From assembly GCA_951406725.2 (NCBI GenBank), contig OX597819.1, forward strand, positions 107,694,001-107,758,000: a stretch of 64,000 nucleotides of DNA, read 5' to 3'. Positions 1 through 64,000 of the stretch are shown piece by piece. The DNA comes from Octopus vulgaris. Its lineage: Eukaryota. The notes under the pieces are model-generated. The model saw only the letters and a program-made list of their open reading frames with translations. It did no database searches and was not told the origin of the DNA. Position numbers and translations under genes: made by a program. Positions within the stretch are counted from its first letter, which is position 1, and the number at the start of each line of letters is the position of its first letter.

Positions 1-89
1 TGTATGTATGTATATTCGACTTCACAAATATATATATATGTGTGTATATCTATCTATCTATCTATATATATATATATATATATATTTGT

Positions 90-330
90 GAAGGCGCATG
101 GCTTAGTGGTTAAGGTGTTACACTCAGTATTGCGAGATCGTGGTTTCGATTCCCAGACCGGGCATTGTGTTGTGTTCTTGAGCAAAGCACTTCATCTCAC
201 GTTGTTCTGACATGTGGCACATGGTGCTCCTGTAGGGTAATGTCGATTTGATGGAGGGAACACAAAAATTTAATCCCTAATCCCTATAATCATATCATCA
301 GAGTGATCTAACGACGAGTGAGTCCATGAT
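90..330 (+). mobile_element. tRNA-derived SINE, family C (CORE-like central domain), degenerate
   Basis: tRNA-like head GGCGCATGGCTTAGTGGTTAAG...GGTTTCGATTCC, then TTGAGCAAAGCACTTCATCTC; homologous to 25919-26252 and 31788-32070. Confidence 0.75.
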
Positions 331-346
331 ATATATATACATATCT

Positions 347-750
347 CTTTTGTTTTACTTGTTTCAGTCATTTGACTGCGGCCATGCTGGTGGCACCGCC
401 TTTAGTCGAGCAAATCGACCCCGGGACTTATTCTTTGTAAGCCCAGTACTTATTATATCGGTCTCTTTTTGCCGAACCGCTAAGTGACGGGGACGTAAAC
501 ACACCAGCATCGGTTGTCAAGCAATGCTAGGGAGACAAACACAAACACACAAACACATACACACACATACATATATATACATATATATGACTGGCTTCTT
601 TCAGTTTCCGTCTACCAAATCCACTCACAAGGCATTGGTCAGCCCGGGGCTATAGCAGAAGACACTCGCCCAAGATGCCACGCAGTGGGACTGAACCCGG
701 AACCATGTGGTTGGTTAGCAAGCTACTTACCACACAGCCACTCCTGCGCC
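347..750 (-). mobile_element. tRNA-derived SINE, family A, with internal (TA)/(TG) microsatellite
   Basis: Reverse complement starts GGCGCAGGAGTGGCTGTGTGGTAAG...GGTTCAGTCCCAC and ends CAGCATGGCCGCAGTCAAATGACTGAAACAAGTAAAA; near-identical copies elsewhere in the window. Confidence 0.9.
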
Positions 751-887
751 TATATATATATATATATAAGATAAAACTTACTTGGAAATGGATGAGTAGT
801 GTTCAATCATATAATAATATAAATAATATATAAATATATGCATACATACACATATATATGTACATACCTACATATGCATAGATATAC

Positions 888-949
<62 letters not shown>

Positions 950-1374
950 CAACTTTACCTTTTTCTAACTATTTCCATGAATATAATTTCATGCTGAATA
1001 TTATTTCTAGTGTATGTTATTTTTTTAATTTGATTTTAATAACAGCCCACCAATTAAACTATTAAATTTCGCCAACATAGAGAAATTAATAAATATGCAT
1101 TTGTCAAATTCAATATCCTGAAATTATCCTCAATTAGTCATTTAATTTCCAGAATTGAAGGAGCATCATGTTATAATTTAATTATCTCAAATATACACGT
1201 GAAGTTCAAAATGTTGCTATATTTGCAATACTGAGAAAAGCAAAACACATTTCTATTTAATCATTTGGTACCAATTTACTTTCAACCTTGTTCAAATTAA
1301 TTTTAAGAGACTTTTTGTAATAAAATATCAACCTTAAATATATTTAGATTTTTATTATTACGTCAAATTCAAAG

Positions 1375-2225
1375 TCGCTGAACGGGCATAATCGTTAGCT
1401 CGCTGGACAAGTTACTTTCGGCATTTCTTTCGGCTTTACATTCTGAGTTCAAATTCTGCAGAAATCGACTTTCCCTTTCATCCTTTTGGGGTCGATAAAC
1501 TAAGTAACAGTTGAGCACTGAGGATGACATAATCAACAAACCCACCCCGCCCGAATTTGATGCTTTGGGTCTGTAGTAGAAAGAATTATTGTTACAGATT
1601 CAAAGGCACTAAGCTGGTAGAATCGTTAGGGCGAAATGCTTAGCGGTGTTTCGTCTGCCGCAATGTTCTGAGTTCGAATTCCGCCGAGTTCGACTTTGCC
1701 TGTCATCCTTTCGGAGTCGATAAATTAAGTACCAGTTACGCACTGGGGTCGATGTAATCGACTTAATTCTTTTGTCTGTCCTTGTTTGTCCGCTCTGTGT
1801 TTAGCCCCTTGTGGGTAATAAAGAAATAGGTATTTCGTCTGTTTTAAAGGCGGCGAGCTGGCAGAAACGTCAGCACGCAGGGCGAAATGCTAAGCGGTAT
1901 TTCGTCTGCCGCTACGTTCTGAGTTCAAATTCCGCCGAGGTCGGCTTTGCCTTTCATCCTTTCAGTGTCGATAAATTAAGTACCAGTTACGCACTGGGGT
2001 CGATGTAATCGACTTAATCCCTTTGTCTGTTCTTGTTTGTCTGTCCTTGTTTGTCTCCTCTATGTGGGCAATAAAGGAATAAGAATCGTTAGCATGATGG
2101 AGAAAGTGCTTAGCAGCTATTTCTTCCGGCTTTACGTTCTGAGATCAAATTCTACCGAGGTTGACTTTACTGTTCTTCATTTCGAGTTCGATAAAGTAAG
2201 TTACTGGATTGGTACCATCCAATAG
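1375..2225 (+). mobile_element. Cluster of four head-to-tail SINE family B copies
   Basis: Four repeats of GAGTTCAAATTCCGCCGAGGTCGACTTTGCCTTTCATCCTTTCGGGGTCGATAAA-like core with tRNA-like heads. Confidence 0.85.
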
Positions 2226-2774
2226 CTCCTTCCATCACGTTCATCGCATTTCATCGTATGATTTGTCGATACGACTAAATATTTTCTATATGACATTTTA
2301 CAAGACATTTAGAAGTTGGATATATATAAATAAACTTGAAGTAAGGAAATTGTGCGACAAAGATGCAGACATAAAAATATAACTGACATTTATAGGAAAG
2401 TAATCGTGAATATACTTTTGGTCCATATATCTTTGATAAGTCATAATTTTTCTTCTTTCAGTTTATAGTAAAACACTTATTTTCGTCTCAGAGTTTTATA
2501 GTTTACTGCAGACCCGACTACTGCAAAAACCGAAAGCGTGCTCAATACCACAAATGCTCTATCTCCACTGCTGTGCTTGAAGTGAAGCAAAATATTAGAC
2601 CTGAGGACGAGAGATTTATTACAAGTTTTGATTAGTATCTGGTAATACAGAATGCGCTGTAATCTTCAATATTTAAATTTACAACAGAATACATATATTT
2701 GTATGACCTATGAAGTGCTTACAATATCGAATAGTCAGGTATTCTATATCTCTGCAGCTCTCTTCCCTCCCTCT

Positions 2775-2854
<80 letters not shown>

Positions 2855-3179
2855 GTGTGTATACATACCATTTAATGTACACTGTGTTAAAATAAGAGCC
2901 ACTAATGTTTTCTTGCCATTAAGACACGTGGTTAGACAGGTTTTTAGAACGTGCCTTATATCTCCAAATAATTTTTGGGTTCTGTTCTATTTGAAAATTA
3001 GACGTTACAAGTGGACAAGTTACTGGAATTAGGTTCATAGTCTTTCAGAGTAAGAACGCTTCTCTTTTCTTCAAGCATCCTAATATATCGCCAACCTTAC
3101 TACCTTTAGAGAATAATTTAACTTCATCGTTAATATCATTGTATCTATGATAACTTACATTTAGTGGAAGTGGTATCAT

Positions 3180-3520
3180 TCAGAAACTTGTTATATGGGT
3201 CATTAATACAGGTTATAGGCCTTATGCAAACGCGAAGGTAATTTTAAAGCACTTTATGCAAACCACCAGTCTTCCCAGTACATCGATAAAAGTAAACCCG
3301 CTTGGATGGCTAGTCATGTATAAGATTTGAAGACCAAGGTTTCACTACATACAATCAAGAGGAGAATTGTGGAGAAATCCATGCCATACGTAAATGAATT
3401 TAAAAAATGTAACTTATGCGTAGCTGGAAGATCACATTTTCTTTTAGGACAATGAATTCCACAGCTCTACTTAATTCCGGAACCAAAATTTTCACTGAAC
3501 GCAAACATATGTAGAATATT
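3180..3520 (+). pseudogene. Degenerate Penelope-like (Naiad-type) GIY-YIG endonuclease fragment
   Basis: Manual translation EGNFKALYANHQSS ... SHV*DLKTK ... IKRRIVEKSMPYVNEFKKCNLCVA ... LLNSGTKIFTERKH aligns with the C-terminus of ORF 9304-10494; has stops and frameshifts. Confidence 0.75.
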
Positions 3521-3923
3521 TTTAGCCAACTGGCTGACACTATCCCCTTCGAAATGAGCAGCTGTCTCGCAGACCAGACTTTGGAACTCTTTCTATAAGA
3601 TTATTCTACACTAACTACTTTAAGTGTGACTTCTACCATCAAAGAGAATGCAACTAAATTTCTTTCTTTTCTTGACTTTTTTTCAATGTTATTCATCCTT
3701 TGTCTTCTCATTTCACACTTCGCATCAACGTTCTCGTTTTTTCTTGTAATTTCTTGTGTGCCAGCGTCTTGATACAAGACACTTTATAAAAAACCTGTAT
3801 AAACACGTGTCTCATTGGCAAGAAACTATTACTAGCTCTTATTTTAATACAGCGTACATTAAATGATATTTATCTCTCATTGAATGGAGAAGTTTTTGTT
3901 GATCTAACTGTAACAGAAGAGTA

Positions 3924-3980
<57 letters not shown>

Positions 3981-4280
3981 ATATATATATATCAACAATT
4001 GAGGGTAAAATTAATTAATTAATCAATTTCACCAAGTGTTCAGTATGTAAAAGGACCATTTAAGGCGAATTCAAAATTTTACATTATATAATTAGGGCTT
4101 AGTAAAATAAATTACTTTGCCACATACTGAACTTAGTAGAAATAGCAGCCAAAAAAAAAAAAAAAAATTTTCTTAGCATTTCTACAACTTAAAGAAAATT
4201 TCTCTCAGATAATGTTTACTCCAGATAGCCCACGAAGGTTTGGAGGTAAATACAGAAAAATATCACAAGTACATAGATCG

Positions 4281-4343
4281 TTTGAGTACGTCAACGTTTC
4301 AAGATTAGCCAAATAAAATCAGCATTTCTATCGTCAGCTCAAA
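4281..4343 (-). ncRNA. Type I hammerhead ribozyme
   Basis: UUUGAG-CUGACGA-[stem II]-GAAACGUUGACGUA-CUCAAA: 6-bp stem I, full core, GUA cleavage triplet. Confidence 0.85.
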
Positions 4344-4851
4344 ATTTCTTAATTTGGATTTGGAAACACTAAAAAGAAGGAACTTTACCTATCAGCGAAG
4401 TTATCGCTTCAGATGAACCACTCCGACTAACAGTGTAAACAAATTCAAAATGCGCAAGGCGTAAATTTCTTCAATCCGCTTCCACCCACGTGGTCTATCT
4501 AGCAAACATTATATTTTAACCGCGAGAACCGAGGCAGTATGACCGAGAGAAATGAATTATAATATCAACAATTGAGGGTAAAATTAATTAATTAATCAAT
4601 TTCACCAAGTGTTCAGTATGTAAAAGGACCATTTAAGGCGAATTCAAAATTTTACATTATATAATTAGGGCTTAGTAAAATAAATTACTTTGCCACATAC
4701 TGAACTTAGTAGAAATAGCAGCAAAAAAAAAAAAAAAAATTTCTTAGCATTTCTACAACTTAAAGAAAATTTCTCTCAGATAATGTTTACTCCAGATAGC
4801 CCACGAAGGTTTGGAGGTAAATACAGAAAAATATCACAAGTACATAGATCG

Positions 4852-4914
4852 TTTGAGTACGTCAACGTTTCAAGATTAGCCAAATAAAATCAGCATTTCT
4901 ATCGTCAGCTCAAA
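4852..4914 (-). ncRNA. Type I hammerhead ribozyme (second tandem copy)
   Basis: Identical to 4281-4343. Confidence 0.85.
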
Positions 4915-5761
4915 ATTTCTTAATTTGGATTTGGAAACACTAAAAAGAAGGAACTTTACCTATCAGCGAAGTTATCGCTTCAGATGAACCACTCCGACTA
5001 ACAGTGTCAACAAATTCAAAATGCGCAGGCGTAAATTTCTTCAATCCGCTTCCACCCACGTGGTCTATCTAGCAAACATTATATTTTAACCGCGAGAACC
5101 GATATATACACATGCATATTAGTTTGTGCGTCTGTATGTGTGTGCATATGTGTGCATGCGTGCGTGTATGTGTGAAAGAGTTGAATATAAATGAATTGTC
5201 TCCTACAAGGTTTTATCAAGCGTTAAAAGCAAAACATTATTCTTATTTATGTGATGCATAAACACACATAACAAACACAATGTTCAATCCAAAAATAGAC
5301 ATCGGCCAAGATTATACATTTCCCACAAGAGAGGAATTAGTGGAGTTAGTCCCAAAACGAAAAAATATTGAGTTTCAAATGGAAGTAAATCTCAAAAAGG
5401 GAGATGTGTAAAAAAAGAATTATTCACTTCCAAAAGAAGTCAATCTCAAAAGGGGAGATTCTGTAGTGATAGACATTAACACACCTGTGTTTAAAACATG
5501 GACTCGCTGGATTGTTATATTGTTGATGACGTTAGAGGTCGTTTTTGAATCTTGCGTTTTTGGGGGTAGAAATAAAAAAAGTACGTCTTGTGCAGACATT
5601 GGTTTTACCTCCGCTTCGTTAAATTATATATCCAAACGTGTGTGTGTGTGTGTTTTGTGTGCGTTTGTGTGTTTGTGTCTGCATTTGTCTCCCGTAACCG
5701 CTTGACAACCGGTGTTGGTGTATTTATGTCCCCGTAACGTAGCGGTTCTGCAAAAGAGAAA

Positions 5762-5910
5762 TCCGAATGTATTTTTGCTCAGCTGAAAACAGTTTTGGTA
5801 TAAACTTGGCAGATACAGGTTTCATATCCAAATCTTCAGTGATAACGGACTGAATTGAACCGCAACTAATCTGCACATCCTCTGATAACTCACGGATGGT
5901 GATTCAACGG
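5762..5910 (-). pseudogene. mariner transposase fragment
   Basis: Translates ITIRELSEDVQISCGSIQSVITEDLDMKPVSAKFIPKLFSAEQK (second HTH plus WVPHEL-equivalent linker). Confidence 0.75.
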
Positions 5911-5913
5911 TCA

Positions 5914-5971
5914 GTTATGGACGTACGTTTCTGGATTAGAATCAAAGATTCATTTCCTTCATCAACATAAT
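5914..5971 (-). ncRNA. Hammerhead motif, U3 variant (inverted copy)
   Basis: Reverse complement of 6338-6395 with a few substitutions. Confidence 0.6.
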
Positions 5972-6337
5972 ATTTCGGTACATAAACCTAGATTTTGTTA
6001 TAAAGACCCTCTTTGTTATAATTATATAAACTTTTACCGAATATGGTCCTTTTCCATACCGAAAAAACTGCTTGGTGAAATTTGTTGATTTTATTAAATT
6101 AATTATATTTCACCCTTTATCTGTATTGATTACTTTACTCCCCTAAGACAGAACAACGAATTTATTTTCGGCAGTATTATTTGTAACTCACATGTGAAAA
6201 AATTCTGGAGGGAAATACGAATTCACTTGTCTATATAAATGTGGATATGCTGATTAGCTTCTGTATGCCCCGATGTCGCCTGGTCGGAAATATGGAGGGT
6301 AGGATTTCCTAGCATTTCCAGGTTTATGTACCGGAAT

Positions 6338-6395
6338 ATTATGTTGATGAAGGAAATGAATCTCTGATTCTAACCCAGAAACGTACGTCCATAGT
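6338..6395 (+). ncRNA. Type I hammerhead motif, U3 variant
   Basis: AUUAUG-UUGAUGA-[stem II]-GAAACGUACGUC-CAUAGU; palindromic stem III, GUC triplet. Confidence 0.65.
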
Positions 6396-6694
6396 TGACC
6401 ATGGACTGTTTGATTTCGTTATTTTCCTTCTTTTTCGCCGCATAATGAGTTGCAAATACCGCATAATGAGTTGCAAATATGTCTGTAGAGACATATTTTT
6501 GTAGTAAAAGAAATAACAGTCCTCTGGCTGCTATTTCTAATACTTTCGGTATGTGGTCTAGCAGCGTGTTGCAAAGACCCTCTTTGTTATAATTATATAA
6601 ACTTTTACCGAATATGGTCCTTTTCCATACCGAAAAAACTGCTTGGTGAAATTTGTTGATTTTAATAAATTAATAATATTTCACCCTTTATCTG

Positions 6695-6761
<67 letters not shown>

Positions 6762-6769
6762 TATATATG

Positions 6770-6837
<68 letters not shown>

Positions 6838-6867
6838 TCAAAATAAAAACATGATGCCAAGGATTCA

Positions 6868-6945
6868 GCGGTACATATGTTTCGGGCCTTTATTAGACGG
6901 ATTTATAACAATGCATAATGTGTGTCTATGGCCTTCTTCAGCCGC
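6868..6945 (-). ncRNA. Minimal type I hammerhead ribozyme in the 3' pLTR
   Basis: GCGG-CUGAAGA-AGGCC...GGCCC-GAAACAUAUGUA-CCGC; palindromic CAUAUG stem III as in Penelope pLTR hammerheads. Confidence 0.85.
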
Positions 6946-9303
6946 GCACAACTACTACCTCAAGGACATGTATTACATCAAAAATTCTACGTTGGGGATG
7001 CAAATCCTCTCATTCGCGTACGACATAATGCGGCAACAGCATAAAAATGAAGCGTCCATCTCGTCCTTCTCTCAATGTATAATGAGGAAGTTTGGATGTT
7101 GAGGTAATATAAATAAATGAATAGATAAATATATACATATATAAAAACTGACAGACGTGAAGGAACCTGGTAATAAGAGCAAATAGGGATAAAGATGGAG
7201 GGGCGAGAATTCAGGACGAAGGATAAAAAAATATATTAAAAATGTAGAGTATAAAAAAATTTTTTTAAATTTAAAAAATTTAAAAATTATCAGAAGTATA
7301 AAGGGTATAAGAGTGTAGGAATGTAAAAGAATATAAGGATAAGCGATATATAGTAGTTACGGACCAAACATGGTGGTCAGGAAAATGACAAATTCTGGTT
7401 GTAGAAGTCTTATGTGTCATAAATCAACCGGGGCGTCTGGGGACCTAGTGTATTGTAAATTAGAGTTGTTGAGCCGCTTATCTAGTTCTTCGTAACGTAT
7501 TAAGTGGTCATCATGTACATACGTACACGCATGGATACATACACCCATACACACGCGCACATATACGCACGCATACGCAACTACACGCATACAAGCATAC
7601 ATACGTACTCTCGTGTAAACATATACAGATATATATGGAAAAAGGCGCATGTAGTTGGGTACACGAACCGACGCGCACACATACGTACATACATATACTC
7701 ACATGCGTTCATATAGGCACACTCGCACTTACACGCATGTACAAGACGAAGTGAATCTCTATGCGTGTGGGCAGGAATATGTATACACCTGCACTCGCGT
7801 CCACCCCCACACACATGGGGGAGTAGATCCCTATGCCTATACACAAAGGTGTGCATATGCACAGACACAGGTATAACAAAAGGATCCGTTCTTGCACACG
7901 GGTAAGATACGGAGTCATAGTGGGTACATTAGGTAGACATGAATGTAAGAAACTTGCGGGCAAAAGATTTTAACAGAATATGCATATATATATACACGGA
8001 CAATATACATATACATATATATATACACACACACACATACGCATATATATATATATACGCATATATGCACATATATATATGTATACATATACACATATAC
8101 ACACATATACATACACACACATACACACACCCATACCCGCACACGCACATATATATATATGTGCATACATACACACCCACGTGTACATACATACACGCAT
8201 ATATACATACACACGGACCCACGCACACGTATCCACACGCACACACACACATCTGTGTGTCTATACGTGCGTGTGCACATACACTTACATACACATACAC
8301 AGACACACACACATATAGGTATAGATATAAGAAATTAAAAGATGTATAAAAAATGTATTAAAAAAAAATCTACAAACGCATGTAAAAAAACGGACCCGCG
8401 CACACGTATCTACACGCACATACACACACCTCTGTGTGTCTATACGTGCGTGTACACATACACTTACATACACATACACTTACATACACATACACAGACA
8501 CACACGCATATAGGTATAGATATAAGATATTAAAAGATGTATAAAAAAATGTATATAAGAAATCTACAAAAGCATGTAAAAAAATTATTAAAAAAATTAT
8601 TAAGAAAGTATAGCGGGGGGGGTACACATATAAACACAGATCTTTACTCATACATACGCATACACATATATACATATACATACATACACAGACACCCTTA
8701 TAATCATAAAGCGGATACATAGATAAGTAAATAAGGAAAAAAGTTAAAAATAGACATATATAGAGATATAAAGTGATAAAATAGAGGTAAAAATAGGAGT
8801 AAGAATAAGGGTAAGAATAAGAGTTAGAAATAAAAATAAGAAATAAAATATAAAAATTAAAATAAAGAATAAAAATAAAAATAAGAATAAAAATAAAATA
8901 AAATAAAATAGAATAAAATAAAATAAAAATGTAATCGGGTAAAGCTTAACATGAGATGAAGGTAAAAATAAAGGGTGGTTGAAAATGTAAAGTTATAGGT
9001 GTGTGTTAAAGGTGACCACGTAGGGGCGGGCGGGGGGAACTGAAAATTGGAAGGGTGGGAAGCGGGGTTTGGTGGTGTGCGCTCGACATCAGAGCTAGAA
9101 ATGGAAAAAGGTATAGATATAGGGAAACAAAAAATCTAGATAGGAAGAAGGTAGGTGTAGGAGAAGGAATATATAGGAAAAGAAATATATGGGAGACAAA
9201 ATATGTATATATAGGAAAATATATATAGGAAAACGGGATGCGCTGGAGCCGACAGGTTGCACTTGGGTGGGAGGAAATTGCATGGGGGAGTTGGTATAAT
9301 AGC

Positions 9304-10494
9304 CTAAGTTTTGTAGTATTTGAAAGTATTAATAAGTTTGTGTATACAATATGGCTTGAACTCTGACCTTTTGTTAATAAGATTGTGTTTCTCCTTGAAT
9401 TTCAAGATATTCAGGAGTTCTACACAACATAGTTGGCATCCTGCTCTATTATTTAAATAACGTGCAGCTGATCCGATGATGGACCACCTGAGTTTGAAAC
9501 CTATGCTTTTGTCTTTTAATTCCCAAATTTTCTTAGAAAGGGATGTGCTGCTAGCTTTATGTCTATGCTTAAATGAGGACCGGTGGTTGTAGTATCTAGA
9601 TTTCCAGGAGGTCGAGCAACCTATGTAGGTGAGTGTGTTAAACTGGGTACTCACCTCACATGAATAGATTACATTTTTCGCCCTACATACACCACGTAGC
9701 GGACACTCGGATGCACATATGCAGTTGCAGTGCACTGCATTTCCCGGTCGTGTGATGTTAGTCCCAGGCGGAGGTGTTGCATTAAGTGTAGGGGCACTGT
9801 TATCCTCCTGGTTGTTGATGGGTGTGATGTTGCCTCTGTTGTGTTGGCGGGTGTTATTACTAACTGTTTGGGTATTATGGTTGCCAGCCCGATTATATTG
9901 ACTACTGTCTGGATGAATGGGGTTCGATTGGTTGTTATGGCCTGCTCTTAATCTAGCTGTTCTAATGTTAATATAGTTATGCTTAGCTATGAGGCAGCTC
10001 ATGTTGGGCAGGGTAGAGTAGGAGATCCTAATGGTTTTGTCGGAGAAGATACTTCTATACTTATGGGTGGGTGGGAAGTTGTTGGAAATGATAGAGAATA
10101 TTCTCTTACATAATTTACCCCTAACTGCTATGTTGTATGGTATGTTGTACCATATATATTTGCGTAATCTACTATTTCCGCCTCTATTTATCCTAATGTG
10201 ATCTATGTTGCTCTCGTCGGAAGGGTTATCATTGTGTACTATTCTATTGGTTCGCTCTTTTCCTATACGTTGCTTAGAAGTTAAATTAGAATTAGCGTTA
10301 GCTTGGGTTGAATACGGAGTTCGTTTATAAGTGGGAGTTTTACAGCCGACGGACGATCGTGGGGGGTCTACATAGGATATTCTCTGGGTATACCCAGCAC
10401 TAGAGAGAGCCTGGTTGTAGTGTTGTGCGTGATTATTGAATATATCTCTGTTAGAGGATAGCTTAGTGAGTCTGTCTGAGATGGCTTGGACCAT
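9304..10494 (-). CDS. Penelope-like protein: RT thumb remnant, linker and Cys-rich GIY-YIG endonuclease (396 aa, no RT core)
   Basis: ISDRLTKLSSNRDIF...YNQALSSAGY; IWYNIPY; CNCICASECPLRGVC; VIY...YIG; RYYNH; LSKKIWELK; CQLC; INKRSE...CIH. Confidence 0.85.
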   Translation of the reverse strand: MVQAISDRLTKLSSNRDIFNNHAQHYNQALSSAGYTQRISYVDPPRSSVGCKTPTYKRTPYSTQANANSNLTSKQRIGKERTNRIVHNDNPSDESNIDHIRINRGGNSRLRKYIWYNIPYNIAVRGKLCKRIFSIISNNFPPTHKYRSIFSDKTIRISYSTLPNMSCLIAKHNYINIRTARLRAGHNNQSNPIHPDSSQYNRAGNHNTQTVSNNTRQHNRGNITPINNQEDNSAPTLNATPPPGTNITRPGNAVHCNCICASECPLRGVCRAKNVIYSCEVSTQFNTLTYIGCSTSWKSRYYNHRSSFKHRHKASSTSLSKKIWELKDKSIGFKLRWSIIGSAARYLNNRAGCQLCCVELLNILKFKEKHNLINKRSEFKPYCIHKLINTFKYYKT

Positions 10495-10703
10495 CTGTCA
10501 GTTTTTATATATGTATATATTTATCTATTCATTTATTTATATTACCTCGACATCCAAACTTCCTCATTATACATTGAGAGAAGGACGAGATGGTCGCTTC
10601 ATTTTTATGCTGTTGCCGCATTATGTCGTACGCGAATGAGAGGATTTGCATCCCCAACGTAGAATTTTTGATGTAATACATGTCCTTGAGGTAGTAGTTG
10701 TGC

Positions 10704-10781
10704 GCGGCTGAAGAAGGCCATAGACACACATTATGCATTGTTATAAATCCGTCTAATAAAGGCCCAAAACATATGTACCGC
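10704..10781 (+). ncRNA. Hammerhead in the inverted pLTR, G12A mutant
   Basis: Same as 6868-6945 but GAAA is AAAA at 10766. Confidence 0.7.
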
Positions 10782-10888
10782 TGAATCCTTGGCATCATGT
10801 TTTTATTTTGATTAATTTACTCCACCACCTACACCACCAAACGGTATATACAGGTGCTTACAATTATCAAGTACTCAACCTGAATTTC

Positions 10889-10972
<84 letters not shown>

Positions 10973-10975
10973 TAA

Positions 10976-11036
<61 letters not shown>

Positions 11037-11040
11037 TACA

Positions 11041-11076
<36 letters not shown>

Positions 11077-11264
11077 TATGTATGTATGTATGTATATACA
11101 TATATATGTATATATATATACATATTTATACATATATACACATATATATACATATATATATATACATATATATTTTGCATGTATATATACCTGTATACAT
11201 CTGTATCTGTGTGTATGGGTGTGGTGATGGTATGTGTCTGTGTGTTTACAAATTTCAAAGGTAA

Positions 11265-11470
11265 CTAATGTAATTACAATTTGTTTTCAGATACAATATA
11301 AATGTCGCTATAATTACTCAATTATTGAAAGTACTTGATTCACTTAACAAATGTGGTGCCTGACCATGAACTGAGACTAATTTTCTTGTATGACTTTAAA
11401 TTGACGAATAATTGCTTACACTCGTGTTAACATAGTGTTTTAAGAGAACAGTACAGCTACCATTTCGTAG
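11265..11470 (+). repeat. Repeat with mariner-like N-terminal HTH remnant (copy 1)
   Basis: Homologous in inverted orientation to ~15440-15665; encodes PDHELRLIFLYDFKLTNN. Confidence 0.55.
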
Positions 11471-11534
11471 GTTAGTCTAGATGTATCAACAACAGCAACG
11501 AACATTCTTGTTCTTAATAAAGTCTTAGTCTAAG

Positions 11535-11975
11535 AAGGCGAACTAGCAAAATCGTTAACGAGCCGGGCAAAGTACTTAACGTTATTTAAAGCGTTCTTAC
11601 GATCTGAGTTCAAGTTCCACCAAGGTTGATTTGGGTCTTTCGACGTTGATAAAAATAACTACCAGTTGTACACTCTGGTCGGTGTAATCGATTATCTCCC
11701 TTCCCCTTGCATTGCTGGCACTGAGCCAGAATCTGAAATCAATAATTAAGTTTTGGTGAGGCAGCAAGCTGGCGGAATCGTAAGCACGCCGGACAAAGTA
11801 CTTAGCGGCATTTCGTCCGTCTTTGCATTCTAAGTTCAAATGCCACCGAAGTCAACCTTGCCGTGCATCCTTGCAGACTCGATAAAATAAGCACCAGTTG
11901 AGCCCTGGGGTCAGTGTTATCGACTTATCTCCTCCCTCGACTTACTGGCATTGTGCAAAAATTTGAAAGCAATAA
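11535..11975 (+). mobile_element. Two SINE family B copies
   Basis: GGCGAACTAGCAAAATCGTTA and GGCAGCAAGCTGGCGGAATCGTAAG heads, each followed by the family B core. Confidence 0.75.
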
Positions 11976-12524
11976 TTATGTTTTAGTTGACAGCAATGGA
12001 GAACAATACCAAAGCAACGATTTCATCTCTGACTGATGTTGGCCCTTTCACGGCGGTCATATTACGACAGCTGTTGGTAAAAGCAAAAGGTTTAACAGTT
12101 GTTAACTGAATGAACTGAGTGAAACTTAGATATAGCAACATATTAAGGACTAGTTATCGATGGTCATTAAATCAGACAGGGATTTTTGAAATGTGTCGTA
12201 ACGTATGATGAAAAGGCAGTCGTATTTGATAGTAAAGTCGATCAGCAGCATAGCTAAACAAGAATAAAGAGCCGATTCATATGCCAAATCCATTGTTGCA
12301 CACCATAAGATTAAGGTGTTAAGATTGAGGTTTTAGGGTTTGTAACATTGTAGTTTCGATCCCTGGACCGAAAGATGCGTTGTGCTCTTCAGCCAAAAAC
12401 TTCATTTCATGTCCACTCAGCGTCCTGTCCATAGGAGAATATATGCGACAAAGAAACCAGGAAACCGACCATATGAGTCTATATATGTAGGATAAGATCT
12501 TTATCCTTTATTTTTTCAAACGAC

Positions 12525-12640
12525 AGAATGAAAGGCGAAGTTGACCTTAGCGGGATTTGAACTCAGGATATAAAACAACCAAAGTAAGGTACAAATCATT
12601 TTGTCTGATGCTCTAACGATTCTGTCAATCTACTACCCTT
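12525..12640 (-). mobile_element. SINE family B fragment
   Basis: GAATGAAAGGCGAAGTTGACCTTAGCGGGATTTGAACTCAG. Confidence 0.7.
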
Positions 12641-12648
12641 ATATATTA

Positions 12649-14218
12649 CATAATCCAACAGGTATTTTGTTGTCAGTATATTTTTATCTGATTTGAATGT
12701 TTTTTGATATGCTGAATTGAAAGAGGGAATCCATTTTTACCATTACGTCTAGATTTTAAGCTACACCCCCACACTAATTATCGCAAGTTTCCTCATTTTT
12801 CGGAAAAATACATTGTTTCCCTGTGAAATTTAGTAGAAATCCTCGCGAGCTTGATGACCAGGAAGTATCAACCGAACCAGAGGAAACCAAAGATGGTCCG
12901 GATTATTTTGGCACTAGCTCATCAGACTCGCAGCTATTTTCATCAAAATGAACTCAATGGACTTAGTAAGGGACCTGCACTTATTAAAAGAATCTGCGGA
13001 AGTTCATGCGTCTCCATTAAAGGAAAAAAGCCTTCTTAAAGAAGGAACCAAAGTCACCTTCTACCACATTAGTGATGCTGATTTTTTTCTGTTCTTTGCC
13101 TAAGATAGTGCATTGCACAAACATTGAGGGAATTCTTTGGGGGATGGGATTTTTTATTGATAACGCAAAAATAATTTTGAAACGTGTTCTACTTCATAAT
13201 AGAAAGATATTGGGCACTGTTCCAATTGCTCACCACAGTCATCAGTGTGTGATATGTATGAACTTTAAGGTGGTCAATTGTGTGGATGCGCCAAATATCC
13301 ATGCTTTACATGTATGTGGGAGAGCAGGGTCAGAAAAAAACAGTAGGGGATGAAAGAATAGTTGCATAAATATTAGTTACAGGGTCTTTTAATGTGCTTG
13401 ACGAGTCTTTAGTTCAACTGGGAAAATCATCCTACCTTCACTCGATATCAAACTTGGTATTATGAAGCAGTTTGTTAAAGATCTGGTAAAGATGAACCAT
13501 GATTTCACTATTTCTGTAGCGCATTTTTCGGTTTGAGGAGTGGAAAGATAAAAGCTGGAGTATTTGACGGGCCTCAAATTCATTGAATTGCATTGAAGAA
13601 TCAGCATGGAATTCATTTGTAACAGTTGTAAATGACTTTCTTGGCAGCATAAAAACAGCCACCTATGCTGCAATAATCGACAACATATTGGAGTCCTTTC
13701 AAAAGTTAGGTGCAAACATGAACGTAATGCTGCGCTATCACTGCAGAGATCTTGATAAATTCCCTGAAAATCTTGGTGAAACAAGTGATGAACAGGGAGA
13801 TTGCTTCCATCAGGACTTAAAATCAATGGAACAAAGGTATCGAGGCAGATATAACTTGCATATAATCGTGAACCATTACTGGAACTTGGCTCGTAATCTT
13901 CCTGAGGTTCAGTACTCAACCAAATGCAAATTCATGAGAAATTAGGCATAAAAAATTATGAAGAAATTTAAAGATTTTTTATTAGTTTTCTGTAGAATTT
14001 TAAGAAAACATTCTGGTTTTGAAAACCAGTTTCTGTATATACTTGTATGTTTGCCTTGTTCCTCATAAGATGGAAAAACAAAGAAATTTTATAGATGCAG
14101 CATTTTAAAATTTTGACGTGATGTTAATAAATGGTTGTCATTTTTGGATTTAGTGTCAAAAGACCCCTAGGTCCATATGTGTTGACAACACAGAAAACAT
14201 GATTTTTGTTGGTTTGTG
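12649..14218 (+). mobile_element. Degenerate DNA transposon, probably Chapaev3 (CMC superfamily)
   Basis: Termini CATAATCCAACA / TGTTGGTTTGTG flanked by TTA on both sides; transposase relics LPSLDIKLGIMKQFVKDL, KAGVFDGPQI, AWNSFVTVVNDFLG, FPENLGETSDEQGDCFHQDLKSMEQRYRGR. Confidence 0.7.
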
Positions 14219-14269
14219 TTATATAAATAATTAAAACAGCCACTGAGCTTACAATTTGGTGGTGGGGTT

Positions 14270-14855
14270 ATTTAATTTATACTATCGACTCCAGCACTCC
14301 ACTGCTTTATTTTATCGACCATGATTGAAGGAATGAAAGGCAAAGTTGATCTTGGTAGAGGTTGAACTAAGAACGATAAAACATGGAAGAAGTACTGCAA
14401 AGCATTTTATCGGATGCTCTAGCAATTCTGTAAATCCGCTGCCTTTATAGATGATATAAATGTTTTTTTGATTTTGGCACAAGGCATTTTTTGTTTCAAT
14501 ACTTGACCAAATATTGCCTAAGTTCACTCGTAGGATTTGAACCGAGACGGGAAAGAGCTGGAACAAATACCACATGGAATTTCAATTTTCCAATGTTTTG
14601 ACGAGTCTGCAAATTCGCTGCCTTAAATGGATGATGTGAAAAACTCATTTTTAGGTCACAAGGCCTAAAATTTGGGGGAAGGGGTATAATCGAATACAGC
14701 GACTCCAATGCTCAACTGGTATTTATTTCATTGACCTCGTAATGACAAAAGGCCAAGTCAAATTCGGTAGAATTTGAATTCAGAACGTAAGGACTAATGA
14801 AATTCCGCTAAGTATTTTCTCTTGTGTGCTAACGATTCTGCCAATTCACTGTCTT
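14270..14855 (-). mobile_element. Two SINE family B copies (degenerate)
   Basis: Reverse-complement core at ~14330-14370 and ~14745-14790. Confidence 0.65.
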
Positions 14856-15249
14856 ATATAAATAACCAAATTATATGAATAATTAAATCATTAAATGTTC
14901 AATCAAAATACTGGCCTTCTGAAGAAATAAACTTTTCCAACCGCACTTTAATAATAATTTGTCAGTTCAAAGAAATCTCCTATATTTAATGATCACAAAA
15001 TCAGTAAAAGCACTAATTCCCTGTTATTGAGTCAAACTTGAAAAGGTGATAATCTGTTGACATGTCAGATGAATATGGAAGATAGTGGAGGACATCAAAC
15101 TTCAAATTTCTAAAGTTAGAGTTAGTAAATGAAAAGATTGGGTTCTAACAATAACAAGAAACAATGTTTGGTCCATGCCCGTTGACTAATGCTGGTTGTT
15201 TGAGGACCAATGGTAAATATATTTCAGTTATCAGTCAACTGTATAATGT

Positions 15250-15665
15250 GTAGCTGTAGTAATATGACCGCCGTGAAACTGTTACAATTTTCAGTACTCC
15301 ATCTAATCGTTGGTTTTATGTTGGTTTCCATTGGTGTTGACTAGGAATAAATTATTAAGAACAAGAATGGTCCTCCGTCGATGTTCATCATTATTATCCA
15401 TATTTTCAGGTTGGCCTTCGAAGCGATCGTTGAACACTGTAGTGTTTTACAGTTCTCACAAAATACTGCATCAACGTTAACATTAGAATGAAGAGCATTA
15501 TTGCCTAATTTGAAATCATACTTGAAAATTAGTCTCAGTTCACGGTCAGGCAGCATTGTTGTTAGGGAATCAAATACTTCCGATAATTGAGCAATTATAG
15601 TTACATTTAAATTGGATCTGAAAACAAAAAGCAATTATGTCAGTAATCTTTCGTAATTAGTATGT
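15250..15665 (-). repeat. Repeat with mariner-like N-terminal HTH remnant (copy 2)
   Basis: MLPDRELRLIFKYDFKLGNNA resembles the mariner start (R.IFLYEFKLG.NA); shares TTTCACGGCGGTCATATTAC with ~12045. Confidence 0.55.
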
Positions 15666-15672
15666 GTATATG

Positions 15673-15726
<54 letters not shown>

Positions 15727-15866
15727 TATATATATATAGATATAGATATATACGTATATATGTGTGTATATATATGTGTGTGCATACACATATATACATA
15801 CAGACGGACATATGTGTTTGTATACAATTTGAAAAATATAATTACTTTTGTAATCTTTCTTAATTA

Positions 15867-15930
<64 letters not shown>

Positions 15931-17239
15931 ATACAAATATACTAATTTCGTAAGATTACTAAAATAATGGCCTTTTTGTTATGTATATGTGCCTGTGTGT
16001 GTATGTATGTAAAGAGTATTTACAGTAATACAAATAAAAATATATATATATATATATATTGGAAGAACTTTATTCAAATATCTATATTTACAGTGATCTT
16101 AAACACTACTCGAATATGACTTTCTATTGTCCATGAGGTGAATATTTTTTATATTCAAGCGGCTACATTTGTTTGTGTGTCTGTTGTTTTCTCTTTCTTC
16201 CTTTAGTCATATTTTTTACGATGTTTTTATTACCAATATCAGTGTGCTGTTATTAGTTCCCAAGTTCCTGAAATAGGAAATGGACAATGCTTTCATATCT
16301 CCACAAAACTGTAACACCTAACCTTTTGGGGATGCAACAATGGATTTCGCATATGACTTAGTCTTCTATTCTTGTCTAGCTATTCTCCAGGCCGCTTTCC
16401 TCATCGTATAATTTCACATTTCAAACATAGATCCTTGTCTTATCTAATGACAATCGACGAATAGATCTCAAGATGTCACTGTATCTAAATTTTATTCAAT
16501 TCAAATTGGAATCAATCTGCAACTTTACTGTTGCTTAGAGCTGTCGTGATATGGTCGCCGTGAAAGAGGCAGTCTTCAGAAAACATTCGATCCATTTTCT
16601 TTGAAATATTTTCTACTGCTATCAATAAGTTTTTATTTACCCTCTTTGAAGGTTTTATTATTGTTATCCATATTTCGAGACTATGTTTATTAAAAGAACG
16701 CTAAACAGTTCACATTCATCATCCAAGAATCGACATTTTCAGAAAATAACTTTAAAGAGAAGAGAATTCACTCACATTTCATTTGGGTAGACGTTCTGTG
16801 GACTAGGGAACTTCGTCAGCACCGAATTTGTAAGTCATAAGAGGAGTAGAGATGAGTATGTCGGATGGATTAGGTAGAATGGTACGCAACGAGCTAGCTC
16901 TGGGAAAGAGAAACCATTGTAGTGACTATAGGAATACTCGTGATCTTTCATTTATCTCTTGATCTCCAAATGTATTTCTTAAGTATTATTGTGTTATTCA
17001 TGAGATGATGATGAATGGGCTGTTGAACTGGTGCACGCAACGTTTGAATAAATGCTCAATAATTACAAGTTAGCATGCCGATATGCTACTTGTTGAGAAC
17101 ATACAACGTCTTTTGGTGGGTATTTACCTTTTATAAGACAGAAAATATATGTCGACTCCTTTCATTCTTCGTATTTTCTTATATTTTCTCTTTGTAACAC
17201 ACCATGGCACTTGGCGCATTTCATGCAGCTCTAGCTCAC

Positions 17240-17395
17240 TTTTATGCTGTTCGCATTGGTCTGCTGCCAGAATATACCTACTCTGCAAATAATTCCGATC
17301 AGAGAAATTAAACACTTTGCAAGATGGCTTTTATTGTATGATGGATTATACCATATAACGTTTTCTCATCAAGTATTTTTAGATTGGTTGCTTCT
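17240..17395 (-). pseudogene. Possible very old Penelope-like linker fragment
   Basis: ENVIWYNPSYNKS resembles IWYNIPY of ORF 9304-10494. Confidence 0.35.
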
Positions 17396-18534
17396 CATAG
17401 TTATTAAAAGGTACTTAATCATTGATACCCCTTGTCTGTTCTTTTCTCCTCTCCATTAAATGTCGGATGTTTGGAAAACAAACTTATTCTTTAGGATACA
17501 TTTGGATGCATTTCTGACAGCGTTTCAGTGTATGATTAGATTGTGTGTGTGTATGTGTGCGTGTGTTTGTATGTGTGCGTATGTGTGTGCGTGCATGTTT
17601 GCGTGCGTGTGAGTGTGTGCAGATGTATTTCAAACAGGCCAATTGCGAAACGAAACAAATTTATATGTAATTAGTTGAATATAGGATTCCACAAGCAAGT
17701 AAAACAGATATCATTCATTTAAAAGTCATGCGTTCCAACATAAAATCTCCTTCGACACCAAGAAAAACACTGCAGCACTTCCAAAATATATATGGAGGTC
17801 AATGTATATAAAAATAGATTTGGATATAACAGCAGCGTTGCAAGGGAAATACTAAACAAGGTACCAACACTTCAGAAATAATCGATTTGCTGTTAGCTCT
17901 GTCTTACAGAAAAACTTTATATCATCCGCCTTTAACGCATTGATACTTGGCATAATACTTTCTCATGAACTTTAATATACAGAAAAAAGTAACCTTGCTT
18001 GTGAACAGATAAAAAGAAACGATGTGAAAGAGCCAGTGAACGCTTAAACTATTATTAGTCCCTTTCAGAATTGAACGAAATCATAGTTCGGATATATACG
18101 AATAACCCCTTAGATTTCTTACAAAATAGTTTATTGAGCACTTTTTGATTTTTGAGCCACAAAACAGAGAAAACATGTATCTACATGTGAGCGTGTGAAT
18201 GTGTTTGTGCGCGCTTTTTGTGTAACATGGAGAAAGAGAAAAAGAGTGTTATAAATATGCATGTTCACTGCACACGTTCCAAAAACTGTTATTCATCGTC
18301 AGGATCATTGCATTTCGCAAGACAAAAAAATGTCGAATTTTACTTGTGAATTATATTTACACTTATGCTATTTAAAAGACTTCTACATAAAACTTTTAAA
18401 CAACTTTCACTTTTCCTCTCATTCTCTCTTCACGCACATACACATACATACATGTGTGTATGTGTACGTGTGCGTGTGTTTGGGTGGATGTGAATATATA
18501 TATATACACATATATACATTTCTTCATATACATT

Positions 18535-18569
<35 letters not shown>

Positions 18570-18771
18570 GCATATACATAAATGAATATGTACATATATA
18601 CATATGTATGCATGTATATATATATATTTATATATGTACATAGGAACATTTACACATATTTGAATATATATATGTGTGTGTGTGTATGCATATATATATA
18701 TATATGTATAGATATATATTTATATATGTGTATCTATATATATGTATGCATGTATATATATATATATATAA

Positions 18772-18857
<86 letters not shown>

Positions 18858-19744
18858 TTCCTACCTGTATTTCCCCTTCCTTTTAGTTCGAAGTATTTCG
18901 ATAACCGAATCTGCGTTTAAAAATTATAGTGTTACATGCGCGCAAGTATAGATGCACGCACGCACGCAAGCACACACGCACATACACACACATATATACA
19001 TATATATTTACATAAATATATATATACTCATACATACATACATACAAACACGCATCCACACATGCATATATATACATACAGACATACATCTCTATATATG
19101 TATACATATACTCCTTACAAAAGCTATAAAATAAAAGCAAATGATAAATTCCTTTGCATATTCTTTCCACTTTTTCTCTTCTTTCCAACGTTAATATATA
19201 TAAAAATTATTCATTTTTAATATCTTCCTATTTTATTATATTCAATTTTGATGCATGTTATATGATATATATCATTTTTTCTATATTTTCAGCATAGTAT
19301 CTTTGATATTTCTTTTCAACTGTTATTGAATGTTTCCAGAGGAATATCTAAAATGAAATATAAATTATTTTAAAAAATACTATTTGCTTTCTTCTTTATT
19401 TTAATTTGTTTCTTTTTAGTTTTCTATTGGTTGATGCTTTTAGGATATATTTGATTTCTTTTTCTGTTTATCATGCATTCAGATGTATATAAATGTATAC
19501 ATACAAAGAAAATAGAAATACATAAAGATGTATATGTATCAGCAGCACATATGTATTTGTGCGGGTATAGACCCGCTGATGAAGGTATCAGATGTCCATA
19601 TATTTTTACAAACGTCTAACTACAAGAAAGAAATCATATCCGAAAGGGTATATATTCATGTAGTTGTGTAGCTTGGATTTATTTTTAAGTTGCTCCTCGC
19701 GTTATCTGTATTTATATGTCATTGTATTGTTCTATAGACGACGA

Positions 19745-20150
19745 TCTGACGGAATTGTTAACACGCCTGACAAAGTGCTTAGTGACTTTTCTTCTGGTTT
19801 TACGTCTGAGTTCAAATTCCGCAGAGGTCGATTTTTTCGTTCATCTTTTCGGGGTCAATAAAATAAGTACGAGTTGAACATTGACTAACCCGTCGTCCAA
19901 AATTTCAGGGTTTTTGCCTATAGAAGAAAGATATTGTTTTATAGCTGGGAGATGGGTTAATAGAATAGTTACAAGGTCAGAAAAATATCTTCCGGTATTT
20001 ACTTTCTGGCTTAAAATCCCGGTCAATGGTCAAATTTTTCCTTCATCCTTTCAGGTTGAGTACGATAATAAACTACCTGTCAAGTACCAGGTTGTATGTA
20101 ATCATCTAAGCCCCTTTTAAAAGTGATGGTCTCGTGCATATTTTTGAAAA
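19745..20150 (+). mobile_element. Two degenerate SINE family B copies
   Basis: GAGTTCAAATTCCGCAGAGGTCGA...TTCATCTTTTCGGGGTCAATAAA and a second, weaker core. Confidence 0.6.
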
Positions 20151-20239
20151 ACTCATTACCTGATATCTGATTATTTTCTTTTTTATTGGGATCTCTACTA
20201 ATCACTTTGCCCGAAAGTAATATTTTCACTATGTCAATG

Positions 20240-20322
<83 letters not shown>

Positions 20323-20724
20323 TGGATGTTTAAATCTTGACAGCTCATTTCTGATTGCGCTTACATATCAAAATATTATCCATCTATGACAATCCTGTCT
20401 TATTCGAACACATTGTGACTGGAACTACATTTTGTAATATGTACTCCATTACATCTAAGATCAAAATCGTTCCCATCCTGTCTGGCGAAGAATATCTTCG
20501 TCCATATTCTCCAAAGTGTCGTCTCATTATTTAAGGCAGCAGCCAGCTTTTCTAAGGAGGTTTGGGTGTTATTTCAAACTTATTGGGTGACTGCGTAACG
20601 ATTCTGTCATTAGTTTTTGTATCTAGTATATGTGCGTGAAAGTGTATGTGTGAAAGTAAATATGTACACACATTAACATACAAACATGTGTGTCTGTGTG
20701 CATATATATATATATGTATATATA

Positions 20725-20827
20725 GGCTCGAAACGTTAAAGACTTTTCACTTCCCGAGCGTTATACTAATACATCTGTTTGTTGTCTACACCACCGGTCT
20801 TCGTCTTTTGTTTTTTTTGTGAATTCT

Positions 20828-20873
<46 letters not shown>

Positions 20874-20905
20874 AGAATTCACACAAAAAAAACAAAAAAA
20901 GAAAC
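20725..20905. repeat. Short inverted repeat facing a central (TA)n; probable pLTR 3' tails
   Basis: TTTGTGAATTCTCCC-(TA)n-GGGAGAATTCACACAAA; left part begins with a GAAACGTTA half-hammerhead. Confidence 0.55.
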
Positions 20906-21107
20906 AAGGAGAGAAAATAGAGAAAATAAAGAGAGAAAATAAAGAATGTGTAGTGACTATATGCAAAAAGATATATGCAAAAAAATATATATAGCAATAA
21001 AAATATATTTTAAAATGTTAAGACATATGAAAGGCTTGTACACGGTCATAGTAAAAAAGCAGGTTCTATCTGTGATATATTTTGGGTGGTTGTCCCATAT
21101 ATATATA

Positions 21108-21108
<1 letters not shown>

Positions 21109-21202
<94 letters not shown>
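21109..21202. repeat. (TAGA)n microsatellite
   Basis: Direct inspection. Confidence 0.95.
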
Positions 21203-21554
21203 TGTATATTAATTGATAAATAGACAGATAGTCAGAGAGTGGAAAAGGGAGATAAAGAAAGGGAGAAAGAGAAAGAAAAGAGAAAAATCTCACATATAAA
21301 CGAAACTATAGTATTGTATTTTAATAGGAAGACGTAGATGTTTGTCGGAGATCTGGAGGGAAAATGTTTAAGAAGACCTATGATAAATAAGAGGGAAGGA
21401 AATAAATATTTTAAAGTGAGTCGAAAATGATTCTTTTGATTTTTTACTTGTAATTTCTATGTAATACAGGAATTTAAAATAATTGCTTTGGAAATGGACT
21501 TTTGTTTTATATTTCCAGAAATATCATGATTCTCGGAAACTCTATAACAATAAA

Positions 21555-21765
21555 AATTGTTTGTTGATGATGATGAGGATGATAATGCTGTTGATGTAAT
21601 TTTTGATGATTTTGTTGATATGTTGGTAATGATGATGTTAGTGTGCTTAATGATGATTTCGTTGATGATGATGCTATTGTATATTATAATGTCATTAATG
21701 ATGATGATGTTGACGACAATGCTATTGATGATGTTGATAATGCTGTTGATGGTTATGTTGTTATT
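21555..21765. repeat. Degenerate (GAT)n low-complexity tract
   Basis: Direct inspection. Confidence 0.85.
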
Positions 21766-23101
21766 TAGTTTCATATCAAATCTGATCTAGCAAATCGATG
21801 ACCACCTAAACTTTCTATATTTCAATATCCAATATATCATTCTTTATTCGCAATAGTGGGCGAGGATTTATGAGAATTTTGGCTAATATTTCTAAGGCGC
21901 TCGCGATATCGCGGGGAAAGCTAGTTTTTAGCATGGCGGAGTGGAAACGACAATAATAATAAAATCTCAACAAAATAAGCAGTTGTGTATGAGTTCTGTA
22001 TGAGAAGAGAATAAAATATAAGCTTATATTATGTCACTCTATACACGATGATTGATTGCTTGATAAATGCATATTTCAGAGTAACTTTCTTTCCTATACA
22101 TTGCATTTTCTGAGAAATATTTAGAAATATAAAATATTTTTCTTCTTCGTGCTAGTTATCATTGCATATTCAGCAGTTCCCTCTAAACTCATTTTTCTCT
22201 TGCTCCAACAGATCTTCCACTTTCATTTCTTATTCTCCATTAAGGCTCAGCATGAAAGGATTATATACATGCTTCTTTGCATCAAGAGCAGCAAACCCTT
22301 TGTAGCCAAAAGATGCAAAACATCTCCGAACTTCTGCACTTTTTTTATTGTCATTATTGTAACTTCACTAAAACTACAACTAACGCTAATTATGTCTTCC
22401 TATAGAAAAATCTAAGTTCTGTAAGCTATCTGATCAACAATTACTGCTAATGATTTCTTTACATTTATCTTAAGAACTTCTTTTTCATAGGTTACCCAAC
22501 GTTTCACTATATCCTTTGCGCTGATTTATTAAATGGTATTTTGCTTCTGTTAGCTCTCTAGATATTCAGTCTCAACACCTACTTTCCGAAAGTCAGCTAA
22601 CGTTTTCAGTTTTACATTATTTTTTATTCCTAAGCAGCAATTGAGTTTTATGCTGCAATCTCAAGCGTTATTCAATATGCTTTAGTGGTTTGGTTTCTAT
22701 TTCTAGCAACTTGAACAATCATTTTGAGACTCTATTGGTTAGAAAAACTATGGAATTTCATGTTCTTAACGTTTTATAAGTGTTAAGCGGTCCTTATTAA
22801 GAAGCTATGATCGCTCGGCCAGCAAAAAATAACTGCTAAATTCCCTTTAACTTTTATCCTATTTTCTTAAAAACGGGGAAGGACACATTGGATAATACAA
22901 TTCAGTGTACACTTCTTCAAGAAAAATTGGATAGCCATGGTTGAAGAGTCTTCGATCCTAGGTCAGCTTGATTAGTAACAAATTGTGACGAAACAACAAT
23001 CACATTTAATAAATCTCTGAGAATAAAGACTTTTAAATATACATTTAAGGATGCAGGTATGTCTGTGTGTGTGTGTATGTATTTGCATGTATGTGTATGT
23101 A

Positions 23102-23175
<74 letters not shown>

Positions 23176-25191
23176 CGTGCGTGGTCAAATGCATTTCGGA
23201 ATGGACAACCATTTCCTCTTACTCCAAGAGATTTGGAGAAGGAAGTTATGACAGTTACGAATTATTCAACGATTATTTGGAGAGTAGGTGAAGTGAAGTT
23301 AAATAGATGTCATCGGAAATCGATAATTTCTATCCTATAGTAGCACTCGACATTCGGCCTATAGATATTATATAATTGGTTCTGACATTTGCTTAAACAT
23401 TTAAGATTGAAGCTCAATTTATATTTTGCAAGTTTCTACATCATAACTTGTATATTACAGTATGAAGTGGGTTTTTAATTTTATGATTGAAATAGTAATT
23501 CCTGTCAATTTTGATTATGCTATTCATCACCGTGTATTTAATAAATGAGGTGTTAGTAATCTTACTGAATCAAATTTAATAAGAAAGCAGCCTAAATATA
23601 TTTTCCTGTAAATGTTTATCTGTAGTTAAAGACATAAATAATAAGACATACGGAAGTTTATATGTTTCATAACTCCGAAGAAGAGCAGCAGCCAGTACGC
23701 TTTCTACAGCCACCGAGAGCGTTGGGAAAATTTATAATCAGACCAGAAATCTGGTTCAAATTTTTGCAGCAAAGTAGACTTCCAATAAAGGAATCCAAGG
23801 GTCAGCTGGACTTTAGTTTTAAACGATTATTTCTATCATCCACGAATATGTAAACTCCCTTATTATCGGCTTCTACGCTGTTTTTTGTCTATCCATTTTC
23901 ACTCATAAGGCATGGGTAATCCAGTCCTAAGGTACACAAGATCCAGACAAGTGTTTAACAGTCTACCGCTCAATAATAGAAGCAATCTATCCGAAAGACC
24001 TCCGCATTTTCTGTCTACACATTTTCCGTCATCGTAGAATAAACTTACTAATTGTGCAACACACCACAATCAAACCCAGAACCACATGATCTAGAAGCGA
24101 ATGTTTTAACCGACCATTTGTTTTTCTTGTTCAGTCCAAAGCCATATACGGTTAAAGGTGTTCCCGCTATCACTATCACCCACTTTCTTAAGAATACACA
24201 GAATTGCATTATCTCTGCGTTTTTTCTATCTATATAAGAAGGTGGGATGTTATTTGAAACATGCTTGCTCATTGCTACTAGCAGTAAAAGCGACAATGTA
24301 GCGGTTCCATTGCTCGCTTCTTTTAAGCATAGAAAATGCTCGAATGTACAAAACAAAAGAGATACATGAATAAAACATATTGCTAAGAATATATTCACGT
24401 ATCAAGTAATGAAATACTCATTACGATTCAGAACGCAAATGATATAGAAGCATCGAGAAATATGTATATAGGTATTTATTAATGATGTCATGGAACGAAT
24501 TCAGAAATAGATAATAGATTATAACATATTGGGTCAAATACCTCAACGAATGACCATGTTACGTAATAATAAATAATCATTTTAATTACATATATAATAA
24601 TGAATTATTTTATTATAATAATGCCTTCAAATTACTATTGCAAAATTAATCGAACGTGAACCAATACATGTGCATCTGCAACGGTTATATTATAAAGTTA
24701 ATCCTCTCATATTCTTAATGCAATTAAGTAATCCATTATCGTGAATTCGAATTAAATCAGATTTCCAATTAAATCAAAGTTAAAATTAGTGCGGCCTTCG
24801 TATACTTTCATACAAATGTAAACATTTCGATAACATATGCATGCATATATGATAATTGTTTTAAATTCTAGTTTTATTAATTTCAGTCAATTAACATTAG
24901 GCCACATTGGAGCACCGCCTTCAAAGACTTAAGTCAAATATATCTACGCCGGATTAGCAGTCATTAATGCATCGCAAAGAATAACTTACGGTATTTATTC
25001 AGGTTTTCTTCACTTTGTGTTCAAATGGGCCAAAATTTTATTTGCTTTCATTTTTTCGGGATCCATTAAAAGTACAACCCTGGGTAGTGGATTCAAAAAA
25101 TATTAAGCGTCGCGTGTGATACCTTGCAGCAATTGTCTGTTCTATTCAGTGTTCAAATCTCGCCTTGTGGCACCAGAAAGAAAGAAAAACA

Positions 25192-25359
25192 TAGTCACAG
25201 GCGTGGATGTGTGGTAAGACGCTTGCTTCCCAACCACATGGTTCCGGATTCAGTCCCACTGTGTGATATCTTGGGCAAACATCGACTATAGCCTCGAGCC
25301 GAGCAAAGCCTTGTGAGTGGATTTGGCAGATGGAAACTGAAAGCTTGTCGTATGCGTGC

Positions 25360-25404
<45 letters not shown>

Positions 25405-25625
25405 TGTGTGTGTGTGTGTATGTGTGTGTGTGTGTGTATGTGTGTGTGTCCATTACCGCTTGCCAACCGGCGTTGATGTGTTGACCTCCCCGTAACTTTG
25501 CGGTTCGGCAAAAGTAACCGATAGAATAAGTATTAAGCTTAAGAAATATGTCCCGGGTTCGTTTTGTTCGACTAAACCCTTCAAGCATTGCAGCAGTGAA
25601 ATTATTTAAGCAAGTAAAAGAATGA
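25192..25625 (+). mobile_element. SINE family A
   Basis: GTGGATGTGTGGTAAG...GGATTCAGTCCCAC...CTTGGGCAA, internal (TG)n, 3' AAGTAAAAG. Confidence 0.85.
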
Positions 25626-25804
25626 AGGAATCTGGAGAGCAACGAAAACGAGTGATAGGCTTTGGAAATCCGTAAACATATCGCTAAGTTCTTCAGCTGT
25701 TGACACACCATGACAGCTAATCGCCTGACAAGTAGGAATGTAAGTGAACTTTCTAGCTTCTGTACGCTAACAGAAAGACTACATACATACATATATACAT
25801 ACAT

Positions 25805-25837
<33 letters not shown>

Positions 25838-25918
25838 TACATACATACATACATACATACATACATACATACATACATACATACATACATACATACATAC
25901 ATACATACATAGGAGGAA

Positions 25919-26252
25919 GAGATCCCCTTCGGTCATGAATGACCATGGGATTGCACCTAGAAAGTTACCCTCCGAGGCACAAGTCAGGGCAAGATTGTTT
26001 GTGGGAGGCTAGCAGTCGCTCATGCATACCAGCCTCTCCTCTCCACACCACTGATGTCATCCAAGGGAATGGCAAAGGCCGATACAACTTGACACCAGTG
26101 ATGTTGCAACTCATTTTTACAGCTGAGTTAACTGGAGCAACGTGAAATAAAGTATCTTGCTCAATAACACAACACACAGCCCGGTCCGAGAATCGAACTC
26201 ACAACCTCACGATCGTAAGCTCTACGCTCTAACCACAGAGCCATGCGCCTTC
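25919..26252 (-). mobile_element. SINE family C, near full length
   Basis: GGCGCATGGCTCTGTGGTTAGAGCG...GAGTTCGATTCTC (A and B boxes), CORE-like TTGAGCAAGATACTTTATTTCAC. Confidence 0.8.
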
Positions 26253-26254
26253 AT

Positions 26255-26312
<58 letters not shown>

Positions 26313-26319
<7 letters not shown>

Positions 26320-27212
26320 TGTATCTGGTTCACTCAACATGTATTACAGGCGCTACTAATAGCTTCACGTACGTGACATGTACGTTCACCAGGCGCTGAT
26401 TATTCTATGAAACCAATAAGTTTAGACAGAGGACCGGGCGAGGGGCGATGCTAAAGCAAATCATGGAAGATTCCACTACAGGTGAGCTACGAAATTGAAC
26501 CGATGCAGAGCGTTCAGATGAATCAAAAATAAATATAAAAAATAAGATAAAATGATGAGGAAATAAATTATAAAAATTATACAAATTAAATTAAATTATA
26601 AACGTGTCGATATATTAAAAATGAAAATATATATAGATCTACAGATAATTCAAAGGTTATACAAATATATTCAAGTATATAAGCTATATACAATACAGAA
26701 ATTATACAAGTATAAAAAATATAAATAAATATACACCAATTGAATAATATTCTATGTAATTGATGTATATTTATTTGTATTTTATCTACTTGTATAATTT
26801 ATTTATTTGTATATATTTGTATAACCTTTAGATTATCTGTAGATCTATATATATTTTCATTTTTTATATATTGACACGTTTATAATTTAATTTAATTTAA
26901 TTTGTATAATTCTTATAATTTATAACTTCGTCACTTTATTTAATTTTTTATGTTTATTTTCAATTCAGCTGAACGCTCTGCATCGATTCAATTTGGTAGT
27001 GTAATCTTCCATTAAATATGAGTTGCTTTAGCATCGCCTCTCACCCAGTCCACTATTTAAAATTCTTAGCTTCATAGAATAATCAGCACCTTGTCATGTA
27101 TGTGAAACTATTAGTAGCGCCTGTAATACATGTGTAGTGAACCACATGCATTAATATTGGACACTCATTAGATGGAGGACTCTTCTTGTTCACCTTTTTA
27201 CGCATATCAATT

Positions 27213-27218
<6 letters not shown>
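26313..27218. mobile_element. ~840-bp imperfect palindrome of a pLTR-like sequence with decayed hammerheads
   Basis: Arms ~26313-26740 and ~26760-27157 are reverse complements; right arm extends about 60 nt further. Confidence 0.8.
26350..26396 (-). ncRNA. Degenerate type I hammerhead
   Basis: GCGC-CUGGUGA-ACGUAC(loop)GUACGU-GAAG-CUAUUAG-UA-GCGC; the other arm keeps GAAA but has lost the 5' core. Confidence 0.6.
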
Positions 27219-27255
<37 letters not shown>

Positions 27256-27278
27256 GTGTGTGTGTGTGTGTGTGTTTA

Positions 27279-28437
27279 CTAGGTCATCCCATAAATAATG
27301 CGGTTTTTTCAGTTGCATGAACTAAAAGTCGGAAGGACATCAACTGTAAAAAGAGGTAGTCATTTTACATTGTACTTATTCTTAGTGCAAGTTCTGAAGA
27401 GTGCAGTCCGATTTTAACAATTTTTTTTCAAAGCTATAATGGAAGTGACAAAAGAACGTATTCGGAATATTTTGCTTTAAGAGTCCAATAAAGGCAACAC
27501 CACAACGGAAAGTGTGAGGAATGTTAATGCTGTATATGGGAATCGGACAATAAGCGTAAACCAGAGTCAACGGTGTTTCCGAAATTTCTGAGCCGGAAAC
27601 TACATCCTAGAAGACGAGCTTCGTTCCAGAAGATCTGTAAAGCTCGACGAGGACGTCCTGCAAATCTCTGGGGAACAAAATCCCATCGTAATTGTTGAGG
27701 AACTAGCAGAGAAGCTTGGATTTGGTCATTCAACCATTCATCGACACCTGCGTGCATTGGAAAAGTCACCAAATTGGGTCAGATTGGGTCACAAATTTTC
27801 CGAGTCTAATCGCGCGCAGAGAGTAAACGTGTGCTCTTCTTTGTTGTCCAGTCTCACGAATGAACCTTTGTTGGACTGAATAGTGACTGGTGACGAGAAA
27901 TGGGTTCTCTATAAAAATATCAAGCGCTAAAAACAGTGGGTAAGGAAGGGAGAAACACCGGTACCCAGGCTTCACCCAAGTAAGATGTTGTTTTCTGTTT
28001 GGTGGGATATGAAAGGTTTAGTCCACTTTGAACTTTTAAGCCCAAGCCAAACAATAACAAAGGAGATCTACTGCTAGCAGCTTGAGCGGCTCAAGTCAGC
28101 GCTAGAAGGAAAAATACCACTTTTGGTTTCATGACGAACAGTGTTCTTCGATCAGCATAATGCCCGACCACATACAGCGAGGACAACACTCTAAAGGCTG
28201 GAGCAATTTGAGTGGGAAACGATGCCCACCTACCATATTCGCCAGACATTGCCCCATCAGATTATCAGTTATTCTGCAGTCTTCAAAATTATTTGGCCGG
28301 AAAAATATGAATTATGCAAACGAGCTCAGAACAGTACAAGTGAATTTTGGAAGAGGAGGCCTTGCAAGTCTACCAGATAGATATTTTGAAAAATAAAATA
28401 TGTATTAAAAAACTGCATTATTTATGAGATGAGCCAA
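27279..28437 (+). mobile_element. mariner transposon with both TIRs, transposase pseudogene
   Basis: TIRs CTAGGTCATCCCATAAATAATGCGGTTTTT / AAAAACTGCATTATTTATGAGATGAGCCAA, TA flanks; MEVTKERIR from 27439, TGDEKWVLY, HNARPH, PYSPDIAPSDY; several stops. Confidence 0.92.
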
Positions 28438-28449
28438 TACATACACACA

Positions 28450-28496
<47 letters not shown>

Positions 28497-28497
28497 C

Positions 28498-28538
<41 letters not shown>

Positions 28539-29144
28539 ACACACACATACATACAAACATACACACATACATACAGACATATATATATATATTTATTTAC
28601 TTTTATGTATAATTTTACCCTCACGGGCTATCCTTTACTGGAAAGCAATACTCTAGTATTGCATTACTATTTTCATTGAAACTTCTTCACTGTTCTCGTT
28701 CTGTCAACGTTTTGGCGTTCAGTCGAGTGTATTGGTATGGATGTGGCAACATTTGAAATATTGTCGAGGTATATGTGGCTGATGAAGATAAATCAAATAT
28801 ATGTGGGCAGACATATTTTAAAGAATCTGAAACCGGTACCACATTATCCCTTTCTAGGTATTTCATTTTTCAGATGTTCTCCCTAGAGGTAAAACAATTT
28901 TTTTCATGTTTGTTGCACACACGCACTTTTACTAGTACATACGCAGTGAAGCTATACATTAGCGTCGTATTTATTACGTTCGCTATTTTCCAGTAAATTA
29001 TTTACTTTTATATATATATATATATATATATATGGTGCTCGTGCATGTGCTTCTTGCATTTATTTACTTTTATATATAATATTATATATATATCCGTGCC
29101 ATTTGATTTACTTTATATATATAATATATATATATATATATCTT

Positions 29145-29177
<33 letters not shown>

Positions 29178-29395
29178 CACGCACAACTGTAGCTTCTACT
29201 GATGCAAAAAAAACTGACTGGCGAATCCCTAATGTTGCAGATAGGTGGCGGCGTAAATGAAAATTATTTATTTGCGACGGAATATATATTAGTTGAAAAT
29301 GGGTTTTCCGTATCTTACTTTATGTGAATAAATTTTACAAAGCCATAAAACTACAATGTTCGGCTTGAGGAGACATCACGTATAGAGGTTGTGTA

Positions 29396-29459
<64 letters not shown>

Positions 29460-29539
29460 CATCGCTTAAAACAGAAGCCATGAAAGGTGCCGTGCATCGG
29501 CAAAAGTTGTTTATCTTGGTTAAGTTTAAAACGATTCTA

Positions 29540-29598
29540 TTTCGCAGACCGTTAGGAGAGCCGTTTCCGGTGGCTTGGAACCAATTTCTTCTACGAAA
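29540..29598 (-). ncRNA. Possible decayed hammerhead
   Basis: UUUCGUA-(no CU)GAAGA...GAAACGG...CGGUC-UGCGAAA; 7-bp stem I but incomplete core. Confidence 0.35.
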
Positions 29599-31787
29599 AA
29601 CTGGAAAACTTTTTCTTTGTCCAAGACTGGACAGAATATGGTGAAGGATTCGTTTCTTCAATCTTGGAAAGAGAAGGATAGGAGAATAAAACAGAAATTA
29701 GGAAAGAGTATCATTAATAGTGAAAAAGGAATAGAATGTCGGGGAAGATTATTGATCACGGTATGGCTGGGAGAGATTGGGAGAGGGGTTCTCAGTAAAT
29801 AACTTTTCGACAACAATATACGTAATCATTCACCTTTTGATATAAGCATACATAAAAATAGTTGAAATTAGCCGGATATTCTTATATACAAGCACACACA
29901 CACACGCACATGCATACACACACACACATATATGTTTGTATGTTTGTATGTATATGTACGTATGTGTGTATGTATGTATCCATGCACAAAATAATTCATA
30001 AGTATAGATTATATGTATGTCTGTGTATATACACACATTAGTATATATGTGTGTGTGTGTGTGTGTGTGTACGTATGTATGTATATGTATATACATATAT
30101 ATATATACTTACATAAGTATAGATTATATATATGTCTGTGTATATACACACATTAGTATATATATATGTGTGTGTGTGTGTATGTATGTATGTATATGTA
30201 TATACATATATACTTACATAAGTATATATGCATGTGTTTATATAATATATATTTGTATACACATATATGCCGTTGTTATTGTTGTTTAGGGGATGATAGT
30301 GTAGGTTTCTGAATACGCGCGTGCTCATGTATGTGCATGTACGGGCTGGTGGTTTAATTTCAATCATTCCCGTATTTATGCGAACACGTTTGTCTGTATG
30401 TCTATATCCATATAGGAACGTGTAAATTGTTATTGACTTAAGTTGTTTACGAACCCACTGACCTCTAACGGAGTTTCCCACCTACACCTATCATAAAACG
30501 ATCAATAATTCCCCTTCTCCCTCCTCATTCTTATTATAATTCTAAACCTTCAACTTTCTCCTTTTCCCATTACTTCTCTCCACCACTTCCGCAGAAACTA
30601 GTTCTAATGCTTCACTATTTGCACACTTCCATGAACTAAAGACGTAAAAACAACTTTAAATTTTCTGTATGTTTTTTCATCTCTTTCTCCGTAAAAAGTC
30701 TCCGCCCGAAAGATCAGAAAGCTTTTCTCTTAAAGGCATACAAACTTTAGAAAACAAACTTTATATGTTACTTTTAGAAACTTTTTTTGTGGAGACTCAT
30801 CTCGCAGTTAGTTACTTCGGATTCTATAATATTTTCCATGTAGGTTCTTGATAAATTTCTTCCAAATAGTAATGTTTATATCCAACTTAACATGGATGTC
30901 TTGCTGGAACACCGAATTAGCCTTGTAAGATATTTTCATATATACGCTTGATACATAAAATGCACACGCACATGGATCGCAGCAGACGAGAGTCGTCCGT
31001 CATGGGCACCGGAACTTCAATATTATGTGATTTCGTTCTATTGGAAATCATCAGTTCGAAGCTCAGTGCGAGGCGTCACTGCATGCCAATCAAACTTCGT
31101 TGCTAATATATATAAAATATAAGCATCTTTTCAGATACTGATGTCGCAAATAACTAGCAGGCCTTTTAAAAATTCATTATTACTGACAGAAGTAGTATTA
31201 ATATCAAAACATAATCTTTATATCCAACTTAACATGAATGTGTTAATGTGTTGTTGGAGCACGGAATAATACTCTCAAATTTGTTTCGAAAACTGTATTT
31301 TTTATATAGTTTTGTTCGCTGATGACGAAAATCGCAGTTTTTTTTTAAAAATTAAAAATATTTTTTTTTTACAATCATTTAAAGTTATATAATTTTAGCT
31401 TAACAAACCCTGTGTTGCCGCGCATACCGGAAGTTTCTGTTCTTATGGAAACAGCACAACTACACCATAACGTCTAAAACAAACAAAAAGGATGACACAT
31501 TGTGTCACAACACCGTTTATTTCTGCACTTGAGGCAGACCAAAGTAGTTTCTACTTGTTGAATTATCAATAACATTTAAATTAAAGTCAATCTGCACGGA
31601 TGTAATCTTTTATCGAAATCACGACTCATTTAGTGCTTATTGAGCCTACAGATCGATATTATAAGTATTTGCTCTTTCCTTATGGTAATGTGTATGTATG
31701 TGTAAGTGTGTCTGTCTGTCTGTCTGTGTCTGTATGTGTGTGCGTGCACGTGGTGTGTGTATTGTCTTTTATATGTGTATATAACTG

Positions 31788-32070
31788 AAGGCGCGTGGCT
31801 TAGTGGTTACAGTGTAAAGTTGTAAATTCGGCTCCCGGCGGCACGTTGTGTCTCTTGGGCAAGGCACTCTATTTCGTGTTGCTCCTCTCCGTTCAGCTGA
31901 CAATAATTAGTAGTACCTGTACTTCAAATGGCCAACCTTTTCACTTGGGATCTACGTTAAGAGTATGCATATCTGTGGAGTGCTCAGCCACTTTCACGTT
32001 AATTTCACTTATAGGCTGCTCCGTTGATCGGATCTACTGGAACCCTCGTCGTCGTAGCCGACAGAGTGCT
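31788..32070 (+). mobile_element. SINE family C-related copy
   Basis: GAAGGCGCGTGGCTTAGTGGTTA head; CTTGGGCAAGGCACTCTATTTC. Confidence 0.7.
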
Positions 32071-32306
32071 GCTTTTTTATATATGTATTGTGTACATATT
32101 TATAAGCTTGTACGTTTCTGTTGATGGCTAGCTGAGTGTTTAGATTGATAGATTAATGATAAGTTGTTTGGAGATGTGAAATAAAATAAGGAGGCGTGCG
32201 AATGAATGCGTTTGTTTATGCATATACTTATTTGTGTTTGTATAAATATATGTAGATAGACTTATGCGAGAGTGCGTATATGTGTGTCTGTGTGAGTGTG
32301 TGTTTA

Positions 32307-32344
<38 letters not shown>

Positions 32345-32994
32345 CACGCGTTTTATATTGCTTATACCCGCCCTCGATATTTTAGGATTTTCATATTATT
32401 TTGTTGAATCAGCCATAGATTCATATGGTGAATACTATATACTGACAGTCGGGATTTAGCCAAACTATACAGCGATGGAGTAGTCACCTCTAATGAGCTT
32501 TAAGTTTAAGCGAAACTAGACTAGTATAGTGATCTTGCTCGCTGTGGGGTGGTTATCTCCCCTGTCAGTGTATGGAACTGTGCTTCCTTGCGGCTCTAAG
32601 AGATTTTTAACTCTTATTTTTAACAATATATGTATACACATGTCCTAATTTGATTTACGCGTTCTCTTCCACAACTTTATTTAGACTTAGCAGCCCTTCC
32701 TGTTTGTTTTCACTGTCCTGTTTGCACTACCTATTTTGACCCTTCGCAAAATCCCAAATTTTATTTAATTTGCTTTGAGGGAGCAACTGTTTTATCGAAA
32801 GCGTATATTGTTGTTAAATGCTCGAAATACGAGACTAGAAAGACAGCCAACAACTGATGAAGGGTCGTTCTTTATGTTGCTTGTTTTGTTTTCCATTTGT
32901 GTCTTTCGTTGTTCGAAAGAATAGTTCATGTTCCATGTACTCGTGCTTCGTACTTTTTTGTTGTACACGTTTCATGACGTCCTGTGCCCACATA

Positions 32995-33029
<35 letters not shown>

Positions 33030-34293
33030 GTATAGATGTAAGTACATATACGTATCTATATATGCATATATATATATATATTATTTATATGATTATACAT
33101 ATGTGTATATGTATTTGTGGGCGTGTGTGCGTGTTCGTGCGTGTATGTGTGTGTGCGTGTGTGTTTATATAGTAGCGAGTTTTAATTGGCATGGGGTGAC
33201 CGGACTCCTACTGATGACAGTAGAATGAAATCACGTGATATAACAGTTCTGGCGCCTATGACGGACGATTCTTTATGTTACAATTTATTCGCATGCTTTT
33301 TATGCACCAAGCGCCTTTGTGAGAGGATCTATCAAAGTGATAACGCAGTATTCAATTTTCTAACAAAACATTCATATTAATTTGTATATGATTATTACTT
33401 TTTGGTATTAGTACTGTTTCCATATATAAATGATTTGTGTGTATGTGTGTGTATGGATACACACAAAACTGCTTCGTAACCTAAAGCGTCCCTACTTTTT
33501 ATTTTCCAATTTATGCCGTCTGTTTGAGATAATTTGCCTATGTTTACTAGTGTCTAAGTAACAATCTCGAAAACCTAGACTTAAACTAACACGCGCTTTT
33601 GTAATATAATCTCTATGCAGAGCAAAAACGATCATCTGAATATATTTTGCTTCGTACAGCTATAAAGTGTCAGAGTGTGTACGTAACACAAGCTGTGAAG
33701 TTCAGCATGTAGTATATACCACTTTTATTATGCAGTTCCAGCGATGAAGTTTTGTTTATTTGTTAGAAACCAGTGTTTTTCTTAAAGAACAATTCACATA
33801 ATTCAAGAAGGATAACACACATTTATAATTTCACTGAACACTTATATAACTGTTTCTTATAGCATTTGTGTTTCCGTTAAAGGTGTGCATGTAACAGTAT
33901 AAGCCAAAACTAAACGATTGTTTGCTATATCAGCGGACAAAGAAATAGAGTTATCAAAATGCATTTATTTTCAACTAGCATTAAAGACCCGTCGTTGCCG
34001 GGTCATGGTGCTAGTGCATGTATATATGTGTATATATATGTGTACATATAACATGTACATCTATATATATACATCTACACGTAAAATGCAAAATACAAAG
34101 TTATATCTTGATATCGCTAGTGATAACAATACTCAAAATATATAACAGACTGGAATTGTTAGCTCTTCTTTTTTCTCTACATTAAACTTAGATAAACTTA
34201 GATATGTTTCGACCAAAGATTGGTCCAGGCCATGTCTAACTTAATAGCACCACCTGATAGGATTATTCGAATCCTGTTTAAGTCAAGTTTTGT

Positions 34294-36198
34294 TTAAGTC
34301 AAGTTTTGTTCAAGTAGTGAGTTCTTGTTGGGTGAGTTGTATCCAATTATGGGTGGCTTATCTGGTATTCTTTGAAGGAATCTATCCAGACTCTGTTTAA
34401 AGTTGATGGGATCCTTTTCCTCTTTGATCTCCCTCGGGACAATGTTAAATAGAGCAGGGCCTGTTGAGGAAAAGAAATTATGTTGCAGTGTACATGTATA
34501 TTGTGATCTTGAATTGGGCAGGGGACGTATAGCCCGTGGTCCAAGTCTTGGATGAACCTTGAAGCTAATGTTTAGGTCGTTTGGGCAAAGTTGGCGGTAT
34601 ATTTTCCACATCGTACAAATGATGTACCGCTCACGGCGACGCTGGAGGGAGTAAAGTTTCAAGGCTTTAAGGCGATCCCAATAATCGAGAGCAGCCATGC
34701 CTTCAATTTGTTTAGTGAGTGCCCTCTGGGGTGACTCAATTCTGGAGATGTTTTGTCTTGTGTGAGGAGACCACAGTGGGCAGCAGTATTCAAGGTGTGG
34801 CCGTACAAAGGAGGAAAAAAGTGGTATGATGACACCTTGTTCTCTGGACCGGAAAGTTCTTAAGATCCAGGAACTCATCCTACGAGCTATATCGACCTTC
34901 TTGTTGATGTGTGCACTCCAACTGAGATCGTCATCAACAATTACACCCACGTCTCTGATATTGTTAGAGGCTGTGAGCGGTTCCCCTGAAGGAAGAGAGT
35001 ATGGTTGTTTTAGTGAGGAATTTCTTCCAAAATGCATCAGCTCAAATTTTCCCTCATTCAGTTGCATTTTGTTTCTGTCTGCCCATTGACTCACAGCATA
35101 TAGATCAGACTGGAGTTGAGTTCGGTCTGCTTCTTCATTGACGATTTGCTGGAGCTTAGTGTCATCAGCAAATATTTTCACTTTGCAGTAATGTACGACA
35201 CTGGAAAGGTCGTTTACGTAAATTATAAAGAGTAGCGGACCCAAAACAGTTCCCTGGGGAACACCGCTGGTGACTTTTGCTGGGTTTGAGTGGACTCCAT
35301 CAACTACAACATATTGTGTTCTATTCGCCAGGAAATACTTAATCCAGTGTAGAACTTTTCCACGGATTCCAACATTTGCCAATTTTGAGAGTAGGATGTT
35401 ATGGTCTACCCTGTCGAACGCTTTACTGAAGTCAAGATATATGACCTCAGAGTTCGAACCTGTTCCCAAGGCTTTGAGTACATCTTCAATGTGGTGTAAG
35501 AGCTGTGTTAGACAGTCCCTGCCACAGCGAAAGCCATGCTGATTTGCATTTAGGAGTTTGTGGGTCTCCAGGAAGTCAGCTATCCTTGATCTTAACACTC
35601 TTTCAAACACTTTAATGATGTGGGAGGTGAGTGAGATTGGGCGATAGTTGACTGCGAGGGATCTGTTTCCCTGTTTGAAAACCGGAATGACCGACTGGGA
35701 TAGAAACTGTTTCGGTATATAACCTGCGTCTAACGAATTTCTCCAGAGGTTGGTCAGAGGGACTGCAAGTCGGTATCTACATTCCTTCAGGAGACTAGCG
35801 GGAAATCTATCAGGGCCTACAGCAGAGTAATGTTTGACCTTATTTATTGCTGCTACGATGTCGGTGGCAGTGAAGGTTATGTCTGCGATTTTGTGTTGGG
35901 AGTCAACTTCGTTCGTTTCCCTTACGTCAATATCAGTGGGAACACTAAAGACAGAGCAGTATTGTTTCTGCAGTATTTCTGCCATTTCTTTAGCATCGTG
36001 TTGGGGAATGCCGTTATCATCAATCAATGGCCCAATGGGTGAGACAGTGGTTCTATGCTTATTTGCATAAGAATAGAACACCTTTGGGTTCTGTTTGATG
36101 TTTTTGATTACCCATTGTTCCTCCACAGCTCTTTGATTTTCAATGGAGGTTTTCATGTTGGTCTGCAGATGAAGTTTGTCCAGCTCTAGTCTTTTCAT
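34294..36198 (-). CDS. LINE ORF2 reverse transcriptase region (634 aa open)
   Basis: NYRPISLTS, QHGFR, YLDFSKAFDRV, GVPQGTVLGPLLF, FADD, RPHLEYCCPLWSP, LYSLQRRRER. Confidence 0.92.
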   Translation of the reverse strand: MKRLELDKLHLQTNMKTSIENQRAVEEQWVIKNIKQNPKVFYSYANKHRTTVSPIGPLIDDNGIPQHDAKEMAEILQKQYCSVFSVPTDIDVRETNEVDSQHKIADITFTATDIVAAINKVKHYSAVGPDRFPASLLKECRYRLAVPLTNLWRNSLDAGYIPKQFLSQSVIPVFKQGNRSLAVNYRPISLTSHIIKVFERVLRSRIADFLETHKLLNANQHGFRCGRDCLTQLLHHIEDVLKALGTGSNSEVIYLDFSKAFDRVDHNILLSKLANVGIRGKVLHWIKYFLANRTQYVVVDGVHSNPAKVTSGVPQGTVLGPLLFIIYVNDLSSVVHYCKVKIFADDTKLQQIVNEEADRTQLQSDLYAVSQWADRNKMQLNEGKFELMHFGRNSSLKQPYSLPSGEPLTASNNIRDVGVIVDDDLSWSAHINKKVDIARRMSSWILRTFRSREQGVIIPLFSSFVRPHLEYCCPLWSPHTRQNISRIESPQRALTKQIEGMAALDYWDRLKALKLYSLQRRRERYIICTMWKIYRQLCPNDLNISFKVHPRLGPRAIRPLPNSRSQYTCTLQHNFFSSTGPALFNIVPREIKEEKDPINFKQSLDRFLQRIPDKPPIIGYNSPNKNSLLEQNLT

Positions 36199-36239
36199 TG
36201 TTGTTGAATGTGGATGTTGTGCGTGGGAATATCTTAATT

Positions 36240-37215
36240 GGTTGATTTTTTTGTTGAGTCTTTTGATGCGCCTGATGAGTGTTTTTTTCTTTTTAGGGAG
36301 CCGGTTTCTGTTTGTGTTAGTAGATTTCTTGGGAGCGTGTTTAGAGCATGTATAGGTGACAATGTTTTCAAAGTGCTGCCACGCGGTCTCAATATGAGAG
36401 GAATTGAGAGTAAAAGACCAGTCGATGGAAGACAGATCCTTTCTGATTGTTCCCTAGTCCGCTTTGTGGAAGTTTATGTTGTCAAATGGGTGCCATGGAG
36501 TGGGATTGGTTGGTTTGGTTTTTATATGTCGGGAATTAAGATTGCAGAGTACCATGTCGTGGTTTGAGAGGAGAGTTTTTTCGTCTGAAATACTGTGAAC
36601 ATAGCTAGAGTGATTGGTCAATACCAGATCCAAGATCGTTTTATTCTGTCTCGTTGGTTCAAGCACTAGCTGAGTTAGGAAATACTCATCCATCAGATTA
36701 AAGAGCAGTTCTGCTGCTGCTCTATCTGATGTAGAGCACTTGCCTAACTTCAGAGTATTTGTGGGCCAGTTCACATGAGGGAGGTTAAAATCACCCATCA
36801 CTAGTATGTTTCCGGAGTGGTACTTCCGAAGGAAGGACTTGACTTTGCTAAGGCACTCTTCAAAGTACTTTAGAGGTGCCTGGGGAGGCCTGTAAAGACC
36901 AACAATGTTATGTCCTTGGCTTTGTTGTATAGTGATACCGATTCACAGTAGCCATTGGAAAATATGTCCTTGGCATCAAGTGAAAAGGAGTCATGGATAA
37001 AGATGGCTGTCCCTCCCTTATTTCGGTCTGTGCGATCCGCACGAACAATGGTGAAATATTTTATTTTCACCTCTGCGTCCATATGGGTGTTGTTCAGGTG
37101 AGTCTCGGTAAGGATAAAGAAAGGGAAGCAGTGTGCCATTTCGGCAAGCCAACTCTCTATATATGGGATCTTCCATTTTTGGGCAATAATTGATGGGTTG
37201 ATGCCACGTACATCT
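36240..37215 (-). pseudogene. LINE APE endonuclease domain, frameshifted
   Basis: LTETHL, RADR..KGG, GDFN, PTR..ILDLVLTN, SNHD, split across frames. Confidence 0.85.
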
Positions 37216-38144
37216 AACAGGAATGTCGAGGTAAGGGAAGTTGGTAATGGGTGAGTGGTCCTTGTGATTTGCATAGATGGTTGGTGATAGCTCGCTGGAT
37301 CTCCTGACTTAGGTCGGCCTTCATATTTTCTAGGTATGTCAGTAAAAAAGAGTTACTTGTTTGGTTTGCCACTTGGTCAGAGGATACATATTTCATGTTG
37401 GCGTTATTTGGTGTTTTTTCATGGTTCTGTCTACGTTGTTTGATTGTAGGAGGGGAAACATGGTTGTATTTTGTTCTTGTTGTCCTAGATTTCCTCTGTT
37501 CCTGTTTATATTTATTCTGTGATCGTTTTGTGCCCTTCAGATGGTGGTGGTTGCATTCTGGGTTCAGGCACATCCTTTGTGAGACAGAAGTTTGGCACAG
37601 TTTAGGATGGAATAAGGTGCATAGACAATAGTCTTTTCTTTAATTTAATTTTTTATTATCCATCTGGACTATTTCATTTCTGCACGCTAATTTTATTTTT
37701 AATTTATTCCCATTCATGTGAAACCACTTATTCAAGTTCAAATCATTGATGCAATTTTATACCAATTGCTATTTTTACTTATATTATACTTTAGTTTGAT
37801 TTTAATTATTACTTACTACATATAATTCAATTGTTATTATTATTTTTATTGTTAAAGTGAAAGCATCTGATATAAAATAGAGAAATATTTTTGTTTCACT
37901 TTTAACACGTAATACTGAAATAGTGGAGAAGATATGATATTGCTATGGGCTCGCTCTAGGCAAGAAGTTGAACCTTTTTTCCCATGAAACTACATGGACC
38001 CTAAGTAAGGCATGTGTAAAATTTGAATGAAATTGGTTGTGTAGTTCTCAAGTTTTAGGGAAACACACAGACAGACAGACAGACACACACACATTCTCAT
38101 TTTATATATATAAAGATATCTTACTGATATGTAAGTGAACAGCT

Positions 38145-38295
38145 AGATCAAAAGAAAAAGCCACAAATCAGTGATTTAGTTATTCACATGAATTTTAAGG
38201 GAAATTTTGAACTGTTATTGTGGCCAACCTAGGTGAATATTTCTTTCGAAATATGTGAGAAAGAGAATATCTATGGCGAACTTCTTCGAATTCCG
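38145..38295 (+). pseudogene. R4/Dong-like LINE restriction-like endonuclease fragment
   Basis: VNISFEICEKENIYGELLRI, similar to the fragment at 39360-39520. Confidence 0.5.
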
Positions 38296-38464
38296 GATTG
38301 TAATATATAATAGATAATAATCATACACGCTTTATAGCCAATGGTACGATTAGTTTTGTTAATAAATGTTCGTGTTATAGTATGGGAAGGCTGTGTTTTC
38401 AGAAAAAAACGAAAAGTGAATCTAACTCGTGTTCTACAGCTTCAGTCTACTCGTCTTTTCCACT

Positions 38465-38885
38465 CTGGGCAAAAGGCCCGAAATTTTGAAGGATGGGGGC
38501 CAGTCGATTAGATTGTCCCCAGTACGCAACTGGTACTTACTTTATCGACCCCGAAAGGACGAAAGGCAAGGTTGACCTCGGCAGAATTTGAACTCAGAAC
38601 GTAAGGACAGACGAAGTATTGCTAAGCATTTCGTCCGGCGTCCTAACGTTTCTTATTTCTTTACTGCCCACAAGGGGCAAAACACAGAGGGGACAAACAA
38701 GGACAGACAACTGGATTAAGTCGATTATATTGACCCCAGTGCATAACTGGTACTTATTTAATCGACCCTGAAAGGATGAAAGGCAAAGCCGACCTCGGCG
38801 GAATTTGAACTCAGAACGTAGCAGCAAACGAAATAAGCACAAACGAAATAAACCCGGCGTGCTAACGTTTCTGCCAGCTCGATAC
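38465..38885 (-). mobile_element. Two SINE family B copies
   Basis: ATCGACCCCGAAAGGACGAAAGGCAAGGTTGACCTCGGCAGAATTTGAACTCAG and a second copy. Confidence 0.85.
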
Positions 38886-39359
38886 CTTAACTTCAGTCTA
38901 CTAGTGGAACAGAGAAAATGTCGCATGCTTTTTTGAATTCAGTATGGATTTTATTAGTTCTTCTTGTGATCTAAATTCAACCGATGAAACTTTATTTCCT
39001 TGTTAGAAATAGTCCTTTTTTATTATAAGTAGAATTCAAAGAGGAAGGCATATGCATACGAGCATACATACATGTGCATACACCATGCTTACATACATAC
39101 ATACATACAAGCATGCATACATGCATGCACATATACATATATATATAGTCATACATATATGTATGGAGGTATCTGTACAACTATATATGCATGCATACAT
39201 ACATACATGCATACATACATACATACATACATACATACATACATACATACATACATACATACATACATACATACATACATACATACATACATGAGTACTT
39301 GGGTCTGTACATACATGCATACAAGCGAACTTTGGTATGAACATGCATATGTACACACT

Positions 39360-39600
39360 TATATCAGCTGCCCGGTGGATATTAATATAAAGCTAAAGTT
39401 TAGCGAAAATACAAATATATATGCTGAACTATTGAGAAATCTACAGTTACTTACCCAGATTACAAGTACCAATCTTTAGTAATTAGGCGTCTGATAACCA
39501 GAAAGGAAAAAGCTGATTGGAAGACTAGAGATCCAAGTCATCACCAGAACTGTAAAAATCTGTAATACTTTTTAGAAGTTTATCATTTAAGTATACATTT
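39360..39600 (+). pseudogene. R4/Dong-like LINE 3' fragment
   Basis: ISCPVDINIKLKFSENTNIYAELLRNLQLL then PDYK after a frameshift. Confidence 0.6.
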
Positions 39601-39879
39601 GCATGGCTAGATATGCAACTATATGCATGAAAATACATACGTAAAACAAAACATACAAATCTGCACTTGCATTGACTCCAAATATTGCACGTAAACACAT
39701 ATATGTAAAACTACCCTGTTGATGTTACTGAAATTCCAATGAAGGAGCTTTGGATTTAGTTTCTCTATTGGCAAGAAATGTTGAAATAAAACTGAATAAT
39801 GACAAACATACATACATACATAAATACATACGTGCATACATACATACATGCATACATGCATATATACAAACATACATAA

Positions 39880-42260
39880 CTACCAGTGAGACAATCTTTC
39901 AATGATAAAATGGATCATTTATCCTTTGTGCAAGGGAAATCTGAACAGTATGTAATCGACTCAAAGGAAGTTAGAGCAATAAACTTATCTCATATTTTCC
40001 ATGTGGTGACTTGAAAGTATATTCTAAGTATAAGAATGGCATGAAGAAGAATCTTGATATGGCTACAGCTTACTCAAAGGATATATGAATGGAATTTAGT
40101 CAAGATAAATATTCCTTCATAATTGTAAAACCATGGAAACTACAAGCCAGTTTAGCAATACCACAAATAATGGGTGACTGTTTCTCAGGCATCAAACGAG
40201 GAATGCTTTTGGTACCTATGTATTGATGGAAATATATCAGATGGTAAGTTTCGTACAAGGGAATAAGTAACCAAGAACATAATACTTTGATTAAAATATA
40301 TTATCATCTCTAAAGACTATAAAAATTGTGGCTCATAATGTGTTTTCTGTACCAATTATCACACTAACATTTCGATGACATGGATGCTACCTGAGATGTG
40401 AAAACCTGAAAACTATTAACATCTCCCAAAATTTCTACATGAAAAATGATATTGACTATCTCAACTTAAAATGAAAGTAAGGATGCAGAAGCTTCACATT
40501 ACACGAAACACCATTTGAATGCTGCATTTTATCTTATCCATACGATCTACAGACACACAGCATCGAAGTGTATCCAAAGATCATGTTTATGTCATGAAAG
40601 TTAGAAAGGAGATCCGCGAAAAGTATTCCTTGACAGATGACCATGAATACATACCCGGGGAAGTTGCACAACTCTATAGCAGCAAATATAAGGCTTTCTG
40701 CTTATAAAATTATCTGTCAAACTAACCCTATCGGATTATATAGCATTACGTTTCTAAGTGAACTTTTTGGCTCTTGGTTATGTAACTACGTTTACTGGCT
40801 CCAGTCTTAATTATCTTACCTTCATAAACTATGAGGCTGGGTAAAAAGTAAGCACCGTTTTGAACCATGAAGAAATTTTGCAGAGTTTAGGATTTTTTAA
40901 AACATTTTTTGCAATTTTCTGATAATACAGTCATAGACTTGCCCAAATACATCAATAAATTAACATTGATATTTTTTCATCGTTGTTACAATCATCTGAA
41001 ATGGAATTGTCAATGCGCGATTTTCGAGAAAATTTTGCTATTCAACTTCAAAAAAGAACGTAAAGCAGCTGAAACTGCTTGCGATATCTACGAAACGTTT
41101 GTTGTGGAAATGACCAATCAGTGGACAACTCCAAAATGATTTAAACGATTTTGCAGTAGAGACCTGAGCCTTGAAGATCGTGAGCGTAGTGGACGTCTAT
41201 CTGTCATCGATAATGGTCAATTAAAGACCGTCATTGAGAAGAATCCACGTAAAACCACTCAAGAACTGGCAAAAGAACTTCAAGTTAGCCGGAAAACTGC
41301 CTGCAACCATTTGCATGCGATCGGAAAATCAAAAAGCTCGACAAATGGGTACCACATATTTTAATGAAAATTAGAAAATGCGCAGATATGAAATATGCTC
41401 GTCGCTTCTTCTCCGTAACCAGACTGATCCGTTTCTCGACAGTAATGTAACTTGCGATGAAAAGTGGATTCTGTACAATAATAAAAAAAAAAGTTCTTCG
41501 CAGTGGTGGGACCAAAATTAAGCATCGGAAATCTTCATTAAATCCGAGTTCTTCAAAGGGAAGGTTATGATGACTGTTTGGTGGCGTACAGCTGGATTCA
41601 TCCACTATAACTTCTTAAAACCCGCAAAAACCATTACTGCAGAAGCATATTGTCATGGAATTGCCAAATTGAACGAAAAACTGCTATTCCTTCGTCAATA
41701 CTGGTCAACAGACAATGCTCGACCACAAGTTTCACTAATGACGCCCTAGAAGTCGAAGCTACGAAGTTCTTTCCAAAACGGCTTATTCCCCAGACCTTTC
41801 TCCTAGCCACAACCACTTTTTCAGGTAACTTGATTGTTTCCAGTGAGAGAAGGAGTCAAAAACCAAACCGATGCTGAATGTGCGTTCAAAGAGTTCATCA
41901 GCTCCAGAACTGTAGATTTTTATGTTACCAGAATAAACAAACTTTAATTCATTGGCAAAAATGTGTTGATTATAATGCTACTTACTTTGATGAATGAAAT
42001 TTCTTCATTGTTAAAATATATTGTGATGAATTTCATGTTTCAAAACGTTGCTTACTTTTTACTCAGCCTGATAGAAAAGATACAGCTAATTAAGAAATTA
42101 CAATTACAAGCTATTTTTGGAACTGAAAACATATGTAAAACATTCAAGAAGTTTAACCTGTAAGAAGTAAATATGATTATTACAGGTATATAGGTATTTT
42201 GAAGGTATCTTATGTGCTATCCAAGCACAGAAGATTGCTACATTATGACTAATAAATTAA
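39880..42260 (+). mobile_element. Degenerate R4/Dong-like LINE RT region interrupted by a mariner
   Basis: LSHIFHV/DLKVY, MEFSQDK, AHNVFSVPIITLTF before the mariner; EGILCAIQAQKIAT after it. Confidence 0.55.
40832..42071 (+). mobile_element. mariner transposon with both TIRs, transposase pseudogene
   Basis: TIRs TGAGGCTGGGTAAAAAGTAAGCACCGTTTTGAA / TTCAAAACGTTGCTTACTTTTTACTCAGCCTGA, TA flanks; TCDEKWILY, KVMMTVWW, DNARP, YSPDL. Confidence 0.92.
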
Positions 42261-42964
42261 TAATACAGTGAAGTCCATAACCCCTAAAATTATATTTCAT
42301 GTAAGAGAGAAATATAATACGGGATCACCAGCCGCCTGAAAACTAACGTTATATTAAGCTTTCATTTATATTACTTAAGCAATATACAATGCAGTCTACA
42401 GATAAATATTATTCAGGCACAAACGTCAAAAATATTTTGATATAGAGAAATATATAGGTTTATAGAAGTCAGCTGGTCTTCAGACGTAAACATATATTTC
42501 AAAGTCAGTGAGAAGAATATTTTTAATCATATAAAGCATTTCTATGCAGATTGTAGCTTCACATTTGCACCTATAACTTTTGGTATACAAGTCTAGGTAA
42601 TTAAACGTCTTAGTGGTAATGTTGAAAGTTAGTGTTTTCAGCTAAAGAAGTTGATCAGCTAAAACTCATTTTACAAATACAATCTATAAGCGGAACAGTT
42701 AAATATGCAAAAGATTCTTAAAGCTTAACGCGAAAATATTTCCCGTCGTTGTTGGAGTTTTATTCTTTTATAGAGATTAGTTTCTCCTTTACTGGAAGAA
42801 ATTTAATAACAAAGAAAGTGAATGATAATTTTGTACCTACACGCACAACGGTGCATCCATGACTACTCGTCTTATCGGAGTTATATAGAACAGCATTTCC
42901 TTTCCTTATTTAGGGCAATAGTATGTCGAAGACCACGTACAAATTTCATCGTTAGCTCAGAAAT

Positions 42965-43185
42965 ATTGGTTTCAAATTTTGGCACAAGGCCAGCAATTTC
43001 AGGGAGCAGTGTAAGTCGATTTCATCAACCCCAGTGTGTTCAACTGGCACTTATTTTATCGACACTGAAAGGATGGAAAGTAAAGTTGACCTAAGGGGAA
43101 TTTCAACTCAGAACGTAAAGACAGACGAAATGCCGCCGAGCATTTAGTCCGGCGTGCTTACGTTTCTGCTAGCTCTCAGCCTTTG
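42965..43185 (-). mobile_element. SINE family B
   Basis: Reverse-complement core and head. Confidence 0.75.
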
Positions 43186-43834
43186 TTAGTTCAGAAATAT
43201 CACAATATATTATATCAATAAGACAGATACGATTTTTATATATAACGAAGTAAACCACACTTTTCTTTGTTATATCAGTGAACAAAGACATATACAAATG
43301 AAGATAGCACTTTTCAATTATTGCTTTTCACTTCAAATATAGAATATCTGAAAGACATACGTCTAGGAAAGAACAGAAGAAATACTGCAATTCAATAATT
43401 TATCTCGCATTGATTTTTAGAAAAAGTATGTACCGTTATAGAGGTCAGCAGTCGTGCGGGTATGAGAGTATCTTTTGGACATCTGCTGCTAGAGCTACAA
43501 GTCTTCTAACTAGTCTTTTTTTAAATGATTATAATCAAAGCCGCACTTCTTTACATTACTAAGGGTCTGAATCATAATCTTACAGAGATTAAGAATTTTT
43601 TTTCAGTTAAAGACAAAAAGAATTACAATTAAAATGAAAATTTAGTCTGTAAATAGGAGAGTACATACATGCAAGACTTTCCAAACAATCGTTTAACACT
43701 TTTGTTATCTAAAATACAGTGATGGACCACTACTTCTAAGAAGCCAGCCTTTAATTTTCATAATACTTCCATGTTTTCTCATGCTTAGATACATATGTAT
43801 ATATATGTACGCATAGATAGATAGAGAGAGAGAG

Positions 43835-44592
43835 ATGGAGATGAATGGAAGCATAACGTTGCCATCACTTATGATCTTTCCAAACACCATGATGTTGACT
43901 GGATGTTTGATTTTTATCACACTCGGTAATATGTTTAGGGAACACGGCAAGCCAACAGTTGTTCTTAGTGTCCACCATCTGACCCTGGCAGAAATTTTTC
44001 TGGTGGGAAAAACTAAAGCATGTTCGATTAGAGGGGATGCTTGAGTTTGTTCAGAAGCTTCGTAGCACGGTCTTTCCTCTTGTCCTTGATGGATTCGGTT
44101 GAAAAATTGGCGCTTTCTCATCTTGTATGAAGAATACCGAATGTCTTCATGTATTTCCTGCCCGATAAGCAAGTCACACACTCCCGTGTTCCTGGCAATG
44201 GACTTGATCGAGTTAGAGGGGTCGTTGTCAGTCATGGCCTGGATCTCACCAACAAATTCAGGAGTTCTTTTCTTTTCAGAATGATCTGAGTGTGTTTTCC
44301 GAGCTGCCGTACCTTCGTAATCACCAGTAGACTCATCCAACTCTTTCCAAATCCTCTGCACTGTCCTCAGATTGGAATCCAAACACTCTGAAATATTCGT
44401 ATTGGAGCTTCCGGCACGAATGCCAAGCAGTACATCATGTCGTTCCAAATTTCTGACAGAGTGAATTGCGTCACAGTTCTGTTTTTCTCACAGACTCTAC
44501 TATACTGTGTAGTCGACAAAATCAAAAACAATGTGCATGTGCGAAATTAAGAATATAAAATGACGACGATTTACCCATCGCATCCTTCTGTA
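43835..44592 (-). mobile_element. Tc1/mariner-superfamily (maT/DD37D-like) 5' fragment
   Basis: HTH ISECLDSNLRTVQRI, RTPEFVGEIQAMTDNDPSNSIKSIA, KHPVNIMVFGKIISDGNVM; frameshifted and truncated. Confidence 0.75.
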
Positions 44593-44921
44593 TATGTGTG
44601 TGTATGTGTGTGTGTATGTATGTGTGTGTGTGTGCGTGCGTGTGTGCATAGGAAAGTAGAAAAAGGAGACAAAGGATCAAGATGCTATTAAATCATTTAT
44701 ATCTTCATATCACCCACATGTTTCTATTAATGCATCCAAAATGCGTCCGACTGGATGAATAATGGTCAGCTAGGATATAAATAAAAGTACTCATCAATTA
44801 GACATTTTAACATATATATGAAGCCCCAGAAAATGTGACGCATATATATATATGCATATGCAAACAAGCACACATACACACAGCCATACATACAGGCATA
44901 TATATAGATATATACATATAC

Positions 44922-45056
<135 letters not shown>

Positions 45057-45063
45057 GTGTGTA

Positions 45064-45096
<33 letters not shown>

Positions 45097-45107
45097 GTGT
45101 GTGTGTG

Positions 45108-45145
<38 letters not shown>

Positions 45146-45279
45146 CATATATATACACACATACATATGCATACATATTTCCATATATACACATATATAC
45201 ATACACAGACATGTAGAAGAACGCATATACGCACGTACAAGTATGTATATATATATATATATATTTATTATATAGAAGG

Positions 45280-45330
45280 AGCTTCTACAGGACTAGAACT
45301 GTTTCATTCAAGAGAAATCTTCAGGAAGCT
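45280..45330 (-). ncRNA. Type I hammerhead ribozyme (left arm)
   Basis: Reverse complement of 45488-45538. Confidence 0.8.
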
Positions 45331-45487
45331 AGTTAACAAGAATTGTGTTGGCATTTATACATTTAGGCAGGTTTATAGGGGTGGTGGTGGGGGACTTTTT
45401 GGGGGTAGGCATAGCGCAAAAAGTCCCCCACCACCACCCCTATAAACCTGCCTAAATGTATAAATGCCAACACAATTCTTGTTAACT

Positions 45488-45538
45488 AGCTTCCTGAAGA
45501 TTTCTCTTGAATGAAACAGTTCTAGTCCTGTAGAAGCT
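45488..45538 (+). ncRNA. Type I hammerhead ribozyme (right arm)
   Basis: AGCUUC-CUGAAGA-UUUCUCUUGAAU-GAAACAG(UUCUAGUC)CUGUA-GAAGCU. Confidence 0.8.
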
Positions 45539-45644
45539 CCTTCTATATAATAAATTAATTTTACTCTGCTATGTATTGAGTACCTTATTTACTGTGGTTA
45601 ACCCCGAATCAACCCGGGACCTACATATATATATATATATATAC

Positions 45645-45891
45645 TGTATGGAAAGTGTTTATAAGTCATTTAAAAACACACAAAAACCGTTAAATTCACT
45701 CCAGCATTTAAATTTAATTTGCCAAAAGATTTTCGTCGCTTTGGGACCGCGACCAGATCACTGACAAAATTCCGTCTAACGGTTTTTGTGTGTTTTTAAA
45801 TGGTTTATAAACAGCTTCCACGCTGCAATTGTTTTTGTTTCAGCACACGATCTCAGATCAGGTCACTTGCTATGCAAGTACATCTCCATAA

Positions 45892-45893
<2 letters not shown>
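45645..45893. repeat. Small inverted-repeat element between (TA)n tracts
   Basis: ~45647-45689 inverted to ~45777-45820; ~70-nt right extension. Confidence 0.7.
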
Positions 45894-45936
<43 letters not shown>

Positions 45937-46331
45937 TCTTATATGTACGTGTGTGTACGTACACATGATTGATTCATTTTATCTGATGACAACTGGCTCG
46001 TTAGTTATTCTCTATACAATCTCTGTTCATTGCCAAACGTACATGACGACTCTTAACAGCTGCTGTGAACGGGATGAGGTAATGAATTATCAGTACATCA
46101 TTGTAGTATAGTATATGATACTTATGTATCTCACTAAGCATACACAGTTAAATATTCATTGACAAGGATATCAAGAAAATTGCTATCTCGTCTACAGGTT
46201 TTATATCAGAGATTATCTCCGAAAAAAGGACCCCCACAAGTCAGTGGAGGTTGATTTTTAAAGTTCGCTTTCTCCAAATTGTTTTGTTGAATGACAAGAA
46301 ACAAATCTGCGTAATTCTATGTCCCCACGCA

Positions 46332-46448
<117 letters not shown>

Positions 46449-47638
46449 TTTTATCCTGCTTTAAGCTCCTACACTTCGGACTTACTTTTGCCTGAACTTT
46501 CTGCACCTCACCTCATCTACATACCAACATTCCACCCAAATTACCAATGGATATACTTATATGGATTCCACTGAACTCTTCCGTTGATGAAAAATCGCTC
46601 AAATACACCACGACTTTGAACCTTTTTGAACATTTTTGAACTTACTGTTTTTTCTTACTCTCTTCTTTACTATTCTGTACGTTGTTACTTTGCCTCTCTT
46701 TCCCTCTCTCTCTCCCTCTTTCTTATTCTTTCGTCTTTTCTTATTTTCTCTTTTTCTCTCCGTTTCTTCTTTTTCTTTTTCTTTCTCTTTCTTTTTTCTT
46801 TTTCTTCTCGCGCCTTTTGAAGTTTTTGAATTTTTGTACTCAGTACGTCATTACTTTGCCTTTCTCTCTCCTTTCTCTTTTTTCAAGCATGCCCGATTAC
46901 AAATTTTTCCTCCTCCACCTTCACCACCGCCTAAATTATCGCATTCTCACACTTCCTTTCCAATGCTTTCAACCTTCTATTAATCTTTTCCTACTAATTT
47001 TCAGAAAAACACGGTTCTCTAGCCACGTTTCCTTTCTCAGTCGCTGACTCCACTACCGCCTCATCTCCAAAGGTTTCCACCTCCATTTCCACCCCACTTT
47101 CCACTCTGCTTCTGCCATCCTACCCATACTCCATACTTCATCCTACCGTCTTATGCGTGCCGCCATTCGTTCTAATCTCTCCTAAATACACACCCTCGAC
47201 CGCCTTTTTCCTCTTGCTTATTCCATCTTTTTTCCTCTCTTTCACCTTCTTATGCACATTCCATTCTACGAGTCATAATCCATTTAAATCATCTTTTCCG
47301 CGAGTTTCTCGCTCGCACTAAACAACGTAAAGTCGTCTCATTCTTTCATTCCGTCACACTCGATGCATGTATGTATGCATGTATGTATACATGCATGTGT
47401 ATATGCATGAATGTATGTATGCGTGCATGTACGTATACATGTATGTATGTATGTATGTATGTTTGCATATATGTATGTATGCACGCATGCATGTATGTAT
47501 ATAGGTATGTATGTATCTATGTATGTATATATGTATGTGTGTGTATGTATTTATGTATGTATGTATGTATGTATGTATGTATGTATGTATGTATGTATGT
47601 ATGTATGTATGATGTATGTATGTATGTATGTATGTATG

Positions 47639-47669
<31 letters not shown>

Positions 47670-48355
47670 GACTGAAACACGTACAAGTGTTACCAGTGAA
47701 ACAGATAAAAGCAAATGACATTGCTATTTTAATTAATCCCAGAGCAACCCTGATCACACACACCAAAAGTTCAAAAACATTCTAGTCGTGACCAACCTTC
47801 CTCTTTAGGTATTTTGTAGGATTACATTATTCGAAATGTCTTTTCTTTAAGAGGACAGAGTGCTATCTGAGGTGTATAAATCATATTGTCTTCCTTTATT
47901 CCAAAATGTTTTCGTCACTGCCCGTCTTAAAATATTCAAAGGTAAAATTATAAAAAGTAATACATAAATTTAAAACCGAAGACATTTTCTTAATGGAAAC
48001 ATTTTTCCATTAAGCCTTTACTTACATTTCATATTCATAATGACTCTGACCTTACATAAGCCACAATATTTTCTTAGACCTCTATTAATGTCGGTTTTGT
48101 TGTATTCCACAAATAATGTATTTTAAAAATATTACATAATGAAAAAAACATTCGTACAGAAAAATGCGGAACACCTATGATGTAGCCATTTTGTGATCGC
48201 TCCACTTGCTGCCATTTATCTCTAATATTACGACCTATCAGAATCACATTTACACACACACACACACATGCACGCACATACACACACATGCACGCACGCG
48301 CACAAATACACACATGCACACACACACACGCACACTCAAATACATATGTCTAAAT

Positions 48356-48429
<74 letters not shown>

Positions 48430-48859
48430 GGCAGGCAGGCAGGCAGACAAATGGACGGACGGATAGAGAAAAAGACACAAGAGGAGGAGGATGTTAATAA
48501 TGATTGTAATACATAAAGCGAATACAACTTAAAACAAAAAACAATAAAACCCACAAGAGACGTTCACAGATCACTTTATTCGGTGGACGCTCAAGAAAGG
48601 AATAACACTTACAGAATAAATGTTATAACGTTTAGAATATTATCTGTTTTGCATGCAAGAGGGAAGTTTAAGAGTAACAAGGAGGAGAAAATAGAGAAGA
48701 AAGAAAATAAAATAAAAGAGAGCTAAGAAGAAATGCGCGTGGGTTAGATTTACGTTTGGCATCATAGATCTGTATATATGTATGTGTATAAGTGTATGCA
48801 TACACTATGTGTGTTCATTCATTCGCAACAAACTCGCGTTTCCTTCCACCCACCCTACC

Positions 48860-49050
48860 ACTTGACAACCAGTGTTTGGTGTGTTTACGTGTCCAATATC
48901 TGGCAGTTCGGCAAAAGAGACCCATAGAATTAGCACCAGGCTTAAAGTATAAAAAAGTCCTGGAATCGATTTGTTCGAAGAAAATATCTCCTCAAAGTGA
49001 TGCCCCCAGCATGGCCGCAGTCAAATGCCCAAAACAAGTATAAGTAAAAA
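48860..49050 (+). mobile_element. SINE family A, 3' half
   Basis: CTTGACAACC...GTTCGGCAAAAGAGAC...CAGCATGGCCGCAGTCAAATG. Confidence 0.75.
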
Positions 49051-49051
49051 G

Positions 49052-49083
<32 letters not shown>

Positions 49084-49104
49084 TTTTAATACATATATAT
49101 GTAG

Positions 49105-49164
<60 letters not shown>

Positions 49165-49189
49165 AATATATATATGTATACATATATAC

Positions 49190-49310
<121 letters not shown>

Positions 49311-51019
49311 AGAGAGAAACAGCTATTTAGTTATTCCATCAATAGTGAAAAGATATTATCTATAACACCCACATAGAAATTAATTAAATATTTTATAATT
49401 ATTATTCTAAAAATCTCATAACAAATCAAACATTAAAAAATCGTTGATACATAATACAGGGAAAAGAATTTCGGCACTTTCTTCTAATTTTGAGATTTTC
49501 CAAAAACATGCACCTTATTATAATGAAGCCTTGAGGGAGGCAGGATATAATAAAAGTATTAAATTCTTTAATAATTGTAGATTTAATAATAATATAAAAA
49601 AATAATAATATAAATGATTCTAATATTATTTATAATAATAAACCAAATATTAAGAATTATGCTAAGTTTTGTTCAGTTAATTATGGTTTTAATAATAGGT
49701 ATTATGATAATACAAAAAATAAATATAATAAAAGAGTAAAAGATAATAAATTTAATGTGGTTAATGATAATAAGAAATATAATATAATAAATAAAAGTAA
49801 TGTTAACAATAAGTATAAAATTTGGTTAATTATTCCTTGTGGGGCTCAGGTTAAAACAAACATTATTAAAGAGATATTATAACTAATTGAATTATTCATT
49901 GTACATAATAAAAAATATAATAATAGTTTTTCTAGTAATAATTTTGGAGTTGGATATTCTACTACTAATAATGTTGATAACATTATTTCATCTTTTGATA
50001 GTTTTAATTTCATCTTTTAATAGCTTTTAATAGTAAAGATAAGACTAAATGTAAATTTAAAAATAAATGTAACTTGGTTGATGTAGTACATAAATGTGTA
50101 GTGACTCTGATAGATGATAATTTTAATAGGAATAGTTATAATATAAATGCGATTTACGTGGGGTCGACATCTAATAAAATTAAATTAAGGGCTAAGGGTG
50201 GCCCAACACATGCACTCATTTAAGAATAAAATATTGATTAATCCTACTGGTCTTAGCAAATATATATGGGAATTAAAATCTAAAGGAATTATGTATAATT
50301 TAAAAGGGAAATAGTTTTTAAAGCTAAATCTTATCGAATAGGTAATAATTTTTGTTTACAATGTACAAATAAATTTATGGAGATATTACAATCTAAAAAT
50401 AAGTAATTAATTCACAAGATGAGAGGAAATTAGATGTAGACATAGGTTGAATTATTTATATAATAAGTTTAGATAATTTGTGAATATATATAACCTGGTT
50501 TATGTTATTAATTTATGTAGTTATATTATGTAGTATTGTAATGAGTATAAATTAGTAGGTTATGTAGTGTATGAACATAAATAGAATCAGTTTAAACCAA
50601 GTCATTAATAAAAGTAATTGAAGGATATATATTAATTTATGAACATTTAATTAATTTTATATTTTTACATATAATGTCGTAGTTTTAAATTATTGAGAAT
50701 TTAAAATTTTTCCCCTTAAGTTGTATATCACGTCACGTTTTTTAATTTTTATTTTTTATCGTTAAATACATATATCTATTTCTTTATTTATTGTATATTT
50801 ATTGTTTACGTCATGATTAACGAGATAGGTTTTTTTTTACAGCGGTAGAATGTAAGTTTAAATTTGAAATTTCTTTTAACTGGTTTTCATCAATAAGATA
50901 AGTCATGTTTTTGCTTTACATTAATATTGTTAAATTTTATTAAATTATTTACTGCTAATATACATATATTTATATATTTATTGTTTTATTATAATATCTA
51001 AATTTATTTATGTTATTTT

Positions 51020-51115
51020 TTGACCTGAATAGTGGCTAAATATTTTTAAATTGAATTAATATTAAATCTTAATATTATCGACTTATATATTTAGTCATGA
51101 AACGCGCGTAGTCAA
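51020..51115 (+). ncRNA. Type I hammerhead in pLTR, G8U mutant
   Basis: UUGAC-CUGAAUA-GUGGCUAAAUAU...AUAUUUAGUCAU-GAAACGCGCGUA-GUCAA. Confidence 0.7.
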
Positions 51116-51146
51116 TTTAATGTTTGATTTGTTATGAGATTTTAGT

Positions 51147-51324
51147 AGGCATAGGAATGGCTGTGTAGTAAGTAGCTTGCTTACCAACCACATTGTTCAT
51201 GGCTCAGTCCCATTGCGAGGCACCTTGGGCAAGTGTCTTCTACTATAGCCTCGGGCCAACCAAAGCCTTGTGAGTGGATTTGGTAGACGGAAACTCAAAG
51301 AAGCATGTCATATATATGTGTGTG

Positions 51325-51385
<61 letters not shown>

Positions 51386-51600
51386 TTGCGTGTCTGTGTT
51401 TGTCCCCCAACACCGCTTGACAACCGATGATAATGTGTTTACGTCCCTGTAACTTAGCGGTTCGGTAAAAGAGACCGATAGAATAAGTACTAGGCTAACA
51501 AAGAATAAGTCCTAGGGTCGATTTGCTCGACTAAAGGCGGTGCTCCAGCATGGCCACAGTCAAATGACTGAAACAAGTAAAAGAATGAAAGAGTAAAAGT
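51147..51600 (+). mobile_element. SINE family A inserted in the pLTR
   Basis: Full head-to-tail copy interrupting the inverted-repeat arm. Confidence 0.9.
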
Positions 51601-51706
51601 GTTTTTTAGAATAATAATTATATGATATTTAATTAATTTCTATGTGGTTATTATAGATAATATCTTTTCACTATTGATGGAATAACTAAATATCGGTTTG
51701 TCTCTA

Positions 51707-51782
<76 letters not shown>

Positions 51783-53325
51783 ACGCCGTTGTTATATTCA
51801 TTGTGACAGACATTCATGAACAAACCGATATAGTGATACATTTAAAGAATATTTGGAAAATAATTTCGTTCTTTTAATTCAGTGGTAATAGAAAAAGTTG
51901 TTGCCACACTTTATTCGGATATAAAAATAGAAATAGTAAACAGTTCATCATTCCTGTATAGTAACATCAGTGTACGTGAAAACTAGCTAGGATTGCTTTT
52001 ACCTACGCTCAGCTAGGCGAGCGAACCACCAATACAAAAGGTCTACTAAAATCCTTTCTGAGACAAAATTTTAACTTTTTGATCCAAAAAGTGACGCATT
52101 AAATAAGGAAATCATAATTAAGACTGACTGATCAATAACTGGTACTCTTTAGTAGAGCAATATGTAGTATAAAAAAAACACATCCATCCCCCAAAATAGA
52201 ACAGCCAGTATATGAATAATGTATACACCAAACACAAGTCAACGACTGGACTTTTATTTGGTTGTATCTGCTAGAAATAGCAGGCGAATCTCTCTCAAAT
52301 CATATTTCACAGTTTTAAAAACTACATTTAGGGTCATAGACACAGTATGCCTCACAAATGAAAATGATGATATGGCCACAAACGGGATGTCTTTCGGTAA
52401 TACGTCTGTATGCTCAGAGACAATAAGAATAAAAGCACAAATCATTCATATCCTATACTAAATGAACTAGATGCATCATTCTAGTACTAGAAATTGTTGA
52501 ATAAGTTGCTAAAACATTGCATCATCTATTGCAGCTACCCACAAACTAAAAGTGAGAATATTCAAATAAGTCAAAAACGGTTCTCGTCATTGTGAAAGTT
52601 GAAAGCTGCAACCCTCAGAATGTATTACACAAGGACAATACTTTCTCGTCTGTTGACCATGCATTTACTAGAAAGAGCTATTAGACGACACATAAAAAGA
52701 AGAGAATGGAGAATAAAACTATATAGAAAACTATTAATTGATAATTATGTCATCTTATACAGCATTCTATACAAACACACACACGCAAATTATATTAGCA
52801 AGAGACGTTTTTAATAGCAAGAGACGTTTTTAATAGCAAAATACAAATCAGAAATCAGCGCAGAGATGTAGCACCCGTAGAATAAACTATAAAAGTTGAA
52901 GTTAATCGGAGAACAAATTTAAAATAGTGATAAAGGTTTTTTATGTTACATCATTGGTTTTTATGTTACATCATTCATGTGATCTCTTGCTGTTTATTAT
53001 AAAAACAAAATGAGACGAGAATGGCGCCCCAATAAACATTTTATTCGGAACGTGGAAGGTCTAGAAACATTAATGGACATAGGAAAGTTATTGTTCCAAA
53101 CGAAACAAAAAAAACTAATAACGAAATACGAAAAATTATAACTAAATGCAATAAAACTAGAAGTCAGCAATGTCACCAGTATGATATATATATATATACA
53201 CGTGTGTGTGTAGACCTATAGAACTGTATATGTATAATATATGTAAGTGTACATGTATGTACGCTTGAATATAAAATCAAGAGGAAAAATACACTTTAAA
53301 ACGAAGACGTGTCAATATTTATTAT

Positions 53326-53560
53326 GGCAGCGAGTTGGCAGAAACGTTAGCACGCCGGGCGAAATGCTTAGCGGTATTTCGTCTGCCGCTACGTATTGAG
53401 TTCAAATTCCGCCGAGGTCGACTTTGCTTTTTATCCTTTCGGGGTCGATAAATTAAGTACCAGTTACGCACTGGGGTCGATGTAATCGACTTAATCCGTT
53501 TGTCTGTCCTTGTTTGTCCCCTCTGTGTTTTGCCCCTTGTGGGTAGTAAAGAAATAGGTA
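53326..53560 (+). mobile_element. SINE family B, near consensus
   Basis: GGCAGCGAGTTGGCAGAAACGTTAGC...GTCGACTTTGC...AAAGAAATAGG. Confidence 0.9.
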
Positions 53561-53846
53561 AAAGTTTCGGGATGTGAGTTCAAATCGTTTGGGCCCCACT
53601 AAATGTTTTCTTCATAGAGTATATTTGGATCAATATATGTATATGTGCAGCCACACATATACATATAAAGGCATATACTATGTTAGCCATTTCAATTTAT
53701 ATTATTTTTAGTGTCACGATTGCTTGAGGAGTGGACAATGTATCTAACATTAAACAGTACATTTTCATTTCTATATTATCTCTCTCTCTCACACACACAC
53801 ACACTTTCTACTCTTCCTCTCTGTTCACACAAACACGCACACATGC

Positions 53847-53928
<82 letters not shown>

Positions 53929-53931
<3 letters not shown>

Positions 53932-54087
53932 TGCAGGAGTGGCTGTGTGGTAAGTATCACATGGTTCCGGATTCAATCCCACTGCGTGGCACCTTAGGCA
54001 AGTGTCTTCTGGTATAGTCTCGGGCCGACCAAAGCCTTGTGAGTGGATTTGGTAGATGAAAACTGAAAGAAGCTCGTCGTATATATG

Positions 54088-54152
<65 letters not shown>

Positions 54153-54352
54153 CTGTGTACGTTCCCCCAACATCGCTTGACAACTGATGCTGGTGTATTT
54201 ACGTCCCCGTAACCTAGCTGTTGGGCAAAAGAGACCGATAGAATATGTACTAGGCTTACAAAGAATAAGTCCTGGACTGGATTTGCTCGACTAAAGGCGG
54301 TGCCACCAGCATAGCCGCAGTCAAATGACTGAAACAAGAAAAAGAGTAAAAA
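53929..54352 (+). mobile_element. SINE family A
   Basis: Homology to the other family A copies. Confidence 0.9.
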
Positions 54353-55415
54353 CACAGCCACACTGTAGGTTAAATTACAATGTAAACACATTCTTTCTAT
54401 GTTAGTAATGTTCGGGCGTACCATATTTTCTTTTCCAAGACCAGATGCTTATGGGCCAGTCATAAATAAAAGCTAGCACTATGATCTATAACCTAATTTG
54501 CTTATTTCTGCTCTCTGAGGTCTAGTTATTGATTAGGTAATATCTGTTTATACACAACATCGCCTTGTAAGAAGGGGCAACATGGAAGCTGAATAAGATT
54601 TCGAAATTTCCTAGAGGGAGAGCGTATTTGTGTCTTTTTATCCTCATGTATCTAACAATTCTTGGGAGATCCCTATATATGAGTGTAAAAGTATACACAG
54701 TAGAAAAGCATTCTGAATTAACATGAATAATCTACGAGTAGAGATAAGGAAGAAATTTTTAAGCATATTTTTATTCAAAATTTTGGAGGTAAATGTTACA
54801 TTACAACTTAGAATTTAAATATATTAAACATTACAAATTAAAATGGGGAGAACAGGGGTGGTTCGTAGAGAAAGCTGAAAGAACAAAGAAAACACTGATT
54901 TTAATAGAAAATACCGTACACATATTTTAGTGAATTTAAAAGTTATATGTGAAGTTTATTTTAATGGACATTTAGAGTTATAATATGAAAAACGTAAAAT
55001 GTTTTCTGTGAAATGTATTTTTGTAAAATATAGTTTTCTAGAATTATTATATTCGTTGGAAATTCATATGTATTAGTCCAATATCCAATAATTTCATTCT
55101 ATATGTAATTATAGCTGATTCAAAACGTAACGCTCACCTGTTGAAATTGTGAGATTAGCTCCGGCTTCTTAGTAGTGTAAAATCCTTTGTTAAAACGCTA
55201 GATATGGCACCTGATTGACAGACATAAAGACTACAAGATAGATATGTTATTAAGAGAGATAGATATATTCACCGGCAAATACAAGCAGATTGATAGGCAG
55301 CTAAACTTATAAATATGTGTGTGTGTATGTGTGTGTTACACACATATATATACATGTACAAATATATATCCATTTATATGTATATACATATATATATATA
55401 CACACGCAAACACAC

Positions 55416-55525
<110 letters not shown>

Positions 55526-55548
55526 AGAAATTCCTTGATACAGTTATA

Positions 55549-55925
55549 ATATTTGGAGAGATTTTTTCTCAAGGCGTTAAGATTGAGAAAAGAACATTTT
55601 TAGAAAGTCGAAAGACATTAACCTTTGGGGAGAGATTTCACAAAATAAATTAAGAGAACGACCTTCTCCGGAAGGCAAAAGAAGAATATTTCATAAGGTT
55701 TCTGAATCCGAAACTAAACTGTAAATAGTCAACAACAATTATATTGAAAGCATCTTCCACTATATATAACACGTGATTGAAAACGTTAAGAACTGAAAGC
55801 GCTTGCACATCTACAAAAGCAAAGCCCACGCACATTTTGTGAAATCTCTTCCCAAAGGTTAGTGTCTTTCGACTTTCTAAAACGGTTCTTTTCTCAATCT
55901 TTGAAAATAATTTTCTCTCGAAACA
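55549..55925. repeat. Inverted-repeat element, probable pLTR relic
   Basis: ~55550-55646 inverted to ~55834-55924; internal GAAACTA...TAGTC half-hammerhead. Confidence 0.65.
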
Positions 55926-55951
55926 TACATATGTATATGTATACGTATATG

Positions 55952-56006
<55 letters not shown>

Positions 56007-56043
56007 CGTATACATATACATATATATATATACATATACATGC

Positions 56044-56074
<31 letters not shown>

Positions 56075-56703
56075 ATAATTGATATAGGATAAAAAAATTT
56101 TCGGGAAAAAATTTTATCAATGGCCAGCATATCAAAAAATGCCTTTAGAGGTAAAATTTATACATAATTTACAAGATAAGGGCAGAACAAAAATTCTAAT
56201 GCCAGATACGCCGAAACAAAAAATTGTCGATAATCATTAAATTTATGCGTCTCGAAACAAACCGATAGAAATCTCTAAAAAAATTCGTTATTACCGTATT
56301 GGTCCAATTTCGGGGTTAATTCACAAGAAATGTTCCCCTCTTCAGCGGCACATACGCGAGATATAAATGAAATACTTATTCATACCCATGGAAGAAGCAA
56401 GCACCAAGTCCCGAGCAGACTTAAGTACCCCAAATATATCCAAAATAGAAAAATCTTCGGCGCACCTCGAGACACGTGTGATTCGAACTAGAAACTTTCA
56501 CAGAGTGATAGAATCCGTAAGTGAACACTATTCTATTTATAATTGATATAGGATAAACATTTTTTCGGGACGGTAATAACGAATTTTTTAGAGATTTCTA
56601 TCGGTTTGTTTCGAGACGCATAAATTTAATGGTTATCGACATTTTTTTTGTTTCGACGTATCTGGCATTAGAATTTTTCTTCTGCCCTTATCTTGTAAAT
56701 TAT
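56075..56703 (-). mobile_element. Non-coding hammerhead element: 464-bp unit, 32-bp terminal direct repeat and inverted arm
   Basis: ATAATTGATATAGGATAAA at 56075 and 56539; 56164-56297 inverted to 56570-56703. Confidence 0.85.
56292..56350 (-). ncRNA. Type I hammerhead ribozyme
   Basis: UGCCG-CUGAAGA-GGGG(loop)CCCC-GAAAUUGGACCAAUA-CGGUA. Confidence 0.88.
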
Positions 56704-56712
56704 TTATATATA

Positions 56713-57225
56713 TCTATATATATAAAACTGTAGTTGTGTGAGTGTCTGTCCCCTTCGATTTAGATTCCTAACTACTCCCACATTTTGCGGTGCAGTTTAA
56801 CCAAATTCGGGTATCTTATAGTCGTGATTCATATCGAGCCTGTCTGAGTATTAGCGCGCGTCTACGATGAGTCTACGATTTTAAAAATAATTTAACATCA
56901 TTTTTTATTCCATTTTAATGCATAATTTTTCGTGTGTCGATGGCGGCGGAGTTGGCGTCCATGGTCACACCTGCACCTGTTTGCTTCTCCCCCTTCTTCC
57001 CTCCCTCGTGAAGCTGTGGGGAAGGGAGTGTAAGGAAATCAACGTCGTAAAGCGTTGTCAAGGAGACCAGCGTTCTTTTAGAACAACGACTTCATGGCTT
57101 GAATTCGCCAAAACAGAAATGGCTAAGAAAGCCCGAATTGGCATCTATAAGGGAAGTAACTCTCTAAAAATGCTTATATAGTTATTTCCCTTACAAACCC
57201 GAGCAACGCCGGGCGATACTGCTAG
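56713..57225 (+). mobile_element. Non-autonomous Helitron
   Basis: 5' TCTATATATATAAAA, subterminal hairpin CCCGAGCAACGCCGGG, 3' CTAG, inserted between A and T. Confidence 0.85.
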
Positions 57226-57226
57226 T

Positions 57227-57261
<35 letters not shown>

Positions 57262-57298
57262 TATGAATATACATATATATACATACAGATATATATAT

Positions 57299-57368
<70 letters not shown>

Positions 57369-57413
57369 GTAAGTATGTATGTATGTATGCATGTATGTAT
57401 GTATATGTATATA

Positions 57414-58180
57414 CTAGCAATGCATCCCGGCATGGGTCATGTGTTATGACCTACACGCATATTGTATTATTTGCTCCTTTTCAAAATTTTTATTTCCCTC
57501 TATCCCCACTGCAATTTCTTAATTTGTAACTTTTCAATTTTTTTTTTTTTAAATTTTGTTATCTACGTAGAAAAATACAGAGATTACGAATCTGAGCAGT
57601 ATATATTATAGTTTAATTTTTCTTAAATAAAAACTCATACCCCTTCCCTCACCTCGCCCACCCATCACCTACCAGCTTTCAAAAAGCTAAAATCTCCTAA
57701 TCTTTCACTTTCATCTTATGCTTCCCACATGCGTAGAATTCTACTGAAATAGTAGACTTAAAAAATACCAGACCACCACCAGAAAACCCGACATGCTAGA
57801 AACAACAGGTAAACGACATTATTTCTGAAGAAACTTACCTGCTTTCCAAAAAGCTAAATGTGAAACATTGTGAGTGTGTAGCTTTTTGAAAGTGGTGAGG
57901 TGAGGGTAAAATTCTTAAAGAATCCTCTGTTTTTCTCCGTGGGTTACTAAGAAAAAATTGAAAAAAGTAAAAGGTTAACTTGGTGTGGAGAGGGAGAAAA
58001 TTAAAATATTGAGTACGTGTTCTGTGGGGGAAATCTCCTGTATCGCAAACATAGGAATCGGAAGAAATTTAGGAAAATAAAGTAAGTGGTGGGACGGAAA
58101 TGTCACTTCGGACATGCCAGAAAGAAGACATAAAGGACAGGATTTCTGGGAAAACTTCCTTTTAAGTTTATATCGAAGAT
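57414..58180 (-). mobile_element. Probable non-autonomous Helitron
   Basis: CTAG at 57414 followed by a GC-rich hairpin remnant similar to the 33975 end; 5' end uncertain. Confidence 0.45.
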
Positions 58181-59330
58181 CAGGTTTTTAAATACGCTCA
58201 TCACAAACACAAATTACACAATAGAAAAAGATCATTTCAGTGGAGTTGGAGGCGTAAATTTGCACGTGCAGACTGCAAGAATTAACATAATTCGCACAGA
58301 CCTTTTACCTAGAGTGTGTGTATGCATGTGTGTTTCAAAGGAAGTTATTTTATGGCATTCTTTCATTTGAAGCAGCAAAGTTGTCAACTTGACATATATT
58401 GAATCATATCATTGTTAATTTCTGTAAAATTGTTTTAATTTCTGTATGCTTTGAAGAAAGAAGAAATTGAAAGAGAGAATAAAGTGAAAAGGTGACATTT
58501 GCTTTGAAATGAGAGGAGTAAGTAACAGAATGGAGAAAGTGTAAGATGTACGTGTATATGAACTGGACGTGTGAGAGAGAGAGAGAGGGAGAGAGAGAGA
58601 GAGAGTGAAGGTATGTGTTGTGATGTATGAAATTTTTGCATGTATGTGCAGGTGGCACTCACCCGCTCTCTCTCTCTCTCTCCCACACACACACACACAC
58701 ATTATCTTTCATATATACGCACACATATATAGGCAGAGGTAAAGAATACGCACACCACCCGTTTTCGGTGTAACCGTAACCCTAAGCATCGGAAATGCGT
58801 ATTCTTGACCTTCGCCCATAAATATATATACATACATCTTTTTGTGCGTGAGAGATAGACAGTGATAGAGAGAGAAAGAGGCTGTATTTCCTCATAACAT
58901 ATAGAAAAATGGATGTTTTTTAATGCAATTTTTTGGTTGTGGCTTATTTTATGTGTACATTTTCCTAAATGTTGTCTGAGTAGAATCCTAAGCATATGTG
59001 AAACATCGGACGAAAGTAATATATTAGAAACAAATCAAAATATTGTCCGAAAATGACCTCAAAGTTGTGCGGCCTAACCTAGTTGCCGAAGTTATTTTAG
59101 TTGTAAAAGAGTTGTTGAGACAGATAATAAGCAGCTTTCTTTATTATAATACACATGTGACTAACTCGCAGAAACATTACTTTCATTATTCACACATTGT
59201 CACTCTCGTAATGCAACACTTTGTAATTTTGGTTCAATTGTAATGAAACCTGGTCGTTGTAGAGAAATAACTATAGCTGGTTATTGAGATAAGGTAGAAA
59301 ATATGCAAATGAAAATGAAGTTTATTTGAC

Positions 59331-59761
59331 AGGCGCAGGAGTGGCTGTGTGGTAAGTAGCTTGTTTACCAACCACATCGTTCCGGGTTCAGTCCCACTGC
59401 GTGGCACCTTGGGCAAGTGTCTTCTGCTATAGCCTCGGACCGACCAAAGCCTTGTGAGTGGATTTGGTAGACGGAAACTGAAAGAAGCCCGTCGTATATA
59501 TGTATATATATATATGTATATGTGTGCATGTATGTTTGTGTGTCTGTGTTTGTCCCCCTAGCATTGTTTGACAACCGATGCTGGTGTGTTTATGTCCCCT
59601 TCACTTGGCGGTTCGGCAAAAGAGACCGATAGAATAAGTACTGGGCTTACAAAGAATAAGTCCCGGAGTCGAGTAGCTCGACTAAAGGTGGTGCTCCAGC
59701 ATGGCCGCAGTCAAATGACTGAAACAAGTAAAAGAGTAAAAGAGTAAAAGAGTAAAAGAGT
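59331..59761 (+). mobile_element. SINE family A with (GAGTAAAA)n tail
   Basis: Near-consensus full copy. Confidence 0.92.
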
Positions 59762-59788
59762 ATGTGTAATTGATTTGATTATTCTGGG

Positions 59789-60002
59789 AGCCGGCGAACT
59801 GGCAGAATCCTTAGTATGCCGGGCAAAATCTTTGAGCGTTATTTCGCCTGTCTGAAATTTATCAACGGCCAGCATATCAACTTTGCCTTTCATCCTTTCG
59901 GGGTCGATAAATTAAGTACCAGTAAAACACACTGGGATCGATGTAATCGACTGGTCCCCTTCACCGAAATTTCAGGCCTTGTGCCTATAGTAGAAAGGAT
60001 TT
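59789..60002 (+). mobile_element. SINE family B variant
   Basis: CTTTGCCTTTCATCCTTTCGGGGTCGATAAATTAAGTACCAG. Confidence 0.8.
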
Positions 60003-61492
60003 GTTCTGGTCTTAACATAAGTTGATAAGAATAGAAGTCATTTGAAGACACCCTTTTGTTTGTAATTTGCTATCCTGTTGCAGGTTCAATCCGAGGAATA
60101 TTGAAATAATACCCATCTTGTCCAATCCACAGAATAAGATTATACTGGAGAACATCATAAGAGGGATGAGCCTGTGAAACACGTTTAAGCTTGTTATCTT
60201 GAACACGAATGAGAATATCGTGATTTTCAATAGGATCATTTGCCATAAGGATGGCTACTTCATTAGATGTGGGGTCATTAAAACAGCGTAAAGTGGTCTT
60301 TATTATAGTTTACTATAGGCGTAACGAACACAGAAGCGCACATACACACTCATAGAATTGATAATATTGAAAACAGCAAAGCGTACATACGAAGTTCAAG
60401 CGAAACAAAATGTAGTTAATATAGGTGCAAAGCATACTTTCTGTAGCATAGATATGCCGTAAAAAAATGGGAAGTCACCAATTTAGCAAAAGTTAGTATG
60501 CGTCACCAATGTAAGAAAGTACAGAAAGTCAACATTTATTTGGAACATATACTAAATGTTATAAAATTCATGACTGAATGAATGTCACGGCGAAGAAAGT
60601 GAAAGTTCATGAAAATTCTGAAGGCATAATTCAATTTTCCATACAAAAATAATTTATTTTACAATTTTAAAACAAACACTGAACCAAGAGTTTAAAAAAA
60701 TGAAGATGCTGTGTAACATTATAGGCTGTAGAACAAATACTAAGTAACGCAGTAAAAAGGTTGTGCGACGTTGATACTCACAGTGATGAAGAATGCATGG
60801 ACTGTTAAAAAAAAACATTATCTTGAAACTGATTAGAAGGAGTGGAATAACATTTCTATAATTATATTGAAAGAGCCGCTGTGGCTTTCCACTTCGCCAA
60901 GTTTCCGAATTTGTTATAATAACCAGAGTAATATTTTGTTTTCAGATATATTTGCGAGTATTGTGAGTGGTGTTAAATCAGCCAAATCTTCATGTTGGTA
61001 GTACTTGAAAGTGAACGTTCAATATCGGCACGTTTCACTGTTGGGGTGGGAGGAAGTTACATACATAAACTAAGAGACACACACACGTACATTAACGCAC
61101 ACCTGAAGCCTATCTCTCTTCTTGTGTGTGTCTGTCTGTCTTTTGATGTATGAGTCAGTCGTCACAAAAATGCATGTATATTGACAGACACATACACCGT
61201 CACACACATATACTTGTCAGTCATTGGCCTAACGTAAGTGACGAACGTGCGAACACCCTCATATAGAAAATGTGACGTCATCATCATTATGACGGTGATA
61301 TGAAATGCTGTTTACGATAGGTAACTAAAAGAAATTTTTGTAATGAAAATATGTGAATGAAAATAAAGTTTAGTTGGTAGCCAAAAGTTTAATGAATCCT
61401 TTGATACTCCTTACGTCAAAATCGACAACTCGGTTTTGGAATGCATAAGGGACATACGCACACACACACACAATACAAACTCTCTTTTAGAG

Positions 61493-61535
<43 letters not shown>

Positions 61536-61746
61536 CAGAAAATAGATAATTTGAATACAGCCAAGTCAATTTACTTACATAGCTGTCGATTACCTAAGTC
61601 CTACGATCGTTTCAATATCCGCCTTCATTCATTTTTACAATTAACAATTACATTATGAATTCAGAAGACAGGGTCTAAATCGATATTGTACCTTTACATC
61701 CTAATAGATTGAGAGTTCATTACAGATGAAGATAGCTGTATATATC

Positions 61747-61835
61747 GTACTAGCTACAGAAGTACATATTCTAAAATTGGAAGATTAGCATGGCTCCTGC
61801 GCAAGGATGACACGCAAATTCGTGAATCATTCTAT
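61747..61835 (+). pseudogene. U6: U6 snRNA pseudogene lacking the ACAGAGA box
   Basis: CTAAAATTGGAA^GATTAGCATGGCTCCTGCGCAAGGATGACACGCAAATTCGTGAA matches U6 with a ~13-nt deletion. Confidence 0.9.
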
Positions 61836-61842
61836 CTAAGAT

Positions 61843-62273
61843 AGGCGCAGGAATGGCTGCGTGGTAAGTAGCTTGCTTACCAACCACATAGTTCTGGGTT
61901 CAGTCCCACGGCGTGGCACCTTGGGCAAGGGTCTTTTACTATAGCCTCGAGCCGACCAAAGCTTTGCGATTGGATTCGGTAGACGAAAACTAAAAGAAGC
62001 TTGTCATATATACATATGTGTGTGTGTGTTTGTGTGTGTGTGTGTGCGTGTGTGTGTATGTGTGTTCGTGTGTCTGTGTCTGTCCCCCACCATCTCTTGA
62101 CAAACGATGGTGGTGTGTTTACGTGCCCGTAACTTAGCGGTTCGGCAAAAGAGACCGACAGAATAAGTACTAAGCTTACAAGCAATAAGTCCTGGGGTCG
62201 ATTTGTTCGACTAAAGGTGGTGTTCCTGCATGGCCGCAGTCAAATGACTGAAATAAATAAAAGAATAAAAGAA
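61843..62273 (+). mobile_element. SINE family A
   Basis: Full copy with internal (TG)n. Confidence 0.9.
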
Positions 62274-62278
62274 TATAT

Positions 62279-62279
62279 T

Positions 62280-62335
<56 letters not shown>
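62279..62335. repeat. (TAG)n microsatellite
   Basis: Direct inspection. Confidence 0.95.
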
Positions 62336-62336
<1 letters not shown>

Positions 62337-63451
62337 TTTACTATGTCCTATTTTTGCAAGTCGTAGTAGTAGTAGTATTTGCTATATCCTATTTTTGCAC
62401 GTCGAAATGATATGGTATAGTTAGAGGGAGATTTAAATTTCATTTGCACAGGTGGTTAGAGAACGGTAAAGGCTCCATGAAGCTTCCCCCTCCGATCCTA
62501 TTAGTTTTCTTGGGTGATTCCTTTATGGCGGTGCCCTTTCAATTTATCTTAATTTGCTTTCTATGACAACCCATTTATATTTCCGTCTCATTGTTTCTAT
62601 TATCCGTTAATTTTTTTTCTTCAGATATTTCTATCACAATGAGCTGTCAGATTTATTGTTTCACTTTATTGACTGTAAAGCTAAATGTTTGGGACTTTAT
62701 TGGTTGCTTGGTTATGTCAGCATGAATTTATTGATAAATGATAAAGTTCATATGTTGATGCTAAGGAAAATTTACAACCAACATAAAACATTCAGTTAAC
62801 ACATATTTCTGCCCAAGATGTCATACAGATTCAGAATAATACATTCGAACACCGCACTATTAAAGAAACCTAACAGAAAATATAAATGATGGTTTCAGCA
62901 AGATAAAAAAAAACCTTCACGAACAATGTAGTCATCGACATCAGTGAAGCTGTTGTCGACTCCATTTTCCCACTATCCATGTATGCACTTAATACACAAT
63001 ACCTCGTTAAGAAACAATCTAAAGTGAGGCTTCACGATCGCCAAGCCTATGTAGTACACAGAAACGCACACATTGCAGTTTCTGCTCATTCACCCTTTTC
63101 AAACCATGCCTTCATCACCTTTACAGCGCGTTTCATACACGGATGGCATCAAACTTGTCCTCTCACTAATCTCTAGCTACAATTATTCAACAACTAACTC
63201 TACGTCGATCAATATTGTTACAAAACAAGACTTAAAGTATCATCCACTAAATCCACTGTTTCCTCTCTAACTGATATAGCAGCCAAATATCCCTCAAATC
63301 ACTCCGTATCGTTTTAAAATTGAAACGCATTATTCGATGTAGTCAAGAGTACACTGTTCTTCATAAGAGCAAATGGGTTGTTATAGCCAGAATACATTAG
63401 ATCGCCGCCTTCTTTCTTTCTAACAACACAAGAGAATAGACAGATAAATAG

Positions 63452-63540
<89 letters not shown>
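63452..63540. repeat. (GATA)n microsatellite
   Basis: Direct inspection. Confidence 0.95.
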
Positions 63541-63541
<1 letters not shown>

Positions 63542-63719
63542 AAAAACAAATTTCGATGGAAAGTCCCGCAGGAAAGCCATAAGCATTTCATAGAGCCGTC
63601 ATCTACAAACGCTATTGCGTTTCCCCTTGAAATTTGTTATCACTCCAGATTTATGTGTAGCGGTTTTGCGTGCGCAAGTGTACAGAAAATAGTGTGTATT
63701 AGAAAAACTAATATAGTGT

Positions 63720-63937
63720 TTAACCCTTTAGCATTCAGATTACTCTGTCAAATGTAATGCATATCTATTCACATTGTTTTGCATTTATCATGCATTGTCT
63801 TGTAGCTCTGAGATTGTAATGATGTAATCGTTTGTTTTTAGACTGACAGTGTAGAGTAGGTGTAAAGGGATGGATATGATCAGTTTGAAGATAAAACAGG
63901 TAGAATATTTGGGCCTGATATGGCCGGTTTAAATACA
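63720..63937 (+). mobile_element. Possible piggyBac-like MITE
   Basis: TTAA followed by CCCTTTAGCATT at the left end; right terminus is degraded. Confidence 0.35.
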
Positions 63938-64000
63938 TTATCAAGTCTAGTGGAAAAATATCAGTTACAACTATGATGCTGTTGATGAAACATGTTCTTT

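What the first reader, a model, noticed from the sequence alone, without database searches (positions are those of the whole stretch)
3989..6696. Two diverged but homologous ~570-nt hammerhead monomers: candidate retrozyme / circular-RNA family
Seen: 3989-5102 (-) is a tandem with period 571-573, and 6002-6696 (+) is a partial tandem with period 571. Each unit is non-coding and has one type I hammerhead about 290-300 nt before its (TA)n-abutting end. The two families differ over most of their length but share GAAATG...CTAA in stem II and tail blocks GGCTGCTATTTCTA, GTATGTGG, ATGGTCCTTTT.CATAC.GAA and CTTGGTGAAATT. Known: Penelope pLTRs and metazoan non-LTR retrozymes use tandem hammerheads to release unit-length RNAs that can circularise. 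Inference: conserved period and blocks despite divergence point to a non-autonomous RNA replicon mobilised by Penelope-like RTs.
Basis: partly seen in the sequence, partly recalled or inferred. Interest (0 to 1): 0.82.

Follow-up and report, generated by a model that had tools for sequence, protein, structure and literature searches.

The report
Hammerhead retrozyme pair in TA microsatellites
Two related, non-coding repeats of about 570 bases, each unit carrying a hammerhead-type self-cutting RNA motif, end at TA microsatellites next to remnants of Penelope-type retrotransposons; they are likely parasitic "retrozymes" copied by those transposons, a kind already known from other animals, and their cutting and circular RNA are untested.

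Summary
Both repeats are real. A (3989-5102, minus) is 1.95 units of 571-573 nt with two identical type I hammerhead motifs whose predicted cuts lie 571 nt apart. B (about 6002-6696, plus) is 1.2 units with one degenerate motif (U3, A·A at stem II), so this locus cannot release a monomer.

Their homology is significant only in the last ~160 nt, which folds into three shared helices (23 of 23 pairs kept, only 2 informative). The equal period is probably chance: B's 571 includes a 21-nt duplication.

All four fold far better than shuffles (z -2.7 to -7.1); coding Penelope ends do not. In the 465-nt element the inverted copy starts at the predicted cut site.

Verdict: non-LTR retrozymes, i.e. non-autonomous Penelope derivatives, a class already published (51-972 bp). 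New here: the host (probably octopus, recalled), a shared terminal hairpin, and insertion footprints. Copy number, junction constancy, expression and cleavage remain untested.

The parts
4562..5102 (-). Element A, unit A1 (541 nt, lacks the first 29 nt of the unit)
3989..4561 (-). Element A, unit A2 (573 nt), 3' end abuts (TA)n 3924-3992
4852..4914 (-). Type I hammerhead of A1: CUGACGA core at 4908, U·U at base of stem II, stem III ACGUUGACGU, predicted cut after 4858
4281..4343 (-). Type I hammerhead of A2, identical to A1's; predicted cut after 4287
4287..4857 (-). Predicted cut-to-cut monomer RNA, 571 nt; circular fold -138.7 kcal/mol, z -3.8
   Evidence: prediction
3989..4190 (-). Tail domain of A shared with B: helices H1 (AGAAAU/AUUUCU), H2 (UUCAGUAUG/CAUACUGAA), terminal hairpin H3 (GGUGAAAU/AUUUUACC)
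5909..5992 (-). 5' inverted fragment of B (78 of 84 identical to 6317-6400), holding a second copy of B's hammerhead
6002..6125 (+). Element B, partial unit B1 (tail only, 124 nt; BLAST extends it to 5996)
6126..6696 (+). Element B, unit B2 (571 nt), 3' end abuts (TA)n 6695-6832
6338..6395 (+). Degenerate type I hammerhead of B: UUGAUGA (U3 with G8), A·A at base of stem II, palindromic stem III ACGUACGU, predicted cut after 6389
6438..6479 (+). Perfect 21-nt tandem duplication inside B2
6509..6696 (+). Tail domain of B: H1, H2 (UUCGGUAUG/CAUACCGAA), H3 (GGUGAAAU/AUUUCACC)
6833..10979 (-). Context, element C: 5'-truncated Hydra-type Penelope (ORF 9304-10497 with CxCX5C, CxxC, CxH; hammerhead at 6941; inverted 5' copy 10494-10979), sharing the (TA)n tract with B
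2861..3923 (+). Context, element D: decayed Hydra-type Penelope end (endonuclease remnant 3234-3443; inverted arms 2861-2962 and 3771-3873), sharing the (TA)n tract with A
28590..29009 (+). Parallel case E: 405-nt non-coding hammerhead unit between (TA)n tracts, 12-14-nt direct repeat at its ends
56074..56711 (-). Parallel case G: 465-nt non-coding hammerhead unit in partial tandem; inverted copy (56570-56711) begins at the predicted cut site 56297

Best explanation
A and B are non-coding, head-to-tail repeats of a ~570-nt hammerhead-bearing unit that end at (TA)n tracts, and they are likely non-LTR retrozymes copied in trans by a Penelope-like reverse transcriptase, probably of the Hydra clade. 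Shown: tandem layout, hammerhead motifs, homologous tails, no ORF, (TA)n 3' ends, B's inverted 5' fragment, Hydra-type remnants on both sides. Predicted: each unit folds as one closed domain, in which the head pairs with the stretch after the hammerhead and encloses it, followed by a three-helix tail. Inferred mechanism: (1) a transcript of a dimer such as A cuts itself at both hammerheads, probably as a dimeric ribozyme through the self-complementary stem III, giving a 571-nt monomer whose ends are held close by the long stem and can be ligated into a circle; (2) the Penelope protein nicks (TA)n and starts reverse transcription inside the RNA, at or just after the terminal hairpin H3; (3) on a circle or an uncut multimer it runs through the hammerhead and past the start point, leaving inserts longer than one unit with a fixed 3' end and a variable 5' end (A 1.95, B 1.22, G 1.07 units); (4) a second priming event adds the inverted 5' piece. 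A is young and could still yield the monomer; B is an older, decayed, near-monomeric copy of a sister family.
For: Tandem junction equals the 3' insertion end in A and B, and the two ends are homologous. Hammerheads 8 observed against 0.075 expected; stem III pairs fully as a dimer in A (10 of 10) and B (8 of 8). A's U·U at the base of stem II occurs in 14 of 26 Hydra-clade rows of Craig et al. File S2 (counted by eye) and in axolotl HHR_Amex2. Circular-fold z: A -3.8, B -7.1, G -2.7, E -4.3, against +1.2 and +0.5 for the last 570 nt of coding elements C and D and 1 of 30 control windows below -2.7. A and B stay structured without the tail (z -3.1, -5.0) and share the head-to-post-hammerhead stem with G. 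Tail helices: 23 of 23 pairs kept, one double-sided and one single-sided change. No Hydra-type coding remnant in A, B or E; one E=0.91 match overlapping G's inverted piece. Partial tandems, inverted 5' copies and (TA)n targeting are described for Penelope and Hydra elements; internal initiation at a stem-loop is shown in vitro for a Poseidon element. G's inverted copy starts at the predicted cut, within 1 nt of microhomology.
Against: One locus per family: copy number and constancy of the junction are unknown (no genome; no reads laid). No autonomous partner with an A/B-type tail was found: C and D ends do not align with A or B (16 to 153 of 300 shuffles as good), and four of five short tail motifs are absent from the Craig et al. 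supplement, the fifth being one match inside an unrelated coding stretch. The junction motif trained on A, B, E, G ranks the coding ends only weakly (C P about 0.04, D about 0.10; F, whose coding status is unknown, about 0.004). The active hammerhead fold lies 1.7 (A) and 8.4 (B) kcal/mol above the local minimum and stem I is not among the likely helices of either monomer. 21 of 23 tail pairs are invariant and uninformative. In Xenopus only 1 of 9 predicted retrozyme dimers cleaved, and hammerhead cleavage was dispensable for insertion of the Poseidon element in vitro. Only 1 of 5 inverted junctions (B, C, D, F, G) lies at a cut site.
Confidence: 0.66

Rival explanations
1. A and B are 3' ends (pLTRs) of coding Penelope-like elements with a long structured 3' region; each tandem is two 5'-truncated copies joined by template jumping, so the 'unit' is only a truncation length and no independent monomer family exists.
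For: Partial tandems and inverted 5' copies are the normal Penelope layout; the window holds at least four coding remnants; element C has a 2.4-kb non-coding 3' region; retrozyme consensus sequences match pLTRs in Xenopus; hammerheads with dimer-type stem III are standard in pLTRs.
Against: The unit starts fall close to the start of the predicted closed fold (unit positions 9 in A, 23-46 in B, 30 in E, 1 in G); ends of the coding elements C and D are not structured; Hydra-1_Obim and C carry the hammerhead about 30-40 nt from the end, not 300; no coding remnant in the units (only a Hydra-type profile was tried).
Confidence: 0.22
2. A monomer was inserted once and the second copy arose later in DNA by slippage or unequal crossover (satellite birth); RNA circles play no part in making the tandems.
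For: Li et al. propose local amplification of Penelope termini into tandem repeats; B shows a 21-nt DNA-type duplication; A1 and A2 are 99% identical.
Against: In A, B and G the last unit ends exactly at (TA)n while the first is 5'-truncated at a different point each time, and B and G carry an inverted piece joined to the truncated copy; DNA duplication would not keep that polarity.
Confidence: 0.08
3. The units are integrated copies of a viroid-like circular RNA that replicates RNA-to-RNA in the animal and is only occasionally reverse-transcribed.
For: Highly self-paired non-coding circles are predicted; sequence heterogeneity of mussel retrozyme circles left RNA-RNA replication open.
Against: No hammerhead on the opposite strand of any unit other than in the inverted fragment; every structural feature is explained by Penelope-type insertion.
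Confidence: 0.03

Closest known systems
Metazoan non-LTR retrozymes (Cervera and de la Pena 2020, PMC7229834; parts 2-4 of 6 of the text read, supplement not readable)
   Same: Tandem non-coding units, type I hammerhead, GC below 50%, self-paired predicted circle, coexistence with Penelope elements; U·U at the base of stem II as in axolotl HHR_Amex2.
   Different: 570 nt against 150-450 there; stems I and II carry internal loops (AAU/YGA, AAU/UAA) rather than the usual short loop 2; hammerhead not free in the predicted circle (as for some mussel circles); inverted 5' pieces and (TA)n targeting are not described in the parts read; RNA untested here.
Non-LTR retrozymes as non-autonomous Penelope derivatives (Li, Clavereau and Pollet 2026, 10.64898/2026.07.22.740005; parts 1-3 of 5 read, supplements closed)
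   Same: Same claim of origin; size range 51-972 bp covers 570; most families have few units; A meets their two-hammerhead criterion.
   Different: 35 genomes (31 vertebrates, 3 insects, 1 coral), no mollusc named in the text read; evidence is co-occurrence and pLTR phylogeny, not insertion footprints; B fails their criterion.
Hydra-clade Penelope-like elements, incl. Hydra-1_Obim (Craig et al. 2021, PMC8557442; sections 6 and 11, passages, supplement parts 2, 52, 53 read)
   Same: (TA)n targeting, type I hammerhead with near-palindromic stem III, partial tandems and inverted 5' copies; neighbours C and D are of this kind.
   Different: A and B have no ORF, a hammerhead 300 nt from the end and a tail not found in the published consensus set by motif search.
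Anole Poseidon element PAc (Frangieh et al. 2024, PMC11167929; parts 1-2 of 4 read)
   Same: Internal start of reverse transcription at a stem-loop with two adjacent start sites, AT-rich target.
   Different: Autonomous; cleavage dispensable in vitro and no RNA ends at the cut site, whereas element G here has a junction at the cut site.

Membership tests
Metazoan non-LTR retrozyme | Head-to-tail tandem units | tested here: met
   A 1.95 units, B 1.22 units
Metazoan non-LTR retrozyme | Complete type I hammerhead in two consecutive units (Li et al. 'active' criterion): element A | tested here: met
   cores at 4908 and 4337; active fold -9.8 kcal/mol
Metazoan non-LTR retrozyme | Same criterion: element B | tested here: not met
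   one sense hammerhead, with U3 and A·A at stem II; B is filed as a decayed relative, not as an active retrozyme
Metazoan non-LTR retrozyme | No protein coding | tested here: met
   longest sense ATG frames 14 and 37 aa, antisense 34 and 51 aa; no Hydra-profile hit
Metazoan non-LTR retrozyme | Unit size (150-450 bp in 2020; 51-972 bp in 2026) and GC below 50% | tested here: met
   571 nt, GC 0.33 and 0.36: outside the 2020 range, inside the 2026 range
Metazoan non-LTR retrozyme | Highly self-paired monomer | tested here: met
   predicted only: z -3.8 and -7.1, 61-65% paired; controls
Metazoan non-LTR retrozyme | Canonical loop 1-loop 2 tertiary contact | tested here: inconclusive
   A and B share internal loops AAU/YGA (stem I) and AAU/UAA (stem II); role unknown
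Metazoan non-LTR retrozyme | Target-site duplication; absence of PBS and PPT | not tested
   (TA)n flanks hide any duplication; PBS/PPT not searched
Metazoan non-LTR retrozyme | Dispersed multi-copy family with a constant unit | not testable with these tools
   no genome held; no reads or contigs were laid
Metazoan non-LTR retrozyme | Self-cleavage and accumulation of linear and circular monomer RNA | not testable with these tools
   needs transcription assay and Northern or RNase R
Hydra-clade Penelope-like element (autonomous) | ORF with RT and C-terminal GIY-YIG endonuclease | tested here: not met
   absent from A and B; remnants present in neighbours C and D
Hydra-clade Penelope-like element (autonomous) | Insertion into (TA)n; partial tandem with inverted 5' copy | tested here: met
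   3' ends of A and B at (TA)n; inverted piece in B, none in A

The most novel reading that the evidence does not exclude
The window preserves a direct record of how animal retrozymes move: several unrelated non-coding hammerhead RNAs (405-571 nt) share a terminal G(G)URAAAU/AUUUYAC hairpin that marks the start site for a Hydra-clade Penelope reverse transcriptase; longer-than-unit inserts come from circles, and element G's inverted copy stops at the hammerhead-cut 5' end, showing that cleaved RNA is a template in vivo. That would name the helper enzyme and its cis-signal and contradict the in vitro finding that cleavage is irrelevant to Penelope insertion.
Probability: 0.25. Interest if true: 0.68.

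Novelty: new member of a known kind. Interest (0 to 1): 0.42.

Why it matters
As a class it is known. If the reading holds it extends animal retrozymes to cephalopods (host assignment recalled; no octopus retrozyme appeared in searches) and, more usefully, gives a small testable system for an open question: which enzyme moves retrozymes, what RNA signal it reads, and whether hammerhead cleavage or circularisation matters. A young dimer (A), a candidate start hairpin and a candidate helper clade sit in one window.

Tried and rejected
Rfam: no hammerhead family at gathering score (only a U6 copy) or at E<=10; taken as a limit of the models for long stem II, since the descriptor signal is far above shuffles. 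Whole genome: not held. Sequencing runs: 20 of 24 listed runs hold part of 3989-6696, under 4 organism labels and 10 studies; no RNA holder listed on record; six guessed-RNA runs hold 0.12-0.20 of the words; none was laid and the query included a spacer with other repeats, so this is no evidence on copy number or expression. Metagenome scan with a tail motif: 2 matches, limited to 21-32 nt and without other A/B similarity; chance. Viral contigs: 0 matches (one search used a pattern with one letter too many and is void). Earlier-findings look-ups by place and sequence: nothing. Protein word search with C's endonuclease: 0 of 40 candidates scored; phmmer then gave 4420 relatives. Pfam does not name C and names its long relatives only below cut-off; the Hydra assignment rests on motifs and on visual comparison with Hydra-1_Obim rows. 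Pseudoknot or second ribozyme in the tail: considered because B can pair GCUGCUA with UAGCAGC; that helix has probability 0.0 in the whole monomer and no counterpart of the same length in A; dropped. The H1 probability of 0.0 for A came from picking the wrong AGAAAT copy; one search gives 0.99. E's unit was set 1 nt too long and redone. nhmmer with the A/B tail found no further copy in the window. 'Conserved 571 period' as evidence of selection: rejected. Control window 50630 was not folded (30 of 31, time limit).

Full report
Setting. The window is AT-rich animal DNA, full of microsatellites and transposon remnants. I take it to be octopus from a recalled resemblance of its SINEs; no call tests this. 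No whole genome is held and no reads were laid, so everything below rests on this window and on papers.

The observation. Element A (minus strand) is A1 4562-5102 plus A2 3989-4561, identical at 539 of 573 columns, with A1 lacking the first 29 nt. Element B (plus strand) is a 124-nt tail 6002-6125 plus a 571-nt unit 6126-6696; tail and unit end match at 122 of 124. Both end at (TA)n. In both, the tandem junction is the same point as the 3' insertion end. A type I hammerhead descriptor finds 8 sites in the window against 0.075 in 40 shuffles, two of them in A, with predicted cuts 571 nt apart. B's own motif needs a relaxed descriptor: it has U3 opposite G8 and A·A at the base of stem II, and its active fold is 8.4 kcal/mol above the local minimum, against 1.7 for A. 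The natural covariant reported for Penelope hammerheads is U3-A8, not U3-G8, so B is probably impaired. Rfam finds neither. Neither unit codes: longest sense ATG frames are 14 and 37 aa and a profile of 150 Hydra-type proteins hits four remnants elsewhere in the window but not A or B.

How alike A and B are. The local score is 64 against at most 38 in 300 shuffles, all of it in the last ~160 nt; the rest is not significant (27 of 300). The tail folds well on its own (z -3.6 and -4.4). In whole monomers both form helices H1, H2 and a terminal hairpin H3 at probabilities 0.88-0.99. All 23 pairs are kept, with one double-sided and one single-sided change; 21 are invariant and say nothing. The hammerheads share internal loops in stems I and II. 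The equal period is weak evidence: B's 571 includes a perfect 21-nt duplication.

B has an inverted copy of its hammerhead region at its 5' end (5909-5992, 78 of 84 identical), the arrangement described for Penelope-like elements. The (TA)n tract ending B also ends element C, a 5'-truncated coding element whose endonuclease has the CxCX5C, CxxC and CxH motifs of the Hydra clade and whose long relatives show RWK and DKT-like motifs. The tract ending A also ends element D, a decayed element of the same type. Hydra elements target (TA)n and include an octopus family. Two more non-coding hammerhead units lie in the window: E (405 nt) and G (465 nt).

Whole-unit folding. Circular folds give z -3.8 (A), -7.1 (B), -2.7 (G) (40 shuffles each) and -4.3 (E). 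The last 570 nt of C and D give +1.2 and +0.5, and 1 of 30 control windows falls below -2.7 (12-15 shuffles). In A, B and G the head of the unit pairs with the stretch after the hammerhead and encloses an arm plus the ribozyme; E is rod-like. In a cut-to-cut monomer that stem would hold the two cut ends together. These are predictions, and linear folds are as stable as circular ones, so they show a self-contained RNA, not a circle.

Insertion footprints. A, B and G are longer than one unit (1.95, 1.22, 1.07) and run through the hammerhead; E's 12-14-nt end repeat cannot be told from a target-site duplication. Copying past the cut needs a circle, an uncut multimer or a template jump, as Cervera and de la Pena proposed for Penelope elements. 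The 3' ends fall in or shortly after a hairpin of the form G(G)TRAAAT/ATTTYAC: 13 nt after it in A and B, in its loop for E and for G's inverted copy, about 75 nt after it for G (the hairpin is weak in E and G, -5.2 and -4.7 kcal/mol for the folded windows). This parallels the two adjacent internal start sites at a stem-loop shown for the anole Poseidon element. G's inverted copy begins at the predicted cut, within 1 nt. For a 465-nt unit that is about 0.4% by chance, about 2% over the five inverted junctions looked at; the other four do not lie at a cut. The motif link to coding ends is weak (C P about 0.04, D about 0.10), and C and D ends do not align with A or B, so the helper is not identified.

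Best explanation and rivals. Non-LTR retrozymes moved in trans by a Penelope-like, probably Hydra-clade, protein (0.66). A could release a 571-nt RNA; B cannot from this locus. The main rival is doubly truncated 3' ends of an unseen coding element (0.22); it is weakened by the closed folds and by the hammerhead position (300 nt from the end against about 30-40 in C and Hydra-1_Obim) but only a genome-wide table can exclude it. DNA-level duplication (0.08) and an RNA-replicating circle (0.03) explain less. Against activity: 1 of 9 predicted Xenopus dimers cleaved and cleavage was dispensable in vitro for Poseidon.

Comparison with what is known. The class, the circular RNAs and the Penelope link are published; sizes of 51-972 bp are reported. 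Searches for octopus with hammerhead ribozyme or retrozyme, and cephalopod with ribozyme terms, listed no paper describing such elements; a 2026 octopus repeat annotation has no occurrence of ribozyme, hammerhead or retrozyme in its main text (passages). The supplement of PMC7229834 and those of the 2026 preprint could not be read and may list cephalopod cases; Repbase was not available. Papers seen: 10.64898/2026.07.22.740005 parts 1-3 of 5; PMC8557442 sections 6 and 11, passages, supplement parts 2, 52, 53 and term searches; PMC7229834 parts 2-4 of 6; PMC11167929 parts 1-2 of 4; PMC4209133 parts 1-2 of 4; PMC13282606 passages; others as search listings only.

Verdict. Real, correctly classed in outline, a new member of a known kind. 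Interest 0.42. The footprint reading (start hairpin, cleaved RNA as template) has probability 0.25 and would merit 0.68.

Noticed in passing
window 56074-56711: Element G: 465-nt non-coding hammerhead unit in partial tandem; its inverted copy starts at the predicted cut site (56297) and ends in the loop of the terminal hairpin. Best single hint that cleaved RNA was reverse-transcribed.
   Followed up: yes
window 28590-29009: Element E: 405-nt non-coding hammerhead unit between (TA)n tracts, rod-like predicted fold (z -4.3), 12-14-nt end repeat; short copies of its last bases follow at about 29056-29115.
   Followed up: partly
window 45263-45620: Element F: 294-nt palindrome made of a hammerhead-bearing end and its inverted copy, with a ~60-nt tail on one side only; no coding remnant found.
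   Followed up: partly
window 6833-10979 (-): Element C: Hydra-type Penelope fragment with an open 397-aa frame, an unusually long (2.4 kb) microsatellite-rich 3' region, and a hammerhead with a 51-nt stem II region and A·C at its base.
   Followed up: partly
window 17078-17938 and 49366-50418: Two more decayed Hydra-type Penelope remnants; the first has pieces on both strands (inverted arrangement).
   Followed up: no
window 57413-58100: The one control window that folded strongly (z -3.7); starts at a microsatellite with TACTAGCA, holds internal inverted repeats and a copy of the junction motif at 57907; looks like a Helitron-type or MITE element (recalled).
   Followed up: no
window 61747-61841 (+): U6 snRNA copy (Rfam 65 bits) with a 12-nt internal deletion; probably a pseudogene.
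   Followed up: no
window 34294-37352 (-): LINE remnant with an open 719-aa reverse-transcriptase frame and endonuclease frames upstream (identified by eye).
   Followed up: no
window 5760-5908: B's 5' flank is not (TA)n; it reads like a mariner transposase fragment (recalled), so the 5' side of the original target may have been deleted.
   Followed up: no

Follow-up and report, generated by a model that had tools for sequence, protein, structure and literature searches.

Non-LTR retrozymes of metazoans (PMC7229834; bioRxiv 10.64898/2026.07.22.740005) are non-coding tandem units of a few hundred nucleotides with low GC content, each carrying one type I hammerhead ribozyme; they occur in high copy number, as monomers and partial copies, and are likely to be moved by the proteins of Penelope-like elements (PLEs). 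The element described here, found at positions 56075-56703 of a 64,000-nt stretch of Octopus vulgaris DNA (the window), shares these features. In the accessible parts of the retrozyme papers (Cervera and de la Pena 2020; Li et al. 2026), circular templates are proposed and insertion ends are not mapped to the ribozyme cut. When retrozyme dimers of Xenopus were assayed in vitro, 8 of 9 did not cleave (bioRxiv 10.64898/2026.07.22.740005).

PLEs of the Hydra clade (Craig et al. 2021, PMC8557442) resemble the focal element in that they insert into (TA)n, carry a hammerhead close to the 3' end and a 5'-truncated copy, inverted, at the 5' end, and have a short terminal extension, but the focal element has no ORF, and the 3' end of its inverted arm is internal (+132, counted from the cut), away from the 3' end of the family. 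The role of the hammerhead in PLEs is termed unclear in the same paper. The tail-plus-inverted-arm layout is already known from published descriptions of PLEs as well as non-LTR retrozymes, and the novelty of this locus may lie in the position of its junction. In the literature covered on PLEs, retrozymes, twin priming, and terminons, which included few subscription papers, no insertion ends mapped to a hammerhead cut were found.

As interpreted below, the focal locus also resembles the PAc Poseidon system studied in vitro (Frangieh et al. 2024, PMC11167929) in the internal initiation of reverse transcription, AT-rich targets, and cleavage of both strands. PAc has in addition two start sites defining the tail, comparable with the two 3' end sites seen in several families of the second genome analysed below. 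[quoted passage not shown] The closest precedent for a ribozyme-defined template is R2, in which an HDV-like ribozyme sets the 5' end of the RNA (PMC6895275); a ribozyme-set 5' end is the rule for full-length copies of R2, whereas the focal type is a minority outcome.

Table 1. Features of the focal element and of its hammerhead ribozyme (positions in the window)
Feature	Position	Strand	Remarks
Candidate 15-bp target-site duplication, left copy	56060..56074	+	Terminus of (TA)n tract
Sense copy	56075..56570	-	496 nt: a 464-nt unit and 32 nt belonging to the next unit upstream
32-nt terminal redundancy, 3' copy	56075..56106	-	Putative first priming end
Type I hammerhead motif	56292..56350	-	Structure scan
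Hammerhead stem I	56350-56346/56296-56292	-	5 bp
Hammerhead core CUGAAGA	56345-56339	-	
Hammerhead stem II	56338-56335/56315-56312	-	4 bp
Hammerhead GAAA	56311-56308	-	
Hammerhead stem III	56307-56299	-	Near-palindromic loop, 3-4 bp
Hammerhead UA^	56298-56297	-	H17 = 56297
Predicted cleavage bond	56296..56297	-	After A56297, by hammerhead numbering; first base past the cut, 56296
32-nt terminal redundancy, 5' copy	56539..56570	-	End of upstream tandem unit
Head-to-head inversion junction	56570..56571		Single shared base, A56570
Inverted arm	56571..56703	+	RNA copy, first post-cut base to ~+132
Candidate target-site duplication, right copy	56702..56716	+	

The features of the focal element are given in Table 1. 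The RNA 3' end of the sense copy adjoins (TA)n, and other copies of the family have loose ends entering (TA)n near 56075-56094. The two copies of the terminal redundancy are 91% identical. Head-to-tail joints with a period of ~464 were found in three of the sequencing runs searched for the family (X1, X2, and X3), and the redundancy thus represents read-through into the upstream unit, for which no special mechanism is required. An LTR-like R region was considered for this repeat and dropped, because tandem read-through suffices; when the redundancy is compared with the 30-40 nt tail of PLEs, tandem read-through again accounts for it, and a second RT start could not be discerned in the contigs. 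Within the unit, a 26-nt segment (56110-56135) matches another abundant repeat of the window (59855-59880) at 92% and may add to the contig depth peak observed at 56109-56142.

The plus strand from 56570 onwards is the reverse complement of 56297-56156, with 95.5% identity over 132 nt, and the arm extends to +140 if the microhomology with the flank is counted. Because A56570 fits both sides of the junction, the arm starts at offset 0 or -1 from the predicted cut. The two copies of the candidate target-site duplication are identical at 14 of 15 positions, and no other such 15-mer is present within 55950-56074. The first 10 bases of the right copy match the RNA at the outer end of the arm at 8 positions and would plausibly have served as an internal primer site. 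When positions on the tandem RNA are numbered with the cut of unit n-1 as origin, the arm corresponds to +0 to ~+132 and the sense copy begins at +190, so that the two segments are consecutive and non-overlapping, with 58 nt missing between them; the sense copy continues past a ribozyme that was left uncut and extends to the 3' end. The initial annotation had predicted cleavage after AUA, an inverted arm beginning exactly there and copying the 3' cleavage product, and a 32-nt terminal redundancy with a period of 464, and all three observations hold on re-examination.

The layout is what twin priming on a single RNA starting at the cut would be expected to leave. The features of a twin-primed inversion are present: a head-to-head inversion, a target duplication, microhomology at the outer primer, and a small gap in the template. 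Twin priming of L1, which Ostertag and Kazazian are said to have described in 2001, reportedly produces a head-to-head 5' inversion by internal priming of the second strand and leaves a small segment gap; the focal element shares with it the inversion, the presumed internal priming, and the small gap. L1 is not known to carry a hammerhead.

The focal motif contains the CUGANGA, GAAA, and UH elements of a type I hammerhead together with helices I-III, and is open at helix I. In the family contigs, the majority base at 56351 is A, which would lengthen stem I, and the ribozyme core was unchanged among the 40 of 74 family differences that were listed. At the Rfam gathering score, no hammerhead was detected anywhere in the window, where U6 was the only hit; minimal hammerhead motifs of the PLE type have been detected by descriptors (PMC4209133). 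For the focal monomer, the hammerhead fold was calculated at -8.4 kcal/mol, compared with -14.4 kcal/mol for the minimum-energy fold (z -0.63). Such a weak monomer fold would be expected of a ribozyme with a short helix III that is thought to act as a dimer, and the self-duplex of the helix III strand, calculated at -8.9 kcal/mol, fits a dimer-type ribozyme (cf. PMC4209133).

Contigs of the focal family were collected from four sequencing runs with three organism labels, belonging to three studies. The family is present in high copy number (2033-3394 matching contigs per run), and these contigs gave no direct observation of a dimer in which both ribozymes are intact. Only one copy is present in the window, and comparison of the focal unit with the rest of the window gave no match to the pLTR of an autonomous PLE. 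No ORF combining an RT with a C-terminal GIY-YIG domain was found in 56075-56716, and no ORF of at least 120 aa in 56145-56703; a 164-aa frame (55650-56144) crosses the microsatellite. An exact-pattern scan of metagenome contigs for the family returned 0 matches. The retrozyme features found are high-copy, non-coding tandem units in the ~150-1000 nt range with a type I hammerhead, and the PLE features are an inverted 5'-truncated copy beside the 5' end and a (TA)n or AT-rich target. The focal element is therefore likely, as judged from its sequence features, to be a tandem hammerhead-bearing repeat moving as a non-autonomous PLE (non-LTR retrozyme); the element itself is ordinary, a previously undescribed member of an established class.

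The window is AT-rich animal DNA rich in microsatellites, and other ribozyme-bearing arms are present in it. The arm of the element at 49305 starts at +5 from the cut, and the ribozyme lies within the arms at 6832/10494 (start at -284) and 45263 (start at -116), so that two of the four ribozyme-bearing arms in the window cross the cut; these three cases had been recorded in the same way, the last two as counter-examples, in the initial annotation. An endonuclease remnant at 9304-10497 is of the Hydra type, with a CxCx5C linker and no CCHH. It has 4337 relatives, the longer of which contain RWK- and DKT-like motifs, as given for the Hydra clade (PMC8557442). Searches with the remnant found nothing in Pfam, one match in a word-indexed homolog search, and no relative in a scan of viral contigs. 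We infer that an endonuclease of this type mobilises the focal family.

Several further elements were identified in the window. Two 5'-truncated insertions of Hydra-type PLEs with inverted arms (6832-10817 and 49305-51712) have sense copies truncated at nearly the same codon, before a shared 'LSSN', which may mark a favoured stop or priming site. A retrozyme-like, near-complete tandem dimer (3990-5102) has a period of 573 nt and 99% identity between its units, each of which carries an intact minus-strand hammerhead (cores at 4908 and 4337), and provides a ready dimer for a cleavage assay. At 45263-45555, two head-to-head arms, identical over 139 nt, separated by a 15-nt spacer and each containing a hammerhead, both end at -116 and probably represent a young insertion. 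At 51025-51110, there is a hammerhead whose core is a variant (CUGAAUA) and whose stem II is very long, with a SINE-like repeat inserted just downstream (~51146-51602). Other hammerhead-related sequences are a solo fragment flanked by (TA)n tracts (28779-28839) and a pair of hammerhead-like copies (30862-31112 and 33166-33405), which are old and diverged (67%) and lie in inverted orientation. Beside the focal element lies a small inverted element (55579-55901) with 68-nt arms of 94% identity, in which the scan found no hammerhead. The U6 snRNA copy (61747-61841) has a 12-nt deletion and is directly followed, from ~61838, by a dispersed repeat, possibly as a U6-retroelement chimera or a nested insertion. 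The minus strand of the window also carries a LINE-type reading frame for an endonuclease and RT (34294-37352), which is largely intact and which we take to be CR1/L2-like, and the window further contains a decayed, presumably mariner-like DNA transposon with 43-nt inverted ends (40829-42074).

Opposite-strand joints of the focal family were then compared with the cut. Seven were found and four were listed, with ends at +134/-154, +117/-187, +69/-177, and +61/-87; none of these four lies at or near the cut. This rules out the cleaved end as the dominant route, and 0 of 4 is the expected outcome if the route operates at a rate of 5-10%.

An alignment of Hydra-type proteins yielded 77 metagenome loci and 14 genome loci for an independent test. 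The 77 short-read metagenome loci were mostly broken at repeats, gave no usable junction, and were left outside the counts. The test was carried out in an unrelated genome, G001. This record of 12 Mb is catalogued with the genomes of prokaryotes and includes hundreds of short contigs with PLEs and microsatellites; the PLEs and (TA)n tracts suggest that these contigs are animal DNA. From 96 regions (1.02 Mb), 83 hammerheads in 30 groups were obtained, and 21 family searches of the whole record then brought the total to 158 non-redundant loci. The part analysed as sequence thus amounts to about 1.2 of the 12 Mb, and the rest was covered through the 21 family searches, with 40 candidates scored for large families. 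The contigs were initially picked for carrying a ribozyme, the cut sites are predicted, and the numbers are small. Under the null model, 5' ends were uniformly distributed.

In G001, 196 copies extend to +20. The ribozyme is spanned by 135 of these, and contig ends interrupt another 4; the remaining 57 have their truncation point in -40..+45, which for 52 lies within -40..+40. Curation of these 52 automatic rows removed 12, moved one, and added three, to give 43 ends. The rows dropped were four at -36/-35, which represent one boundary in one family (the limit of the reference); two ends of the palindrome in L191, which are ambiguous (-2 to ~+9); two at +11 with common upstream sequence, representing a subfamily; three duplicate breaks (+14, +17, and +17); and one internal deletion (+36). 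The row of L151 was shifted from +36 to +5, ends were added at +15, +16, and +32, and a composite reference yielding false rows at +7 and +28 was excluded. At one locus from the protein alignment (L088), which lies in G001, the inverted arm of a small insertion was placed at +4 of its neighbour, but the neighbour carries a 4-nt duplication, as seen from other copies, and the true arm start is 0.

A modest excess of 5' ends was observed at the cut. Four of the 43 curated ends lie at exactly 0 (0.53 expected in -40..+40, p=0.002), and the interval 0..+3 contains 8 of them (p=0.001). If the discovery case (L202) is omitted, the counts are 3/42 at 0 (p=0.015) and 7/42 at 0..+3 (p=0.004), the latter becoming 6/41 (p=0.015) when the two ends of L140 are counted once; in the uncurated rows, 4/52 lie at 0 (p=0.004), or 3/51 without the discovery case (p=0.025). 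Wider or symmetric windows are weak when the discovery case is left out (-1..0, p=0.085; -3..+3, p=0.067). Since some position attains 4/43 in 15% of random sets, the result depends on the site having been named beforehand. The exact-0 cases (L140, L186, L202, and L318) represent four families; three of the four are head-to-head inversions, both arms of L140 lie at the cut (0 and +2), and none of the four has bases in common with the pre-cut sequence. Inversions ending at the cut number ~3 of 34 (29 automatic pairs and 5 read by eye), the other ~31 ending elsewhere. Two other causes of the exact hits were rejected: insertion adjacent to TA, because two of the four have no TA beside the cut, and subfamily divergence, because the upstream sequence is the inverted partner or unrelated.

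Several other features of G001 were recorded. In one PLE-like family (about a dozen hits), each of the four copies inspected (L235, L236, L239, and L240) has a hammerhead core broken by changes of C3 and G8; the family multiplied without a working ribozyme and provides a natural negative control. In several families (e.g. L113, L182, L197, and L202), copies end at either of two sites, which are separated by ~50-60 nt and a short hairpin, and the nearer site is often the one used by inverted arms; these two sites match the two RT start sites of PAc (PMC11167929), but the tail is longer in G001. Two tiny hairpin insertions with junctions just past the cut were also found, one on an 8-nt palindrome at +1..+8 (L191:12876-12942) and one with ends at +5 and +8 (L151:1628-1767).

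The main rival to a cleaved template is coincidence, i.e. an ordinary 5'-truncated inverted PLE copy with its end on the cut by chance, which we consider rather unlikely. Inverted 5'-truncated copies are standard for PLEs (PMC8557442; PMC3846280), the 5' ends in G001 are spread across the whole range, the listed joints of the focal family all lie away from the cut, and the focal match was spotted post hoc, so that the window alone proves little. Against these points stand the chance of a match within a 2-nt window of a 464-nt unit, which is ~0.4% for a given end and ~2.6% for one of four arms over a 300-nt range, and the excess at a pre-named position in an independent genome. Ends could also cluster near the cut without cleavage if the RT paused or dropped off at stem I of a folded, uncut hammerhead. 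Stalling of this kind may account for the +3 to +8 class, which coincides with the 3' strand of stem I or falls immediately beyond it and includes the 49305 arm and G001 ends at +3, +3, +5, +8, and +8, with stems of 4-6 bp; it would be expected where the RT meets the helix (+4 to +8), whereas the sharpest excess is at exactly 0, where the helix has already been copied, and the focal monomer has a more stable fold than the hammerhead. As an account of the focal junction, stalling is improbable.

Very improbable, in our estimate, is an origin of the arm by snap-back of the cDNA, from an antisense template, or from a 464-nt circle, the arm being copied from that cDNA or from a second RNA. Self-priming has been proposed for palindromic PLE junctions (PMC3846280) and circular retrozyme RNAs as RT templates (PMC7229834), palindromic junctions are present in G001 (L191 and L121), L140 requires the same 5' region to have been copied twice, and the focal junction can alternatively be parsed as a 3-nt match 6 nt before the cut with a 6-nt loss. 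Direct snap-back, however, would have had to rely on a single paired nucleotide at the junction, a circular template would not end at the cut, and the outer end of the arm meets the duplicated flank with an 8/10 match, as target priming predicts; a second RNA, if cleaved, would still back the claim of a cleaved template. The start of the arm at 0/-1 with only 1 nt of microhomology likewise argues for a template that ended at the cut.

In the reading that we lean towards, a multimeric RNA that had been cleaved in part was the template for twin priming, and the inverted arm formed when the second cDNA ran off at the 5' end made by the ribozyme. The tandem array would have been transcribed and cleaved by the upstream hammerhead alone, giving an RNA of ~690 nt with its 5' end at the cut of unit n-1, in which the ribozyme of unit n stayed uncut. 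Staggered nicks in (TA)n would then have been introduced by an endonuclease of a PLE, most likely from the Hydra clade, which targets (TA)n and is represented in the window. The first cDNA, primed at the 3' end (56075), would have passed the uncut ribozyme and stopped 32 nt into unit n-1, a layout that explains the terminal redundancy. The other target end would have annealed by AT-rich microhomology ~58 nt further upstream and primed a cDNA of 133 nt that reached the physical 5' end of the RNA, i.e. the cut, after which the two cDNA ends would have been joined head-to-head at the single shared base observed. The whole process would amount to twin priming of the L1 type on a ribozyme-trimmed RNA.

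The proposal in the initial annotation that a ribozyme-cleaved RNA served as RT template thus stands in part. The excess of 5' ends at the cut in G001, which provides modest independent support, and an arm geometry that fits run-off speak for it, but most copies and arms read through the cut, as does the focal sense copy itself, and the enrichment of junctions at the cut that the annotation suggested looking for was seen in G001 and not among the listed joints of the focal family. The evidence against a required role of cleavage is strong, because insertion of PAc is normal in ribozyme mutants and reads ending at the cut were absent (PMC11167929), and because the broken-core family has spread. 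Compared with PAc, the focal and G001 junctions point to a low-frequency use of cleaved RNA in vivo. It is likely, from these junctions, that self-cut RNA is sometimes copied into DNA, as a minority route.

As a broader and more tentative proposal, which we stop short of favouring, hammerhead cleavage may set the RNA 5' end for ~5-10% of inversions in PLE and retrozyme insertions across animals. Ends at the cut can be counted cheaply on any long-read assembly rich in such elements, and a pile-up there would be evidence for ribozyme activity in vivo on RNA that later undergoes reverse transcription, and would favour linear, partly cleaved multimers over circles for inverted insertions. If the proposal is true, the inverted arm of PLEs would reflect twin priming on such multimers, genomes would hold a base-precise fossil record of ribozyme cleavage in vivo, and DNA alone could reveal, through junction pile-ups, which ribozymes are active and where they cut.
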